Origin: a virus
Strand: one strand, 5' to 3'
Length of the DNA: 64,000 nucleotides
IMG/VR virus record: IMGVR_UViG_3300032282_004772
In this document: piece after piece, positions 1 through 64,000 of the stretch
How the letters are laid out: each line of letters opens with the position of its first letter
Numbering within the stretch: the stretch's first letter is position 1
The notes under the pieces: generated by a model
What the model was told of the DNA's origin: nothing
Seen by the model: the letters and a program-made list of their open reading frames with translations, nothing else
Database searches by the model: none
Program-made: the position numbers and the translations under genes

Positions 1-1929
1 CTCACATTCAGGTAAATCCAAATAAGTCAATCCGGGTCTGTTTGATGTTCTCCATGCTAAATTTTCAATAGAGAACATATATTTTTGTACTCTACCGTCT
101 TTGATGTTAGTTGAACTTGTTGTAGATGTAGATTTTAATGGGGCAATATTTAAATTATATGTGTTATTTAATACCGAATAAGCAAATCTTCTGATATTTC
201 CATCTTTTTTCTGTAAATCAGAATACGCCATATAAGGTACGTCTTTACTAAACACTCTACAATATTCTTTTCCAACTACAACTCCATTACCTTCATCTAC
301 GTATGTTAGTACTTTAGAACCTTTAGTTATTTCTTTATACCCATCATTAAAAACCTTACTTAATTGGTTAATTGCGTTACCCACATGACTTAATCTTTTT
401 CCTCCACCAGGGGTTGAATCAACTATTCTTTGTGTTTGGTCTAATATAGAACTTTGTTTAAACTCATATCCTTGAGTTAATTCTTCTTCTATTTTTGTTT
501 TAACTAATTGGTTATATTTTGGGTCAGCGGAGCCTTGGTCTCCTCCTGCTGTCGCATAATACCCAGGGTTATTATATTTTGGTGATGTCCATACTAATCC
601 TCCTGAAGTACCCCCATTATCACCTGTCCCATTTCCATTTAATCCAAATTTAAATTTTAAATTTTCCCCTTCAAAATCTTTTGCTAATTTATCAGGACCA
701 TATACTGGCGATGGAGATTCTTGTCCAAAAGGATTTAAAGGTATTTCACCGGCAGGTGAATTTATTCTTGAAGCATTAAGTTGTTTACTTCCAACATAAT
801 ATGCGGCCTTTGTCGGACTGTCTTGATTTGCAAAAAGACCTTTAACTTTATCAAAAACTTCGGCAACAAGACTTTTATCATAATCAGGAGCATATCGATT
901 ATAACCTAAATTATAATATAATGCAGATTTTTGTCCCCCACCCGTATTATTTAAAAATAACTGAGATGGTGATTTTTGTGATAAAAATCTACCAAAAACT
1001 TTACCTAAGAATCCTCCTCTTGGGTCTTTTCCACCATTAAACGCTTTTGATATTTGTCCAAAAGAACTTAAATTTGCTTCATCGGTATTAAAGTAATCCC
1101 CTGGTATTACTGAACCAGGGTAATAAAATCCTCCTAATCTAGCAGCAAAATCAGCCGCCTCCAAAAGAATATTACTTGGTCTTGTAATAACCCAATCCCT
1201 TTCAATCAAAGGTCTTCTTCCTTGTAATAATGAAATTGCTTCTAATGGGTCTCCTATTGCGTTGGCTAAATTAACTCTACCTATAGTATTCCTAATTAAT
1301 TCTTGTGCAATTCTTTCTCTAAACTCTTGTTTTAGTGTTTTAGCACCTAATTGAGCAATGAATGAATCTTGAGATAACGAACCGTCACTTCCGACAGGGT
1401 CGTCTTGCATTAATATTTGGTATGGTGAATATGAACTAGGAACAAAATTAACAGGACCCGGATTTGCATAAAACGAATATAACGGAGCTAACTGTAAATT
1501 TCCAACCGATTCTATTTGTATTTCATTATAGGAATATCTATTTAATGCCGGTAAGTTTTTTTCTGCCGTAACCTGAGAAAATGGTGGCCAACTTGCCCCA
1601 TCATAACTCTGTTGTGGTAATGACGCATCCATTACCGTATACTCACCTAAATTAGATTGTATATTTGCTAATCCACCCGCATTAATATTTTTATTATATC
1701 CCCCATCAGGCCCATATGCGTTTAAAGGATATAATCGGTCAGCAAATGGGTCATCGGAAATTAAATTATCAGGTGAATTATATACTCCTTCATCTCTAAG
1801 AACAACTTCATATGTTATATTTCCTGGTGGCGGAGTATAAACACCCGGCACCGTATATGGTGACAGGTTTCTTGCTATAAGCTTTTTCCTGAAATGTTCT
1901 GTAGAAGGAAATGTTAAACTACTTGGCAT
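1..1929 (-). CDS. Large putative baseplate/tail-associated structural protein (partial, runs off window start)
   Basis: Not in ORF track. ATG at 1929-1927 (MPSSLTFPSTEHFRKKLIARNLSPY...); same frame at the window edge reads ...KYMFSIENLAWRTSNRPGLTYLDLPECE; ATAAATA motif at 1942-1948 upstream; lies directly downstream of tape measure. Frame checked at both ends, not codon by codon throughout. Confidence 0.6.
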   Translation of the reverse strand, partial: MPSSLTFPSTEHFRKKLIARNLSPYTVPGVYTPPPGNITYEVVLRDEGVYNSPDNLISDDPFADRLYPLNAYGPDGGYNKNINAGGLANIQSNLGEYTVMDASLPQQSYDGASWPPFSQVTAEKNLPALNRYSYNEIQIESVGNLQLAPLYSFYANPGPVNFVPSSYSPYQILMQDDPVGSDGSLSQDSFIAQLGAKTLKQEFRERIAQELIRNTIGRVNLANAIGDPLEAISLLQGRRPLIERDWVITRPSNILLEAADFAARLGGFYYPGSVIPGDYFNTDEANLSSFGQISKAFNGGKDPRGGFLGKVFGRFLSQKSPSQLFLNNTGGGQKSALYYNLGYNRYAPDYDKSLVAEVFDKVKGLFANQDSPTKAAYYVGSKQLNASRINSPAGEIPLNPFGQESPSPVYGPDKLAKDFEGENLKFKFGLNGNGTGDNGGTSGGLVWTSPKYNNPGYYATAGGDQGSADPKYNQLVKTKIEEELTQGYEFKQSSILDQTQRIVDSTPGGGKRLSHVGNAINQLSKVFNDGYKEITKGSKVLTYVDEGNGVVVGKEYCRVFSKDVPYMAYSDLQKKDGNIRRFAYSVLNNTYNLNIAPLKSTSTTSSTNIKDGRVQKYMFSIENLAWRTSNRPGLTYLDLPECE

Positions 1930-1964
1930 ATCTTATTTCTAATAAATAGATATTTTTTTATTTT

Positions 1965-4190
1965 TTATCTAAAGATTATTGGATTTTTAGGTGTTAACGG
2001 AGAACCAACAATGTTTTGCATTTGACTTGTTTGTGTTTCAACTATGTTTGTTATTTTACTTCCAATATCAGAACTACTTAACGCCCTCATCAAACTTTCT
2101 TTAAATTCTGTAGGTGTTACATTAATGTCAATCGACCCTTGGACATTTACAACATTTGATTGTGGTGTAGTAGTTGTTTGAGTGTTAGCCTGATTTTGTA
2201 CAAAATTAGGTATATTTTGAATATTAGTATTTTGAGGTTGTGGTGATGGTATAACAGTAGGAGTATTATTAACCATATTTGGTACAGATGCGGTCACTAT
2301 ATTTGGATTCGCAGGAGTGACAAAATTTGGTACTGTAGCATTAACTATATTTGGTACTGTTGCGTTAACAAAATTTGGTACTGTTGCATTAACCACATTT
2401 GGCGTTGATACCTGAACTACATTTGGTACGTTATTAACATTTGGTGTGTTATTAACATTTGGTGTATTATTACCTTGGCCTGATACTAATTTATCTATTT
2501 TTAATCCAAAACTACCAATTGCGCTATTAAGTTTTTCAATTACTTTATTAACTTCATCAATATCAAAAGGAGAGCCTATTGCTTCAGCTCTTTGTCCTAC
2601 TCTTTCAGGAATATTTTGTACATTAGTAATTAAAGTATCTTTTATTGTGGTTGCGATTTCGGTTAATTTTGTCAAAGCTTTTACATCTTCCCCTTTCATT
2701 AAGTATCCAACCATTTCTGACATTTGTGAACTAACTTTTGTAAAAGTATCATTCAAGGTCTTTGGGGTTAAAAATCCTTCTTTATCCCCTTGGTCTAGTT
2801 TTCTATCGACACCCATTGTTGCCGCCAAAGCTTCGACCGCAACACTCATGGTCTTTGCCGCCTTTTCTATCGCACTTGGTCCTCCCCCTTCACCAGGTGC
2901 CATAGCCGCTCTTGCCGCAGCTCTTGGTACTACACCTTGTAAAGCCTTCATATCGTCTTGGATATTTTTAAGATATCCATTTGCCTGTCTTTGTAAATCA
3001 ACTGCGCTGGCAGCGGGTTTATTCGCCTCCTTTAATTGATTCATATTTTCTTTACGGAGTTCAGAAACTTCTTTTGTCACAGTAACCATTTGACCTGTTT
3101 GTCGGTCTAATTCATCATAAGTAACAACGTATTTACCTTCAAACTTAGTACCTTTTTCTCCCAACTGAGCCATTCCAGCAATCATCTTTCTGTCTTCATC
3201 ATTCGCAAAATCAGAAGGGAATGAAATTTCTTTCATTTTTCTATCAAAATCCGCCGCAGATGTTCCCCATTTAGTTAAAGTTTCAAGAGGAATGTTTAAC
3301 TCCTTGGCCAATTCTCTTATTCGACCCTGTTCACCTGGCAATATTCTCATACTTTGAGTTTTTTCATCAAAGTATGTCATCGTTTTTAATGCCTCTCCAA
3401 CAGATTCTTGCAATTTTTCTGGGTCGTTACGAGCCATATCCATCAATTTATATGGGTCTAATAACGAATTAACTTGTACTCCTAACCTTTGGAAAGATGC
3501 CGACATCTCCATTGCCTTTGCCGGGTCAAATAAAGTATCCGCCAATCCAAGAGTAGTCTTCATGTCAATTCTAAGTAAAGCCGCGTTGGCTGCCATCTTA
3601 GCCATTCCTTGTACTCCACCTTCAAAATTGTAGTTGTTTAGTTTGGACATACTTTCCCCTATTTGGGAATAAACCGCACTTGTAGTAACACCTAAAGCTC
3701 TTGCTTGATTAATAATATCGGTCATTTCATGTCCGATATTGTATATACCATATCCAGCATCAGTGAAATTTTTAGTCATAGTTGCAGTTGCAGTTCCAAT
3801 ATCTGTAACTCCATCACTAACTAAACTAGCCGAAGCATATAAATCTTTATAAGATTCCGAATTTAAAATTGTTTGTGTTTTTAAAGATGAGATAATACCC
3901 ATCTGAATTTTACCAACATCTTGTATTGTACCACCCAAAGCAACCACTGAAGGTGTTGCCTCAGTTATGGTTGTTCTAATTGCGTTTGCAAATCCTTGGG
4001 TTCCTCCAAATGCCCTTGCGACAGCATTTACTTGAGTCTCCAAGTCTTTTAATGCACTCTCAAAATTTTTAACTGTCAACGCATTGGTTTCTCCAATCGC
4101 TTTAAATTCTGCATTTAAATCACTTAAGCTAGGAGCTGGGGACCTAGGTACATTAGACTCTCCACTAGATGGATTTGGGTTTTGTAACAT
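1965..4190 (-). CDS. Putative tape measure protein with low-complexity N/V/P/T C-terminal region
   Basis: Ala/Met/Gln-rich helical sequence; canonical position after sheath-tube-chaperone. Confidence 0.65.
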   Translation of the reverse strand: MLQNPNPSSGESNVPRSPAPSLSDLNAEFKAIGETNALTVKNFESALKDLETQVNAVARAFGGTQGFANAIRTTITEATPSVVALGGTIQDVGKIQMGIISSLKTQTILNSESYKDLYASASLVSDGVTDIGTATATMTKNFTDAGYGIYNIGHEMTDIINQARALGVTTSAVYSQIGESMSKLNNYNFEGGVQGMAKMAANAALLRIDMKTTLGLADTLFDPAKAMEMSASFQRLGVQVNSLLDPYKLMDMARNDPEKLQESVGEALKTMTYFDEKTQSMRILPGEQGRIRELAKELNIPLETLTKWGTSAADFDRKMKEISFPSDFANDEDRKMIAGMAQLGEKGTKFEGKYVVTYDELDRQTGQMVTVTKEVSELRKENMNQLKEANKPAASAVDLQRQANGYLKNIQDDMKALQGVVPRAAARAAMAPGEGGGPSAIEKAAKTMSVAVEALAATMGVDRKLDQGDKEGFLTPKTLNDTFTKVSSQMSEMVGYLMKGEDVKALTKLTEIATTIKDTLITNVQNIPERVGQRAEAIGSPFDIDEVNKVIEKLNSAIGSFGLKIDKLVSGQGNNTPNVNNTPNVNNVPNVVQVSTPNVVNATVPNFVNATVPNIVNATVPNFVTPANPNIVTASVPNMVNNTPTVIPSPQPQNTNIQNIPNFVQNQANTQTTTTPQSNVVNVQGSIDINVTPTEFKESLMRALSSSDIGSKITNIVETQTSQMQNIVGSPLTPKNPIIFR
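2270..2472 (-). repeat. Tandem coding repeats (NNTPNV-type 18 bp; VNATVPNF/I-type 24 bp)
   Basis: Visible in translation NNTPNVNNTPNVNNVPNV...VNATVPNFVNATVPNIVNATVPNF and in DNA. Confidence 0.85.
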
Positions 4191-4223
4191 TTTTTTTAAA
4201 ACATTTAATTATAAATAGTTATT

Positions 4224-4385
4224 CTAACCATTTTTTGGAGATAGTTCTTTAACTAATTGGTCTATAATATACTTTCTAAGATAAACCGGCATAATAAAAA
4301 AGTCCGTATAAGACACGTTTAGGTGTCTTGTACAGACATAATATTCCATAGATTGTGTTTCTCGATAATCAGAAGAAAGGCCGAA
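4224..4385 (-). CDS. Short ORF in the +1 frame of the chaperone gene (GT-like C-terminal extension; own ATG at 4349 would give 41 aa)
   Basis: Manual translation FGLSSDYRETQSMEYYVCTRHLNVSYTDFFIMPVYLRKYIIDQLVKELSPKNG*; fills the gap between chaperone and tape measure. Confidence 0.7.
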   Translation of the reverse strand, partial: FGLSSDYRETQSMEYYVCTRHLNVSYTDFFIMPVYLRKYIIDQLVKELSPKNG

Positions 4386-5127
4386 AAAACTCTACCCCAA
4401 AGACTATATCAACATATGTCTCTTTTCCTGATGGGGTGATTACTTTTTTTCTCAAATTGAGTCTTGGTTCATTTTCTTCAATAAATGTTCTAATATATTT
4501 TGCATCAGAGATTGGTAGTGCATCAATGTTCTGAGCGATAAATCCTCTATCTGCATTACCCTCAATTTCAACAACCATTTTGTTCAACTTCCATGTTTGT
4601 TTTGGAGCAATTCTACCTTGTGGATATCCTTCAGCCATTTTATCCAATTCATTTAATTCACCAAATGATAAAGGTTTGATTTTAACTGTTAATCCTGATT
4701 TTGGAAGTTTTGCCGTAAAAGTACCGTCTTCACTTGGTTTTTCTTTTGTTTCTTTAAAGAATAGTTCATCTAAAACTATAGTTGTTTGTATTTGTTTTGA
4801 CGGATTGTCTGGGTCTACAATATTAACAGTATATTCAGGACCAAAAGCGGTATTTCTCAAAAATATTAGAATTGATTCAATATCCCCCTGTAATAATTCG
4901 TCAGGTTTAATATCGGGTTCATAAATTTTATTTCTTAGTAATGTCATTACTAATCCGTCTTTACCAATATTTTCTCCCGCCATTAATATATTTTCATCAG
5001 CGGCAGTAAGATATCCAACTTTAATAGATTTCTTTTTTGATTTATAAAAAACCCCACCTGTTGGTAGTTTTACCACATCATGTGGTAATGTGAAATTTTG
5101 TTGACCGTATTGTTGTGATGTATCCAT
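4369..5127 (-). CDS. Tail assembly chaperone / T4 gp26-like baseplate hub assembly protein
   Basis: LPTGG..Y, LTAADENIL, GD..ILIFLR..AFG and C-terminal FF motifs; position between tube and tape measure. Confidence 0.7.
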   Translation of the reverse strand: MDTSQQYGQQNFTLPHDVVKLPTGGVFYKSKKKSIKVGYLTAADENILMAGENIGKDGLVMTLLRNKIYEPDIKPDELLQGDIESILIFLRNTAFGPEYTVNIVDPDNPSKQIQTTIVLDELFFKETKEKPSEDGTFTAKLPKSGLTVKIKPLSFGELNELDKMAEGYPQGRIAPKQTWKLNKMVVEIEGNADRGFIAQNIDALPISDAKYIRTFIEENEPRLNLRKKVITPSGKETYVDIVFGVEFFRPFF

Positions 5128-5133
5128 TTTTTT

Positions 5134-5177
5134 AAAAAAAATTAACCGTAGAGAGTTTATAGTGTCCCTACGGTTAA
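5134..5177 (-). terminator. Intrinsic terminator/attenuator after tail tube gene
   Basis: 13-bp stem (one G:U) UUAACCGUAGGGA/UCUCUACGGUUAA, 10-nt loop, followed by U8 on the minus strand. Confidence 0.75.
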
Positions 5178-5222
5178 ATATAAAATAAACTTAATATTTT
5201 TAAATGATATTTTTGAAATAAA

Positions 5223-5711
5223 TTAGTATACTAATATACATCTATCCATTCTTAAAGATGCACTAATCATAACTAACCCTTCTTGTGAATATCCTAAATC
5301 CCCAAAACTTACGTCAGTTAAGAAAGTACCTTGTAATATCCATTTTTCAACAACAACTCCAGTTGGGTCTAACATTTCCAAATCAACGTCTTTCTTATAT
5401 CCCGCAGCGTAACCCATACGTCCTGTTACTGATTCAGCGTGTAAACGAACCCATTCCATAAGAGCTTGTGCTGCTGAAGGTCCAATTGGGTCACGGAACT
5501 TAACGTTAATTGGGTCCCAATTAAATCTACCTGCAACATATGTTGAAGTATTTAAAAATTGTATTTCGGTAGCCCCGATTTTAATATGTGGTCTAGATGT
5601 TGATTCTACAAACCATTCGTTTATACCCAAAGTTGAAGGAAATCTAAGAATAAATCGATTCTGTCGTTTCGGTTCATAGGGTAAGGGCATTTTCATCAAT
5701 AAATCAGCCAT
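5223..5711 (-). CDS. Tail tube protein (gp19-like)
   Basis: 162 aa; EPKRQNRF, W..I.V.F.D, YKKD..L.MLDP.G.VVE.W.L.G.F pattern typical of contractile tail tubes; downstream of sheath. Confidence 0.85.
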   Translation of the reverse strand: MADLLMKMPLPYEPKRQNRFILRFPSTLGINEWFVESTSRPHIKIGATEIQFLNTSTYVAGRFNWDPINVKFRDPIGPSAAQALMEWVRLHAESVTGRMGYAAGYKKDVDLEMLDPTGVVVEKWILQGTFLTDVSFGDLGYSQEGLVMISASLRMDRCILVY

Positions 5712-5847
5712 GGTATCTTATTTTTTTAATTTCTTTTTTTGTTTATTACTTATAAATAGTATCAAGTTCAAAATTTTTCTATTTACTTTATTTTTTATTT
5801 AGATAAATTAGTACTAGAACTAGTTTTATAACTAGTTATTAAATATT

Positions 5848-6711
5848 TTATTTTATTCTTATTTTTTTACCTCCATGAGTAGAATAAATATTAACTGGAA
5901 TTTCGTTATTATCTTCTTCTCCTCCAATATGTTTTTTCATAACTTCTACATTTTTGGGGTCATCATCTGAAAATCCAATAGTTGGTTTAGGTAATTTAAA
6001 ATCTAATGGTGATTTTCCCGTCATTTTAACGATGAATTCCGCACCTTTTTTTCCGATTTCTTGTGCCAATTCTAAAATATAACTTCTATATTCTTTCATA
6101 CTTTTAACCTTAGCATCTTCAGGATTTTTTGCCCCCTCTTCATTCATATATGAAACAGGATAAAATTTACACAAATCTAAGTATCCCTTTATTAAAGTTA
6201 TTTTGTTGGTTCTTTCATTGTCCATTTCACCAACAAATTTTCTATATTTAATTAAATTTTTAACTAACTCATCACTAGAAAGTCCATTCCACCCTGAAAT
6301 AATGTAATTATAAACTGCTTCTTTCATAACATTAGGGTTATGACCTCTTGCGGTTATTATTGCAAAAACAGAACCACCATTAATACATTCCATAAAATCT
6401 TCCCAAGCAGGACCTGGTTTTGCCATCATACAATCTATAATAAATTGTTTGTCTCCTTTTACTGAGAAGTTTTTAAATGGGTCTTCTCCAAATCCTACAA
6501 CAGTATTACCATTATATTCAAAATTTTTTTTACCAATCATACTTCTGTAGTTGGCAAAATCGTCCGTTGACATTAATATTTCTCCACCATTATCATCCTT
6601 TAAGATGATTTTAGTTGGCATTTGAACAATATTGTCATCCCAATCAAACGCATAGTACTTCATATCTGGAGTACCATACTCTGTCATTCCTTCTATTATT
6701 TGTTTTTTCAT
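5848..6711 (-). CDS. HAD-superfamily hydrolase-like protein
   Basis: Motif I FDWDDN, motif II IITARG, conserved K, motif IV GFSDDD. Confidence 0.7.
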   Translation of the reverse strand: MKKQIIEGMTEYGTPDMKYYAFDWDDNIVQMPTKIILKDDNGGEILMSTDDFANYRSMIGKKNFEYNGNTVVGFGEDPFKNFSVKGDKQFIIDCMMAKPGPAWEDFMECINGGSVFAIITARGHNPNVMKEAVYNYIISGWNGLSSDELVKNLIKYRKFVGEMDNERTNKITLIKGYLDLCKFYPVSYMNEEGAKNPEDAKVKSMKEYRSYILELAQEIGKKGAEFIVKMTGKSPLDFKLPKPTIGFSDDDPKNVEVMKKHIGGEEDNNEIPVNIYSTHGGKKIRIK

Positions 6712-6727
6712 ATATTATAAAGGCTAA

Positions 6728-6750
6728 AGGGGGTGAAACTCCCACCCCCT
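6728..6750 (-). terminator. GC-rich hairpin after sheath stop codon
   Basis: AGGGGGTG-N7-CACCCCCT; U-tract weak, so it may be a stabilising or processing hairpin. Confidence 0.55.
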
Positions 6751-6756
6751 ATGTTA

Positions 6757-9700
6757 TTAAATGTTGTCAAATGACGCACCTGTTGGTGTGATTAAGAATT
6801 CTATATCAATAAACTCTAACGATTTTGTAGGTTTGATATAAATTTTACCAACAAGTTGGTTTCTATCCAAATCTTCAGGTGATGAAGAAACTGTTACACG
6901 GAAATCGTATAAACCTCTGTCTCTTCTGATAGCATCTAAGATTGGGTTAACTGCGTCTAAGAAATCTTGTCTTACCTTAGAATCGTTTTGTTCGAACAAC
7001 AATCTAACTGCGACTGCCGAAATCAACTTACGAGCTTGTAATAACAATCTTCTAACATTAATTCTGTCAAGTGCAGATTCTCTAATTTGTAGAGTTTTAT
7101 TACCCCAAATTACTGTACCAACATCTGAGAATGTTGCGATTGGGTTAATTCTACCAACATATAGAGTATCTCTATCTTCTTGTGTCAGCTTACGTCTTGC
7201 TTTAATTGAGTTAACAAGACCTCTTGTGTAACCCGCTGATGCGAACCAAGGGAACGCGATATTGTCAGTTAACGCCAAGTTTCTTGTTACCTCTGCAGTT
7301 GCCGGTATGTAAAGTTGTGTATTATTAACCGTATCTCTTGTTAATACCCAAGGATAATAAGTACAAGTATAGTTAGAGTCAATTCCTGTTTGTTCAAGAT
7401 TATCAACTGCTTCAGTAGGATAAATTAAATCTGTTGAATTAGTTGTTGAAGGAACAAACATATTGAAGTCAGGTGTAGTTGTGATATACAACGAGTCTGC
7501 TCTATCATACTCAATCATATTGATTGCTTGTTCAACAAGATTTCCTTGGTTAACATAATCAATACCTGGGGTAACGAATACGTTGATATTAACCGCTTCA
7601 GGATTTTGGAATGTTTTCTGACCAAGTAAATATGCGTAGTAATCAGTATTTCCCCAATCTTGGGTGTTATCACCTACAGTAATTCTTCTGAACATTCCCG
7701 CTCCAGTTGCGTTAGGATATCTATCTGAATAACAAGCTCCCGCTAAGTATCCTGAAGAACCAACTTGGTATCTATCTGAATATGTACGATATTCTCTGTA
7801 TACATCCCATCCATCAAATCCACCTTGTACTAACAATGTGAACTTACGTGCGTATAATCTGTAATAAGGGTTAGTCTCTAATGAAGGGTCACTTCTAAAT
7901 TCCGCATCACCAACAGCAAACGATGTTTTTCCTGAAGTAACATAACCTCCAGTGATTGTAACAACAGTTGCTCCTGAGTCCATATGGAATCCTTTAGTAA
8001 TGTATGGCCAATCTTGTAATACTAAATCACAAGTATTGTTTAGATTTTGTTTACCAACATATTGGAAGAAATCTAAATCATATCCAACACTACTTGAAAT
8101 ACCTAAGTATGTTCTTCTTACGTTATCTCCTGCACTAATTGCCGGATTGTCAGTTCCATTAATATATCCAAATGGAGGGTTAAAAATAACCTCACCTGGA
8201 TAGTCATACTTAGTTTTATAGATTGGGAATGGTGACTTAACTCCATCATACATTCTAAAGTTATATCCTTCAAATCCACAAGGTAACGCGTCTATCGGAG
8301 CGTCCTCATTCATTTCAACCATAACATATTTAGAATTCAATGCGTATTCTCCGTCTTGAGAACCTATTTTCTTCGCAATGAAGTTATTTTGACCTGGGTC
8401 CATAGAACAATTTGTAAATTTCTCAAGAACGACAGGTGCTGCATCTGTATCATAAAAATCACGAATCAATACATCAAATGTCTGATTACCGAATGACATA
8501 TTAGCCATTGAAATTTTTATTTGGTCGTTAGCGCTATTTCCATCCGCGATTGAGATGAACTTAAATAATCTGTAAACTTTAGTACCTCTAAGTTCAGACA
8601 CTAACCAAGGAGACGCCGGTGCTTGATATTGTTCAAGATAACATGCAATATTTGAAGGGTCATTACTTCTTGCCGCAGGTAATTGAATTAAATTAGGTCT
8701 TAATCCCTTGATAAATCCTTTCTTATAAGCCCAATCTAACATACTTTGGAATACTTCTTCAACATAAATTGGAACTTCCGTTCTTGGTTTTGCGAAATTA
8801 GTACCACCGAATACTTTTGGTAGATATGTCGCATCAGATAAACTTAACGATGTTTTAAACACACAAGTGTTACAAACACTTCCATTGTTTACATTTATTG
8901 CAAACTTAGCATATGGGTTTTTAGTTACCGCAGAATAAGTTCCTGTAAAATCAAGAGTTACACCGCTAAGGTCAGGAATTTCATAAGTAGGACCATCATG
9001 TGTTGAATCATATGTTGATAAACCTCTAGACCTTAAAGTTGCCACAACAAGATTATTATAATTTGAATAGGTAGTACCTGTATAATAATATAATACACCT
9101 ACAACAGAACCACTATAACACTGAGGTGTTGTAGTTGTGGTAGTTGATGTAGGAATAGTTGTAGTTGTAGTTGAACATGGGTCAGGTGTAGGAGTTGGTG
9201 TTGGTGTAGGACCTGGTGTTGGTGTAGGTGTTATTGGTGTTATATTTGTAAGACCTGAAACTGTAGTAAAGAATGAAAAACCTGAATAACTTTCACCACT
9301 GTAGTTATTAAATAATGCATAATACCAAGCATCATTATAAGGTGAAGTATAATCTGTTAAATCAGACGATACTGATGGTACGTTAAACACATTTGTAGAT
9401 GCTGTTAATCCTGTCATCATATCATAATCAACAGTAGGTATTGTACCAAAATAATTAATTGAGTATGGTTCTAACGCATTATCAGCGAATATGTCTAATA
9501 ATTGTAGATTAATGTCATCTCTTAAAGTTGATATTCCACCATTAAATTGTGTATAAGGTACATCTATTAATGCCGCAATCTCAGGAGGTAATGAAGTTGT
9601 GAACTCTATAGTACCCGCTTGATTAGTACAACCTGTAAAATCGAATGTGAATGCACTTGTGATTGCAGTACAACTAATATCACATGTGTTGTCAATATAA

Positions 9701-10095
9701 TTAGGTATACTTGTACAAACTTGGTCAAAGTTAACAGTAGTTGGGTCTACATTCGCCTCGGTAATGATAGACCAAGAAGGACCCGCGTCATAACCTGACA
9801 ATCCCAATATTCTTGTCATGAACATTTGGTTAGATTGTTGTAAGTATGATTTTGCAATATACGCGGCTTCGTACTTTGGAATTTGAGTGTTTATGAATTT
9901 TTCTGGATTAGTTCCCCCGAAATAAGTTTCGAATTCGCTATAGTTAGAGATAAAGATAGGTTCAAATGCCGGACCTTTTAAAGCCTCTCCGACAATACCT
10001 AAAGTAGTAACCCCAACACTTTGCGTAACAAAACTTAAATCTCGTTCTGAAGTGTACACACCTGGTGACACGAATACTTTGCTATTTGTTGCCAT
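6757..10095 (-). CDS. Contractile tail sheath protein with large Cys/Thr-rich insertion
   Basis: N-terminal FVSPGVY..E.D.S; C-terminal PWFASAG..RG, INPI, WGNKT, RINVRRLL, P.KSLEFI motifs. Confidence 0.95.
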   Translation of the reverse strand: MATNSKVFVSPGVYTSERDLSFVTQSVGVTTLGIVGEALKGPAFEPIFISNYSEFETYFGGTNPEKFINTQIPKYEAAYIAKSYLQQSNQMFMTRILGLSGYDAGPSWSIITEANVDPTTVNFDQVCTSIPNYIDNTCDISCTAITSAFTFDFTGCTNQAGTIEFTTSLPPEIAALIDVPYTQFNGGISTLRDDINLQLLDIFADNALEPYSINYFGTIPTVDYDMMTGLTASTNVFNVPSVSSDLTDYTSPYNDAWYYALFNNYSGESYSGFSFFTTVSGLTNITPITPTPTPGPTPTPTPTPDPCSTTTTTIPTSTTTTTTPQCYSGSVVGVLYYYTGTTYSNYNNLVVATLRSRGLSTYDSTHDGPTYEIPDLSGVTLDFTGTYSAVTKNPYAKFAINVNNGSVCNTCVFKTSLSLSDATYLPKVFGGTNFAKPRTEVPIYVEEVFQSMLDWAYKKGFIKGLRPNLIQLPAARSNDPSNIACYLEQYQAPASPWLVSELRGTKVYRLFKFISIADGNSANDQIKISMANMSFGNQTFDVLIRDFYDTDAAPVVLEKFTNCSMDPGQNNFIAKKIGSQDGEYALNSKYVMVEMNEDAPIDALPCGFEGYNFRMYDGVKSPFPIYKTKYDYPGEVIFNPPFGYINGTDNPAISAGDNVRRTYLGISSSVGYDLDFFQYVGKQNLNNTCDLVLQDWPYITKGFHMDSGATVVTITGGYVTSGKTSFAVGDAEFRSDPSLETNPYYRLYARKFTLLVQGGFDGWDVYREYRTYSDRYQVGSSGYLAGACYSDRYPNATGAGMFRRITVGDNTQDWGNTDYYAYLLGQKTFQNPEAVNINVFVTPGIDYVNQGNLVEQAINMIEYDRADSLYITTTPDFNMFVPSTTNSTDLIYPTEAVDNLEQTGIDSNYTCTYYPWVLTRDTVNNTQLYIPATAEVTRNLALTDNIAFPWFASAGYTRGLVNSIKARRKLTQEDRDTLYVGRINPIATFSDVGTVIWGNKTLQIRESALDRINVRRLLLQARKLISAVAVRLLFEQNDSKVRQDFLDAVNPILDAIRRDRGLYDFRVTVSSSPEDLDRNQLVGKIYIKPTKSLEFIDIEFLITPTGASFDNI

Positions 10096-10224
10096 TATTT
10101 TTTAATTTCTTTGCAGATTTATTTTATTCATAAATATTTGTTTTTATCCAAAAAATCTTTACTTTTAAAAAGATATTTCTATTGTGGCAGATTTAATTCT
10201 GCCTTTTTTCTGCCTATTTATAGT

Positions 10225-10386
10225 ATGGCCCAGGTTAAAAAAATAAAAAATATAAAAATTTCGATAGAATCACATGAAATTTTAAAAAAATATTGTGATA
10301 AGAGGGGTATTAAAATTTATAAATTTTTAGAAAATTTAATAATCGAAACCTGTAAAGAGAAAAAAGATATTTACGGAGAACATTAA
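10225..10386 (+). CDS. Small ribbon-helix-helix-like DNA-binding protein (53 aa; true start probably ATG 10225, not 10111)
   Basis: KNIKISIESHEILKKYCDKRGIKIYKFLENLI beta-alpha-alpha pattern; TATTTATA at 10215-10222. Confidence 0.6.
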   Translation: MAQVKKIKNIKISIESHEILKKYCDKRGIKIYKFLENLIIETCKEKKDIYGEH

Positions 10387-11417
10387 AGAAAGACCGATTG
10401 AAATTTAATAAATGAGTCTTCAGTTGGATTTTCTTTAATTATATTAAATCCTAATGTATCGGTTTCATTTATTTGTAACTTAGGAAGATTACTTCCAAAA
10501 TACATTCCATTTATATAAACATCATAACTAATTACGTTATGATTTGCAACCCAATCTAAATCTAAATTACCGTAAGGTCGTTCATTGACACTTACACTAC
10601 TTCCTGAAAAATCTACTAAAAATTCATTTGACGTAGGATTTCTTTTTCTTTTTTTCATTTTGTAATCAACCGAATTTGTTTCAAATATTTCAAATACTCT
10701 CTCAACCGCAGGTTTTACTTTAAATTCATCTTCATCGAGTAGAAATCCCATCATAGTAAAATCATAGGTTTGTATATAATATCTTCTTTTTTCTACATCC
10801 ATTACAGATTCTTCAGAAATATTATCCCAAATTATTGGAATATAATGTCCTTTTATTTCTGTGTATGATTGTCTAGATGAAAATTTTTGTAATACTATTT
10901 TATTTAAAGAGTTTAATTCTCTCATTCTATTACAAATAATTTTTAATGAAAATTTAATATCAACAGGTACTGGCTGTGGTATAGTATAAACATTAACACT
11001 AACTCTATCACCATCAAAACTAGGAACTGATGCGTAATAAAATTGTCGTCTATTTGGTATAGTATATTGTAAAGAAGGTAATGACCCGTATTTTATATCG
11101 GGACTTCTAATAACAGTAATAAATGGAGGTGAAACATTTTTATCTAAGTCTTGGAAATTCCAAGTTTGGGTAAATTGTGACCAACTTTGTGTGGTTATTA
11201 AAATATCAACTGTAGGTATTTTTTTTCCATCAACAACTACTTCTAATTCGTTTTTAACAAAATCTAAAAACCCTTTATCTAAATCTGCATGTAAAATAGA
11301 TTTAGGTAGAAAAGTTCCATGTTCATTTATCTTATCTAAAAGCTCGGCTCTTCTTGGATACAATGTACGATATGGAGTTAAAGATATGTCTTTTTTTATT
11401 TTTTTCGGAAACCCCAT
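10383..11417 (-). CDS. Tail terminator / sheath stabiliser (gp15-like)
   Basis: P.ITV.R and PVPVDIKFSL.I motifs; lies between neck gene and sheath. Confidence 0.55.
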   Translation of the reverse strand: MGFPKKIKKDISLTPYRTLYPRRAELLDKINEHGTFLPKSILHADLDKGFLDFVKNELEVVVDGKKIPTVDILITTQSWSQFTQTWNFQDLDKNVSPPFITVIRSPDIKYGSLPSLQYTIPNRRQFYYASVPSFDGDRVSVNVYTIPQPVPVDIKFSLKIICNRMRELNSLNKIVLQKFSSRQSYTEIKGHYIPIIWDNISEESVMDVEKRRYYIQTYDFTMMGFLLDEDEFKVKPAVERVFEIFETNSVDYKMKKRKRNPTSNEFLVDFSGSSVSVNERPYGNLDLDWVANHNVISYDVYINGMYFGSNLPKLQINETDTLGFNIIKENPTEDSFIKFQSVFL

Positions 11418-11421
11418 TTTA

Positions 11422-12798
11422 TTAATATTTTATAATTTCATTTATTACGAATAATTTATTTTTTAAATTAATCATATCAACTTCTTTTGCTTTATATATG
11501 GGTTGTTTTGTATTTTTATAAACAAAACTATCATATTTGTATGGATTATAAGTAACAACATTACTATTAGACTCTTTTGGCATGTTTTCACAAGGATATA
11601 AACAATAATCTACTAATGTCCCAATTACAAAGGCGTGAACATTTTTATTTTTTTCTATTCTAACCTTTTCTCTACCACCTTCTCTAACTCTGAATTCAAC
11701 ATCTTTTAATTTAACATAATCCGCATACATTATTACTTTTGATTTGTAGGTTATTGAAAAAGTATGTTTATGTAAATTATAGTACACCATAACTTTTTTA
11801 CCCTTTAAATCATCTTTTGAATTATCATTACCACATTTATGACAAATATATGGGTCATCTCCTCCATCACTTAAATCCCAAGACCAACCACATTTATCAC
11901 AAGTAACAGTATTATTTTGAACTGATTCAGATATATTTTTTTTATTAATAATTTCTTTTATTTCTTCAACAGTTGAATATAACATGGTTAAAAACATTTT
12001 CCAACCCTTTTGACTGTATGTTTGGATTAAATCAATAATCCTTAAAAAATATGGCTCATAATCTGGTGTGTCTTTATATAATTCAGATACTTTTGGATAC
12101 TCTGTCATAATTGATGAAAGTATTTTTTCAAACTTACTATCAAATCCTCTTTGTCCATTCATTTCATCTATTATGTCATATGACAAAGGATTCAATGGTT
12201 CTAATTCATTGAAAAATCCTAATATATTTTTTAATGAACCTAATAATAATTCTCTATCTTTTTCATCTCTGACATACTTAATTCTTTCTTTATATTCTTG
12301 GACTAATGCCTCAAAAAACTCACCCGTTATTCCTCTAAGTTCAATTCCGTGAGAATAATATAATTCAGGAAAATTATTTGGGTCTGCGTATTTTGATAAA
12401 TATTTTTTAGAAATTTTTGTTGTTATTGTCGGGTCAACCGCATGTAAAAATTCATGATATAAAGAATTATATAAATTCTTTTTACTCATAGAATATTTTG
12501 GATTAACAACTAAAAAAAGATTTTCAATACTTGGAGTATCTGTAGTGTCATAAGCAATTGCCGCAAAAGTTTCAAATGTCGGGTCTATATATACAGGTAA
12601 ATAATATTCAGTACCATCTAAAGTTGTTATTGGTATATTTTTAAAAAAATATTGAGAACGTTTTTTTGAAGTTTTAATTTCTGTTTCTAAATCAGATAAA
12701 AGAGATATTAGGGTTGATAAGTTTTTATCATCCAATTTAAATCTCTTACTCGATTCATTTAATTTAAAATATTGGTTTTCAGTTATTATTATTTTCAT
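11422..12798 (-). CDS. Multidomain protein: MKIIITE leader, HExxH zincin-like domain, CxxC..CxxC Zn ribbon, C-terminal phage domain
   Basis: LYHEFLHAVD with downstream E (GIELRG); CDKC...CHKC; YNLHK/NVHAF/YNPYK segment. Confidence 0.55.
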   Translation of the reverse strand: MKIIITENQYFKLNESSKRFKLDDKNLSTLISLLSDLETEIKTSKKRSQYFFKNIPITTLDGTEYYLPVYIDPTFETFAAIAYDTTDTPSIENLFLVVNPKYSMSKKNLYNSLYHEFLHAVDPTITTKISKKYLSKYADPNNFPELYYSHGIELRGITGEFFEALVQEYKERIKYVRDEKDRELLLGSLKNILGFFNELEPLNPLSYDIIDEMNGQRGFDSKFEKILSSIMTEYPKVSELYKDTPDYEPYFLRIIDLIQTYSQKGWKMFLTMLYSTVEEIKEIINKKNISESVQNNTVTCDKCGWSWDLSDGGDDPYICHKCGNDNSKDDLKGKKVMVYYNLHKHTFSITYKSKVIMYADYVKLKDVEFRVREGGREKVRIEKNKNVHAFVIGTLVDYCLYPCENMPKESNSNVVTYNPYKYDSFVYKNTKQPIYKAKEVDMINLKNKLFVINEIIKY

Positions 12799-13313
12799 TA
12801 TATACCTTTAAATTCATTATTACTAACAGGTGAAGCGATTATTGTTCTATAAAATGGTTTATATCCCGCATATGTATGTTTATTATCCGATACAACTCTT
12901 CCATCATTATTAACAACATAATATCTTACTCTAGTTTCTGTTTCATAATATCCTATATAATCACCATAAGATATGTCAATATCTAATTCATCCAAATGAG
13001 ACTGATATACTGATATTCTAACATTACCAGGTTCTATTTGTTCTATTTTTGAGTTACCTAAATTTTTATTTTCAGGAGCCATTACTTGTATGAAGGCTTT
13101 AAACTCAACGGGAGGTAAGAATTTTATACCATCTGATACCGCTTCACCATAGACATCATCAGTCTTTGTTTTATATCTATCAATTCTATATAAAACAAAA
13201 GTGAAATTCATATCACCGTGTAACCACTCTTTTCCCATTTCAATGTCCAAGTCAAAATCTTCTTGTCCAAAGAACTTTCCTATTCTTGATATTGGTACTT
13301 TATTTGTCGACAT
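12798..13313 (-). CDS. Neck / head-closure protein (gp14-like)
   Basis: DDVYGE, GD.I pattern; position upstream of tail terminator and sheath. Confidence 0.55.
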   Translation of the reverse strand: MSTNKVPISRIGKFFGQEDFDLDIEMGKEWLHGDMNFTFVLYRIDRYKTKTDDVYGEAVSDGIKFLPPVEFKAFIQVMAPENKNLGNSKIEQIEPGNVRISVYQSHLDELDIDISYGDYIGYYETETRVRYYVVNNDGRVVSDNKHTYAGYKPFYRTIIASPVSNNEFKGI

Positions 13314-13363
13314 ATTGATAAATATCTAAATATTTGTTATCATTTATATGATATTTAATAAAA

Positions 13364-15136
13364 TTGGATTTAAACGAAAATGATAATAAAATATTGTTGG
13401 AACAAAGGGCTTTAGAAGTCCTTGATAAGTATGATGGTGCCAACAATTATCTTCTAAGATTAAAATATCAAAAAGAAAAAAATAGTAAGTTTTATCCAAC
13501 AAGAGCCCAATCGGAATACATTTTAAATTTTCATAATACCATTCCTAAAATTGCAAAAAAATGGGTTGATTTGGACCCTTATTTTGCAAAAAAACTTGCG
13601 GACGAAAAACTTTATACACAAGTACCTGAACAAGTTTGGATTGAAAAACTTTTAGTTGAAAAAGACAAGGCGTACCATATTTGGGGTAAAGTTTTTAGTG
13701 GAGAATCGTTACACGAATTTTGGTTACCAAAAGTATCAATTATAAAAACACATAAGACAGAAAAAGTTGAAATAGACTATTCAAAATATGATAATAGGCC
13801 TCCATTAAATCATCAAAAAGAAGCGATTGAAAAATTAGTTGGAACCAAAAGATTTATTTTGGCCGATGATATGGGGTTAGGTAAAACGACTTCAACAATT
13901 ATTGCAGCATTAGAAACAAACGCCAAAAAAATATTAATAATTTGTCCCGCGTCATTAAAAATTAATTGGATGAGGGAAATACAAAATTATACCAATAGGT
14001 CCGTTTATATTTGTGAAGGTAAAAATTTTTCAGAAGACCACGATTTTGTAATTGTTAATTATGATATTATCAAAAACTTTTATGATATTAAAAACAGAGA
14101 AGAAAGTTTAATATATAAAGTTAATTTTGATTTAATCATTATTGATGAAGCCCATTATTTACAGAATGCCCAAGCCCAGAGGACAAAACTAGTTAATAGT
14201 TTTGCAAAAAGAACTGATAGACTTTGGTTGTTAACAGGAACTCCAATGACATCAAGACCGATTAATTATTATAATTTATTAAATCTAATTGAATCTCCTG
14301 TGGCCCAAAATTGGATGGCTTACGCAATAAGATATTGTGAAGGATATCAATTTAGAGTTGGTGGAAATAGAAAGGTTTGGAACGTAAATGGTGCGTCTAA
14401 TTTAGATGAATTAAGAGATAGAACTTCTAAACAAATCTTAAGAAGATTAAAAGAAGATGTTTTAGACTTACCTGATAAAATTATTACCCCCGTATATCTT
14501 AGACTGAAATCAAGATTGTATGAAGAACTGATGGGAGAATACTATGATTGGTATCGAACAAAAAAAGAAGAATCGTCGTCTTTAACCCTACAATTTTCCA
14601 AGTTGACAAAAGTAAGACAAATAATTGCCACAGAAAAAATATTTAGTACAATTGAATTGGCGGAAAATATTGTAGAACAAGGTAAAAAAGTTATTATTTT
14701 TACAAATTTTACTGATTCATTAGAAAGGATTGTTGAGCATTTTGGTAAACAATGTGTGTTTGTTGACGGAAGTTCTTCTAAAATTGCAAGACAAAACTCA
14801 GTAGATAGGTTTCAGGATGATGAAAAAATTAAAGTTTTTGTTGGGAATATAAAAGCGGCAGGAGTTGGATTAACATTAACTGCTGCTCAGGCGGTAATCA
14901 TGAATGACTTGTCTTTTGTTCCTTCAGACCATAGTCAAGCGGAAGACAGAGCGTATAGATATGGTCAAAATTCAAATGTTTCAGTATATTACCCTATTTT
15001 TGAAAATACTATTGAAGGGGCAATATATGACATTCTTTCAAAGAAAAAACTTATAATAGGAACCGTTATGGGAGATTCTATGGATAAGTCAGATTTTGCT
15101 GAAGAAATACTAAATTATATAAATAAAGGTGTATAA
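13364..15136 (+). CDS. SNF2-family (SMARCAL1/HARP-like) helicase/ATPase
   Basis: LADDMGLGKT, ICPASL, DEAH, LTGTP, AGVGLTLT, QAEDRAYR.GQ. Confidence 0.93.
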   Translation: MDLNENDNKILLEQRALEVLDKYDGANNYLLRLKYQKEKNSKFYPTRAQSEYILNFHNTIPKIAKKWVDLDPYFAKKLADEKLYTQVPEQVWIEKLLVEKDKAYHIWGKVFSGESLHEFWLPKVSIIKTHKTEKVEIDYSKYDNRPPLNHQKEAIEKLVGTKRFILADDMGLGKTTSTIIAALETNAKKILIICPASLKINWMREIQNYTNRSVYICEGKNFSEDHDFVIVNYDIIKNFYDIKNREESLIYKVNFDLIIIDEAHYLQNAQAQRTKLVNSFAKRTDRLWLLTGTPMTSRPINYYNLLNLIESPVAQNWMAYAIRYCEGYQFRVGGNRKVWNVNGASNLDELRDRTSKQILRRLKEDVLDLPDKIITPVYLRLKSRLYEELMGEYYDWYRTKKEESSSLTLQFSKLTKVRQIIATEKIFSTIELAENIVEQGKKVIIFTNFTDSLERIVEHFGKQCVFVDGSSSKIARQNSVDRFQDDEKIKVFVGNIKAAGVGLTLTAAQAVIMNDLSFVPSDHSQAEDRAYRYGQNSNVSVYYPIFENTIEGAIYDILSKKKLIIGTVMGDSMDKSDFAEEILNYINKGV

Positions 15137-15177
15137 TTTAACTATTTGGATTATTTATATACTATAAAGCCTATAGT

Positions 15178-16857
15178 ATGAAAAATCTAGTAAACAAAAT
15201 TGAAAGAATAGAAAAAGAAATTATTAAATCAGAATCTAAGACTACCCAAAAATTTTTTCTTTCTGAAATGAAACGAATTGGTATTGAAAAATTACCTTAT
15301 TCGTTTGCATCCCTAAAAAGATTTATTGACCCTGAAACAATGGACTACCATTATAATAAACATTATAAGGGTTATGTTGAGAAACTAAACACCGCCCTAA
15401 ATAAGAGAAAATTTGGTGATTTAGATTTGGAACAAATTGTTAAATCGATAAGTAGATTTAATAAAACAATAAGAAATAATGCCGGTGGAGCTTACAATCA
15501 CGCTCTTTTTTGGAAGATGTTATCTCCAAAACCACAAAAACCTAAAGGTCAACTCTTAAGAAAAATTGAAAGTGTATTTGGAGGAGTTCCCGCATTTAAG
15601 AAAAAATTTGAAGAAGAGTGTAAAGAAAGATTTGGGTCGGGATGGTGTTGGTTAGTAATAACTAAAAACAATTCATTAAAAATTGTTTCGACTCCAAATC
15701 AAGATAATCCATTAATGAATGATGTTAAAGATGGGGGATACCCAATTTTAGGATTGGATTTATGGGAACACGCTTATTATTTGAAGTATCGAAACAAAAG
15801 AGATGAATATATTAAGAATTTTTGGGATGCGGTTAACTGGGAGTTTGTTGAGAAACTTTATTTAATGAAAGTGGAAACAAAGTTAACGGAAGAAGTTGTT
15901 TTAGAACAATTAATGAGAGATAATAATGACTTTCTTTTAATTGAACAACAAAATGAATCCCAAAGTTGTTCTTCTGAAGAAACAAAATTATTTAAAAGAT
16001 TATTGTTCCCCCCAACAAATTTATTAGAAAAATCAAAAGAGTATGGGGAATTTATAAAAGAATATACTGCAGGATGGATGGATGTTTTGAGAAAATCGTA
16101 TCCTGAAAATTGGAAAGAAAGAAATCAATTATTTCAAGGACATGAGGCCGGATTATATACTAAAGAAAATGTTAGGTCACTTTTAATGAACTTAACATCG
16201 TCTTATGTTGCGTTTTGTATTATTCACAAAGATATTAATCAATATCTAAAAAGTACAAACCAAAAAATAATCGAGTATGGAGATGACCCTAAAAAAAATC
16301 TATTGGAATTAAGAAGATTCTTTTCGGTTTTAGATGGTTTAAGAGCAACAATTTTTAAAAGAGGCGAACAATCAATAACTTTAAATAAAATAGGAAGAGT
16401 ATTAAAAAAATCAGATTGTTTAGGTAAGAGAAACGAACAAGCGTCAGAACAAATTATAAATCAAATTTTGGGTGCAAATACTTGTGAAATAAAATCAGGA
16501 GGTGGAATTAGTAATGATATGTATTCAGGAATTGATGCCATTCTTAATATTGAAGGAAAACGTTTAAAGGCTCAAATAAAACCTTTCACAAACGCATATA
16601 AAAAAGAATTTGACACTGAAGAATATTATATAGTTGAAGGGGCATCTAGTACAAAGGCCTACAAAACTGTGGATTTATTAATTTTTGTTAATGTAAAAAC
16701 TAAAAACGTGAAAATTTTTAATTCAAAAAACGTTAGAATAAATCAAGGAAATTATATTATACCATCAAATTATTTAGCTTATGATTTATTTGCGAAAGAA
16801 CCAATTGAATTAATTGATTGTAACAAATATTTATCAGAAAATATGATATGGGAATAA
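15178..16857 (+). CDS. Fe/Mn superoxide dismutase fused to a C-terminal domain of about 300 aa
   Basis: HYNKH, NHALFW, FGSGW.WL, NQD, DLWEHAYY; metal ligands intact; long extension after aa ~230. Confidence 0.9.
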   Translation: MKNLVNKIERIEKEIIKSESKTTQKFFLSEMKRIGIEKLPYSFASLKRFIDPETMDYHYNKHYKGYVEKLNTALNKRKFGDLDLEQIVKSISRFNKTIRNNAGGAYNHALFWKMLSPKPQKPKGQLLRKIESVFGGVPAFKKKFEEECKERFGSGWCWLVITKNNSLKIVSTPNQDNPLMNDVKDGGYPILGLDLWEHAYYLKYRNKRDEYIKNFWDAVNWEFVEKLYLMKVETKLTEEVVLEQLMRDNNDFLLIEQQNESQSCSSEETKLFKRLLFPPTNLLEKSKEYGEFIKEYTAGWMDVLRKSYPENWKERNQLFQGHEAGLYTKENVRSLLMNLTSSYVAFCIIHKDINQYLKSTNQKIIEYGDDPKKNLLELRRFFSVLDGLRATIFKRGEQSITLNKIGRVLKKSDCLGKRNEQASEQIINQILGANTCEIKSGGGISNDMYSGIDAILNIEGKRLKAQIKPFTNAYKKEFDTEEYYIVEGASSTKAYKTVDLLIFVNVKTKNVKIFNSKNVRINQGNYIIPSNYLAYDLFAKEPIELIDCNKYLSENMIWE

Positions 16858-17960
16858 TCGCAGAACCTGAAAGAACAAAACTTTACACCAGAATAAGACA
16901 CCTGTTAGGTGCTCCAATAAGAGGTGTTGAATTAGAGGACGAAATGATGGACTCTTTACTTGAATTTGCTATTGGGGATTACTCCCAATACATTCAAGAT
17001 TGGTTAATCGAATCTCAATGGTCTGCATTACAAAATCTAAATTTAGATGAACAATCATTAACAAAGGCGTTTATTACAAGAAGTTTAGATTACGAAACAA
17101 GATATAGTTATGCGTATTCTAAAATAGTTGGACTACAGGCAGGAGGACCTTGGGTTTTAAAGAAAGATTACATTCAATTACAAAAAGGACAACAATTATA
17201 TGAAGTTCCGGCTAATAGAGAAATAAATGAATTACTATGGTTTACTCCTGCAGAATTAACAAATATTTTATTTGACCCTTGGTCTTTTGGAGTTATGGGA
17301 GGACCCGGATTAGGAGGTCCTGGAGGATATTCACAAATCGGTTATAGTGGTTCATACTTTTTAATGCCAGCATTTGATATGTTACTCAGAATGCAAGAAA
17401 TTAATATCCAAAGAAGAATAATTGCTTCAGATTTAACATATAGAATAACTGCATTACCTGATGGTAAAAAATTAGTTCATTTAATGAATACACCTGGAGG
17501 TAAATTTGATTTTGGGAATTCTAACTTTTATCAGGGAAAAGTTTGGTATTGGTATTATGATACTGAAGGTGCAGACAGAGACCAATGTTTAAAAGACAAT
17601 CCTGATATTATCAAATTACCATCTGACGTTCCTTTAGATTCTATTGATTGGGTTGATTTAAATAATCCATCCCAACAATGGGTTAGAAGATGGTTTATTG
17701 CGTTATGTAAAGAAACTTTAGCAAGAGTTAGGGGGAAATATAGTGGAAATTTAAAAACACCTGATTCAGAGTTAACAATGGATTATCAATCTTTACTCAC
17801 TGAAGCCAAAGATGAAAAAGATAAGTTATACACTGAATTATCTGCTAGACTTGAGAGAATGAGACCTGAAAAAATGATGGAAAAAGAGGCGTTAACCGCT
17901 GAAAACCTTAATAAGGCAATGAAGTATAGAGCATTTCCTCGTCAAATATATGTAATTTAA
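16848..17960 (+). CDS. Neck / head-tail adaptor protein (gp13-like)
   Basis: R..LGAP...VEL.DE N-terminus; W.R....AL.KE.L..VRGKY C-terminus. Confidence 0.7.
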   Translation: MGIIAEPERTKLYTRIRHLLGAPIRGVELEDEMMDSLLEFAIGDYSQYIQDWLIESQWSALQNLNLDEQSLTKAFITRSLDYETRYSYAYSKIVGLQAGGPWVLKKDYIQLQKGQQLYEVPANREINELLWFTPAELTNILFDPWSFGVMGGPGLGGPGGYSQIGYSGSYFLMPAFDMLLRMQEINIQRRIIASDLTYRITALPDGKKLVHLMNTPGGKFDFGNSNFYQGKVWYWYYDTEGADRDQCLKDNPDIIKLPSDVPLDSIDWVDLNNPSQQWVRRWFIALCKETLARVRGKYSGNLKTPDSELTMDYQSLLTEAKDEKDKLYTELSARLERMRPEKMMEKEALTAENLNKAMKYRAFPRQIYVI

Positions 17961-17965
17961 TTTTT

Positions 17966-18301
17966 ATGCCGATAGTACGAAGTATACCTTCAGAGAAAAT
18001 AGTAAATGGAAATTTAATAAAAACTTCCCAAAATGTTATAATATCTGAATCAAGTTATAAAACAAAAGGTGAAGACTTTATTGTTGTTAAAAACATAGAT
18101 AATTCTAAAATAGTTTTAGATAGTGTTACTACTGACCATGTAACAATTAAAGCTTTAACAAAAGTATTAATCATTCCTGATTCAGGTAAAATAGATGAAG
18201 AATTTGATGAAGTCTTTATTGATAAAGGTACTTGTATTGAATTATCATACTGTGGAGGATGTTGGTACATCATGAGTTCTGATGGACTCAAGCTCAATTA
18301 A
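17966..18301 (+). CDS. Hypothetical small beta-rich protein
   Basis: 111 aa ORF co-oriented with and 5 nt after the neck gene. Confidence 0.6.
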   Translation: MPIVRSIPSEKIVNGNLIKTSQNVIISESSYKTKGEDFIVVKNIDNSKIVLDSVTTDHVTIKALTKVLIIPDSGKIDEEFDEVFIDKGTCIELSYCGGCWYIMSSDGLKLN

Positions 18302-21007
18302 ATGGCTCTCCCAACCATTTTCAGCCAAGTCATACATATAATCAGGTTTTAATCCTCTTCTTTGCCAGTACTCCATTTCTTCTTTTGAAATCATTAAAAC
18401 ATCTTCCCATAATTTGTCTTGGTCTGATTCTTCAAAAGGATGTCCGTTAATTAATTCACATTGTTCTTTAGTATATAATCCTCTTTTTTCAGGGTCAGTA
18501 ACTAATAATGAATTTCTAACATCATCTTTAAAAACAACCAATAGAGGTTCAATTCTTTTATTAAATGTTGAGATTGCTCTTGCGATATTATACTCACCTG
18601 TCATTTCGGGATTAGACTCAATTTCACTATTATCTAAAATGTAACAATTTAAAACTATTGAATCCCCTTTCTTTTGTACATCACCGTGGGATGCTTTTGC
18701 CCCATTATTAACATAATATATAACATCACCTAAATTTATGTTCATACCATGTTTAATCGCCAATTCCATATGAGCCATTCTACTCATTTGATTTCCTGCT
18801 TTAGTAGTTTGTTTACATCTTGATTTATAATCATCAATAGTTAATTTAACTTTTGCTCTCTGAGCGATTTTCATAAGAGGTATTTTTTTATCAAAAATAA
18901 GTTGCAAGTACTCATAATACCACTCAACAAACTCCTGACCTTTACCTTCAAGTAACATTTTTACGCCCTTATCCAAGAAATCTTCAATATATAGAGGTAA
19001 TTTTTTAGATTTAATCGTATTACCAGTTAACTTGATTTTACCTTTAGAATCCATAACGGCATAATTCTTTCTCGCCAAATTAATACAAGATGGCCAAGTT
19101 CCGTCAGTATCCAACGCCATCTCTCCTCTCATAAAAATATCATTAAACTCAGCAACATCGGCATCGTCACCTCTATATTCTTTATCTTTCTTAACCTTCC
19201 AATTTAACCCCTTTCCAATATACACCCTATTCTCAACACCATCTGGTTTTGAAAAGTTTACACCGTCAGTGTCCATTACTAATGGAACATAACCTTTTTT
19301 CATGAAAAACTTAATCATCATTCTAAGGTATTGTCTACCTGTACAAGTGATTTGTTCTCCCATATACATGTCTCCCCAAGCGAATACTTGTGGTGCCGAT
19401 AACGCACCAAACATTGAGTTAATGAAGATTTTAATTGGAAGTTGTTTTCTATCGTATGATACCGATTTTTTAGGGTCGGTTTTTTCATACTGACTTGCTA
19501 AGTTTTTATATAAGATACGAGTATCTCTAAAATATTTTAACATGGCTTTCATACCTCCTGTAACGTCACAATCGGGAAATACATCATGAACCAACTGTAT
19601 GGACGGATAAAGAGAACTAAAGTCTAATTTTAAAACGTTTCTAGAATACCCAACCTTAAGTAGTCGAGACAATCCACCAACAAAGTCAGTCTTACTTTGT
19701 TTTTCAGGTATCGCCAATTTAAATTTATATGACCATGCTAACATCAACATTTTCCATAATGTTGCGGTTCCCATAGTAGACACTCTCTCATATGTTGTTG
19801 GTACTAAAGACGCCAATAGAAATGAACCTTGGTTGAACTCCTCATCAACTAATAGAGTTTCTTCCAAGTCATCGTCCAAATATCTCTCAACAATATTATC
19901 TCCTGTTACCTTAATATAAGTTCCGGGAAACTTTTCATCTAAATTATCGAACTTTGGGTCTGACGCTTTTTTATATTTACCATTTTTTATATTAAGCCAA
20001 AACTCATCTTTATCTCGGTACATTTTACCAATATCCTCATGAGAAATATAAACACGGTCATCCGCCTCAGCTTCAATGTATTGGGTAATATACTTCAATC
20101 CTGCGGATTTAATACTTGAATTGATGGCCTGAGCTCTACGAACAGAATGGATAATGTCAATCACATTATAACCCCAAATAGAGACCTGATTGTATTTTTC
20201 AACCTCATTAGCCAACTTTAATAAACTTTCATGTTGGGATATCGCTTTATTAGGATTAAGAGTTCTACAAACTTTTTTAATATCGATATTTAACGCTTTG
20301 CATCTTTCAAAAATCCAAAACCAATCGAAGTTTGCTGAATTATATCCACCAATAATACTTGGTTTTAATTCATCAATTAAATTAAAAAATTCAATTATTC
20401 CCGCCCTTTCTTGTTCTTCATTAGAACACTCAATAACCTTCTTGAATCCCTTATTGGTTTTAATTCCAATCATAAAGATTCTACCATCTTTTGGTTCTAA
20501 TGATGTTGTCTCTAAGTCGAATACAAATCTTGTAATATCATTATATTCTTCATATCCTTTAAACAATCTTTTTTCTCTCGAAATTAAAAATTGTTCAACA
20601 GGAGGAAGAATCAATATTAAATCTTTAACCCTTTCAGACCATGGGTCTATTCCACCATCTCTAAAAAATTGAATTAACGAACGATATCCTTTTAACGATT
20701 TAACTAAAAACTTTAATCCGTTTTCAAGTCTTTGGTCTCCTTTGGTTTCTAATTTTTCAATTACAATCCCATATTTAGACATTCCTTCTTTTTGTGCCGC
20801 CTTAGAATCTGAATAGAAATTCAGTCCACGGAGGTCTCCAACCCACGCAAATGCAATAAAATTATCTTTTTGGATTACCTTCCCCTTACCAGGTATTTCT
20901 TTTATTTTAAAAATTGAATCTGATAAATAATCAAATTCTACAGATGTTATAAATTCTTCGGGGTCATTTCCTTCTAAAAAGGATTTAATTTCTTCTTGAC
21001 TAATCAT
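18245..21007 (-). CDS. polB: Family B DNA polymerase
   Basis: ExoI DLET, ExoII YNSANFD, DFSSLYPS, K...NSMFG, DTDG, KNYA. Confidence 0.95.
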   Translation of the reverse strand: MISQEEIKSFLEGNDPEEFITSVEFDYLSDSIFKIKEIPGKGKVIQKDNFIAFAWVGDLRGLNFYSDSKAAQKEGMSKYGIVIEKLETKGDQRLENGLKFLVKSLKGYRSLIQFFRDGGIDPWSERVKDLILILPPVEQFLISREKRLFKGYEEYNDITRFVFDLETTSLEPKDGRIFMIGIKTNKGFKKVIECSNEEQERAGIIEFFNLIDELKPSIIGGYNSANFDWFWIFERCKALNIDIKKVCRTLNPNKAISQHESLLKLANEVEKYNQVSIWGYNVIDIIHSVRRAQAINSSIKSAGLKYITQYIEAEADDRVYISHEDIGKMYRDKDEFWLNIKNGKYKKASDPKFDNLDEKFPGTYIKVTGDNIVERYLDDDLEETLLVDEEFNQGSFLLASLVPTTYERVSTMGTATLWKMLMLAWSYKFKLAIPEKQSKTDFVGGLSRLLKVGYSRNVLKLDFSSLYPSIQLVHDVFPDCDVTGGMKAMLKYFRDTRILYKNLASQYEKTDPKKSVSYDRKQLPIKIFINSMFGALSAPQVFAWGDMYMGEQITCTGRQYLRMMIKFFMKKGYVPLVMDTDGVNFSKPDGVENRVYIGKGLNWKVKKDKEYRGDDADVAEFNDIFMRGEMALDTDGTWPSCINLARKNYAVMDSKGKIKLTGNTIKSKKLPLYIEDFLDKGVKMLLEGKGQEFVEWYYEYLQLIFDKKIPLMKIAQRAKVKLTIDDYKSRCKQTTKAGNQMSRMAHMELAIKHGMNINLGDVIYYVNNGAKASHGDVQKKGDSIVLNCYILDNSEIESNPEMTGEYNIARAISTFNKRIEPLLVVFKDDVRNSLLVTDPEKRGLYTKEQCELINGHPFEESDQDKLWEDVLMISKEEMEYWQRRGLKPDYMYDLAENGWESHLIELESIRTHDVPTSSTV

Positions 21008-21067
21008 TTTTATAAAATTATTGTGACATATTAGCTGCCACTTAAAGTGACATTTGCCTTATCACAA

Positions 21068-21099
21068 TAAATATAGAAATTTTAGTCTTTTAAGTCAAT
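21068..21099 (-). promoter_or_regulatory. Bacteroidota-like promoter variant for DNA polymerase (ATTG-N20-TATATTTA)
   Basis: Spacing matches the TTTG-N19-21-TAnnTTTG consensus with one mismatch per element. Confidence 0.45.
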
Positions 21100-21479
21100 T
21101 AACAACAAGGAGTATCTGAGATAAAGCTATCTTGTATGTTAATAAATAATGGTTCTCTTATTGGTACAATTAAATCACCCTGTTCATTTTTTAACATGAA
21201 TTGGGCTTCATATCTACCAACTCTATTTGTGTCTCTTTTTGAAAAATTGAAATAAATGTAATATTCAGTAGGGGTGTTTGGGTCAACAAACGTCTTAGCG
21301 ACAAATCCTCCTGGCTTAGATACAATTTTAGGGATTCCCGTTTCAACATCAATCATAGAAAAAATAATTGTAGATGACTCAATAAAATCCATGAAATTAT
21401 GATAATCACTTCTACCGTCTTTAACTACCTGCATCTTTAAAACAGGTAAAGTCGCATTTTTTTTAATAAAAAATTCCAT
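21099..21479 (-). CDS. BppU N-terminal-like (baseplate/fibre adaptor) protein
   Basis: F.IK...TLP.L, Y.F...DT...G.Y.A.F pattern. Confidence 0.55.
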   Translation of the reverse strand: MEFFIKKNATLPVLKMQVVKDGRSDYHNFMDFIESSTIIFSMIDVETGIPKIVSKPGGFVAKTFVDPNTPTEYYIYFNFSKRDTNRVGRYEAQFMLKNEQGDLIVPIREPLFINIQDSFISDTPCC

Positions 21480-21523
21480 TTATTATTTTTAATAATAAAT
21501 AGTCGTCTTTATTAAATTGTGTC

Positions 21524-22327
21524 TTATTTGAAGATATCAAAATACTCTCTCCAACTACATTTGATTAAATTAAACAACTCTGGTTGTTTAACATAACATA
21601 TGTCAAATATTTTTTCATCACTACCGATATACCTATTACTTATTGATTCGTCTATTGTCTCAACAACCAAATTAAGTAATCCGTCAATTAAATGTGATGG
21701 TAATAAGAAAGCGGTTCCTTGTATATTTCTGATTTGTGATAAAGAATGAAACTGTCTATCATTAACACCAAAATGTTTATTATGACTAAAAAACGTAATT
21801 TTATTTAAATCTAATTGTGATATCTTTTCCATATTAGGCCATTTAGCCAAAGCGTAATTTTTAACATCTTCTCGTAATCCGCCAGCGTCCGCCCAAATAA
21901 CCATATCGTTATTAAAATATTTTTTTTCTATAGTATCTTTTAAAAAGAAAACTTTATTAAACATTATAATATTATAGAGTGGTTGACACATTTCAGGGAC
22001 ATCATGAAAACTTACTTTACTTTTAAAATCAGCAGCTCCCATTAATTCACATAATGAATCATTATACTTTTTATACATATCTAATTCATTCAAAGGAACA
22101 TCAACTATTATTGTCTTTGAGAAATCAGGGTCAAACTCTTTTCGATGGTTTTTAATGTCATTTATAAATTTTGTTTCGGTATAAACCACAATGTTTGCGT
22201 CTAAAGATAATGTATTTCTCATCCACCAAAGATATGTGTGATATGACATTCTAAAATTAGACCAATTCTCTCTTCCTATATCATAGAGAGCCATTACAAT
22301 TACAGGATTATTTACAGCCATTCCCAA
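21524..22327 (-). CDS. HtrL/YibB (WlaTC)-like glycosyltransferase
   Basis: ALYDIGR, Y..IMFNK..F, W.DAG, DE motifs. Confidence 0.65.
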   Translation of the reverse strand: MGMAVNNPVIVMALYDIGRENWSNFRMSYHTYLWWMRNTLSLDANIVVYTETKFINDIKNHRKEFDPDFSKTIIVDVPLNELDMYKKYNDSLCELMGAADFKSKVSFHDVPEMCQPLYNIIMFNKVFFLKDTIEKKYFNNDMVIWADAGGLREDVKNYALAKWPNMEKISQLDLNKITFFSHNKHFGVNDRQFHSLSQIRNIQGTAFLLPSHLIDGLLNLVVETIDESISNRYIGSDEKIFDICYVKQPELFNLIKCSWREYFDIFK

Positions 22328-23070
22328 GTTATTAATTGATTTTTATGTTTAATGTTTGCAATTTTTTGATTGAAATAATTTGAAGTATTATCAGGATTAA
22401 ATATTGTATTCATTTTTAAATTACGACTTGCCAAATAACTTGGAACAAACCCTTCTCCATATCCTGAAAATCCATTTTTAGTAATGTTTACTAACTCTTG
22501 CATTGCTTTATTAGAATACCTAACAATTGCAAAAAAAGAACCAAAATAATCTTTTATTTCAGGGGATAATTCGTCACCATGACCAGGAAATCTTTGGAAC
22601 CAAAGACCTTTTGAGTGCATCCTATGGTCAGCTTTAGGTATTTCAGGATATCCTTCCACATTTGAATTTTTAAATAAAAAATAACTAAGAAAATCAGAAT
22701 CGTCATTTTGAAATCCATTTAAAAATTCGTCCCAATTATCACAAGAAACGTCATCATCAAAAAACCAATAATATTCATAATTTGGGTTAGCAATATAAAA
22801 GTTAATCATTCTAAGATACGCATAAAACCAAATAATATTTCTATTACCTGCGTGATTCCAATAGTGACCCCGACTAACATCTTTTTTAAAATTAAAGTTA
22901 TTTCTTATATCGTTTTCAGTATATAAGAAAGCATTATAATTTATTGGTTTATTTTTAGAGTTATCTACAATGTAAAAAACATCTTCTTTATTTTTAAAAT
23001 AAGTCCACCAACCTATATAAGAAGTATAGGTTTCAGGAGTAAAACAAATTCCGTAACAATTTTTATACAT
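22312..23070 (-). CDS. Putative GT-A glycosyltransferase
   Basis: YEYYWFFDDDV DxD motif; sits within GT operon. Confidence 0.55.
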   Translation of the reverse strand: MYKNCYGICFTPETYTSYIGWWTYFKNKEDVFYIVDNSKNKPINYNAFLYTENDIRNNFNFKKDVSRGHYWNHAGNRNIIWFYAYLRMINFYIANPNYEYYWFFDDDVSCDNWDEFLNGFQNDDSDFLSYFLFKNSNVEGYPEIPKADHRMHSKGLWFQRFPGHGDELSPEIKDYFGSFFAIVRYSNKAMQELVNITKNGFSGYGEGFVPSYLASRNLKMNTIFNPDNTSNYFNQKIANIKHKNQLITWEWL

Positions 23071-23872
23071 AATCTTTAATTAAAACATCATTCCACGATG
23101 GGACTCTATTAAATTGATGTACAATATCATATTTAATACCTTGTTTAGTATATACAACATTACCTTCCATATATGGAATACCATACTTTAATTTACCTCT
23201 AAACCCCCATCCGTCAAAAAATGGTGTAGGACCTGCAACTGCGCAATGCATCGCCCAAGCTTCGTCTAAATTAAAAATCTTTATGTTAGGTATTTCATTA
23301 TTTGCAATCATAACTATAAGTGCCGCTTGGTCTTTTATATTATGATTATCACTACCTTTTTCACATAACTCAAAAATTCTTTTATACAGAGGTATAAGAG
23401 AAGTCCTTTTACCTCCGATGACTCCTGAACAAATAACTTCATTTGGTCTACATTTTTGAATTTCAGATGGAAATATTTTTGAAATATTATCAGTATTCCA
23501 CGGCTCATCCCCAACTAAAACACCTTCTCCACTTACAAAAATATCATAATTTAAGTCCCACTTTTCAAATGGGTCTCCCTGGAAAACAACATCAAATACA
23601 TCCGTAATTAAAAATAAATCTATTTCTGATTCGTTTAAAAACTCAAAAGTCCTTTCAATTCTTTTATGGTTTATAAACCAAGTGTTGTTTATCACAACAG
23701 GAACAGTTGTAATACCAATTGATTCACACATAGAGATTTCATCTTGTGTGGCATTTGCACACAATAAAATAACCTCTCCTTCAGAATATTTTTTAAAACT
23801 TTTAGACCAAACCAAAATTTTAGAAAAATTATCTTTTATGTTGTTAGATAGTCCTAATAATGCTTTTTTCAT
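23063..23872 (-). CDS. Putative GT-A glycosyltransferase (PLOD-GT-like)
   Basis: ITDVFDVVFQGDPF, CSG.IGG, DQA, IVHQ motifs. Confidence 0.65.
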   Translation of the reverse strand: MKKALLGLSNNIKDNFSKILVWSKSFKKYSEGEVILLCANATQDEISMCESIGITTVPVVINNTWFINHKRIERTFEFLNESEIDLFLITDVFDVVFQGDPFEKWDLNYDIFVSGEGVLVGDEPWNTDNISKIFPSEIQKCRPNEVICSGVIGGKRTSLIPLYKRIFELCEKGSDNHNIKDQAALIVMIANNEIPNIKIFNLDEAWAMHCAVAGPTPFFDGWGFRGKLKYGIPYMEGNVVYTKQGIKYDIVHQFNRVPSWNDVLIKDYV

Positions 23873-23874
23873 TT

Positions 23875-24447
23875 TTAACAGTTATGTCTTGAGATTTCCA
23901 ACTCTTCGTTGAAATTTAATATTGTTGGCCATAAGTATTCGACCAAATAATTTGTGTTATTTATTATTTCATTTTTTGGTAAAGTCTCTCTTATTTTTTC
24001 ATAAAAACCTATTCCATTTTTTAAAATTAAGTTTTTGGAAACTATACACTGAGCGGAATTTATAAATTTTATAGGTAATTTATATGTTATTTGATTTTCT
24101 TCCGCATAATTAATAGTTTGTTTTAAAATATGCTCAACGTCTCTAACATAAGTAATACCTAACGGATAAAAATCTTTCTCAAAATTAAATTCATTAACTC
24201 TTTTTATAAAGTTAGGACAATGATAAAAAGGGTCATCTTGTGAAAAACAAATATAATCAGGTAAATTATAATAATTTTCTATAATATATGTAAGATAAAC
24301 AATAGTATCAAATCCAACATTTGGTAAGTTATTCTCAAATTTATGAGCATTTTTTGGATTTTTATTATAAACAACATAGGGGTGTTTTAGTTCTGAAACC
24401 CAATCTAAATTTTCCTTAAAATGACATATAACAACTTTTAATTCCAT
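23875..24447 (-). CDS. DUF3431-like putative glycosyltransferase
   Basis: V.CHFKENL.W, LPNVG, YL.YII.NY..LP....F.Q.DPF.H. Confidence 0.7.
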   Translation of the reverse strand: MELKVVICHFKENLDWVSELKHPYVVYNKNPKNAHKFENNLPNVGFDTIVYLTYIIENYYNLPDYICFSQDDPFYHCPNFIKRVNEFNFEKDFYPLGITYVRDVEHILKQTINYAEENQITYKLPIKFINSAQCIVSKNLILKNGIGFYEKIRETLPKNEIINNTNYLVEYLWPTILNFNEELEISRHNC

Positions 24448-24448
24448 A

Positions 24449-25705
24449 TTATAATCTTCCTTCTATTTTATCACACCATCCTTTTGATTCCGAATGTGGC
24501 CAAACTATCCAATATGCGGGTTTTTCTGCGGTTTGGAATTCTCTCCAAATTTTACAATATCCGTCTCTATCGTTTTTCATTCTTGCAATTTCTGATTTGT
24601 CCACATCTTTTCTAAATAATGTTTCACCATTTTCTTTGTGGAAAGCCACTGCCCAAAAATCATAATCTTGTAATGGAACTTGATTAAATGAAACATCAAT
24701 ACAGTGTTTAAATATTTTTGCAAAACTATTCATCCATTCTTCTTCGGAATTATAGTCATACGGATTTGGAGGATACTTTTTATCTAATGTATATTGCTGT
24801 ACCGCTCTTTGGCTAAATAATAGCCCCGCATATTTTTCGTAATCTCTTAGTGTTCTTTCACTACCAAAACCAAATTGTCCAAATTCTTCGGGATTGTATA
24901 CTTCACCATCCATACTGAACAATTTTCTATTTTTTAAATGAGAGTTTTTGTTTTTTTCTCCCCATGTCTTGTCGTCATCCCACTGTTTAGTTCTTCCTTT
25001 TCTTGTATATTCATGATACACTACAATTTTATGTGGATGGAATAAATCATACCCATGAGTATACGCTCTTGCAGCAATCGAAATCTCTTCTCCATGAAAA
25101 TAAAATTCAGGGTCGTGTTGAACTTCTTTAGCAAATTGGCCTAAAGTAAAACAAAAATGAGCCGAATAAAATCTTGATGTTATTGGTTCAGTTAATTCTT
25201 GCCATCCAGGAATTGTTTCGGGTAAAAAGAACACCGCTCCTTCAGGAATGAATCTATCAAACGCCATTCTCCAAGGAACAGAAACTCTCCCTTTTGGGTC
25301 ATTATCAGGGTCAAAAGAAGACACATAACTTGTTAACAATGGTTTTTTATATCCTTTATTTTGTAGATGTTTAATCATCTCAATTAAAGTCTCGTCCCAA
25401 TCTTTTTCAAACCTCATATGAGAATCAATTTGCATTGTATACTCTTCCCCATCATATAATTGTTGAGTCAAGTTTCTTGCCCAACAAACACCCAAAGAAT
25501 CTTGGTGTGGTATATTTAAAATTCTAAATCTTTTATCATTTTCATATTCAGATAAATCATCAAATTTATCATCAGGATTAAATTGTCTCGCAATTGAAAA
25601 GACCAAATTATTTGGATTTTTTGATTGTTCTAACGCATCTTTTATTGTTGGAATTAATTGTGGGTCTCTATACGACGCTATTTGAATAAAAATTTTCATA
25701 GACAT
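24449..25705 (-). CDS. GT60 / Gnt1-like polypeptide alpha-GlcNAc transferase (Pfam GlcNAc-type)
   Basis: IF.QIASYRD, G.CWAR, QIDSHMRF, F.GEE....R.YT.GYD, YH.Y motifs. Confidence 0.85.
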   Translation of the reverse strand: MSMKIFIQIASYRDPQLIPTIKDALEQSKNPNNLVFSIARQFNPDDKFDDLSEYENDKRFRILNIPHQDSLGVCWARNLTQQLYDGEEYTMQIDSHMRFEKDWDETLIEMIKHLQNKGYKKPLLTSYVSSFDPDNDPKGRVSVPWRMAFDRFIPEGAVFFLPETIPGWQELTEPITSRFYSAHFCFTLGQFAKEVQHDPEFYFHGEEISIAARAYTHGYDLFHPHKIVVYHEYTRKGRTKQWDDDKTWGEKNKNSHLKNRKLFSMDGEVYNPEEFGQFGFGSERTLRDYEKYAGLLFSQRAVQQYTLDKKYPPNPYDYNSEEEWMNSFAKIFKHCIDVSFNQVPLQDYDFWAVAFHKENGETLFRKDVDKSEIARMKNDRDGYCKIWREFQTAEKPAYWIVWPHSESKGWCDKIEGRL

Positions 25706-25750
25706 TATTTTATGTCTATAAAATAATAAAAAAAAATCTAATATAAATAA

Positions 25751-25775
25751 AAATCCCTCTTTTTGAGAGGGATTT
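25751..25775. terminator. Intrinsic terminator hairpin after the ubiquitin-like gene
   Basis: AAATCCCTCT-TTTTG-AGAGGGATTT flanked by A and T tracts. Confidence 0.8.
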
Positions 25776-25781
25776 GTTTTT

Positions 25782-26027
25782 TTATTTTAAAGTTAAAACG
25801 TATTCTATTTTACTATCTACATTAACTAAATCATCATCTTTCATTTCTTTGTTTTTAATATAAACAATTTCACTTAACACTTCATTTGGATATTGTATTT
25901 TGTTTTTTATTTCTGATTTAATATCTGAAACTTTAGTAGTATCTGTTATATTAAAGTTAGTTGAGTATTGACTTAACACTGTTTTCGTAGTGCTTTTTTG
26001 TACTTTAATTTCTATTTCTTTCATCAT
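25782..26027 (-). CDS. Ubiquitin-like (beta-grasp) protein lacking C-terminal GG
   Basis: 81 aa; TKVSDIKSEIKNK..YP, Y.KNKEMKDD and terminal IEYVLTLK align by eye with ubiquitin TIENVKAKIQDK..IP, FAGKQLEDG, LHLVLRLR. Confidence 0.55.
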   Translation of the reverse strand: MMKEIEIKVQKSTTKTVLSQYSTNFNITDTTKVSDIKSEIKNKIQYPNEVLSEIVYIKNKEMKDDDLVNVDSKIEYVLTLK

Positions 26028-26051
26028 ATTTTTAGTTTTTTATTTTTAATT

Positions 26052-28133
26052 TTAATCCCACCAAACATAATCATTAAATGTATAGTAAGAATCATAATCG
26101 GTCAATTCTACTGACTCTATGGTAGTGTCAGATATTAAGTTTATGTAGTATTTGTTATTTTCATTTATTATACCAACAAAATTGTCTCCACATGACTGGT
26201 TACTATCATAGCTTGAAAACTCTGTCGTTGCGCTATTGATTAAGTTAATATCTAAATCATATAGATAATAATTTGTTAATCCACTAATATCGTCAACAAA
26301 CGTAAATAAAAATTTACTATCTCCAAGTCTAAAATCAAAGTCTGTATTGCCCGGCATTGTTTGTAAGCTAGTTATACCTGAAGAAGATAAAATTCTATAT
26401 TCTTTAGATGTATAATCAGCAATTAACATTAATCCTGGAACTTTAAAATTAGGTCTAAAAATATAAGTTGGATAATAAGTCCAATTATAATTAGTTCCAC
26501 TAAAAATACCTGTTTGGAAAGAACTTGAGGTATTATTAATAACATAAGAATCTCCACTGTAATTTCTAAACAAATAGACATCTCCAGCGTATGATTCTTG
26601 TCTTGAATATGACGAGGTAAGACCTATTCCATTAACAACTTCACCTAATGTACCATCTTCTAAAATATGAATTAAGCTCATTGATGTATAAGTCGAGGTT
26701 TCATCAAAAAATGACCCAACAAATTTATTACCACATGTCGCCATTGTTGATATATATGGAGAATTAGACATTAATAAATTAGTACTATTATAAGTAATTC
26801 CTGAACTTGTTATACTCAATATTGACAATTCCCCATCTCCATTATCACACGCGAAAAATAAACTATCATTTAATGCCATGTAGGTATTTATTGTTTTATC
26901 TGCAACGCCACTATTTTGAAATTCGTATGTTTGTATCGTTGTATCCCCACTTAACATGTATATAATATCACAATAATCTACAACTGGACCGACTGAGTTA
27001 CTTGTCGGCTGATTATATAAAACAATTGAAAAAGCGTCAGAACCACCCGGATTAGGATATAAATTAGCATTAGTATCCACGGAGATGTCAGGATAATTTA
27101 ACCTATTATGTGTCATTGTGTTTAAAACGTCAGTATTACCATTGTATTGTATTATTGCGTAATCAACACTTGAATCTGAAGAATTCCAAAGTACTGTTAA
27201 AAATTTATTATTACCATATCTGTAATTATTGTAATTGGTCAAGTTTCCAAAAGTAGTTAAATCAACTGATTGTAAAAGATTTCCAGTTGACGCATCGTAT
27301 ACTTCTAATAAATCATATACATTTAAAGAATAATTATATTTTAAAAATTGTATAAAAGTTCCATCAAAATATGTGTTTACCCCAACACTTTCATTTGCAT
27401 AATCATAAGTTTGACCAATTTGTGTTAATACAGTCCCACTTGTTGTATAATAATTAACAGTATTCGCGGTATAATTGTCAATTCCAATGATAACGTTATC
27501 CGTAGATGTCACTCCGTCCCATCCATCAACAATATATACATATTGATATGTGGTATCCGCGGTTAATGTATAAACTTCAGCACCATTAAAATATTTTAAA
27601 ATACCGTTAAAATAATCGGCGAAATAAGTCCATTTTCCTGCAAGTAGTCCATAATCATAATCACAGTCACAATTAGTTTGGAAACTTTCTAAAATATTAC
27701 CAGCGGCGTCTGTAAATATAAACCACTGTAAATCACATGTATTTTCATTATTAAAATGAAGACCATAACCTTTATTTGTTATTGGGAATATATCACTAAT
27801 GTACCAACCGGTTCTATCAACATTTAAATCATAAACAACTGCAGTTAAATCATTAAAGTTTAATACCGCTTCTCCATTATTATTATTTGTGGTTAATTTA
27901 GAAATAAACACAAAACTTGTTAAGTTGGTTGCCGGAGGATTTATTGTTAATTCATACGTATAATCATATAATGGTACATATATTTGATATACTCCATAAG
28001 GGTATGATGTTATGTTATTAAATGGAATCGTTTGAGTTCCTAGGTCAATTGTTCCTCCTGTTGTTGGTAAGAAGGTTACATTAGCTGTTTGACCACTTAA
28101 ATTGTTACTTAATATTCTTGCGCCTATTGCCAT
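26052..28133 (-). CDS. Putative virion fibre/appendage protein (shared N-terminal module plus beta-rich body)
   Basis: Acidic, Tyr/Asn/Thr/Ser-rich; N-terminal ~65 aa paralogous to ORFs at 28199 and 29372. Confidence 0.5.
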   Translation of the reverse strand: MAIGARILSNNLSGQTANVTFLPTTGGTIDLGTQTIPFNNITSYPYGVYQIYVPLYDYTYELTINPPATNLTSFVFISKLTTNNNNGEAVLNFNDLTAVVYDLNVDRTGWYISDIFPITNKGYGLHFNNENTCDLQWFIFTDAAGNILESFQTNCDCDYDYGLLAGKWTYFADYFNGILKYFNGAEVYTLTADTTYQYVYIVDGWDGVTSTDNVIIGIDNYTANTVNYYTTSGTVLTQIGQTYDYANESVGVNTYFDGTFIQFLKYNYSLNVYDLLEVYDASTGNLLQSVDLTTFGNLTNYNNYRYGNNKFLTVLWNSSDSSVDYAIIQYNGNTDVLNTMTHNRLNYPDISVDTNANLYPNPGGSDAFSIVLYNQPTSNSVGPVVDYCDIIYMLSGDTTIQTYEFQNSGVADKTINTYMALNDSLFFACDNGDGELSILSITSSGITYNSTNLLMSNSPYISTMATCGNKFVGSFFDETSTYTSMSLIHILEDGTLGEVVNGIGLTSSYSRQESYAGDVYLFRNYSGDSYVINNTSSSFQTGIFSGTNYNWTYYPTYIFRPNFKVPGLMLIADYTSKEYRILSSSGITSLQTMPGNTDFDFRLGDSKFLFTFVDDISGLTNYYLYDLDINLINSATTEFSSYDSNQSCGDNFVGIINENNKYYINLISDTTIESVELTDYDSYYTFNDYVWWD

Positions 28134-28198
28134 TTTGTTTTTTTATTTATAAATATCATTAACTTTTTTATTTTTTAAAATCTTATTTAATTTTATTT

Positions 28199-28678
28199 TT
28201 AATATAAAATAGACGCGTATATATCGTTATTTAATATTATTGTAAAAGTTAAATCATCGATTATGGGATTTGGAACTAATACATTATAATAAAAATCATT
28301 ATTAGGAATTATATTAAACGTTAAATCGTTAATTATTGGATTTGGTATTAATATGTTGTAATAAAAATCATTGTTAGGGATTATATTAAACGTTAAATCA
28401 TTAATTGGGTTTGGTAATAATAATTGATAATAAAAATCGTTATCAGGAATTAATATATAAGTTAAGTCATTTGATGGAGGTGTAGGGGTAAAACGAATCT
28501 GGCAACTAGTGCCATATTCAGGAAAAAATAAAACATATAACCCGTATATATAATCAGATGTATATGTGTAAGGTAAAGTTACTAACCCAACATTTACAGT
28601 GCCTCCAGTCTGTGGATAAAATGTTATGTTAGCATTTTTTCCACTATAATTATTTGTGTTTATTATAACTGAAGACAT
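28199..28678 (-). CDS. Putative virion protein: shared N-terminal module plus four 22-23 aa repeats
   Basis: NDLT(F/Y)xIIPNNDFYYxxLxPNPI repeats. Confidence 0.6.
   Translation of the reverse strand: MSSVIINTNNYSGKNANITFYPQTGGTVNVGLVTLPYTYTSDYIYGLYVLFFPEYGTSCQIRFTPTPPSNDLTYILIPDNDFYYQLLLPNPINDLTFNIIPNNDFYYNILIPNPIINDLTFNIIPNNDFYYNVLVPNPIIDDLTFTIILNNDIYASILY
28205..28472 (-). repeat. Tandem 66-69 bp coding repeats
   Basis: Recurrent ataataaaaatc.tt.ttagg.attatattaaacgttaaatc on the + strand. Confidence 0.85.
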
Positions 28679-28706
28679 ATTGACATGTTAGTATGATGTA
28701 TTTTAT

Positions 28707-39466: not shown

Positions 39467-40978
39467 ATGATTACAATAGTATATTCAACACATAAAGATA
39501 AAAATTATAACGAAAACTTTAAATCTCACTTAAAAAAGACAATTGGGGTTAAAGATTTTCAAATTTTGGAGTATGAAAACTTCAATCAATATTCTCTGGC
39601 TCAAGTTTATAATAAAGGAATATCAGAATCTATTTATGATATTGTAGTATGTTGTCATAATGATATAAAATTAGAAAATGGTTGGGGTAAAAAATTAATC
39701 AACGACTTTGAAAACAATCCTGATTATGGAATAATTGGTAAGGCCGGTAGTTGTTATTTTCCGGAATCTGGCATTTATTGGGAAAGAATGCAACAAACAA
39801 TGGTTGGTCAGGTTTATCATCATCCACAAGGAAAATCAAAATGGTTAAGTAGATACTCAGCAAAATTACCTTTTTTAATTCCTGTGGTAACAATAGATGG
39901 TCTTTTTATTTCATTCAATAAAAATAAAATTAATCATGTATTTGATGAGACAATAGGTAAATTCCACTTTTATGACCATTTATTTTGTTTACCTAATTAT
40001 TTGGATGGAGTTAAAATTGGTGTTACATCGTCATTTGAGATAACTCATGAGTCAGTAGGACAACCAAATCAAGAATTTTTTGATTCTAAAGTAAAATTTT
40101 TAGAAAAATTTGGTAAAAATCTACCATTGGATTTGAAACCTAATTTTGTATATAAAGAAGATATTAAAAAATCTGAATTTAAAAAAATAAAAAAAGTAGC
40201 AATTATAATTCCAACTAAAGGAAAAACACATTTACTATTTAATTGTGTTAGTTCATTCATTGATAATTGCGACACTAAAAAGTTTGATTTTTTTATTGCA
40301 GATACGGGGTCAAATGAAGAAGAAAAAGATTCAATAAAAAAATTCATATCCGATAATAAAGATAAAACACATATTAATTTTATCGAATACGATTACTACA
40401 ACTTTGCTAAAATTAATAACGATGTAGTTAAAAATCATATCAATGACGAATATGAATTTATATTGTTTTGCAATAACGATATTGTAGTGTTAAATAATGT
40501 GGTCGATGAAATGTTATCTACGTTTAAAGACAAGGCAAACGCTGGAACTGTAGGATGTAGACTTCATTTTGAAGATAACACCATCCAACATGATGGGGTG
40601 TTTATGGGAATTCAACAAGGAAGATTATTGTTATCACATGTTGGATTTAAGAGTTACTACAACTATTCAACATCGATTAAAACCGTGATAGGTAATACTG
40701 CTGCTTTGATGATGGTCAGAAAAAATGTTTTTATAAGATGTGGAATGTTTAATGAAGAATATGTTTCTTGTTTTGAAGATGTTGAATTAAATTTAAAATG
40801 TATTATAATTGGATTAGAGAATTATTTTTCAGGGAAATCAGTCGCATATCATTTTGAATCTCAAACAAGAAAAGATGACCCTGAAACACAAATAAATCAA
40901 TCTAAAGATTACATGAGGTTAGTACCTTTTGTTAATCAAAATATTGAAAAAATAAAAAGTAAAATTAATTTAATTTAA
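39467..40978 (+). CDS. Two-domain GT2-type glycosyltransferase
   Basis: HNDI/IDGLF/FHFYD N-terminal domain; IIIPT/NFAK.NN/NNDI/EDVEL/H.ES.TR C-terminal domain. Confidence 0.85.
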   Translation: MITIVYSTHKDKNYNENFKSHLKKTIGVKDFQILEYENFNQYSLAQVYNKGISESIYDIVVCCHNDIKLENGWGKKLINDFENNPDYGIIGKAGSCYFPESGIYWERMQQTMVGQVYHHPQGKSKWLSRYSAKLPFLIPVVTIDGLFISFNKNKINHVFDETIGKFHFYDHLFCLPNYLDGVKIGVTSSFEITHESVGQPNQEFFDSKVKFLEKFGKNLPLDLKPNFVYKEDIKKSEFKKIKKVAIIIPTKGKTHLLFNCVSSFIDNCDTKKFDFFIADTGSNEEEKDSIKKFISDNKDKTHINFIEYDYYNFAKINNDVVKNHINDEYEFILFCNNDIVVLNNVVDEMLSTFKDKANAGTVGCRLHFEDNTIQHDGVFMGIQQGRLLLSHVGFKSYYNYSTSIKTVIGNTAALMMVRKNVFIRCGMFNEEYVSCFEDVELNLKCIIIGLENYFSGKSVAYHFESQTRKDDPETQINQSKDYMRLVPFVNQNIEKIKSKINLI

Positions 40979-40979
40979 G

Positions 40980-41621
40980 ATGGCGGTTGGAGCACATAAA
41001 ATTACAGAGGACTTTGAAAGTGCGTTGTCTAAATACACAGGGGCACCATTTGTGGTAACAGTAGATAACCAAAGTAATGCGATTTTTTTGGCACTTATGT
41101 ACGAAAAAGTAAAAGGCATGGAAATTGAAATTCCAAGTCGAACTTACCCTTCAGTACCTTGTGAAATAATACATGCCGGTGCTAAAGTAAAATTTAGAAA
41201 AGTTGATGGGAGTACTATAAAAGGGGCATATCAACTAATCCCAACTAAAGTTTGGGATAGTGCATTAAGGTTTACTGTTGGTATGTATATACCAAACACT
41301 CATATGTGTGTATCGTTCACAGGCCCTTACAAACATTTAAAACTTGGTAAAGGTGGAGCAATACTAACTGATGACGAAAACGCGTATAAATGGTTTAAAA
41401 AAGCAAGATTTAGTGGGAGAGATGAATGTAGTTATCATGAAGACAACTTTGATGTAAATCCTGTAGTTGGGTGGAATTTTTACATGATGCCAGAAATATC
41501 GGCTAGAGGGTTATTACTAATGACTCAGTTTTATAATAGACAAGGTGAAGGATTGGAAAATGAAGATTTAGAATTACCATACCCTGATTTATCAAAATTT
41601 AAAATTTATACGGAACAATAA
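40980..41621 (+). CDS. Short DegT/DnrJ/EryC1/StrS-family sugar aminotransferase
   Basis: FE..L..Y.G, P..TY.SV, DSA, SF...K.L..G.GG.I.T, G.N..M. Confidence 0.75.
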   Translation: MAVGAHKITEDFESALSKYTGAPFVVTVDNQSNAIFLALMYEKVKGMEIEIPSRTYPSVPCEIIHAGAKVKFRKVDGSTIKGAYQLIPTKVWDSALRFTVGMYIPNTHMCVSFTGPYKHLKLGKGGAILTDDENAYKWFKKARFSGRDECSYHEDNFDVNPVVGWNFYMMPEISARGLLLMTQFYNRQGEGLENEDLELPYPDLSKFKIYTEQ

Positions 41622-42325
41622 TGAAAAAAATTGCAATTATGCAACCATATTTTTTTCCGTATATCGGATATTTCCAATTATTTAAGGAAATCGATGAGTT
41701 TATAATTTATGATAGAATAAAATACACAAAAAAAGGTTGGATAAACAGAAATAGGATTTTAACTACTAATGGGGTTGACCATATAAGTTTGCCAATAAAA
41801 AAAGATTCTGATTTTTTATATGTGTATGAGAGAAGTTTGAGTGATTCGTGGGAAAAAGAAAAAATAAAGTTAATCAATAAACTCAAAAATTCTTATAATA
41901 AAGCCCCGTTCTTTAAAGAGCATTTTCCAATCGTATTAGAATGTCTAAATCAAGAAGAAAAAAATTTATTTGAATTTATTTTTAATACAATAAAAATCAT
42001 TAATTCTTTTTTAGACTTAAAAACACCAATAATAAAATACTCTGAATTAAATATTAATGATGAATTAAAGGGCCAAGATAAGGTCATTGAAATTTGTAAA
42101 AAAGTTGACGCTAAGATTTATGTAAACCCAATTGGAGGGGTATCGTTATACTCAAAAGAAAATTTCAATAATGAAAACATTAAACTTAATTTTTTAAAAG
42201 TTAATAATGTTTTTTATAAACAAAGAAATAGTGATTTTATTGAGAGTCTTTCAATTATTGATGTTTTAATGTATAATTCATTATTTGATGTTAAAGAAAT
42301 CTTAAAAAAATATATTTTAATATGA
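41621..42325 (+). CDS. WbqC-like protein (putative sugar N-glycyl transferase)
   Basis: IMQPYFFPYIGYF, W.NRNRI, Y.NP.GG..LY, LSIID.L. Confidence 0.9.
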   Translation: MKKIAIMQPYFFPYIGYFQLFKEIDEFIIYDRIKYTKKGWINRNRILTTNGVDHISLPIKKDSDFLYVYERSLSDSWEKEKIKLINKLKNSYNKAPFFKEHFPIVLECLNQEEKNLFEFIFNTIKIINSFLDLKTPIIKYSELNINDELKGQDKVIEICKKVDAKIYVNPIGGVSLYSKENFNNENIKLNFLKVNNVFYKQRNSDFIESLSIIDVLMYNSLFDVKEILKKYILI

Positions 42326-43281
42326 AATGGAAAAAATTAGGTAGGATTTATAATCCTGAAGAACACTATAGCCCGAATAAAGAATGGAGAAAACACTTTG
42401 CTCAGAGTGTTAGTACATTAGTTTTTGATGATTTTATTAGAGTTTATTTTTCTTGTCGACCAGATAATGATTCTGAAGGACAGGCCAAATCATATACAAC
42501 ATACCTCGATTTAGATAAAAAAAATTTATTTAAAATTATTAAAATATCAGATAACCCTGTTATGGATTTAGGGGGTATTGGTGATTTTGATGAGTTTGCA
42601 GTTTATCCTACCTCGGTTATTAAAGAAAACGACAAAATCTTAATGTATTATGCGGGGTGGAGTCGATGTAAATCAGTACCATTTAATACTTCAATAGGTC
42701 TTGCAATAAGTGATGATAACGGTATGACCTTTAATCGAATAGGTAAAGGTCCAATTCTTTCTTCTTCTTTAAATGAACCATTTGTAATTAGTGGTCCTAA
42801 AATAAGAAAATTTAACGATAAATGGTATCTTTTTTATTTGGCGGGAAAAAAATGGATTAAAGATAATGGTACTCCTGAAATAATATATAAAATAAGGATG
42901 GCAACTTCAACAGACGGCATTAATTGGGTTAGAGTTGATAAAGACATAATATCTGACTTAATCGATGAAAATGAGTGTCAAGCAGGTCCTGATGTTTTTT
43001 ATTTAGACGGACAATATCACATGTACTTTGTTTATAGACATGGATTGAATTTTAGAAAAGAAAAAAATAGAGGATATAAAATAGGGTATGCAATATCTAA
43101 AGATTTAATTAATTGGGAAAGAAAAGACGATGAATGTGGTATTGGGTATTCTGAAGAAGGATGGGATAGTGAAATGCACCATTATCCACATGTTTTTTCT
43201 ATTGGAGATGATTACTATATGTTATATAATGGAAATGAATTTGGAAAAAATGGATTTGGGATTGCAATTTTAGAAAAATAA
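42322..43281 (+). CDS. Five-bladed beta-propeller glycosidase-like protein (GH32/43/130-like)
   Basis: Repeated MYY.G / IG.A.S.D...W blades; W.K.G.I start. Confidence 0.75.
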   Translation: MKWKKLGRIYNPEEHYSPNKEWRKHFAQSVSTLVFDDFIRVYFSCRPDNDSEGQAKSYTTYLDLDKKNLFKIIKISDNPVMDLGGIGDFDEFAVYPTSVIKENDKILMYYAGWSRCKSVPFNTSIGLAISDDNGMTFNRIGKGPILSSSLNEPFVISGPKIRKFNDKWYLFYLAGKKWIKDNGTPEIIYKIRMATSTDGINWVRVDKDIISDLIDENECQAGPDVFYLDGQYHMYFVYRHGLNFRKEKNRGYKIGYAISKDLINWERKDDECGIGYSEEGWDSEMHHYPHVFSIGDDYYMLYNGNEFGKNGFGIAILEK

Positions 43282-44438
43282 TGGACATAACATATAAAAT
43301 AAATGAATCAGATATCAACTTAATTAATAATCATTTAAATGAGTGTAATGACCATTTTATACCAAAATTAGAAAAGTACGTAAAAATATCTGAATACTCA
43401 GAAAAAATATTTAATAATTCTAAAAGATTTGAGTCTTATCTTGGAAAAGAATTAATTGGTTTAATTGCGGTATACGAAAATAAAAATAATAAACTTTTCA
43501 TTACAAATGTTAGTGTAATACCAACATTTCATGGAAAAGAAATTTCAAAAAAACTATTAGATTTTTGCGTCGAGTATTATAGACAACAAAAATTTTCAGA
43601 AATAGAACTAGAGGTTGATGAAAAAAATCTAAAAGCAATAAAATTTTATGAAAAAAATAATTTTAAAATAAAAAAAATAGATAAAAAAATTTTAATGACT
43701 ATGAATCTTAAAAGAGATTATAATGAAGAGTTTAAAGATACTCAAGACCATAAATATTCTTATGATTTTGATTTTGATGTTATGCATGGATATATGATAG
43801 ACTCCATGACACCATTTTTTAATGGGGATAATGTATTGGAATTAGGCAGTTATAAAGGTGATTTTACAAAAAGATTGATTCCATTATTCAATAATATTAC
43901 ATGTGTTGAGGCATCAGACGAAGCAATTAACATCTCTAAAACAAAATTACCAAACAATGTAAAAATCATTCATTCATTATTTGAAGATTTAAATTTAGAT
44001 GAGAAATTTGATAATATATTATTAACACATGTTTTAGAACATATTGATGAACCAACTCAATTATTAAAAAAAATAAAAGATAATTGGATATCAGACAATG
44101 GATATCTCTTTATAATTTGTCCTAACGCTAATGCGGCTTCAAGACAAATTGCGGTTAAAATGGGTCTTATTGAAAATAATTTTTCAATAACTAATTCAGA
44201 AAAATTACATGGACATAGAATAACTTACTCTTTAGATACATTAGAAAAAGACGCGGTAAACGCAGGATTAAAGGTCGCATATCGAACTGGTATATTTTTT
44301 AAAGCGTTAGCTAACTTTCAGTGGGACGAAGTCATAAATAAAAATGTAGTATCTAAAGAATATTTAGATGGATGCTATAAATTGGGACAACAATATCCTG
44401 ATTTATGTTCAAGCATAATGATAATCTGTAAAAAATAA
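43281..44438 (+). CDS. GNAT acetyltransferase-class I SAM methyltransferase fusion
   Basis: V.P.FHGK.I...LL and N.KAI.FY.K..F; then VLELGS..G, HVLEH, CPN. Confidence 0.85.
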   Translation: MDITYKINESDINLINNHLNECNDHFIPKLEKYVKISEYSEKIFNNSKRFESYLGKELIGLIAVYENKNNKLFITNVSVIPTFHGKEISKKLLDFCVEYYRQQKFSEIELEVDEKNLKAIKFYEKNNFKIKKIDKKILMTMNLKRDYNEEFKDTQDHKYSYDFDFDVMHGYMIDSMTPFFNGDNVLELGSYKGDFTKRLIPLFNNITCVEASDEAINISKTKLPNNVKIIHSLFEDLNLDEKFDNILLTHVLEHIDEPTQLLKKIKDNWISDNGYLFIICPNANAASRQIAVKMGLIENNFSITNSEKLHGHRITYSLDTLEKDAVNAGLKVAYRTGIFFKALANFQWDEVINKNVVSKEYLDGCYKLGQQYPDLCSSIMIICKK

Positions 44439-44443
44439 ATTTT

Positions 44444-45154
44444 ATGAAAATTGGAATTATTATATCAACGTATCAAAGGGAAGACGGAAAAACCCCAGTG
44501 TATTTAAATAGGACTTTAGATTCTGTTTTAGCCCAAACATATAAAAATTATAAAATATTTTTAATTGGGGATAGATATGAGAACAATGATGAGTTTGAAT
44601 CTTATGTCAAAAAAATAAATCATGTCGAGCATTATTTTGAAAATTTACCTATTGCTCATGAAAGAGATGTTTATGGTAGTAATAAAAACGCATTATGGTC
44701 TTATGGAGGAACTAATGCAACTAATTACGCTATGGACTTATGTGAAAAAGAAGGTATTGATTTTGTTGTAACTTTAAATCACGATGATTGGTGGTATGAA
44801 ACACATTTAGAAGAGTTCTACAATTGTTATGAAATGTTTAAATGCGATTTTATGTGTACAAAATCCACATTTTTTAATCCAAATAATTTTTTACCGATTG
44901 TGAATTCTAAAGAATATTATAATAGTTTTTTCCCTAGCTATGGAGCGTTGATACATTCTTCGGCAATCATTAATATAAAAAACATACCATTAAGATATAT
45001 TGATTTATTTAAAACAACGGGTAAAGTAGGATTACCCGGTGATGGAGAATATTGGAATAGGGCCACAAAATTTATGAGAGAAAATAAATTATGTGGAATT
45101 ATGATTAACAAATTAACCTGTAGACACGATGAAGAAGGATATGTCAAAAGATAA
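44444..45154 (+). CDS. GT2-family glycosyltransferase
   Basis: IIISTY.R, SVLAQTY.N, NHDD.W, GD. Confidence 0.75.
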   Translation: MKIGIIISTYQREDGKTPVYLNRTLDSVLAQTYKNYKIFLIGDRYENNDEFESYVKKINHVEHYFENLPIAHERDVYGSNKNALWSYGGTNATNYAMDLCEKEGIDFVVTLNHDDWWYETHLEEFYNCYEMFKCDFMCTKSTFFNPNNFLPIVNSKEYYNSFFPSYGALIHSSAIINIKNIPLRYIDLFKTTGKVGLPGDGEYWNRATKFMRENKLCGIMINKLTCRHDEEGYVKR

Positions 45155-45794
45155 TAAAAAAATAACATTTGAAATTACTGAAGAATCAATTTCATTAGTA
45201 AATGAAATATCAAAAAATATGAATGGTAAAACATTCCATAATCATTATCATATTTTGTACGATATTACAAATTCGATAAATAAAGATGATTTAATTTATT
45301 TAGAAATAGGTGCGTATGCTGGAGGTTCAGCATCATTAATGAGCTCAAATCATAAAATATCTAAATCATATAGTGTTGATATTGGTTATCCTATTAATAA
45401 AGAAACTGCAATTAATAATGTTTTAAAATTTAAACACAAGGATTGTGAATATCATTATTTTCACGGTAGTTCCATGGATAAAAAAATAATTGAAGAAGTA
45501 AAATCGAAAATTAATTATGTAGATATTTTATTTATCGATGGAGACCACGCTTACAATGCGGTATTATCTGATTTTAAAAATTACTCTGATTTAGTTGTTA
45601 AAGGAGGATATATTATTTTTGATGATTACTTAGATAATGTTCATAGTCCTGGCGTAAAACCTGCAGTTGATTCGTTGTGTGAAACCATAAATGAAGAATA
45701 TGAAATAATTGGCTCATTAAATTATGATTTATTAAAAAAAACCGATAATCCTAATTTAAATGGAAGTAATGAATTCATATTAAAAAAAAAATAA
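45129..45794 (+). CDS. Class I SAM methyltransferase (Methyltransf_24-like)
   Basis: LEIG...GGS, DILFIDGDH.Y, GG.I.FDDY. Confidence 0.85.
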   Translation: MKKDMSKDNKKITFEITEESISLVNEISKNMNGKTFHNHYHILYDITNSINKDDLIYLEIGAYAGGSASLMSSNHKISKSYSVDIGYPINKETAINNVLKFKHKDCEYHYFHGSSMDKKIIEEVKSKINYVDILFIDGDHAYNAVLSDFKNYSDLVVKGGYIIFDDYLDNVHSPGVKPAVDSLCETINEEYEIIGSLNYDLLKKTDNPNLNGSNEFILKKK

Positions 45795-45799
45795 TTTAA

Positions 45800-46552
45800 A
45801 TGGGAATTAATCCTAATAATCTTAAAAGTGTTAACAAAAGTTTTCATTCTAATTCAGATTTAATAAAAGACATAGTCGATAAAAAAAATTCTGAATCTAT
45901 TGTAAAAAATGATTCGTCACCTAATTTGGTTACGGAGTCAAAAAAAAGTAAAATTTTTGTTATAGGTCATAATAAAACCGCAACGACCAGTGTTATAAAA
46001 AACATTGCGGATTTTGGATTTAAAGTTGGTCATCAGATGACTGGAGAACTTATGTTATATGAGTACTTAAATAATAATTTTAATCCAATAATTGAACATT
46101 GTAAAACCGCTGACGCTTTTAAAGATGTACCATTTTCATTACATAACACATACAAACACTTAGATATCGCCTTCCCAAACTCTAAATTTATATTAACAAT
46201 AAGAGATAATGAAGATGAATGGTATGATTCTATAGTTAGATTTCATACTAAAATTTTTAAGGGTAAACTTCCTGACGCAAAATCTTTAAAAGAGTCTAAA
46301 TATATTAAAATTGGTTGGCAATACCTCGTTCACGCAAAAACATATAACGTAGAAGATAACGATTTATATAATAAAGAAAAATTAGTTATGTATTATAAAA
46401 AACATAACGAAGATGTTGAAAACTATTTTAAAGATAGACCTAACGATTTACTCATATTAAATGTGAAAGAAATAAATGGATATAAAAAATTTTGTGTTTT
46501 TTTAGGAGTGGAAAAAAAAGGTAAATTTTATCATCTTATGAGGTCAAAATAA
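45800..46552 (+). CDS. Sulfotransferase-family protein (Sulfotransfer_4-like)
   Basis: KIF.IG..KTATTS PAPS loop, D.P, FP.SKFILT.R, W..S, FLG. Confidence 0.8.
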   Translation: MGINPNNLKSVNKSFHSNSDLIKDIVDKKNSESIVKNDSSPNLVTESKKSKIFVIGHNKTATTSVIKNIADFGFKVGHQMTGELMLYEYLNNNFNPIIEHCKTADAFKDVPFSLHNTYKHLDIAFPNSKFILTIRDNEDEWYDSIVRFHTKIFKGKLPDAKSLKESKYIKIGWQYLVHAKTYNVEDNDLYNKEKLVMYYKKHNEDVENYFKDRPNDLLILNVKEINGYKKFCVFLGVEKKGKFYHLMRSK

Positions 46553-46621
46553 TCTAAAATAATAAAATCATTTCCATTTCACAATAAAAATGTATTATTA
46601 ATATATAAAAACATTAATTAA

Positions 46622-47365
46622 ATGACGGATACTAAAAAAAGAAAACCTTCGACTCATCCCCAAAAGGAAAACGAGTACAGACCACAAATGAATAAAAAAG
46701 AATTAATATCACAAATTGTTAAGAAAAAGACAAAAGATAAGTTTTTAAGTGAAAGTCAAAAAATATATTATGATATATTAAAATCAAATCAAATTACAAT
46801 TTGTTCAGGGCCCGCAGGTGTTGGTAAAAGTTATGTTTCCATGAAAGCAGCGGTTGACTTATTAATTGACCCACTTACCCCATATGAAAAATTGATAATT
46901 GTTAGACCGGCAGTTGAGGCAGAAGAGAAATTAGGTTCATTACCCGGTAATGTTGAAGAAAAATTAGACCCATATATTTTCCCATCTTATTATCTGTTAA
47001 ATAAAATTATAGGTAAAGAGGCAAGAGAAAAATTAAAAGAAATTGACGTTATAGAGGTTTTTGCGTTAGCATATATGAGAGGAATGAATATTGATAATTC
47101 AATATTAATTTTTGAAGAAGCTCAAAATTCTACGCCAAATCAAATGAAGTTATTGTTAACAAGAATTGGATATAATAGTAAGTTTTTTATTTCAGGTGAT
47201 TTAGAACAATTTGATAGACATAAAGACAAGACACAGACAGGTCTTTGGGATGTAATTAAAAAATTTGAAGGGTTAGATGATATTGGTATTTTTGAATTTA
47301 AAGATGGAGATGTAGTTAGAAATCCAATCATTAGTAAAATTTTAAGGAGGTACGAAGATAAATGA
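46622..47365 (+). CDS. phoH: PhoH-family ATPase
   Basis: GPAGVGKS, RPAVE, LG.LPG, YMRG, EEAQN, GD..Q, VVRN. Confidence 0.95.
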   Translation: MTDTKKRKPSTHPQKENEYRPQMNKKELISQIVKKKTKDKFLSESQKIYYDILKSNQITICSGPAGVGKSYVSMKAAVDLLIDPLTPYEKLIIVRPAVEAEEKLGSLPGNVEEKLDPYIFPSYYLLNKIIGKEAREKLKEIDVIEVFALAYMRGMNIDNSILIFEEAQNSTPNQMKLLLTRIGYNSKFFISGDLEQFDRHKDKTQTGLWDVIKKFEGLDDIGIFEFKDGDVVRNPIISKILRRYEDK

Positions 47366-47958
47366 GGATTGGTGTTGAATTAAATGGTGTTTTAAGAAAC
47401 ACCATTGGTAAATTAGAACTAGTATATAATAAATACTTGATTGAAAAAACCGATGGTATTGAGTCAGATACTGACTTTGAATACAGAATGGACTTACCGG
47501 TTACAAGTTTACAATTAGAGAATCATTTTAAATTTAGAGATAAAGAAGAGATGTACTCTTTTTTATTTGAAGAATTCCCAATGGAGATTTTCGGACATGC
47601 AGGGTCAACCGAAACTATGACATTTAATGACTTAAATGATTTTTACATTGACTTTAGAGACAATCACGATATATTAATCGTATCAGATGAAATTGGAAAA
47701 TCTAAACCTGCGTCTTTGTTCTTTTTATCAAAATTTGGATGTCTTATTGAAAAAGTTAAATTTTATAGTCACTTAACAATAAATTCAATGTGGGATGAGG
47801 TAGACATTTTACTTACATCAAATCCTGACTTATTATTAAATTACCCTAAAAATAAAACAGTAATTAAATTTAATACTGAATATAATAAAAACATAAACTC
47901 ACAATTTGAGATTTCATCAATCAAAGAATTAAAAGAAAAGATAAAAGAAATACTATGA
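47362..47958 (+). CDS. 5'(3')-nucleotidase-like HAD protein with degenerate motif I
   Basis: MRIGVELNGVLR (cf. RI.IDxDGVL); FN..YN C-terminal motif. Confidence 0.55.
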   Translation: MRIGVELNGVLRNTIGKLELVYNKYLIEKTDGIESDTDFEYRMDLPVTSLQLENHFKFRDKEEMYSFLFEEFPMEIFGHAGSTETMTFNDLNDFYIDFRDNHDILIVSDEIGKSKPASLFFLSKFGCLIEKVKFYSHLTINSMWDEVDILLTSNPDLLLNYPKNKTVIKFNTEYNKNINSQFEISSIKELKEKIKEIL

Positions 47959-48239
47959 CAAACATGCTTAAAATAATGAATGAACATTACTTTTTAGATT
48001 TAGATGAAATCGACAAGTATATTCAAATAGAACAAACTCAGCCTACAACAGGTTCAACAGGGGATAATCATATAAGCATTGTTAAATATGAAACCGTAAA
48101 ATTAATGTTAGAGGTATTAATGGACGAACATGAAGATGTCGATGATGCACTTGGAGCTAAAGGAGCAAACCATTTATCAATACCATTTAAAATTGCATTC
48201 AATACTTTAGTAAGTAAAAAAATATTAAAATCATTCTAA
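47955..48239 (+). CDS. Hypothetical protein
   Basis: 94 aa ORF overlapping the previous stop. Confidence 0.65.
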   Translation: MTNMLKIMNEHYFLDLDEIDKYIQIEQTQPTTGSTGDNHISIVKYETVKLMLEVLMDEHEDVDDALGAKGANHLSIPFKIAFNTLVSKKILKSF

Positions 48240-48244
48240 AAAAT

Positions 48245-49303
48245 ATGGAACAAAATAGAATAGAAAAATTAGAAAAATCAGTAGAGAGCTTAAAAAATAA
48301 AAGTTCTAGAATTTACCTATTTGTACAAGACACAAAAGGTAATCCTAAAGCGGGCGTTAGATACATGTATCAAATGGGCCTTGCTTTAAAAAATAAAGGA
48401 TATAACCCTGTTATATTACACGAAAAACCTGATTATATTGGTGTTGAAGAATGGTTAGGTCCTGAGTATATGGAAATACCACACAAACCTATTGAAGGTC
48501 AAAATTTAGAAATTTCGCCAGATGATTTTTTAATTATCCCTGAAATCTTTGGGTTTATTATGGAACAGGTAAAAGATTTACCGTGCGCAAAAATTGTATT
48601 GTGTCAAGCGTATGACCATATGATGGAAACATTACAACCAGGTTATGGGTGGGCAAATTATGGATTTTTAAAATGTATAACTACTTCAGAATTCCAAAAA
48701 GAATATATCTCATCTGTAATGAGAAATGTAACATTTGACATTTTACCTCCATACATCTCAAAAAGATTTACGAAGACGGAACAAACTCAAAAACCAATTG
48801 TTGCGGTTCACTCAAGAGACCAAAGAAAATCGGTTAATTTTATTAAATCATTTTATCTAAAATTCCCACAGTATAGATGGATTACTTTTAGAGATATGAG
48901 AGGATTAAGTGAAGAACAATTTGCAAATAGTTTAAAAGAATGTTTTTTAAGTATTTGGATTGATGAAACTAGCGGATTTGGAACTTTCCCATTGGAATCA
49001 ATGAAATCTGGCGTACCATGTATTGGAAAAGTCCCTTCATTATTTCCTCATTGGATGAACGAAGCTAATGGACTTTGGTTAGCAGAAGAAACTAAAATTG
49101 CGGATTTTGCGGCAGACTTTATCCAAAATTGGTTAGAAGATAACATTAAACCTGAGTTATACGAAGAGATGGACAAAACTTCTGACAGTCTATCAACCGA
49201 AGAACAATTTGTTGAGAACGTAACTGAAATATTTTCAAGATACTTTGAAACAAGATTAAACTCATTTGAAGAACAATTAAATAAATTAACACCTGTAGAA
49301 TAA
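48245..49303 (+). CDS. GT-B (GT4-like) glycosyltransferase
   Basis: D.LIIPE, SGFG..PLESM..G motifs. Confidence 0.7.
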   Translation: MEQNRIEKLEKSVESLKNKSSRIYLFVQDTKGNPKAGVRYMYQMGLALKNKGYNPVILHEKPDYIGVEEWLGPEYMEIPHKPIEGQNLEISPDDFLIIPEIFGFIMEQVKDLPCAKIVLCQAYDHMMETLQPGYGWANYGFLKCITTSEFQKEYISSVMRNVTFDILPPYISKRFTKTEQTQKPIVAVHSRDQRKSVNFIKSFYLKFPQYRWITFRDMRGLSEEQFANSLKECFLSIWIDETSGFGTFPLESMKSGVPCIGKVPSLFPHWMNEANGLWLAEETKIADFAADFIQNWLEDNIKPELYEEMDKTSDSLSTEEQFVENVTEIFSRYFETRLNSFEEQLNKLTPVE

Positions 49304-49304
49304 T

Positions 49305-50108
49305 ATGGAAAATAAATTTGACGTTTCGGTAATATTACCAATTAAAACAGCGACCGCAAAAGAATTTACTGAATATTTCACTAAATCAATTGCGTCGTTA
49401 AAAGAACAAAAAACTAGTATAAATGAATTAATTATCGTTCATACTGATGAAGAACTTCTTACATCAGTTTTAAATGAATTTGATTTTGGAACATTAAATG
49501 TTAAAAAATTAATTTGGACGGAAACTCCGAATTTTTCTGACCAAGTAAATTATGGAATTAAAAATTCATCGTCAGAATGGGTTTCAATTTTAGAATTTGA
49601 TGATGAATATTCTAATATTTGGTTTAAAAATGTAAAAAAATATTCGGAAATATATAAAGATGTTTCAGCATTTATGCCAATTGTCGTTGATGTTGACGAT
49701 AAGGGAATGTTTGCCGGATTTACGAACGAAGCAACATTCGCCTCAAACTTTTCCCAAGAAATGGGTTATTTGAGTAACGAAACTCTTCACAATTTCCAAA
49801 ATTTCCAAACTTCAGGTATGGCTTTCAAAAAATCTTTAGTGGATGATTTTGGAGGTATTAAATCAAATCTTAAACTGACATTTGTTTATGAATTTCTACT
49901 AAGACTGACATTCAATTCTGTAAAAATGATGACAATCCCTAAAATTGGGTATAAACACATTAACCTCAGAGAAGGGTCTATCTTTTGGAATCATAAATAT
50001 GGTACAGACATATTATCCGAAAATGAGGTTAGATTTTGGATTGATTCTGCAAAGAAAGAATATTTCTTTAAAGATGAGAGACCAATTCATTTCGAACCAA
50101 CTATTTAA
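49305..50108 (+). CDS. GT2-family glycosyltransferase
   Basis: VSVILP, N.G, LEFDD, EFLLR. Confidence 0.75.
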   Translation: MENKFDVSVILPIKTATAKEFTEYFTKSIASLKEQKTSINELIIVHTDEELLTSVLNEFDFGTLNVKKLIWTETPNFSDQVNYGIKNSSSEWVSILEFDDEYSNIWFKNVKKYSEIYKDVSAFMPIVVDVDDKGMFAGFTNEATFASNFSQEMGYLSNETLHNFQNFQTSGMAFKKSLVDDFGGIKSNLKLTFVYEFLLRLTFNSVKMMTIPKIGYKHINLREGSIFWNHKYGTDILSENEVRFWIDSAKKEYFFKDERPIHFEPTI

Positions 50109-50860
50109 TGCTCGTTAAATCAGGTGTAACTTCAGATGCGGGAAATATTGATTCAAGAAAAAGAGGAAGAAAGTCAAAACAAAAAAATTATTTTGATGTA
50201 CGAGAAGAAAATGCGGTAAGAATGTTTCTTCTAGAACCTTCCTGGGAAGAAAGGAATAAGATTTACAATCAATACTTAAGAGACCCTTTAGATAAAATGA
50301 TATCGTCTATTATTAGACGATATAAACTTTATCGTAAAGATATGGATTTTGATGAAATCCATACGGATACCCATTCTTTTTTGATGACTAAAATTGAAAA
50401 ATTTAAACCATCTAAAGAGAAAAAGGCTTATTCATATTTTGGTACAATATGTAAAAATTATTTGATGGGACAAATAATTAAAGACCAAAAAGAGATGAAT
50501 AGGAAAATATCATACGAAGATATTTCTTCTTCAATCGAAGAAAATATTGAATTTTCATATTCAATGGAAACCGATGATTTTGATGCGGATTCAGTAATTG
50601 ATAGATTTAAATCTGAACTTAAAGAATTTGTTGAGTCTCAGAATCTAAACGATAATGAGAAAAAACTTGGTTTTGCTCTTTTAGAATTATTTGATAATTA
50701 CGAAAACATATTCATGGGGGCTGATAATAATAAGTTTAATAAAAATGTAATTTTATTGTCACTTAGAGAGATGACGAATTTATCAACCAAAGAAATCAGA
50801 AATTCTATGAAAAAATACAAAAAATTATATGGTTCGGTAATAACATTAATTTTAAAATAA
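50108..50860 (+). CDS. Phage sigma factor (T4 gp55-like late sigma)
   Basis: KFKPSKEKKAYSYFGTICKN resembles the gp55 region 2 pattern F.P.K...AF.YFT; N-terminal YF...EE.A. Confidence 0.65.
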   Translation: MLVKSGVTSDAGNIDSRKRGRKSKQKNYFDVREENAVRMFLLEPSWEERNKIYNQYLRDPLDKMISSIIRRYKLYRKDMDFDEIHTDTHSFLMTKIEKFKPSKEKKAYSYFGTICKNYLMGQIIKDQKEMNRKISYEDISSSIEENIEFSYSMETDDFDADSVIDRFKSELKEFVESQNLNDNEKKLGFALLELFDNYENIFMGADNNKFNKNVILLSLREMTNLSTKEIRNSMKKYKKLYGSVITLILK

Positions 50861-50881
50861 ACAAGATTAGTATTTATAGTT

Positions 50882-51250
50882 ATGAGCAGACCAAAGAAAA
50901 AAGAAATAAAATTTACTAAAGATTCAATACTAACAGTATTACAAGAAGTTTACAACGAAATTGTAGAACAAAGAAATACTGCAATTAGAATTCAAAATAA
51001 AATGTTGGCAATGATGAAAGACCCCGAAGATATGCAAACAATAGGTCCTGTAATCAAAGAACAACAAAAAATAATTAATGATTGTGTTGAAAAAAAACTA
51101 TCTCTATCTAAATTACAATCTTCAATTTGGGAGAAGACACAAAATGAAAAATCCGATTTTACATTAGATGATTTAGATGATGATTTAATTGATTCGTTAA
51201 TGAATAAAGATGTTTCAAAAGTTGATGAAACATATAAAATAAAGAAATAA
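50882..51250 (+). CDS. Hypothetical coiled-coil protein
   Basis: 122 aa; TATTTATA at 50871-50878. Confidence 0.65.
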   Translation: MSRPKKKEIKFTKDSILTVLQEVYNEIVEQRNTAIRIQNKMLAMMKDPEDMQTIGPVIKEQQKIINDCVEKKLSLSKLQSSIWEKTQNEKSDFTLDDLDDDLIDSLMNKDVSKVDETYKIKK

Positions 51251-51255
51251 TTTTC

Positions 51256-53151
51256 ATGGCAACTGATTTAAGTCAAAGTTACAATAACGTTGAGCAAAAA
51301 ATTAAAGCATCTAGAACTTATTTAGAGGTTAAACAAGATGCGAATAAAATTCAAAAAAATTTAGGGGATAATTTAGCTCAGGGTAAACAACTTGTAACGA
51401 CAACAGTTGACCAATTAAAAGACCAACAAAAAAAATTTCAAAGACAAGTTAAGACTCAACTTGATGAGATGTTGAGTATGGTTCAATTTAATAGTGGCTC
51501 CGGTTCAGGAACTATGAGATATATTAAATCAAAGTTTATTGAGGCGGCGTTAAGAGTAGAACCAAAAATTTTTGAGATTTTAAATAAGGAAACTATAAAA
51601 GCATTAGGTTGTTCTCAACAACAGGCATATAATGCTCAAACAATCTATATAAAAGTAAAAAGTACGGACTTACAAAGATTGTTAACTACAAGCCCTGAAG
51701 AACCATACGCGAGAGTTGCGTATGAAAAACTTCCACCGGTTACTAATCAAATACCATATAGTATGAATCGAGAGATGTGGGAAAGATTACAAAACTTAAA
51801 TCAACCTGTTGATTTTTACGGTGCATCAGGACAAAAACTTTTTACAATTACTTACGTACAATCTAACGGAGCTATTACAGGCGATTTTTATAAGATAGAT
51901 TTAGTTGACAGAATTGTCGGACTAAATAAAGTTGCAAATTTTATTGTAGATTATTATAGGTCGATAAAAGTTATTGATACAAGTAATTTATTTCAACAAC
52001 TTATGGACCAAATAACCGGTGCGGTATCATTTGAGGCCAAAATTGGTTTTGGAGAACTAGACGATAAGAATAAATTTCTTTTATTATTACAAAGAATTTT
52101 AGGGTTATGTTTTGATAGTAAAAGAGAAATTGATGTTAGCGGTAACTCTAAGGTTGCGGAATTAGATGGGGTGGACGATAGTTTTTTTGAGTTTACTGAC
52201 ATGGACCTCAGATATATTGAACAAAAAATTTCTGACACTCAAACAGGGGTTGTTGAGTTTGAAGATTGTCAAAATGTAAAGTTACCTGTAAATTCAAAAT
52301 CAATTTTAGATTCATTAAATAAATTAAATGAAATTATTAATGTCGAAGACCAACAGACCTTTGCTGAATCTTTAACGAGTTCTTTAACAGAAGACGAAAA
52401 ATGGAAAATATTAATTCCAAACTCGGTAGACATTAATCTATCAATTGATTTGAGTTTTTTAACTAATTTACCTAAAGCAATAATGATGGCGTTGTTGTCT
52501 CCTAAAATAGTATTACCATTATTAATAATGGCAAAGGCTATTGGTCAATTAGCCGGAGACGCAATTGAATCCTTGATGGATTTTATAAAGGCGTTTAAAA
52601 ATTATGTATTAAATATAATGTCAAAAATTGGGGCTTTGTTTGTCCAAGAATTATTTGACATAATTAAAAAAGATATTAGAAATTTAATTCACCAAATCGC
52701 AGTTGACTTAGCAAAAGAAAAAGTATTAAAAAAATATGCAATGATTTTGAAATTAGTCGAATTACTTTTGATTATTATAAAATTTGTCGATGATTGGAGA
52801 AAATGTAAAAGTGTTGTTGATGAAATATTAGCGTTATTGAATTTAGCTCTTCCTGATATTGGTGGAGGTATACCCGCACCGCTTTTGGCGTTATCATCAA
52901 TATTACCGGGGAGTTCTCCGACTAGGTCATTTATTAATACTATTGAAGAATTTCAAAAATCAGGATTACCAACAGGACCTATGCCAGATGGAAGTCCTAA
53001 TTTAATGTTACAGTCCATATTTGGACAAATGAAAGGACAGGATAAAGAAGATGCTGAGAATGGAAAAGTACAAGTATTTGTACCTCCATTAACAGTACTT
53101 CCGGCCGGAGTGACTTTGCCTTCAGGTAGCGGAACAGGTAAAAAATCATAA
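51256..53151 (+). CDS. Large helical hypothetical protein (possibly baseplate/tail-associated)
   Basis: 631 aa; upstream of spike gene; hydrophobic helices. Confidence 0.5.
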   Translation: MATDLSQSYNNVEQKIKASRTYLEVKQDANKIQKNLGDNLAQGKQLVTTTVDQLKDQQKKFQRQVKTQLDEMLSMVQFNSGSGSGTMRYIKSKFIEAALRVEPKIFEILNKETIKALGCSQQQAYNAQTIYIKVKSTDLQRLLTTSPEEPYARVAYEKLPPVTNQIPYSMNREMWERLQNLNQPVDFYGASGQKLFTITYVQSNGAITGDFYKIDLVDRIVGLNKVANFIVDYYRSIKVIDTSNLFQQLMDQITGAVSFEAKIGFGELDDKNKFLLLLQRILGLCFDSKREIDVSGNSKVAELDGVDDSFFEFTDMDLRYIEQKISDTQTGVVEFEDCQNVKLPVNSKSILDSLNKLNEIINVEDQQTFAESLTSSLTEDEKWKILIPNSVDINLSIDLSFLTNLPKAIMMALLSPKIVLPLLIMAKAIGQLAGDAIESLMDFIKAFKNYVLNIMSKIGALFVQELFDIIKKDIRNLIHQIAVDLAKEKVLKKYAMILKLVELLLIIIKFVDDWRKCKSVVDEILALLNLALPDIGGGIPAPLLALSSILPGSSPTRSFINTIEEFQKSGLPTGPMPDGSPNLMLQSIFGQMKGQDKEDAENGKVQVFVPPLTVLPAGVTLPSGSGTGKKS

Positions 53152-53152
53152 T

Positions 53153-53362
53153 ATGAACGATATTGAGAAAGTAAGAAAAATAATAAATGAGATTTCTGAT
53201 AGTTCTAATAGTGAACTATTGTTTGCATTGAAATTCTTAAATGAAGATTATGAACAAACCAAGAAACAAATAATAGATTTAACTAAACGTTTAGATAATT
53301 TAGAAATTGTTTATAATAAAATTTTAAAAGAACAAGAAAAGAGATATAATGTCAATCGTTGA
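53153..53362 (+). CDS. Small coiled-coil protein
   Basis: 69 aa heptad pattern. Confidence 0.6.
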   Translation: MNDIEKVRKIINEISDSSNSELLFALKFLNEDYEQTKKQIIDLTKRLDNLEIVYNKILKEQEKRYNVNR

Positions 53363-54905
53363 TTCAAAAAGACATCTTTGGTTTGCACAGGTTGTAGATA
53401 TTGAAGACCCTTTAATGTTAAATAGAGTTAGGGTTAAGTTCGATACCTTAAACAATATTGCAATATTAAATGCAATACCAAATAAAGTTAATGGGAAGGA
53501 GACAAAATCAGGGGATGATTTATTACCGGAATTTAAATGGACAGAAATTGATTCATTTTGTTGTTTACCATTATTACCTATTTTTTTAAACATCACACCA
53601 AAAAGCGGAGAAACGGTTAATATTATATTTCCAAATAATGAATATAAATTTGATGAACAATATTATATACAAGGAACATTAACTTCTCCTTTATCTTCAT
53701 ATCAAGAAAACTTTAATGCCCAAAGAATGTTTGCGGCAAAAAATAGGATTGAAAATCCAAAACTATTAAAAAATCCCACAAACAATGAATATTATATAAC
53801 AAAAACAAAAGGTGTTTTCATTGAACCAAAAGATATGGGGATTGCTGGTAGAGGTACCGCAGATATTATAGTAAAAGATAGACACGTTTTATTGAGAGCC
53901 GGAAAAAGTACTACTCTACCTGACAACCCAAAAAAAGAAATAAATGTTAATCAAAAAAGAAGTTTTATACAACTCTCAGATTTTTCACAAAGAGAAACTG
54001 AAGAATCTCCAATAGAATCAGTTAGGTTACAACAGGATATTCAATATGTTAAGAGTTTAGTTGAGTGGCACATAATTAATCCTGAAAATAATTTTAATAA
54101 GTTTGATTTTTTTATTTCTTTATATGGAATACCCCCAAGTAGTGCAACAACAAGTTCCACATTACAAATTGATAGTAATGTTCCTCAGTCAGATAAAAAA
54201 TTAATTACAAGAATAAATTTTACAAATAAAAGTATTACGGAAATAGGGATTGAGGTATCAAAATTTTTAAAACAATGTAATGATGGTGAAATAAATTTCC
54301 CACCTAATCCGATTGTTAATTTAGAAAGTGCTGGCCAAAGTCAATTTCCTTTATTTTTTAGACCTTCACCTGAAACTTACGCATATATTGAATCTCCCTC
54401 ATCAGGAAAAGAGTATGTTAATGTAACCGCAGCTGCGTTATCAATTGATTATGGTACTCAAAAAAATGGTGTGGGGTTATTATGGTCTAAAAATAAGACA
54501 GGTCAACAATTTACATTAAGAAAAGATGTACTTAAACAAAAAAGTATCGATAATAATTCTCCAATTACTTATAATATTCACGGTGGAGATAAAATATTAT
54601 TATTATCACATGAAAGTAGAATTCCTTCAAAACCGAAAATTGATTTAAATGATAATACAGTATACGGTATTGAACAAAAATACATTGTTGATAATGTTTT
54701 ACCCGGTACTGACCCTATGGTTAGAGGAGACGAACTTATGAAATTTATGAATACGGTTGTACGATTTTTAATTTCTCACGTACATCCATTTCCTGGTCTA
54801 CCTCCAGTACCTGTTTCTACCGATGGTACTAATGTCGCAGACATTCTTTCGCAATTACAAAATGCTTCAGAGACAATTCTAAATCAAAACATCAGAATTA
54901 ACTAA
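53349..54905 (+). CDS. Baseplate central spike (gp5/gpV-like)
   Basis: N-terminal OB-fold V...DP....RVRV and P..GE.V; C-terminal HVH metal-binding tip motif. Confidence 0.7.
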   Translation: MSIVDSKRHLWFAQVVDIEDPLMLNRVRVKFDTLNNIAILNAIPNKVNGKETKSGDDLLPEFKWTEIDSFCCLPLLPIFLNITPKSGETVNIIFPNNEYKFDEQYYIQGTLTSPLSSYQENFNAQRMFAAKNRIENPKLLKNPTNNEYYITKTKGVFIEPKDMGIAGRGTADIIVKDRHVLLRAGKSTTLPDNPKKEINVNQKRSFIQLSDFSQRETEESPIESVRLQQDIQYVKSLVEWHIINPENNFNKFDFFISLYGIPPSSATTSSTLQIDSNVPQSDKKLITRINFTNKSITEIGIEVSKFLKQCNDGEINFPPNPIVNLESAGQSQFPLFFRPSPETYAYIESPSSGKEYVNVTAAALSIDYGTQKNGVGLLWSKNKTGQQFTLRKDVLKQKSIDNNSPITYNIHGGDKILLLSHESRIPSKPKIDLNDNTVYGIEQKYIVDNVLPGTDPMVRGDELMKFMNTVVRFLISHVHPFPGLPPVPVSTDGTNVADILSQLQNASETILNQNIRIN

Positions 54906-54934
54906 TTATTGATATTTATTATTAAAAAGTAATA

Positions 54935-56551
54935 ATGTCAATACACAGGTCTTATTTCAGCAAGAATAATACGATATTTCTTGATTCAAATGTTAACACA
55001 GGAAGAAATCCTGTAGTTGACTTATATTTCGGAACAAATATAAATGGATTATCTCAAAGTGGATACTCAAGATTTATTTTTGATTTGGACCTTCAACCTT
55101 TGTTAGATAAAATTTCAGATGGTACTATAACTACACAATGTGTGAACAATATGACACACATATTAACAATGACAAATACAATCAGATTTGATGAAGATTT
55201 GTTAAACACTCTTAATTCTGATGAAAGGAAAAGAGCGAGTTCATTTGATTTAATTTTATTTAGGTTACCTAATATTGTTTGTTCTGCCGATACATCATTA
55301 GCTCCTTTACCACCTACTCCAACACCGACACCCGGAGGAAATCCTTGTGAAACAGTAACTACCACAATAGCGCCTGTAACAACAACTACAACTACATGTT
55401 ACCCAGGATTACAAGAATGGGATGAAGGCGTGGGGTATGATTATAGAAACCCTAAAAAAGGAATAACATTTTTAGATGGTGACGCAAAATACCAACCTCC
55501 TTTAATTGATAATAGTTACTCAACTAGACCATCTAATTGGTTTCAAAACCAAAATATGGAATATTGGTCTGAGCCAGGAATCTATTCAAATACTAATACT
55601 TCCAATGCCGTTAATTTTACTGATTTGGTTATTGTTGATATTCAACATTTTGACCACGGTAATGAAGATATAAATTTTGATATGACGAATGAAATCAACG
55701 GGATACTAAATGGTTCCATAACAAATGTTACAGGATGGGGTATTGCGTATAGACCTGAATTTGAGTTAGCAACAGGGCTGACTTCAAATTATAGTGTTTC
55801 ATTTTTTTCTAGACATACTCAAACTTTCTATGAACCATATCTATTAACAAACTATGATGATTTGATACAAGATGATAGAGACTTATTTGTACAGAATATA
55901 CCTAATAAATTATACTTATTTGCATACGTGGATGGAGATTTGGTTAATTTGGATTCAAATCCTATCGTATCAATTTTAGACCCTAATGGAGACCCAATTC
56001 CTTCATTAACAGGACTAACAACTTGTCCAAGGACAAAAGGAATATATGAAGTAGAAATACCATCATTAACAGGATATACGACTCCTTGTCAGTTTAACGA
56101 TATATGGTCAAATTTAAGCTTAAACGGAGTTCCTTTACCGGATGTTGAAAATGAATTTGTGTTACAACCATATAAGAATAGAATAATGGTCGGACCTCAA
56201 TCAAAAGAACCTTCAATTTTTGGTTTTGATTTTTACGGTATAAAACAAGATGAGAAAATTTTAAATACAGACGTTAGAAAGGTTGGGGTTGTAATTAAAA
56301 AGGCTTATACCACAAAACAACTACTACAAAATGTTGATGGATATTATAGAATTTATGTAAGAGAAGGTACAACAGAAGTACAAATACAAGATTGGACCAA
56401 ACTTAACAGAACACCTAATGAGTATTATTTTATTTTTGACACTAGAGATAAAATCCCTAACGAATATTTTATAGATATAAGGGTAAATACTAGTGGTGAA
56501 AAAGATACCTATAAAAGAACTGTTAAGTTTTTAATAGTTAACAAAAAATAA
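54935..56551 (+). CDS. Putative structural (baseplate/tail) protein with Pro/Thr-rich insertion
   Basis: SRFIF, WDEG.G, FFSR.T...Y.P.L; follows spike gene; TATTTAT at 54913-54919. Confidence 0.55.
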   Translation: MSIHRSYFSKNNTIFLDSNVNTGRNPVVDLYFGTNINGLSQSGYSRFIFDLDLQPLLDKISDGTITTQCVNNMTHILTMTNTIRFDEDLLNTLNSDERKRASSFDLILFRLPNIVCSADTSLAPLPPTPTPTPGGNPCETVTTTIAPVTTTTTTCYPGLQEWDEGVGYDYRNPKKGITFLDGDAKYQPPLIDNSYSTRPSNWFQNQNMEYWSEPGIYSNTNTSNAVNFTDLVIVDIQHFDHGNEDINFDMTNEINGILNGSITNVTGWGIAYRPEFELATGLTSNYSVSFFSRHTQTFYEPYLLTNYDDLIQDDRDLFVQNIPNKLYLFAYVDGDLVNLDSNPIVSILDPNGDPIPSLTGLTTCPRTKGIYEVEIPSLTGYTTPCQFNDIWSNLSLNGVPLPDVENEFVLQPYKNRIMVGPQSKEPSIFGFDFYGIKQDEKILNTDVRKVGVVIKKAYTTKQLLQNVDGYYRIYVREGTTEVQIQDWTKLNRTPNEYYFIFDTRDKIPNEYFIDIRVNTSGEKDTYKRTVKFLIVNKK

Positions 56552-56577
56552 AAATATTTATATATAAAAAATACAAA

Positions 56578-59500
56578 ATGGGAAATTTAAAAAAAGATAG
56601 CAATAATTTTTGGTCAGGAAAAACCAAATCTTTTATTGAAACGATTTTTGGTGGAAAAACCATCGAAGAAATAAAATCTATGTCGATAGAAGATAGAAAA
56701 TCTCTTTTAATAAAAAAAGAAACTCCTACGACAGGACATACTTCAAGTATGAGCGGTCGTACATCATTTGATGTTCCAAAAAGAATGTCAAATGATAAAC
56801 ACAGGAGTGTAAGTCTTTCGGGAAAAACAACTTCTAATGTTAAACCAAAATCGGCACCAGAACCATTAAGGATAAAACCTTCAAATCTAAAAAAAGAGGC
56901 TCACGAATATAGAAAATCCACTCCGACAAAATATAGTGGTTCTACCTCAAATAATATAAAAAGTTTAAACACACTTAGTTTTAATAACAATATAAACTCA
57001 AACCCAAATTCAGTGGCAGGAACTGTAGATTATAGTTTTCCTGCAGGAGTAAATTTTATTGGCTCAATTTATGGATTTGATGGTGAGGTATATGCAATTG
57101 AAATACAAAAAGACGGTAAAATATTAGTAGGGGGTGATTTTGGTACTTACTATAGTTATGATTATCCTGAAGGTTATAGTGCAGCGTATTTAATCAGATT
57201 GAACTCTGATGGAACTGTTGATGATACATTCTCGACAGGTAATATAAATGGAGATGTTTTCACAATTGCAATACAACCGGATGGTAAAATATTATTAGGT
57301 GGTAATTTTGGTTATTATGATGGATTAAATCCTAATAATATTATAAGAATTAACCCTGATGGTAGTCCTGATTATTCATTTGTGTATGGTTCAGGATTTA
57401 ACGCACCGGTTAATGTAATTACATTACAGTCTGATGGTAAAATATTAGTTGGTGGTATCTTTGGTCAATATAATAGTAATACCGCATATTATTTGATTAG
57501 ATTAAACTCTAATGGTTCAATTGATAATTCATTCGTATATGGTAACGATGTCGTATCGTTTAATGGCGCGGTTAATGACATCAAAGTACAATCAGATGGA
57601 AAAATATTAGTTGTTGGTGAATTTAGTACTTATGCAGAGAATAGTTCAAATTATATAATTAGATTAAATAGCGATGGTACAAGAGATACTACATTTGTTA
57701 TTGGTACAGGATTTAGTAACATAGTATATTCAATTGATTTACAATCAGACGGAAAAATAATTGTTGGTGGTGATTTTTACGATTATGGTTATTATAACGG
57801 AAATTTATGTAATTCCATCGTTAGATTAAATACTGACGGTTCCTTAGATAGTACATTTGGATATGGTGTTTATGGAGGAGTTTATAAAGTTAAAGTTCAA
57901 TCTGATGATAAAATTTTAATTGGGGGATATTTTTATGATTATTACCCATATTTTAATGATTGGACCTCATTTAATGTTGACAAATTAATAAGATTTAATC
58001 CTGACACAACTTTTGATTATAACTTTTATTATAAAGACATAATTAATTATGATACATATGCGATAAATTTACAATCAGATGGTAAAATATTAGTTGGGGG
58101 AAGTTTTTATAATGATGGGGATGCTTCGACATACCCTTTAAATCGTTTTGGTAGATTAAACAATACTATCTCTTTATACAAATATGTTTATTCAATACTT
58201 AGTGATTGTTATGAAAACCCAAAAACATATTCAATGGGTTCAAATACTCTTCTAACTGAAGATGATTACTATAATGAGTGTGTTGTTTCGGCAACTGAAT
58301 TAGGGGGTGCGTCTAATACCATTACAGGATATATTATATTAGATGGAGACAATCCTTTATTCACAAAATCAAAACCTGATTGTGAATTTGTTAAAAAATA
58401 TAATAGTTGTTCTGAATCTATTTTAGATAACTACAAATATGTTGTTGCGTATTCATTACTTGAAAATGAATGGGATTATTTTACAGTCGATAGCAGATAT
58501 GAAGTTGGAGACATATTCTTCATTAACGAAAAATTTGAGGCAGATGAATTTGAAGTTAGGTCTTGTTTTAGAATAACAGAAATAATAACAAATGATTATG
58601 GTAATTATTACCAACCAATAAAATACATTCCTTATAAAACTTGTGAGGAATGCGTTAGAGCAAATGGAGTTCCTTATCGATTATATTCTTACACAAATGA
58701 CTCTACACAAAAAGTTATAAGTTATCAATATTTTAACTATGATGGATATGTTAATGACTTTTTTGTAAAAACTAGCTTTTTATTAACACCAAGTTCTTAT
58801 GATTATATTAATTTCGTAAGTGATAGTCCGGCATTTCCAAACATGTATGAATATGGATTAGTTCCAAAAATTTATAGTACGGTATCAATAGATAGTAATA
58901 ATAATTTTTTTGGTACTGCGGCAGAATTAATGTCTAAAAAAGGAAGTGGTGAGTATGACTACCGATTTAATCCATATTACGGTTCTTACCAAGGATTTAA
59001 CGATTATGTGTTTTCAACATATGAATTAAAAAATGGTCAAATTTTAGTTGGTGGAACTTTTGATTATTATAATAACGAACCATTAAATTCATATGGAATT
59101 GCAAAATTAAATGTAGATGGATTATTGGATAATAAATTTCAACCAAATTTATTTGGTGTTAATTCTATTTATACATTTGCAGAACAATCAGATGGAAAAA
59201 TTTTAATTGGTGGCAATTTTGAAGGGGCAGGTAATTTAGAATCATATTATTTAGTTAGAGTAGATAAAAATGGTATTTTAGATTCAGAATTCACCAATAA
59301 CATAATGAAAGATGGAGGATTAGATGGTTCTGTACATAAAATCGTGATTTTACCTTCAGGAAAAATTTTACTTGCAGGTGAATTCTACCAATTAGGTAAT
59401 GAAGTGGTCTATGGATTTGTAATGTTAAATTCTGACGGCACAATAAATCAAAAATTCTTACAAACTAAAGTACAACCTGATTGGTATTCTTACGAAATTT

Positions 59501-61209
59501 GTTTAGACTCAAACGGTAAAATACTTTTAGGAGGTGGATTTCAGTATGTGTATAACCCAAAAGAAGATAGTAATTATGAAATAACAAGTATTATTAGATT
59601 AAATTCTGATGGTAGTCTTGATACCGATTTTAGTTTTGGAGCGGGGTTATACAATGATGAGTTTGAAACTTTTGTAACAAGAATAGTAAAAGACAATAAT
59701 GGTAAAATCTTAGTTTCAGGAGCGTTTAATTATTATAATGGTGACTATGTGGGATTTGGTCTTGTAAGGATAAACCCAGATGGAACTTGGGATGATAGTT
59801 TATCTATCGGAAATGGATTTAACTATCAACCTGTATATTCTGTAGTAGTCCAACCTGATGATAAAATTATTGCGGGAGGGTTCTTTAGTTATTATGCGGC
59901 TTATGACGGATATAACGCACCATATATATTTAGATTGAATAATGATGGTACCCCTGATTTAACGTTTTTCCCTGTTAAATTTGGGTCTGGTTTTAATGAC
60001 CCAGTAACAACTTTAAACACATCAAAAGACGGTGAATTAATTGTTGGTGGATTTTTTACTTCTTATTTGTGGTTTGCGTTTGGAAGTGACGGAGCGGTTG
60101 TGAAATTATTCATAGCAAATGATTATGATTCTTATGATTTTAACACATGTTCAACATCTGAATCTTCTTTAATTTATTTACCAAGTAGTGTAAACACATC
60201 AGATGATTTTTTAAAAGGTAATGTCAATAATTCTCCTTCAGTTTGCGGACAATATGGTAATGTTGTTTCAGGTTCAAGTGTTGAATCAGGTAGCAATTAT
60301 TTTAGTGGTGATGATTATTTAGTTGTTTCCGACTCAACAGATGAAGACTTTTTATTAGCAGATGAAGATTTTACAATAGAATGGTATCAAAACTATAATT
60401 ATGATGGACAAAGTCCTATTGTATTCTCAAAAGGTGTTGAGAATGATGTTGACATTATGTTTTCAATAGAAAATGGTAATAGGATATATCTTTGGATTAA
60501 AAATTATTATTATGATTTTGGTTATTTTTATGGTTTAGATTATTGGAATCATTTTGCAATAACCAGAAACAATAATATTATAAGATTATTTAAAAATGGA
60601 ACTGAATTGAAAGCTATTGGTTCAAGTAACGATAATTTTTGGGCAGGACAAGATATATTATTCCAAGGAAGTTTAGTAAGCACGGGTTATCCTCTCATAA
60701 TCGGTAATGCAGGTTCTTCAAGTAGTAATAGACAATATTATGGTGCGATAACAAACTTTAGATGGATTAAAGGAACTTGTTTATATGACGCTAATTTTGA
60801 TGTTTCTACCTCACCTTTGAAAAACTTACCTAATACAAAATTATTATTACTTTCTAAAAATGAAACAGATTTATTGTTAGACTCTAGTTCAGAAAATAAA
60901 ACAGTTACCCAAGGAGGTTCAGGACCTACTGATTGGAGTGATGATTCTCCTTTTGTAGGAGGTAATGCTCTCTACTCTTTATTTAATTCTGATGCGACAA
61001 TAACATATTCATCTTGTAATTCATGTTCAGAAACTGAATATTTAAACGTTACAACATTCGCATTTAATGGAGTTAAATCTGTGGTTGAATCAACCCAAAT
61101 GAAATGGTCTACAATACAAAATGTATTACTTAATGGACCGTATTTTAACACCACAATGGCAGGTGAAGTAAGTCCATATATTTATGGAATAATGAATTAT
61201 TACAGATAA
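56578..61209 (+). CDS. Large putative receptor-binding/appendage protein: two blocks of delta-60-type beta-propeller repeats plus C-terminal LamG-like domain
   Basis: About 14 Q.DGKIL(V/L)GG.F...(I/L)RLN.DG..D repeats; DFTIEW, WNHFA..R, F.NG, G.I.NFR motifs. Confidence 0.8.
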   Translation: MGNLKKDSNNFWSGKTKSFIETIFGGKTIEEIKSMSIEDRKSLLIKKETPTTGHTSSMSGRTSFDVPKRMSNDKHRSVSLSGKTTSNVKPKSAPEPLRIKPSNLKKEAHEYRKSTPTKYSGSTSNNIKSLNTLSFNNNINSNPNSVAGTVDYSFPAGVNFIGSIYGFDGEVYAIEIQKDGKILVGGDFGTYYSYDYPEGYSAAYLIRLNSDGTVDDTFSTGNINGDVFTIAIQPDGKILLGGNFGYYDGLNPNNIIRINPDGSPDYSFVYGSGFNAPVNVITLQSDGKILVGGIFGQYNSNTAYYLIRLNSNGSIDNSFVYGNDVVSFNGAVNDIKVQSDGKILVVGEFSTYAENSSNYIIRLNSDGTRDTTFVIGTGFSNIVYSIDLQSDGKIIVGGDFYDYGYYNGNLCNSIVRLNTDGSLDSTFGYGVYGGVYKVKVQSDDKILIGGYFYDYYPYFNDWTSFNVDKLIRFNPDTTFDYNFYYKDIINYDTYAINLQSDGKILVGGSFYNDGDASTYPLNRFGRLNNTISLYKYVYSILSDCYENPKTYSMGSNTLLTEDDYYNECVVSATELGGASNTITGYIILDGDNPLFTKSKPDCEFVKKYNSCSESILDNYKYVVAYSLLENEWDYFTVDSRYEVGDIFFINEKFEADEFEVRSCFRITEIITNDYGNYYQPIKYIPYKTCEECVRANGVPYRLYSYTNDSTQKVISYQYFNYDGYVNDFFVKTSFLLTPSSYDYINFVSDSPAFPNMYEYGLVPKIYSTVSIDSNNNFFGTAAELMSKKGSGEYDYRFNPYYGSYQGFNDYVFSTYELKNGQILVGGTFDYYNNEPLNSYGIAKLNVDGLLDNKFQPNLFGVNSIYTFAEQSDGKILIGGNFEGAGNLESYYLVRVDKNGILDSEFTNNIMKDGGLDGSVHKIVILPSGKILLAGEFYQLGNEVVYGFVMLNSDGTINQKFLQTKVQPDWYSYEICLDSNGKILLGGGFQYVYNPKEDSNYEITSIIRLNSDGSLDTDFSFGAGLYNDEFETFVTRIVKDNNGKILVSGAFNYYNGDYVGFGLVRINPDGTWDDSLSIGNGFNYQPVYSVVVQPDDKIIAGGFFSYYAAYDGYNAPYIFRLNNDGTPDLTFFPVKFGSGFNDPVTTLNTSKDGELIVGGFFTSYLWFAFGSDGAVVKLFIANDYDSYDFNTCSTSESSLIYLPSSVNTSDDFLKGNVNNSPSVCGQYGNVVSGSSVESGSNYFSGDDYLVVSDSTDEDFLLADEDFTIEWYQNYNYDGQSPIVFSKGVENDVDIMFSIENGNRIYLWIKNYYYDFGYFYGLDYWNHFAITRNNNIIRLFKNGTELKAIGSSNDNFWAGQDILFQGSLVSTGYPLIIGNAGSSSSNRQYYGAITNFRWIKGTCLYDANFDVSTSPLKNLPNTKLLLLSKNETDLLLDSSSENKTVTQGGSGPTDWSDDSPFVGGNALYSLFNSDATITYSSCNSCSETEYLNVTTFAFNGVKSVVESTQMKWSTIQNVLLNGPYFNTTMAGEVSPYIYGIMNYYR

Positions 61210-61234
61210 ACAAATTAAAAAAAAAAATAATACA

Positions 61235-61459
61235 ATGATACCAAATAACTTATTCCCCAATTTAGCAAGAGGTTTAGCCCCGTTATCGGCAGGAACCTTT
61301 GTATCTTACATTTGTGTTGTATGTCAATTACCTGATGGTTCTTGGGAAGCAGTACAAGCACAAGACACTCCTCATCCTGTTTATACAAATGGGTTAGGAA
61401 AAGATATAGTTCAAACACAAATGGTAACAATCGGAGGGATTGACGGATTAAATAATTAA
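61235..61459 (+). CDS. Small hypothetical protein with CxxC
   Basis: 74 aa; CVVC, PHPVYT, GG..GLNN. Confidence 0.6.
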   Translation: MIPNNLFPNLARGLAPLSAGTFVSYICVVCQLPDGSWEAVQAQDTPHPVYTNGLGKDIVQTQMVTIGGIDGLNN

Positions 61460-61463
61460 AGAT

Positions 61464-61913
61464 ATGAAAAAGATAGTAAAACTTACAGAAAGAGATATTA
61501 ACGTTATCTTAAATAAAGTTATCCAAGAACAAAAAACCGACCGATATATGTTCTTTTCTAATTTAGAACAAATTAAAAGACAATGTGATTTGTTGTTAGA
61601 AATGGATGAGGAAGCTATACATAATGTTTTAGAAAATGGGCATGATTGGGCTCAAGACCATATTGCAACGGCCAAAGAATCAATTGACCAAGTTTTTGAT
61701 TTTTTAATGAATGAATCAAAAACTGATTATGATATGATGAGTGAAGGTAAAAAGAAATCAGGAACAAAACTATGTTCAAGAGGTAAGGCGGCAGCAAAGG
61801 CTAAATTTAAAGTCTATCCAAGTGCATACGCTAATGGATATGCGGTACAAGTATGTAAAGGTCGGATGCCAGGTTCTGATGGGGAAAAAAGATGTTCACC
61901 ACCTTATTGTTAA
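61464..61913 (+). CDS. Two-module protein with MKKIVKLTE leader and basic Cys-containing PSAYANG domain
   Basis: Translation. Confidence 0.65.
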   Translation: MKKIVKLTERDINVILNKVIQEQKTDRYMFFSNLEQIKRQCDLLLEMDEEAIHNVLENGHDWAQDHIATAKESIDQVFDFLMNESKTDYDMMSEGKKKSGTKLCSRGKAAAKAKFKVYPSAYANGYAVQVCKGRMPGSDGEKRCSPPYC

Positions 61914-61920
61914 AAAACAA

Positions 61921-61944
61921 AAAACCCCTCATAAGAGGGGTTTT
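61921..61944. terminator. Bidirectional intrinsic terminator
   Basis: AAAACCCCTC-ATAA-GAGGGGTTTT between convergent genes. Confidence 0.85.
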
Positions 61945-61947
61945 TAA

Positions 61948-62397
61948 TTACTTACTTTCTTCGTTTACTTCTTCGTCTATGGATAAAAGTTCCAATTCAA
62001 AAGTCAAATTTTTACCTGCCATAGGATGATTGTGGTCAAGTTTAGCCGTCTCTTCTCCAATTTCCAATACTTTTACCAAAAACATTCCTTGAGGTCCCGA
62101 ACCTTGTAACGTCTGACCTACTTCAAGGTCAGCTGGTAGTTGTGATTTAGGTACGTCAACAATCGCTTCAGGATTAATTTCTCCGTATCCTTCAGATGGA
62201 TTAAGAGTGATTGTCTTTTTTTCTCCTACGGACATATCAATTAATCCGTTTTCAAAACCTTTAATTAATTGTCCTTTACCTAAAGTTGCCTTTAATGGTT
62301 CTCTACCTTCGTTTAAAGAACTATCGAAAACTGTTCCGTCTTCAAATTTACCTGTGTAGTGAACAGATATTGTATCACCGTTTTTAACTTTGCTCAT
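61948..62397 (-). CDS. FKBP-type peptidyl-prolyl isomerase (SlyD/FkpB-like, no His-rich tail)
   Basis: VHYTG...DG.VFDSS, G..I.GFE..L, P...YG, D.NHP.AG..L.F. Confidence 0.93.
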   Translation of the reverse strand: MSKVKNGDTISVHYTGKFEDGTVFDSSLNEGREPLKATLGKGQLIKGFENGLIDMSVGEKKTITLNPSEGYGEINPEAIVDVPKSQLPADLEVGQTLQGSGPQGMFLVKVLEIGEETAKLDHNHPMAGKNLTFELELLSIDEEVNEESK

Positions 62398-62415
62398 TTT
62401 TTATTTGTTTTGATT

Positions 62416-62447
62416 AAAAGATACCAATATATTTTATTAATATCAAT
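62416..62447 (-). promoter_or_regulatory. Bacteroidota-like promoter variant for the FKBP gene (ATTG-N20-TATCTTTT)
   Basis: Correct spacing, one mismatch per element. Confidence 0.45.
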
Positions 62448-62475
62448 ACATCATAAAAAAAATTTTTTAATAAAG

Positions 62476-62507
62476 TTTGTATTAATTATGAATTAATCTT
62501 ATCTTTG
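62476..62507 (+). promoter_or_regulatory. Canonical Bacteroidota housekeeping promoter TTTG-N20-TATCTTTG
   Basis: TTTG at 62476-62479, TATCTTTG at 62500-62507, ATG at 62529. Confidence 0.75.
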
Positions 62508-62528
62508 TCAAAACAAAAAAAAATAAAT

Positions 62529-62942
62529 ATGAGTTTATTTAAAAACCTAACGTCTAAAAGAATACCCGTTTTATTTCGTAAATTCAAAAATAGATTGGCA
62601 AAAAAGATTGATGATGCCAAAAATTTAGATGAGATTCAAATACAAACTATTAAAAACATTAGGATTATGATGTCAAAAAAAGATGCAATCCTATTAATCG
62701 CTCCAATTTCAGGAGTTTGTCATATTGAATGGGAACACTATTTTGTTAAGATTGGAGATTCTTCAATCACCATAACCAACGGTAAATTTTCATATTATAT
62801 ATGGTTACCAGTTACTTCTATGACATACCTAAAAGATATGTTCTACAGACAAGTAGAACACCGTAGGAAGACGCTTGAGTCTAAGTATGATGAATCTACC
62901 TTAAGTAACCTAAAATCGATTTATACCCAACTTATGCCGTAA
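62529..62942 (+). CDS. Hypothetical protein (start more likely ATG 62529 than TTG 62505)
   Basis: The TTG at 62505 lies inside the promoter -7 element. Confidence 0.65.
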   Translation: MSLFKNLTSKRIPVLFRKFKNRLAKKIDDAKNLDEIQIQTIKNIRIMMSKKDAILLIAPISGVCHIEWEHYFVKIGDSSITITNGKFSYYIWLPVTSMTYLKDMFYRQVEHRRKTLESKYDESTLSNLKSIYTQLMP

Positions 62943-63864
62943 TATCCCTATTTGATACTACCTCAATTAAAATATCAAGTAATCTATCTTTAAACGACTC
63001 ATTCTTTTTCTTTTTTGGTTCATAATGAACCATTTTCGGAGAGTTTCCTGTTCCTGTTTTTGAATGAGTTTTTTCTGCCTTTCTTTTTTGTTGACACGCA
63101 GCTCTTTTCTGAGAGTCACTCATTTTCCCCGCAACTCCTGCTGCACGACATTTTGGATACCCTCTATCTGAAGCTTCAGGTCTTCCGCAAGGTGGATGTT
63201 TTCCATTGACTTTACGACAAATATTCACCCAAGGACCTTTTGGTTGTTTACTCCCCTTTGGTTTTTTTTTAGTTCCAAACCAAACTGCTAAATCTTCATT
63301 TAATTTATTTTTGGTCAATTTTTTTAATGTCTGTATATCCTCAATAAATTTATCTTTATACATCCCCCCACAATAAATGGTTAAAAAATCAAAAACATCT
63401 TCATCACCATTTTTTATTTTATGTAATATGTCTTTTTTTGCATCATCGACTGAAAAATATTTCCCACTTCTAAACTGAATTTTTGACGCTTTAATAATAA
63501 TTGGATAAATATCTTTAATTAACTGACCTATGTTTGCTTTGTCTGATTCAACAATTTTACCGACACCCTGATTTAAGATATCCCCATCATCATCATTTCC
63601 TGATGGATGTTTTTCAATAAATTTAGATATTTTCAATGCTTTTTTTTCAATTTTTTGTGCAGTTTTTTTAGACACATCCAACTTACCATCATAACTATCA
63701 TAAGCAAGTTCAGCGTCATTATATTTTGAAACATTGACTATAAATGGGTCTAATTCCTTCTTTTTAAATATTCTTACACCTGGAGATAATGGAACTGTAA
63801 ATCTACCTGAAGACATTCCTGCTCCTGTGGCTTCATTTATATTGTTGGGAGTTTCTATAGACAT
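62932..63864 (-). CDS. Multi-module protein with basic Cys-rich C-terminal domain
   Basis: INE/IVE/LNE sites between modules; L..WF...WV.IC...CGR...YPKC; TATAAATA (+ strand) at 63890-63897 upstream. Confidence 0.6.
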   Translation of the reverse strand: MSIETPNNINEATGAGMSSGRFTVPLSPGVRIFKKKELDPFIVNVSKYNDAELAYDSYDGKLDVSKKTAQKIEKKALKISKFIEKHPSGNDDDGDILNQGVGKIVESDKANIGQLIKDIYPIIIKASKIQFRSGKYFSVDDAKKDILHKIKNGDEDVFDFLTIYCGGMYKDKFIEDIQTLKKLTKNKLNEDLAVWFGTKKKPKGSKQPKGPWVNICRKVNGKHPPCGRPEASDRGYPKCRAAGVAGKMSDSQKRAACQQKRKAEKTHSKTGTGNSPKMVHYEPKKKKNESFKDRLLDILIEVVSNRDITA

Positions 63865-63905
63865 TTTAAAATAAAACAGTTATTTTTATTATAAATACCT
63901 TGTAA

Positions 63906-64000
63906 ATGGAAAATAATCAGTCACAAAACCCAATAGGTTCTTTATTTGATACCGTTAATTATTATAACTTAGATGATTTAGATAAGTTTATTACATCTAT
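63906..64000 (+). CDS. Hypothetical protein (partial, runs off window end)
   Basis: MENNQSQNPIGSLFDTVNYYNLDDLDKFITS, open to the edge. Confidence 0.5.
   Translation, partial: MENNQSQNPIGSLFDTVNYYNLDDLDKFITS

What the first reader, a model, noticed from the sequence alone, without database searches (positions are those of the whole stretch)
9115..9240. Same Cys-bounded Thr-rich cassette in tail sheath and in an unrelated structural protein 46 kb away
Seen: sheath has [32 protein letters not shown]; the 54935-56551 protein has PPTPTPTPGGNPCETVTTTIAPVTTTTTTCY (about 55300-55402). Shared architecture is (TP)n-PC-Thr run-I-(A)P-Thr6-CY. Canonical sheaths lack such inserts. Inference: a portable surface-exposed glycosylation-acceptor tag, possibly disulfide-closed, displayed on every sheath subunit.
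Basis: partly seen in the sequence, partly recalled or inferred. Interest (0 to 1): 0.82.

Follow-up and report, generated by a model that had tools for sequence, protein, structure and literature searches.

The report
Mucin-like clamped loop on phage sheath
Every tail-sheath subunit of this large uncultured freshwater phage carries a short threonine/proline-rich loop bracketed by two cysteines, a look-alike has arisen separately in a second tail-region protein, and both are most likely sugar-attachment sites for the phage's own protein-glycosylating enzymes, though no chemistry has been done.

Summary
The sheath (6757-10095, minus strand, 1112 aa) has (TP)n-DPC-T5-IPTS-T6-PQ-CY at aa 285-327. 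The 538-aa protein at 54935-56551 ("p2") has (TP)n-GGNPC-ETVTTTIAPV-T6-CY at aa 122-156.

Neither is a mobile cassette. Each is an insertion at the tip of a loop that is short and Cys-free in relatives.

- Sheath: 105 of 120 homologues carry the two-Cys form. The Cys-Cys loop is always 17-19 residues (43% Thr, 19% Pro). More distant relatives have a 5-7-residue turn without Cys.
- p2: 84 of 84 short loops have no Cys; 36 of 37 expanded loops have two or more.

The two host proteins are unrelated, and the DNA shows no copying. The residue order is nevertheless more alike than shuffles allow.

The window encodes a GT60-type polypeptide GlcNAc-transferase (PF11397, E 3.6e-68) and about ten more glycan genes. 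This scan had already noted that island on the same genome. GT60 was present in every related record that covers the region.

Best reading (about 0.5): surface-exposed, disulfide-clamped, mucin-like O-glycosylation loops.

Against a tight link: GT60 also occurs in relatives that lack the cassette.

No glycan or disulfide has been measured.

The parts
6757..10095 (-). Tail sheath gene, 1112 aa, T4 gp18-like with a greatly enlarged outer region (aa ~98-826).
   Evidence: PF17482 E 5.6e-08 and phrog_23 E 9e-56. A family profile matches the T4-type sheath of 9ev2 at E 3.4e-37 and T4 gp18 (9mkb/3j2m) at E 3.8e-36 to 7.5e-35, aa 827-1110 to gp18 361-653; in the 9ev2 alignment printed, a weak N-terminal stretch 9-97 lies on 4-84 (2.7 bits). 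The tail tube gene lies next door at 5223-5711.
9178..9243 (-). Sheath cassette, part 1: Thr/Pro-rich tract, aa 285-306 ([22 protein letters not shown]).
   Evidence: In 105 homologues this tract varies by about 6 residues in length, with T 42% and P 16%. AF2 pLDDT is below 50. It is an imperfect period-6/18 codon repeat.
9118..9177 (-). Sheath cassette, part 2: C307, an 18-residue Thr-rich loop (STTTTTIPTSTTTTTTPQ), then C326.
   Evidence: C307 is conserved in 117 of 120 homologues and C326 in 114 of 120. Loop length is 17, 18 or 19 in 3, 67 and 35 homologues, with 76 distinct sequences among the 105.
54935..56551 (+). 'p2': 538-aa conserved protein of the baseplate/fibre gene block. It has a beta-sandwich-rich fold and no family assignment.
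   Evidence: No Pfam or PHROG hit. 2958 homologues, all unnamed. AF2 mean pLDDT 71. Foldseek gives only generic tandem Ig/FN3-like matches with low TM. It lies between a 518-aa ORF and a 1543-aa DUF5122 propeller/LamG protein.
55280..55402 (+). p2 insert, aa 116-156: C116, a Pro/Thr tract, NPC138, a 16-residue Thr-rich loop, then C155-Y156.
   Evidence: The ancestral loop is about 8-11 residues with no Cys. 84 of 84 short loops have 0 Cys; 36 of 37 long loops have 2 or more, at fixed distances from the loop ends. AF2 draws strands 139-145 and 148-154 as a hairpin between C138 and C155, at low pLDDT.
24449..25705 (-). GT60-type polypeptide GlcNAc-transferase, the candidate initiating enzyme.
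   Evidence: PF11397 E 3.6e-68. Found in every related record that covers the region.
21524..24447 (-). Four genes downstream of GT60: a DUF3431 protein, two unknowns and an HtrL_YibB protein. Candidate further glycan enzymes.
39467..50108 (+). Glycan-synthesis island: double GT2, DegT-like protein, WbqC, GH-like propeller, GNAT-methyltransferase fusion, GT2, sugar O-methyltransferase, sulfotransferase, a weak sub-threshold GT1-like match (PF00534, 21.4 bits against a cut-off of 26.4), GT2.
29372..34335 (-). Two further probable virion proteins (566 and 1086 aa) holding seven of the window's ten Thr/Pro tracts, five of them with Cys within 8 residues on both sides (two more if the limit is relaxed or one side is dropped). 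They show the same design theme.
   Evidence: Of the window's 10 T/P tracts, 7 have Cys within 8 residues on both sides, against 0.55 expected (0 of 2000 random placements reach it).

Best explanation
The cassette is a surface decoration grown out of a beta-hairpin turn in the outermost region of the sheath subunit. It has two parts: a Thr/Pro-rich tract of about 22 residues, and a length-fixed Thr-rich loop of 17-19 residues closed at its base by a Cys-Cys bond.

The clamp lets a floppy, low-complexity segment sit in the turn without disturbing the fold. Its 15-20 Thr residues per subunit then act as mucin-type acceptors. In the infected cell the phage's GT60 enzyme adds the first GlcNAc, and the phage's other transferases and sugar-modifying enzymes extend it. 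The assembled tail would thus carry a dense glycan coat.

The same solution evolved separately in a loop of the baseplate-region protein p2, in a sub-lineage that includes this phage.

Shown here: the insertion history, the Cys co-occurrence, the length constraint, the composition (not sequence) conservation, and the presence and conservation of the enzymes.

Inferred: exposure on the assembled tail, the disulfide, the glycosylation and its purpose (shielding from proteases or grazers, reduced non-specific sticking, or host-glycan contact).
For: 1. Insertion at a hairpin turn.
- Distant relatives read strand, then 5-7 residues without Cys, then strand, at the same place.
- AF2 places long strands 269-284 and 326-342 on either side, with the cassette at pLDDT below 50.

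2. Position. Sheath aa 98-826 stand where gp18's exposed domains I/II stand (the gp18 domain map is from memory of Aksyuk et al. 2009).

3. The site tolerates loss (3 clusters) and a 100-aa extra domain (6 clusters), as expected of an exposed site.

4. Cys arrives with the insert.
- Sheath: 105 of 111 cassettes have exactly two Cys.
- p2: 0 of 84 short loops against 36 of 37 long loops.

5. Loop length is fixed at 17-19 while the sequence is free (76 distinct among 105; T 43%, P 19%). Close relatives in other metagenomes show no indel except one single-codon deletion.

6. Enzymes.
- GT60 (PF11397) at E 3.6e-68, about 14 kb from the sheath gene.
- It is present in all records that hold the sheath gene plus the flank, 26 by my count, including 4 of 4 complete genomes.
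- At least ten more glycan genes lie in the window.

7. A GT60-type enzyme of T. cruzi uses the peptide KPPTTTTTTTTKPP as acceptor (PMC3769586).

8. Tract flavour agrees within genomes in 3 of 3 pairs: TP+T with TP+T in the window, T-runs with T-runs in G018 and in ERZ28594507 scaffold_1. The window's p2 cassette is closest to its own sheath's among 111 sheath cassettes.
Against: - No mass spectrometry, lectin or redox data exist for any member.
- GT60 is equally present in relatives whose sheath and p2 lack the cassettes (G024, G025, G034, G035, G037, G039, G045). Enzyme and cassette therefore do not co-vary, and the enzyme must have other substrates.
- Six sheath clusters have lost the second Cys yet keep the loop, so the clamp is dispensable.
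- Virion proteins fold in a reducing cytoplasm, and no Erv1-type oxidase was found, though that search had a silent control.
- The AF2 models are of low confidence exactly here, and I could not read coordinates to measure Cys-Cys distances.
- Whether the phage GT60 prefers Thr, Ser or hydroxyproline was not tested.
- The within-genome concordance rests on three pairs.
Confidence: 0.5

Rival explanations
1. Unmodified structural loop or spacer. This would be a PT-linker-like, protease-resistant, extended segment, with or without the disulfide. It would add bulk or spacing to the sheath surface, or give slack during contraction, with no sugar attached.
For: - Thr/Pro tracts are common linkers; the window has ten of them in four proteins.
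- PT-coding DNA is extremely common in the same freshwater metagenomes: depth is 100-1000 times the flanks at 9185-9232, contributed by unrelated contigs.
- GT60 does not co-vary with the cassette.
Against: - In the sheath it does not join two domains. It sits in a hairpin turn that is 5-7 residues long in relatives.
- Thr-runs without Pro, the commonest form in the family, are not classical rigid PT linkers.
- A conserved protein-GlcNAc transferase and a large glycan toolkit need substrates.
Confidence: 0.27
2. A neutral low-complexity expansion. Codon-repeat slippage fills any tolerant surface loop, and the likeness of the two cassettes reflects shared mutational bias rather than shared function.
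For: - Imperfect period-6/18 repeats in the DNA.
- p2 relatives carry (PT)n inserts from 10 to about 130 residues at the same site.
- Composition-adjusted BLAST sees nothing.
Against: - Sheath loop length is held at 17-19 over more than 100 diverged homologues, and the Cys pair is kept in 105.
- Thr codons in the cassette are mixed synonymous codons, like those elsewhere in the gene.
- Cys flanking of T/P tracts is far above chance.
Confidence: 0.13
3. A direct adhesion element. A disulfide-closed Thr-ladder beta-hairpin would bind polysaccharide or another surface, as Ig-like decoration domains on phage particles do.
For: - AF2 draws the p2 loop as a two-stranded hairpin (139-145 and 148-154) between C138 and C155.
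- The length constraint fits a small folded element.
- In six sheath clusters a folded Cys-rich domain sits at the same site.
Against: - The hairpin has pLDDT 40-53, and none is drawn for the sheath loop.
- The TP-type loops, with Pro at every second position in 35 homologues, cannot form a regular hairpin.
Confidence: 0.07

Closest known systems
Mucin-type acceptor repeats of protist GT60 polypeptide alpha-GlcNAc-transferases (T. cruzi mucins; Dictyostelium Gnt2 substrates)
   Same: Thr-runs flanked by Pro. The synthetic acceptor KPPTTTTTTTTKPP (PMC3769586) closely resembles PC-STTTTTIPTSTTTTTTPQ-C. An enzyme of the same Pfam family (PF11397) is encoded about 14 kb from the sheath gene.
   Different: The carrier is a bacteriophage contractile-sheath subunit made in a bacterial cytoplasm, not a Golgi-processed surface mucin. 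The tract is short and Cys-clamped. No glycan has been shown, and the enzyme's acceptor preference is untested.
Mycobacteriophage virion glycosylation (Freeman et al. 2023, as cited in PMC12619734)
   Same: Phage-encoded glycosyltransferases modify major repeated virion subunits (capsid and tail tube), giving a glycan coat on the particle.
   Different: There the glycans sit on C-terminal extensions of capsid and tube proteins, and the enzymes belong to other families. Here the candidate site is an internal clamped loop of the sheath and of a baseplate-region protein, and the case is predicted only.
Pro/Thr-rich interdomain linkers of bacterial glycoside hydrolases (own knowledge)
   Same: (PT)n low-complexity composition. 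Some are O-glycosylated. They are extended and protease-resistant. The coding repeats are slippage-prone.
   Different: Those join two folded domains and vary freely in length. The sheath element sits in a hairpin turn, has a 17-19-residue length-fixed part and is bracketed by Cys.
Exposed insertion domains of T4 gp18 and other large sheaths; Ig-like decoration domains on phage particles (own knowledge)
   Same: The location is in the variable outer region of the sheath subunit, which tolerates insertion and loss.
   Different: Those are folded domains. This is a low-complexity loop predicted to be disordered.

Membership tests
Contractile tail sheath (T4 gp18 type; PF04984/PF17482) | Conserved C-terminal sheath domains | tested here: met
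   PF17482 scores 33.2 bits, above its cut-off of 26.9. PF04984 scores 21.7, below its cut-off for this sequence, but is recorded for most homologues. phrog_23 E 9e-56. The family profile matches gp18 chains at E 3.8e-36.
Contractile tail sheath (T4 gp18 type; PF04984/PF17482) | Gene neighbourhood with tail tube and baseplate genes | tested here: met
   Tail tube phrog_4542 at 5223-5711, and baseplate hub (PF12322, phrog_150) at 4369-5127.
Mucin-type O-glycosylation acceptor of a GT60 enzyme | Clustered Thr with flanking Pro, in an exposed or disordered segment | tested here: met
   19 Thr in 43 residues of the sheath cassette; pLDDT below 50. Across 105 homologues the loop holds 7.7 Thr on average.
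Mucin-type O-glycosylation acceptor of a GT60 enzyme | A cognate polypeptide GlcNAc-transferase in the same genome | tested here: met
   PF11397 E 3.6e-68 at 24449-25705. Present in all related records that cover the region.
Mucin-type O-glycosylation acceptor of a GT60 enzyme | Enzyme and acceptor co-vary across genomes | tested here: not met
   GT60 is present in seven records whose sheath has only a short Cys-free turn.
Mucin-type O-glycosylation acceptor of a GT60 enzyme | Glycan actually attached to these Thr residues | not testable with these tools
   Needs mass spectrometry of virions or of co-expressed proteins.
Mucin-type O-glycosylation acceptor of a GT60 enzyme | Linkage to Thr rather than to hydroxyproline (the Skp1/Gnt1 mode) | tested here: inconclusive
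   Prolyl-hydroxylase-type PF13640 genes are absent from G042, a complete genome with the cassette, and from G018. They are present in three cassette-less genomes. The enzyme's specificity was not tested.
Interdomain PT linker | Connects two independently folded domains | tested here: not met
   Relatives have a 5-7-residue turn between the same two strands. In p2 the ancestral loop is about 8-11 residues.
Interdomain PT linker | Freely variable length | tested here: inconclusive
   Not met for the sheath loop, which is 17-19 only. Met for p2-family inserts, which run from 16 to 160 residues.
Disulfide-closed loop | Paired Cys at the loop ends, gained and kept together | tested here: met
   Exceptions: six sheath clusters lack the second Cys, and three cassette-less clusters keep one.
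Disulfide-closed loop | The two sulfur atoms within bonding distance, and oxidised in the virion | not testable with these tools
   Model coordinates are not readable here and pLDDT is low. The redox state needs experiment.
Mobile or shared cassette (common origin of the two copies) | Nucleotide or composition-corrected protein similarity beyond low-complexity background | tested here: not met
   Longest common DNA word is 14 nt, p = 0.49. BLASTP finds nothing significant. Only the arrangement beats shuffles.

The most novel reading that the evidence does not exclude
These freshwater jumbo phages coat the contractile tail itself with mucin-type O-glycans. Each sheath subunit would display roughly 15-20 glycosylated Thr on a disulfide-clamped double loop. 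The acceptor tracts of different virion proteins within one genome would converge on the same flavour (TP-type or T-run) because they are read by the same phage GT60 enzyme. That would be a virus-encoded, eukaryote-like mucin system operating in a bacterial cytoplasm.
Probability: 0.3. Interest if true: 0.75.

Novelty: new variant of a known kind. Interest (0 to 1): 0.55.

Why it matters
Protein glycosylation of phage particles is documented for only a few phages, and there on capsid and tube termini. A conserved, clamped acceptor loop on every sheath subunit would mean the following.

- Hundreds of glycan clusters along a contractile tail.
- A defined short peptide on which to test a bacterial-virus GT60 enzyme.
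- A simple, possibly reusable design rule: a Cys pair plus a Thr/Pro tract dropped into a hairpin turn, as a way to display floppy segments on rigid assemblies.

It also gives the GT60 island, which this scan already noted on the same genome, two further concrete candidate substrates.

Tried and rejected
- Recent copying between the two sites: rejected. The DNA word test gives p = 0.49 and BLASTP gives E 0.31.
- GT60 presence or absence tracking the cassette: rejected. GT60 is universal in the group.
- Hydroxyproline route through a phage prolyl hydroxylase: PF13640 genes exist only in cassette-less genomes among the five searched, so this is not favoured.
- Phage Erv1/ALR sulfhydryl oxidase (PF04777): no match in five records. 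The control genomes were silent too, so this says nothing.
- Homology of the extra domains inserted at the same sites in other lineages (P0170 in p2, P0022 in the sheath) with the Cys-rich modules of ORF 29372-31072: none by BLASTP.
- Naming p2 failed. Pfam, PHROGs, Foldseek against PDB (only generic Ig/FN3-like tandem matches, TM 0.11-0.18) and the ESM Atlas (only unnamed viral clusters) gave nothing. The neighbouring 518-aa ORF has no PDB sequence match.
- GT60 protein against PDB sequences: no hit at 1e-3.
- The whole-sheath AF2 model is poor outside aa 104-480 (mean pLDDT 47). The VIA search gave only Z 6.3 to a haloarchaeal virus sheath.
- More sheath/p2 pairs from metagenome records (for example P0136, which has a long PT insert) could not be fetched.
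- No RNA holder was listed for this stretch.
- No whole genome is held for the window.
- Literature searches found no report of a glycosylated or Thr-rich sheath insert.
Full report
**What is there**

The minus-strand ORF 6757-10095 encodes a 1112-aa tail sheath.
- Pfam PF17482 and PHROG phrog_23 match it.
- A profile of its family matches T4 gp18 chains at E 3.8e-36. Residues 827-1110 align with gp18 361-653. A weak N-terminal stretch, 9-97, aligns with residues 4-84 of the T4-type sheath 9ev2.
- The roughly 730 residues in between therefore stand where gp18 has its two exposed domains. That domain map is from my memory of the gp18 structure papers.
- The tail tube and a baseplate hub gene lie just downstream.

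It reads [43 protein letters not shown].

The second protein, here called p2, is at 54935-56551 and has 538 aa.
- At aa 116-156 it reads C-SADTSLAPLPPTPTPTPGGNP-C-ETVTTTIAPVTTTTTT-C-Y.
- p2 has no Pfam or PHROG family.
- Its predicted fold is beta-sandwich-rich.
- It sits between a 518-aa ORF and a 1543-aa propeller/LamG protein.
- Its virion role is therefore inferred from context only.
- The two host proteins are unrelated.

**Is the likeness real?**

For:
- The motif [ND]PC-(6-30)-C occurs only at these two places in all six frames of the window.
- The residue order is far more alike than composition-preserving shuffles: 112 against 57 +/- 7.6. With Cys positions fixed, p = 0.0002.

Against:
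- Shuffles break natural runs.
- Composition-corrected BLASTP reports nothing.
- Other TP tracts of the window score 66-102 against the sheath cassette.
- The DNA shares no word longer than synonymous shuffles give (14 nt, p = 0.49).

The shared architecture is real. A shared origin is not shown.

**History of the sheath cassette**

Among the 120 best homologues (64-80% identity, all from metagenomes):
- 105 have a Thr/Pro tract, then [ND]PC, then a loop, then C[YF][ST]G, with exactly two Cys.
- Six clusters have lost the second Cys.
- Three have lost the whole cassette and keep a single Cys.
- Six carry an extra Cys-rich domain of about 100 aa in place of the first tract, yet keep a 19-residue loop that is not Thr-rich.

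The Cys-Cys loop is 17, 18 or 19 residues in 3, 67 and 35 cases.
- There are 76 distinct sequences among the 105.
- Composition is T 43% and P 19%.
- Two flavours occur: T-runs, and TP alternation.

More distant relatives have sheaths of 1056-1082 aa. At the same place they read strand, then 5-7 residues, then strand, with no Cys; an example is SSLTSGASSTFTGT.

The cassette is therefore an insertion into a hairpin turn. It is old within one clade and constrained in length, but not in sequence.

The AF2 model agrees:
- Confident strands 269-284 and 326-342 flank the cassette.
- The segment between them has pLDDT below 50.
- The rest of the model is poor (mean 47).

Contigs of close relatives in other freshwater metagenomes cross the cassette without indels, apart from one single-codon deletion.

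**History of the p2 insert**

The common form of p2 (about 500 aa) has FRIP-KTSGSTGNPQ-WDEGVGYD. The window's lineage and a few others have expanded this loop:
- to Cys-bounded T-runs,
- to (PT)n tracts of up to about 130 residues,
- or to T-runs flanking an extra Cys-rich domain.

All 84 short loops have no Cys. Of the 37 long loops, 36 have at least two Cys; the exception is an N-terminally truncated fragment. The outer Cys sit at fixed distances from the loop ends.

In the window, C116 and C155 match that outer clamp. C138, in the NPC motif, is an extra third Cys, so the pairing in p2 is ambiguous. AF2 draws 139-145 and 148-154 as a hairpin between C138 and C155, but at pLDDT 40-53.

Paired genomes show that the two inserts are independent in time:
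- Three records have the sheath cassette with a short p2 loop.
- Seven have neither.
- Only the window, G018 and one ENA scaffold have both.

**A wider theme**

The window has ten Thr/Pro tracts in four proteins. Seven of them have Cys within eight residues on both sides, against 0.55 expected; none of 2000 random placements reach seven. The others lie in ORFs 29372-31072 and 31075-34335.

**Why glycosylation is the leading reading**

- ORF 24449-25705 is a PF11397 (GT60-type) polypeptide GlcNAc-transferase at E 3.6e-68. I found this, before I read the earlier notes of this scan.
- It is followed by DUF3431, two unknown genes and HtrL_YibB.
- A second island at 39467-50108 holds several GT2 genes, DegT, WbqC, a GNAT-methyltransferase fusion, a sugar O-methyltransferase and a sulfotransferase.
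- PF11397 matched none of 14 control bacterial genomes.
- It matched every related phage record that holds the sheath gene with enough flank. The six misses are contigs that end before the expected position, about 18 kb upstream of the sheath. All four complete genomes have it.
- A GT60-type enzyme of T. cruzi transfers GlcNAc to Thr of the peptide KPPTTTTTTTTKPP (PMC3769586). That peptide is very like the loops here.
- Prolyl-hydroxylase-type genes are absent from the complete cassette-bearing genome G042. That argues for Thr rather than hydroxyproline linkage.

**What weakens it**

- GT60 is just as present in phages whose sheath and p2 lack the cassettes. The cassettes would be later additions to the substrate set of an existing system, not its reason for being.
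- Nothing chemical is known.
- The disulfide is inferred from co-occurrence only. Six clusters do without the second Cys.
- No oxidase was found, although that search was uninformative.

**A suggestive extra**

The window's p2 cassette is more like its own sheath's cassette than like any of the 110 other sheath-family cassettes (score 112, median 69). In the three genomes with both inserts the flavour agrees:
- (TP)n plus T-runs in the window.
- T-runs only in G018 and in the ENA scaffold that carries P0004 and P0140.

Three pairs are too few. The pattern is nevertheless what a shared reader enzyme, or gene conversion, would give.

**Verdict**

- The 'portable tag' reading is not supported. 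These are independent, convergent insertions that follow one design rule.
- 'Surface-exposed, probably disulfide-clamped glycosylation acceptor' is the best-supported mechanism, at about even odds.
- An unmodified structural loop is the main rival.

The lineage may be the freshwater, Bacteroidota-associated large phages described as 'moraphages', which have four core glycosyltransferase families (PMC12619734). I did not test that identity.

Earlier follow-ups of this scan (e1-5742771, e1-5742781) had already described the GT60 island and the Thr-Pro proteins beside it on this same genome. This report adds:
- the sheath and p2 as candidate substrates,
- the insertion histories,
- the Cys rule,
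- the length constraint.

Noticed in passing
window 15178-16857 (+): A 559-aa ORF whose first ~230 residues are a complete Fe/Mn superoxide dismutase (PF00081 + PF02777, E 6e-39). About 330 residues with no family follow.
   Followed up: no
window 9185-9232: The (TP)n-coding stretch draws summed contig depth of 480-6200 in four freshwater metagenomes, against 2-10 on its flanks. The depth comes from many unrelated contigs. PT-linker-coding DNA is thus very abundant in these communities and can mislead k-mer or read-recruitment analyses.
   Followed up: partly
window 31075-34335 (-): A 1086-aa protein with a very Cys-rich middle (CxxC and CC clusters), two Cys-flanked TP linkers and a C-terminal papain-like C1 peptidase domain (PF00112; phrog_16701 E 8e-52).
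   Followed up: no
window 56578-61209 (+): A 1543-aa protein directly after p2, with nine or more DUF5122 beta-propeller repeats (E 4e-120) and a weak sub-threshold concanavalin/LamG-like match (PF13385, E 1.1e-05, 26.0 bits against a cut-off of 27.6). It is a likely host-recognition protein.
   Followed up: no
G019 (IMG/VR record), sheath locus L183: In this relative the sheath loop reads NPC-NPGGGGGGGVTTTTTTEPD-S. A Gly7 run replaces the first Thr-run and the second Cys is lost.
   Followed up: no
G024, G028, G034 (related complete genomes): These carry two or three 2OG-Fe(II) oxygenase (PF13640, prolyl-hydroxylase-type) genes each. They belong to the clade whose sheath lacks the cassette. 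None was found in G042, a complete genome that has the cassette.
   Followed up: partly
window 2296-2472 and 28236-28470: In-frame tandem DNA repeats lie inside ORF 1965-4190 (24/48-nt units, 80-84% matches) and ORF 28199-28678 (72-nt unit, 3.3 copies). They suggest repetitive fibre-like protein segments.
   Followed up: no
window 11422-12798 (-): A 458-aa ORF two genes upstream of the sheath, beyond the 344-aa ORF 10383-11417. Its C-terminal 110 residues match the Mycobacterium phage L5 gp82 domain (PF25735, E 1e-30).
   Followed up: no

What the first reader, a model, noticed from the sequence alone, without database searches (positions are those of the whole stretch)
25782..26027. Ubiquitin-like protein without the diglycine tail, between fibre genes and the GT operon
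Seen: 81 aa with ubiquitin-like spacing of strands and helix, ending ...IEYVLTLK-stop where ubiquitin has LHLVLRLRGG. No E1, E2 or JAB gene is in the window. Established: some bacterial antiphage systems (Bil-type) conjugate Ubls to phage tail proteins through a C-terminal glycine. Inference: a non-conjugatable decoy or inhibitor of host Ubl conjugation, or a beta-grasp virion adaptor.
Basis: inference. Interest (0 to 1): 0.72.

Follow-up and report, generated by a model that had tools for sequence, protein, structure and literature searches.

The report
Ubiquitin-fold partner of phage appendage protein
A small phage gene really does encode a ubiquitin-shaped protein without the reactive tail. 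It always travels as a two-gene unit with a large, probably host-recognition protein, so it is most likely that protein's helper or adaptor and not a decoy against bacterial ubiquitin-type immunity.

Summary
The 81-aa ORF (25782-26027, minus strand) is real. About 25 metagenomic relatives exist. An alignment-based AlphaFold model (pLDDT 86.5) superposes on ubiquitin residues 1-74 (Z 8.2-8.5). The chain stops where ubiquitin's Gly-Gly would begin. No member has a conserved C-terminal Gly, and Pfam finds no E1, E2 or JAB among 50 window proteins.

Context points to its role. In 11 of 11 gene pairs from 9 lineages of an uncultured ~180-200 kb myovirus-like clade, the Ubl gene lies 15-45 nt downstream of a ~690-740 aa propeller-like appendage gene. 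Flanking genes vary. One contig carries three tandem [appendage + Ubl] cassettes. Divergence of the two partners is correlated (Mantel r 0.79). A promoter-like box precedes the pair and a terminator follows it. In one sister lineage the Ubl is fused to the papain-type (C1) peptidase that this phage carries on a 1086-aa protein. A co-fold gave weak support only.

Best reading (0.55): a non-conjugated Ubl that is the cognate assembly or adaptor subunit of the appendage. This is an analogue, not a homologue, of lambda gpI. The anti-Bil decoy reading has no support (~0.05).

By sequence, the scan noted this family only in this genome. A conceptually similar Ubl-fold adhesin anchor was noted on other DNA (e1-5388958, untested here).

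The parts
25782..26027 (-). Ubl gene: 81-aa (or 80-aa from ATG 26024) ubiquitin-fold protein ending in Lys, with no Gly-Gly
   Evidence: fold; family
26052..28133 (-). Cognate partner gene: 693-aa appendage protein with a ~65-aa N-terminal anchor module shared with paralogues, followed by a propeller-like body
   Evidence: Directly upstream of the Ubl in 11 of 11 pairs. Anchor shared with the 159-aa and 566-aa proteins. The propeller-like shape rests only on the ESM Atlas's own low-confidence model (pLDDT 0.58, TM 0.44/0.53 to BamB/PQQ propellers)
25751..25775 (-). Intrinsic terminator-like hairpin (10-11 bp stem, T-run) 6 nt after the Ubl stop codon; it ends the transcription unit
   Evidence: 3 sites found in the region, 0.2 expected in shuffles. 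Equivalent hairpins follow the Ubl in L007, L011 and L012
28141..28157 (-). Promoter-like box GATATTTATAAATAAAA about 8 nt upstream of the 693-aa gene's ATG. The Ubl gene has no copy of its own (24-nt gap)
   Evidence: The same box precedes the homologous gene in L002, L004, L007 and L011, and a TATTTAT core precedes many structural genes of the window. Promoter function is inferred, not shown
31075..31758 (-). Papain-type (Peptidase_C1) domain at the C-terminus of the 1086-aa protein. It is linked to the Ubl only through a fusion in a sister phage (P0012, L002:10001-10912)
   Evidence: PF00112 E 7e-6; phrog_16701 E 8e-52. 64% identity to the peptidase part of the Ubl-peptidase fusion. Nearest solved relative is 3ois, then cathepsins

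Best explanation
The 81-aa protein is a free-standing ubiquitin-fold (beta-grasp) protein that is not conjugated. It is made late from one short transcription unit together with the 693-aa appendage protein encoded just upstream. It acts through non-covalent binding to that protein. Either it is a dedicated assembly helper, taking the gene position that tail-fibre chaperones usually hold, or it is a small accessory or adaptor subunit that stays on the appendage. Its C-terminus is free and exposed. In one sister lineage it carries the papain-type peptidase that this phage mounts on the end of a 1086-aa protein, which favours the stably bound docking-subunit version. Shown here: the fold, the missing Gly-Gly, the invariant gene pairing, the pairwise duplication, the fusion and the operon signals. 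Inferred: physical binding, presence in the virion, and late timing.
For: (1) The Ubl fold is confident. (2) The Ubl follows the appendage gene with a gap of 15-45 nt in all 11 pairs from 9 lineages: the window, L002, L004, L005, L007/L013, L011, L012, L014 (three pairs) and L015. Meanwhile the flanks differ: a GT operon, DNA polymerase or unrelated genes. (3) L014 carries three tandem [~730-aa + Ubl] cassettes. All six genes hit the family HMMs (Ubl E 1e-30, 2e-16, 3e-12; large protein E 1e-79, 5e-78, 7e-60). In L014 the large proteins match only from profile position ~75-90 onward, so the Ubl travels with the body and not with the N-terminal anchor. (4) Pairwise identities of the two partners are correlated (Mantel r 0.79, p 2e-4). 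This holds for the same-genome paralogues too: 40.5/40.4, 31.1/25.0 and 30.6/32.4 %. (5) Operon signals: a conserved promoter-like box before the large gene, none before the Ubl, and a terminator after the Ubl in four lineages. (6) The C-terminus is permissive. Most members end at a Lys, some carry 11-26 aa tails, and one carries a 220-aa peptidase. That peptidase domain is otherwise the C-terminal payload of a large protein, in the window and in the 203-kb record G001 that holds L008. (7) Co-fold of the 693-aa protein with the Ubl gave weak support. Score 0.54 (runs 0.00, 0.54, 0.59) against a best control of 0.01. That mark was reached by 58 of 80 solved complexes and 2 of 110 mismatched pairs. 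At 0.60 or under it was reached by only 7 of those 80 solved complexes and by both mismatches that passed. The runs agree in at least 0% of contacts and the partner's pLDDT is at least 62.
Against: No direct evidence of binding, of presence in virions or of timing. The co-fold pass is weak, one of three runs scored 0.00 and no interface was reported. Correlated divergence is expected for any two linked genes and does not prove contact. The partner's propeller fold and its role as a virion appendage are themselves inferred: there is no Pfam or PHROG hit, no PDB hit and only a low-confidence Atlas model. No known tail-fibre chaperone or adaptor family matches the Ubl. Chaperone and stable subunit cannot be told apart with these data.
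Confidence: 0.55

Rival explanations
1. The Ubl works with the papain-type C1 peptidase. It could be a pro-domain, regulator or docking domain of the protease, or be processed by it. This would parallel lambda gpI (Ubl) with gpK (JAB + papain-fold NlpC/P60), and eukaryotic deubiquitinases that carry Ubl domains.
For: P0012 (303 aa, identical in three independent contigs) fuses the Ubl to an intact C1 peptidase through a conserved ~50-aa linker. The window has the same peptidase (64% identity) in the same gene cluster. Iyer et al. 2006 proposed a Ubl and papain-fold/JAB functional unit in phage tail assembly (PMC1779556).
Against: Only one of nine lineages has the fusion. Elsewhere the peptidase sits on another protein 5-13 kb away or was not found within the fragments held (L011 and L012 records, both incomplete). 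The invariant neighbour is the appendage gene, not the peptidase. There is no Ubl-like domain in front of the peptidase in the 1086-aa protein (hhalign probability 0.1%). The cleavage-site Gly typical of processed Ubls is missing.
Confidence: 0.15
2. An anti-defence decoy: a non-conjugatable ubiquitin mimic that occupies or inhibits the host's Bil, Bub or CBASS-type E1/E2 enzymes, which tag phage tail proteins.
For: A ubiquitin-type fold without the reactive Gly. Bil systems conjugate a Ubl through its C-terminal Gly to a phage tail fibre (Hor et al. preprint, 10.1101/2023.09.04.556158). The gene sits beside host-recognition genes that could be targets.
Against: No similarity to any defence-system model, including Ubl components (PADLOC; only chance-level hits). 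Structural neighbours are generic Ubl domains. The gene is co-transcribed and co-duplicated with a structural gene rather than lying in an early or accessory region. In one contig there are three diverged copies, each behind its own appendage paralogue, which a decoy aimed at a single host enzyme does not need. The C-terminus is variable and accepts large fusions.
Confidence: 0.05
3. The Ubl is itself the ligand-binding tip. It would be a beta-grasp adhesin or glycan-binding cap carried by the appendage, like the separately encoded adhesin at the tip of some T-even long tail fibres (own knowledge).
For: The gene position matches that of fibre-tip adhesins. Some beta-grasp domains bind glycans, and staphylococcal superantigen-like proteins appear among the structural matches (Z 7.0-7.2, 79 residues). 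The family diverges quickly (31-44% identity).
Against: The SSL matches rank below about 30 Ubl domains and Z~7 is background level for that search. No ligand-binding motif is known or conserved. Only K37 and Y76 are invariant, and D64 nearly so.
Confidence: 0.1

Closest known systems
Phage lambda/T1 tail assembly protein I (gpI, TAPI) with gpK (JAB + NlpC/P60) and gpJ (Iyer, Burroughs & Aravind 2006, PMC1779556)
   Same: A ubiquitin-like beta-grasp protein encoded in the tail or host-recognition gene cluster of a tailed phage. It lies beside the host-specificity protein and is linked in some genomes by fusion to a papain-fold peptidase. No E1 or E2 is involved.
   Different: No sequence relationship: no Pfam hit to the gpI family among 15 members at E<=1. 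TAPI has a conserved Gly at the end of the beta-grasp, a Gly-rich linker and a TAPI-C domain, and this family has none of these. The partner is a propeller-like appendage, not gpJ. The peptidase is C1-type, not JAB/NlpC. The phage is a ~180-kb myovirus-like type, not a siphovirus.
Tail-fibre assembly chaperones and tip proteins encoded just downstream of the fibre gene (lambda Tfa, Mu U, P2 G, T4 gp38; own knowledge)
   Same: A small gene immediately 3' of a receptor-binding gene, co-transcribed with it and inherited and duplicated together with it as a cognate pair.
   Different: Unrelated fold and sequence: no Pfam or PHROG hit. Chaperone activity is untested.
Conjugated bacterial Ubls of antiphage systems (BilA of Bil; Bub-type Ubls)
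   Same: Ubiquitin-type beta-grasp fold, and a biological setting of phage tail proteins.
   Different: Those Ubls need a C-terminal Gly that enters the E1 site and are encoded with E1, E2 and DUB genes. Here there is no Gly, no such genes and no PADLOC match. The gene is on the phage, not in the host.
Non-conjugated Ubl domains fused to papain-fold proteases (e.g. USP7 and USP14 Ubl domains; own knowledge)
   Same: The L002-lineage protein has a Ubl-then-papain-fold-peptidase architecture. Weak Pfam USP7_C2 hit (E 0.064) and Z 8.5-8.6 to a USP7 Ubl domain.
   Different: The peptidase is cathepsin/xylellain-like C1, not a USP, UCH or OTU type. The resemblance is architectural only, and the Pfam hit is below threshold.

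Membership tests
Ubiquitin-like beta-grasp fold (superfamily level) | b-b-a-b-b(-b) beta-grasp topology superposable on ubiquitin | tested here: met
   AF2 model pLDDT 86.5 with strands 2-11, 17-26, 50-57, 60-62, 74-80 and helix 33-43. Z 8.2-9.7, rmsd ~2 A over 67-76 residues to ubiquitin, ISG15 and kindlin F0. Foldseek probability 1.00
Ubiquitin family (Pfam PF00240) by sequence | Score above the Pfam gathering threshold | tested here: not met
   The window protein has no PF00240 hit. Six of 15 relatives give sub-threshold hits, best E 9.4e-4. The PDB profile search finds only ISG15 at E~0.1
Conjugatable Ubl (ubiquitin, NEDD8, ThiS/MoaD, BilA type) | Conserved C-terminal Gly or Gly-Gly on a flexible tail, free or exposed by processing | tested here: not met
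   The chain ends at K81, aligned to ubiquitin R74. Of 18 aligned members, 14 end at this column (13 with Lys, one with Glu plus one further Lys) and none has a conserved Gly. There is no in-frame extension after the stop, where the terminator hairpin lies
Conjugatable Ubl (ubiquitin, NEDD8, ThiS/MoaD, BilA type) | E1 (ThiF), E2 (UBC) or JAB/DUB gene in the neighbourhood | tested here: not met
   None at E<=1e-3 in 50 window proteins. None among the precomputed Pfam hits of neighbours in L013-L016. The rest of the ~177-kb genome was not available
Lambda tail assembly protein I (TAPI) | Sequence match to the gpI family; Gly-rich linker and TAPI-C domain after the Ubl | tested here: not met
   No such Pfam hit among 15 members at E<=1. 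There is no C-terminal domain: the protein is 81 aa
Lambda tail assembly protein I (TAPI) | Flanked by TAPK (JAB + NlpC/P60) and TAPJ | tested here: not met
   The neighbours are a propeller-like appendage gene and a GT operon. The only analogy is a papain-fold C1 peptidase fused in one lineage
Bil/Bub defence Ubl | Match to defence-system models | tested here: not met
   PADLOC scan of 18 members gave only scattered chance-level hits to unrelated models. PADLOC 2023 may lack some Ubl models, so this is weak
Tail-fibre assembly chaperone (functional class) | Small gene directly 3' of the receptor-binding gene, co-inherited as a cognate pair | tested here: met
   11 of 11 pairs, a triple tandem duplication, and correlated divergence
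Tail-fibre assembly chaperone (functional class) | Needed for folding or oligomerisation of the fibre; binds it | tested here: inconclusive
   Only a weak co-fold pass: 0.54 against a best control of 0.01, with one of three runs at 0.00.

The most novel reading that the evidence does not exclude
The Ubl is a plug-in ubiquitin-fold docking module of the virion. It binds the propeller appendage non-covalently and can carry payloads such as the C1 peptidase. In its boldest form, Ubl and peptidase together protect the host-recognition apparatus from host Ubl-conjugating immunity: the Ubl occupies the surface or enzyme that Bil-like systems use, and the papain-fold peptidase removes tags.
Probability: 0.06. 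Interest if true: 0.85.

Novelty: new variant of a known kind. Interest (0 to 1): 0.42.

Why it matters
Ubiquitin-fold proteins in phage tail modules have been known since 2006 only from the lambda gpI family, and their role is still untested. This second, unrelated family has no processing site. It is strictly paired with a receptor-binding-type protein and is occasionally used as a carrier for a protease. That pattern suggests the ubiquitin fold has been recruited more than once as a small non-covalent assembly or adaptor piece of phage host-recognition organs. It also gives a practical caution. With Bil-type defences now known, a phage Ubl without Gly-Gly is readily read as a decoy, and here gene context argues for a structural role. 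The pair is small enough (693 + 81 aa) to test by co-expression.

Tried and rejected
- Megablast of 24000-29000 and tblastn of the Ubl against 50,697 GenBank phage records found no match. The polymerase reaches only ~24% identity to Salinibacter and Nostoc phages, so there is no cultured relative.
- PHROGs gave no family for the Ubl or the 693-aa protein.
- The word-based search with the single Ubl sequence found only the protein itself. A 'longer' search with the alignment found no further fusions, which the tool itself rates as weak evidence.
- Two long phmmer hits are not Ubl fusions. P0015 is a repetitive artefact-like sequence. P0011 (1934 aa, 25 short stretches) was not examined and is assumed to be low-complexity.
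- The search for related loci with the Ubl alignment failed because no stretch was conserved enough. The 693-aa protein was used instead.
- hhalign of the Ubl profile against residues 700-900 of the 1086-aa protein found no hidden Ubl in front of its peptidase.
- The PADLOC scan gave nothing meaningful.
- A profile of the 693-aa family against PDB sequences found nothing.
- No whole genome is held for the window, so the rest of the ~177-kb phage could not be searched for E1, E2 or JAB.
- Sequencing runs: no RNA holder is listed.
- Both structure-prediction jobs went to the Ubl, so the 693-aa protein and the peptidase were not modelled here. The single complex job went to 693-aa + Ubl, so Ubl + peptidase was not co-folded.

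Full report
**1.

The minus-strand ORF 25782-26027 encodes 81 aa ending ...IEYVLTLK. Translation may start at the second ATG (26024): relatives begin MKK and a database copy has 80 aa.

The window is AT-rich DNA (~30% GC) of a myovirus-like phage. It encodes a tail sheath, tail tube, baseplate hub protein and family-B DNA polymerase. The contig is about 177 kb.

No cultured relative exists. Neither the DNA nor the protein matches GenBank phages. The polymerase is only ~24% identical to those of Salinibacter and Nostoc phages. Only 3 of 52 genes have a Shine-Dalgarno-like motif.

**2. The fold is ubiquitin-type.**

- A single-sequence AlphaFold2 model already gave b-b-a-b-b-b at pLDDT 79.
- With 15 relatives as alignment, all five models reach pLDDT 85-86.5.
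- Foldseek against the PDB returns only ubiquitin, NEDD8, SUMO or UBL entries at probability 1.00.
- VIA-align against 48,161 representative chains gives Z 9.7 to kindlin F0 and Z 8-8.5 to USP7-Ubl, HOIL-1L UBL, ISG15, Fubi and ubiquitin.
- A second look gives 86 chains with Z>=8. Model residues 1-81 align to ubiquitin 1-74 at rmsd ~1.9 A.

Sequence-level support is weak but points the same way:
- Six of 15 members give sub-threshold PF00240 hits, with others to UBXL, DIX, Crinkler-N, USP7_C2 and Rad60-SLD.
- The family profile finds ISG15 at E~0.1 in the PDB.
- ESM Atlas neighbours are unnamed viral clusters and Ubl families.

**3. It is a family, and none of its members can be conjugated in the canonical way.**

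An exhaustive phmmer search gave 14 true relatives of 79-107 aa and one 303-aa fusion. A profile search added more. All come from metagenomes and are unnamed.

In the 18-sequence alignment only M1, K37 and Y76 are invariant, and D64 nearly so. Most members end at a Lys at the end of the last strand. A few have 11-26 aa tails of unrelated sequence. None has a conserved Gly.

Pfam finds no E1, E2 or JAB among 50 window proteins or among the annotated neighbours of relatives. PADLOC models give only chance-level hits.

**4. Context: an invariant two-gene unit.**

I collected the surroundings of relatives with the look-up of encoding contigs. I also searched IMG/VR with the upstream 693-aa protein.

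In every case the Ubl gene lies 15-45 nt downstream of a homologue of the 693-aa protein (26-55% identity). That makes 11 pairs in 9 lineages.

The flanks are not conserved. Depending on the phage, the pair is followed by:
- the glycosyltransferase operon (this window);
- the DNA polymerase gene (L011, L015);
- an 855-aa gene (L007, L013);
- a convergent gene (L012).

The strongest case is contig L014. It has three tandem cassettes: 740 aa + 106 aa, 733 aa + 107 aa, and 727 aa + 69 aa. All six proteins hit the two family profiles. There the large proteins match only from profile position ~75-90 onward. So the Ubl goes with the body of the large protein and not with its N-terminal anchor.

Pairwise identities of the two partners are correlated (Mantel r 0.79, p 2e-4). 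This includes the same-genome paralogues at 40.5/40.4, 31.1/25.0 and 30.6/32.4 %. Linked genes are expected to show this. It demonstrates co-inheritance and co-duplication, not contact.

**5. Transcription signals.**

A box GATATTTATAAATAAAA lies about 8 nt before the start of the 693-aa gene (28141-28157). It recurs before its homologues in L002, L004, L007 and L011. A TATTTAT core precedes many structural genes of the window.

The 24-nt gap before the Ubl has no such box. Six nucleotides after the Ubl stop lies a strong terminator-like hairpin (25751-25775; 3 sites found in the region against 0.2 expected). Equivalent hairpins follow the Ubl in L007, L011 and L012.

The pair thus looks like a self-contained late-type operon. 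Promoter function and timing are inferred.

**6. The partner protein.**

The 693-aa protein has no Pfam, PHROG or PDB sequence match. Its first ~65 residues are shared with the 159-aa and 566-aa proteins next door and with several proteins in related phages. The 566-aa paralogue weakly matches a PHROG of virion structural proteins.

The ESM Atlas's own model is of low confidence (pLDDT 0.58). It resembles BamB/PQQ-type beta-propellers at TM 0.44/0.53.

I therefore call it a propeller-like appendage protein with a shared anchor. "Fibre" is not established.

**7. The peptidase link.**

In the L002 lineage (identical in three independent contigs, one of 183 kb) the Ubl continues through a ~50-aa linker into an intact papain-type peptidase. 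The Gln, Cys, His and Asn motifs are all present.

The same domain (64% identity) forms residues 860-1086 of the window's 1086-aa protein (PF00112, phrog_16701). Its nearest solved relatives are 3ois, deposited as a cysteine protease, and cathepsins.

In L002 the homologue of the 1086-aa protein lacks the peptidase. In the 203-kb record that holds L008 the peptidase is again at the end of a long ORF, about 13 kb from the Ubl.

So one payload domain sits either on a large protein or on the Ubl. The simplest reading is that both are carriers that place it in the same structure, which favours a stably bound Ubl. It also keeps alive a rival in which the Ubl works with the peptidase. No Ubl-like domain is hidden in front of the peptidase in the 1086-aa protein.

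**8. Co-fold.**

The 693-aa family (7 rows) was co-folded with the Ubl family (18 rows). The verdict was weak support.

- Score 0.54 (runs 0.00, 0.54, 0.59) against a best control of 0.01.
- The mark was reached by 58 of 80 solved complexes and 2 of 110 mismatched pairs.
- At 0.60 or under it was reached by only 7 of those 80 solved complexes and by both mismatches that passed.
- The runs agree in at least 0% of contacts, the partner's pLDDT is at least 62, and no interface was reported.

Given the strong prior from gene context this nudges the odds up a little. It is not proof.

**9. Comparison with what is known.**

The nearest precedent is lambda/T1 gpI (TAPI). It is a Ubl in the tail-tip assembly cluster, flanked by gpK (JAB + papain-fold NlpC/P60) and the host-specificity protein gpJ. 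[quoted passage not shown] 2006, PMC1779556).

The present family works in a similar setting but fails every membership feature of TAPI. There is no sequence match, no Gly, no TAPI-C domain and no JAB.

By gene position and cognate duplication it behaves like tail-fibre assembly proteins (own knowledge), with an unrelated fold.

Bil systems need the Ubl's C-terminal Gly. [quoted passage not shown] Nothing here ties this Ubl to such systems beyond the fold.

**10. Verdict.**

- Best explanation (0.55): a non-conjugated ubiquitin-fold protein that is the cognate assembly or adaptor subunit of a propeller-like host-recognition appendage.
- It is a new, sequence-unrelated variant of the known theme of a Ubl in a phage tail module.
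- Interest is moderate.

Earlier scan notes on this genome gave leads that I re-tested: the shared N-terminal module, the papain-like domain and the TATTTAT motif. A note on another genome (e1-5388958) reached a similar adaptor reading for a different Ubl module. I did not test it and do not count it as evidence.

Noticed in passing
L014:3204-10767: Three tandem cassettes of a ~730-aa propeller-like protein, each followed by a small Ubl (106, 107 and 69 aa as called). The third Ubl looks N-terminally short and may use an upstream non-ATG start in the 45-nt gap.
   Followed up: partly
window 26052-31072 and L002:10922-11185: A ~65-aa N-terminal module is shared by the 693-, 159- and 566-aa proteins. 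In L002 an 87-aa protein consists of little more than this module. It looks like a common docking anchor with swappable bodies.
   Followed up: partly
window 15178-16857 (+): A 559-aa protein holds a complete Fe/Mn superoxide dismutase (PF00081 + PF02777, E 1e-21 and 6e-39) within its first ~230 residues, with an unassigned remainder. It is conserved next to a T4 gp13-like gene in related phages (L015, 512 aa).
   Followed up: no
window 61948-62397 (-): Phage-encoded FKBP-type peptidyl-prolyl isomerase (PF00254, E 4e-24).
   Followed up: no
window 56578-61209 (+): A 1543-aa protein with nine DUF5122 beta-propeller repeats (E 4e-120) plus a weak (E 1e-5, below threshold) Laminin_G_3 match. It is a second, unrelated propeller-type putative surface protein in the same phage.
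   Followed up: no
G003:C1:28087-28729 (loci L018, L019): In the 67-kb IMG/VR record that holds L007, the C1 peptidase match is split between two frames (residues 13-184 and 181-226). This is either a frameshift or an assembly error at the end of the large ORF.
   Followed up: no
window, upstream of about 12 genes (e.g. 28141-28157, 34336-34385): A TATTTAT(A) core lies 10-20 nt before the start codons of many structural-type genes on both strands, and Shine-Dalgarno motifs are nearly absent (3 of 52). This suggests a phage late promoter and a host with little SD use.
   Followed up: partly
window 35948-36361 (+): A 137-aa protein with a borderline WYL-domain hit (E 3e-4, just under threshold). 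It lies in a block of five small genes conserved at 56-70% identity in the L002 phage.
   Followed up: no
L014:15814-16260 and L015:15964-16240: Related phage contigs carry an SmpB-like gene with a NUDIX gene beside it (L014) and a SET-domain gene (L015), according to precomputed Pfam hits.
   Followed up: no
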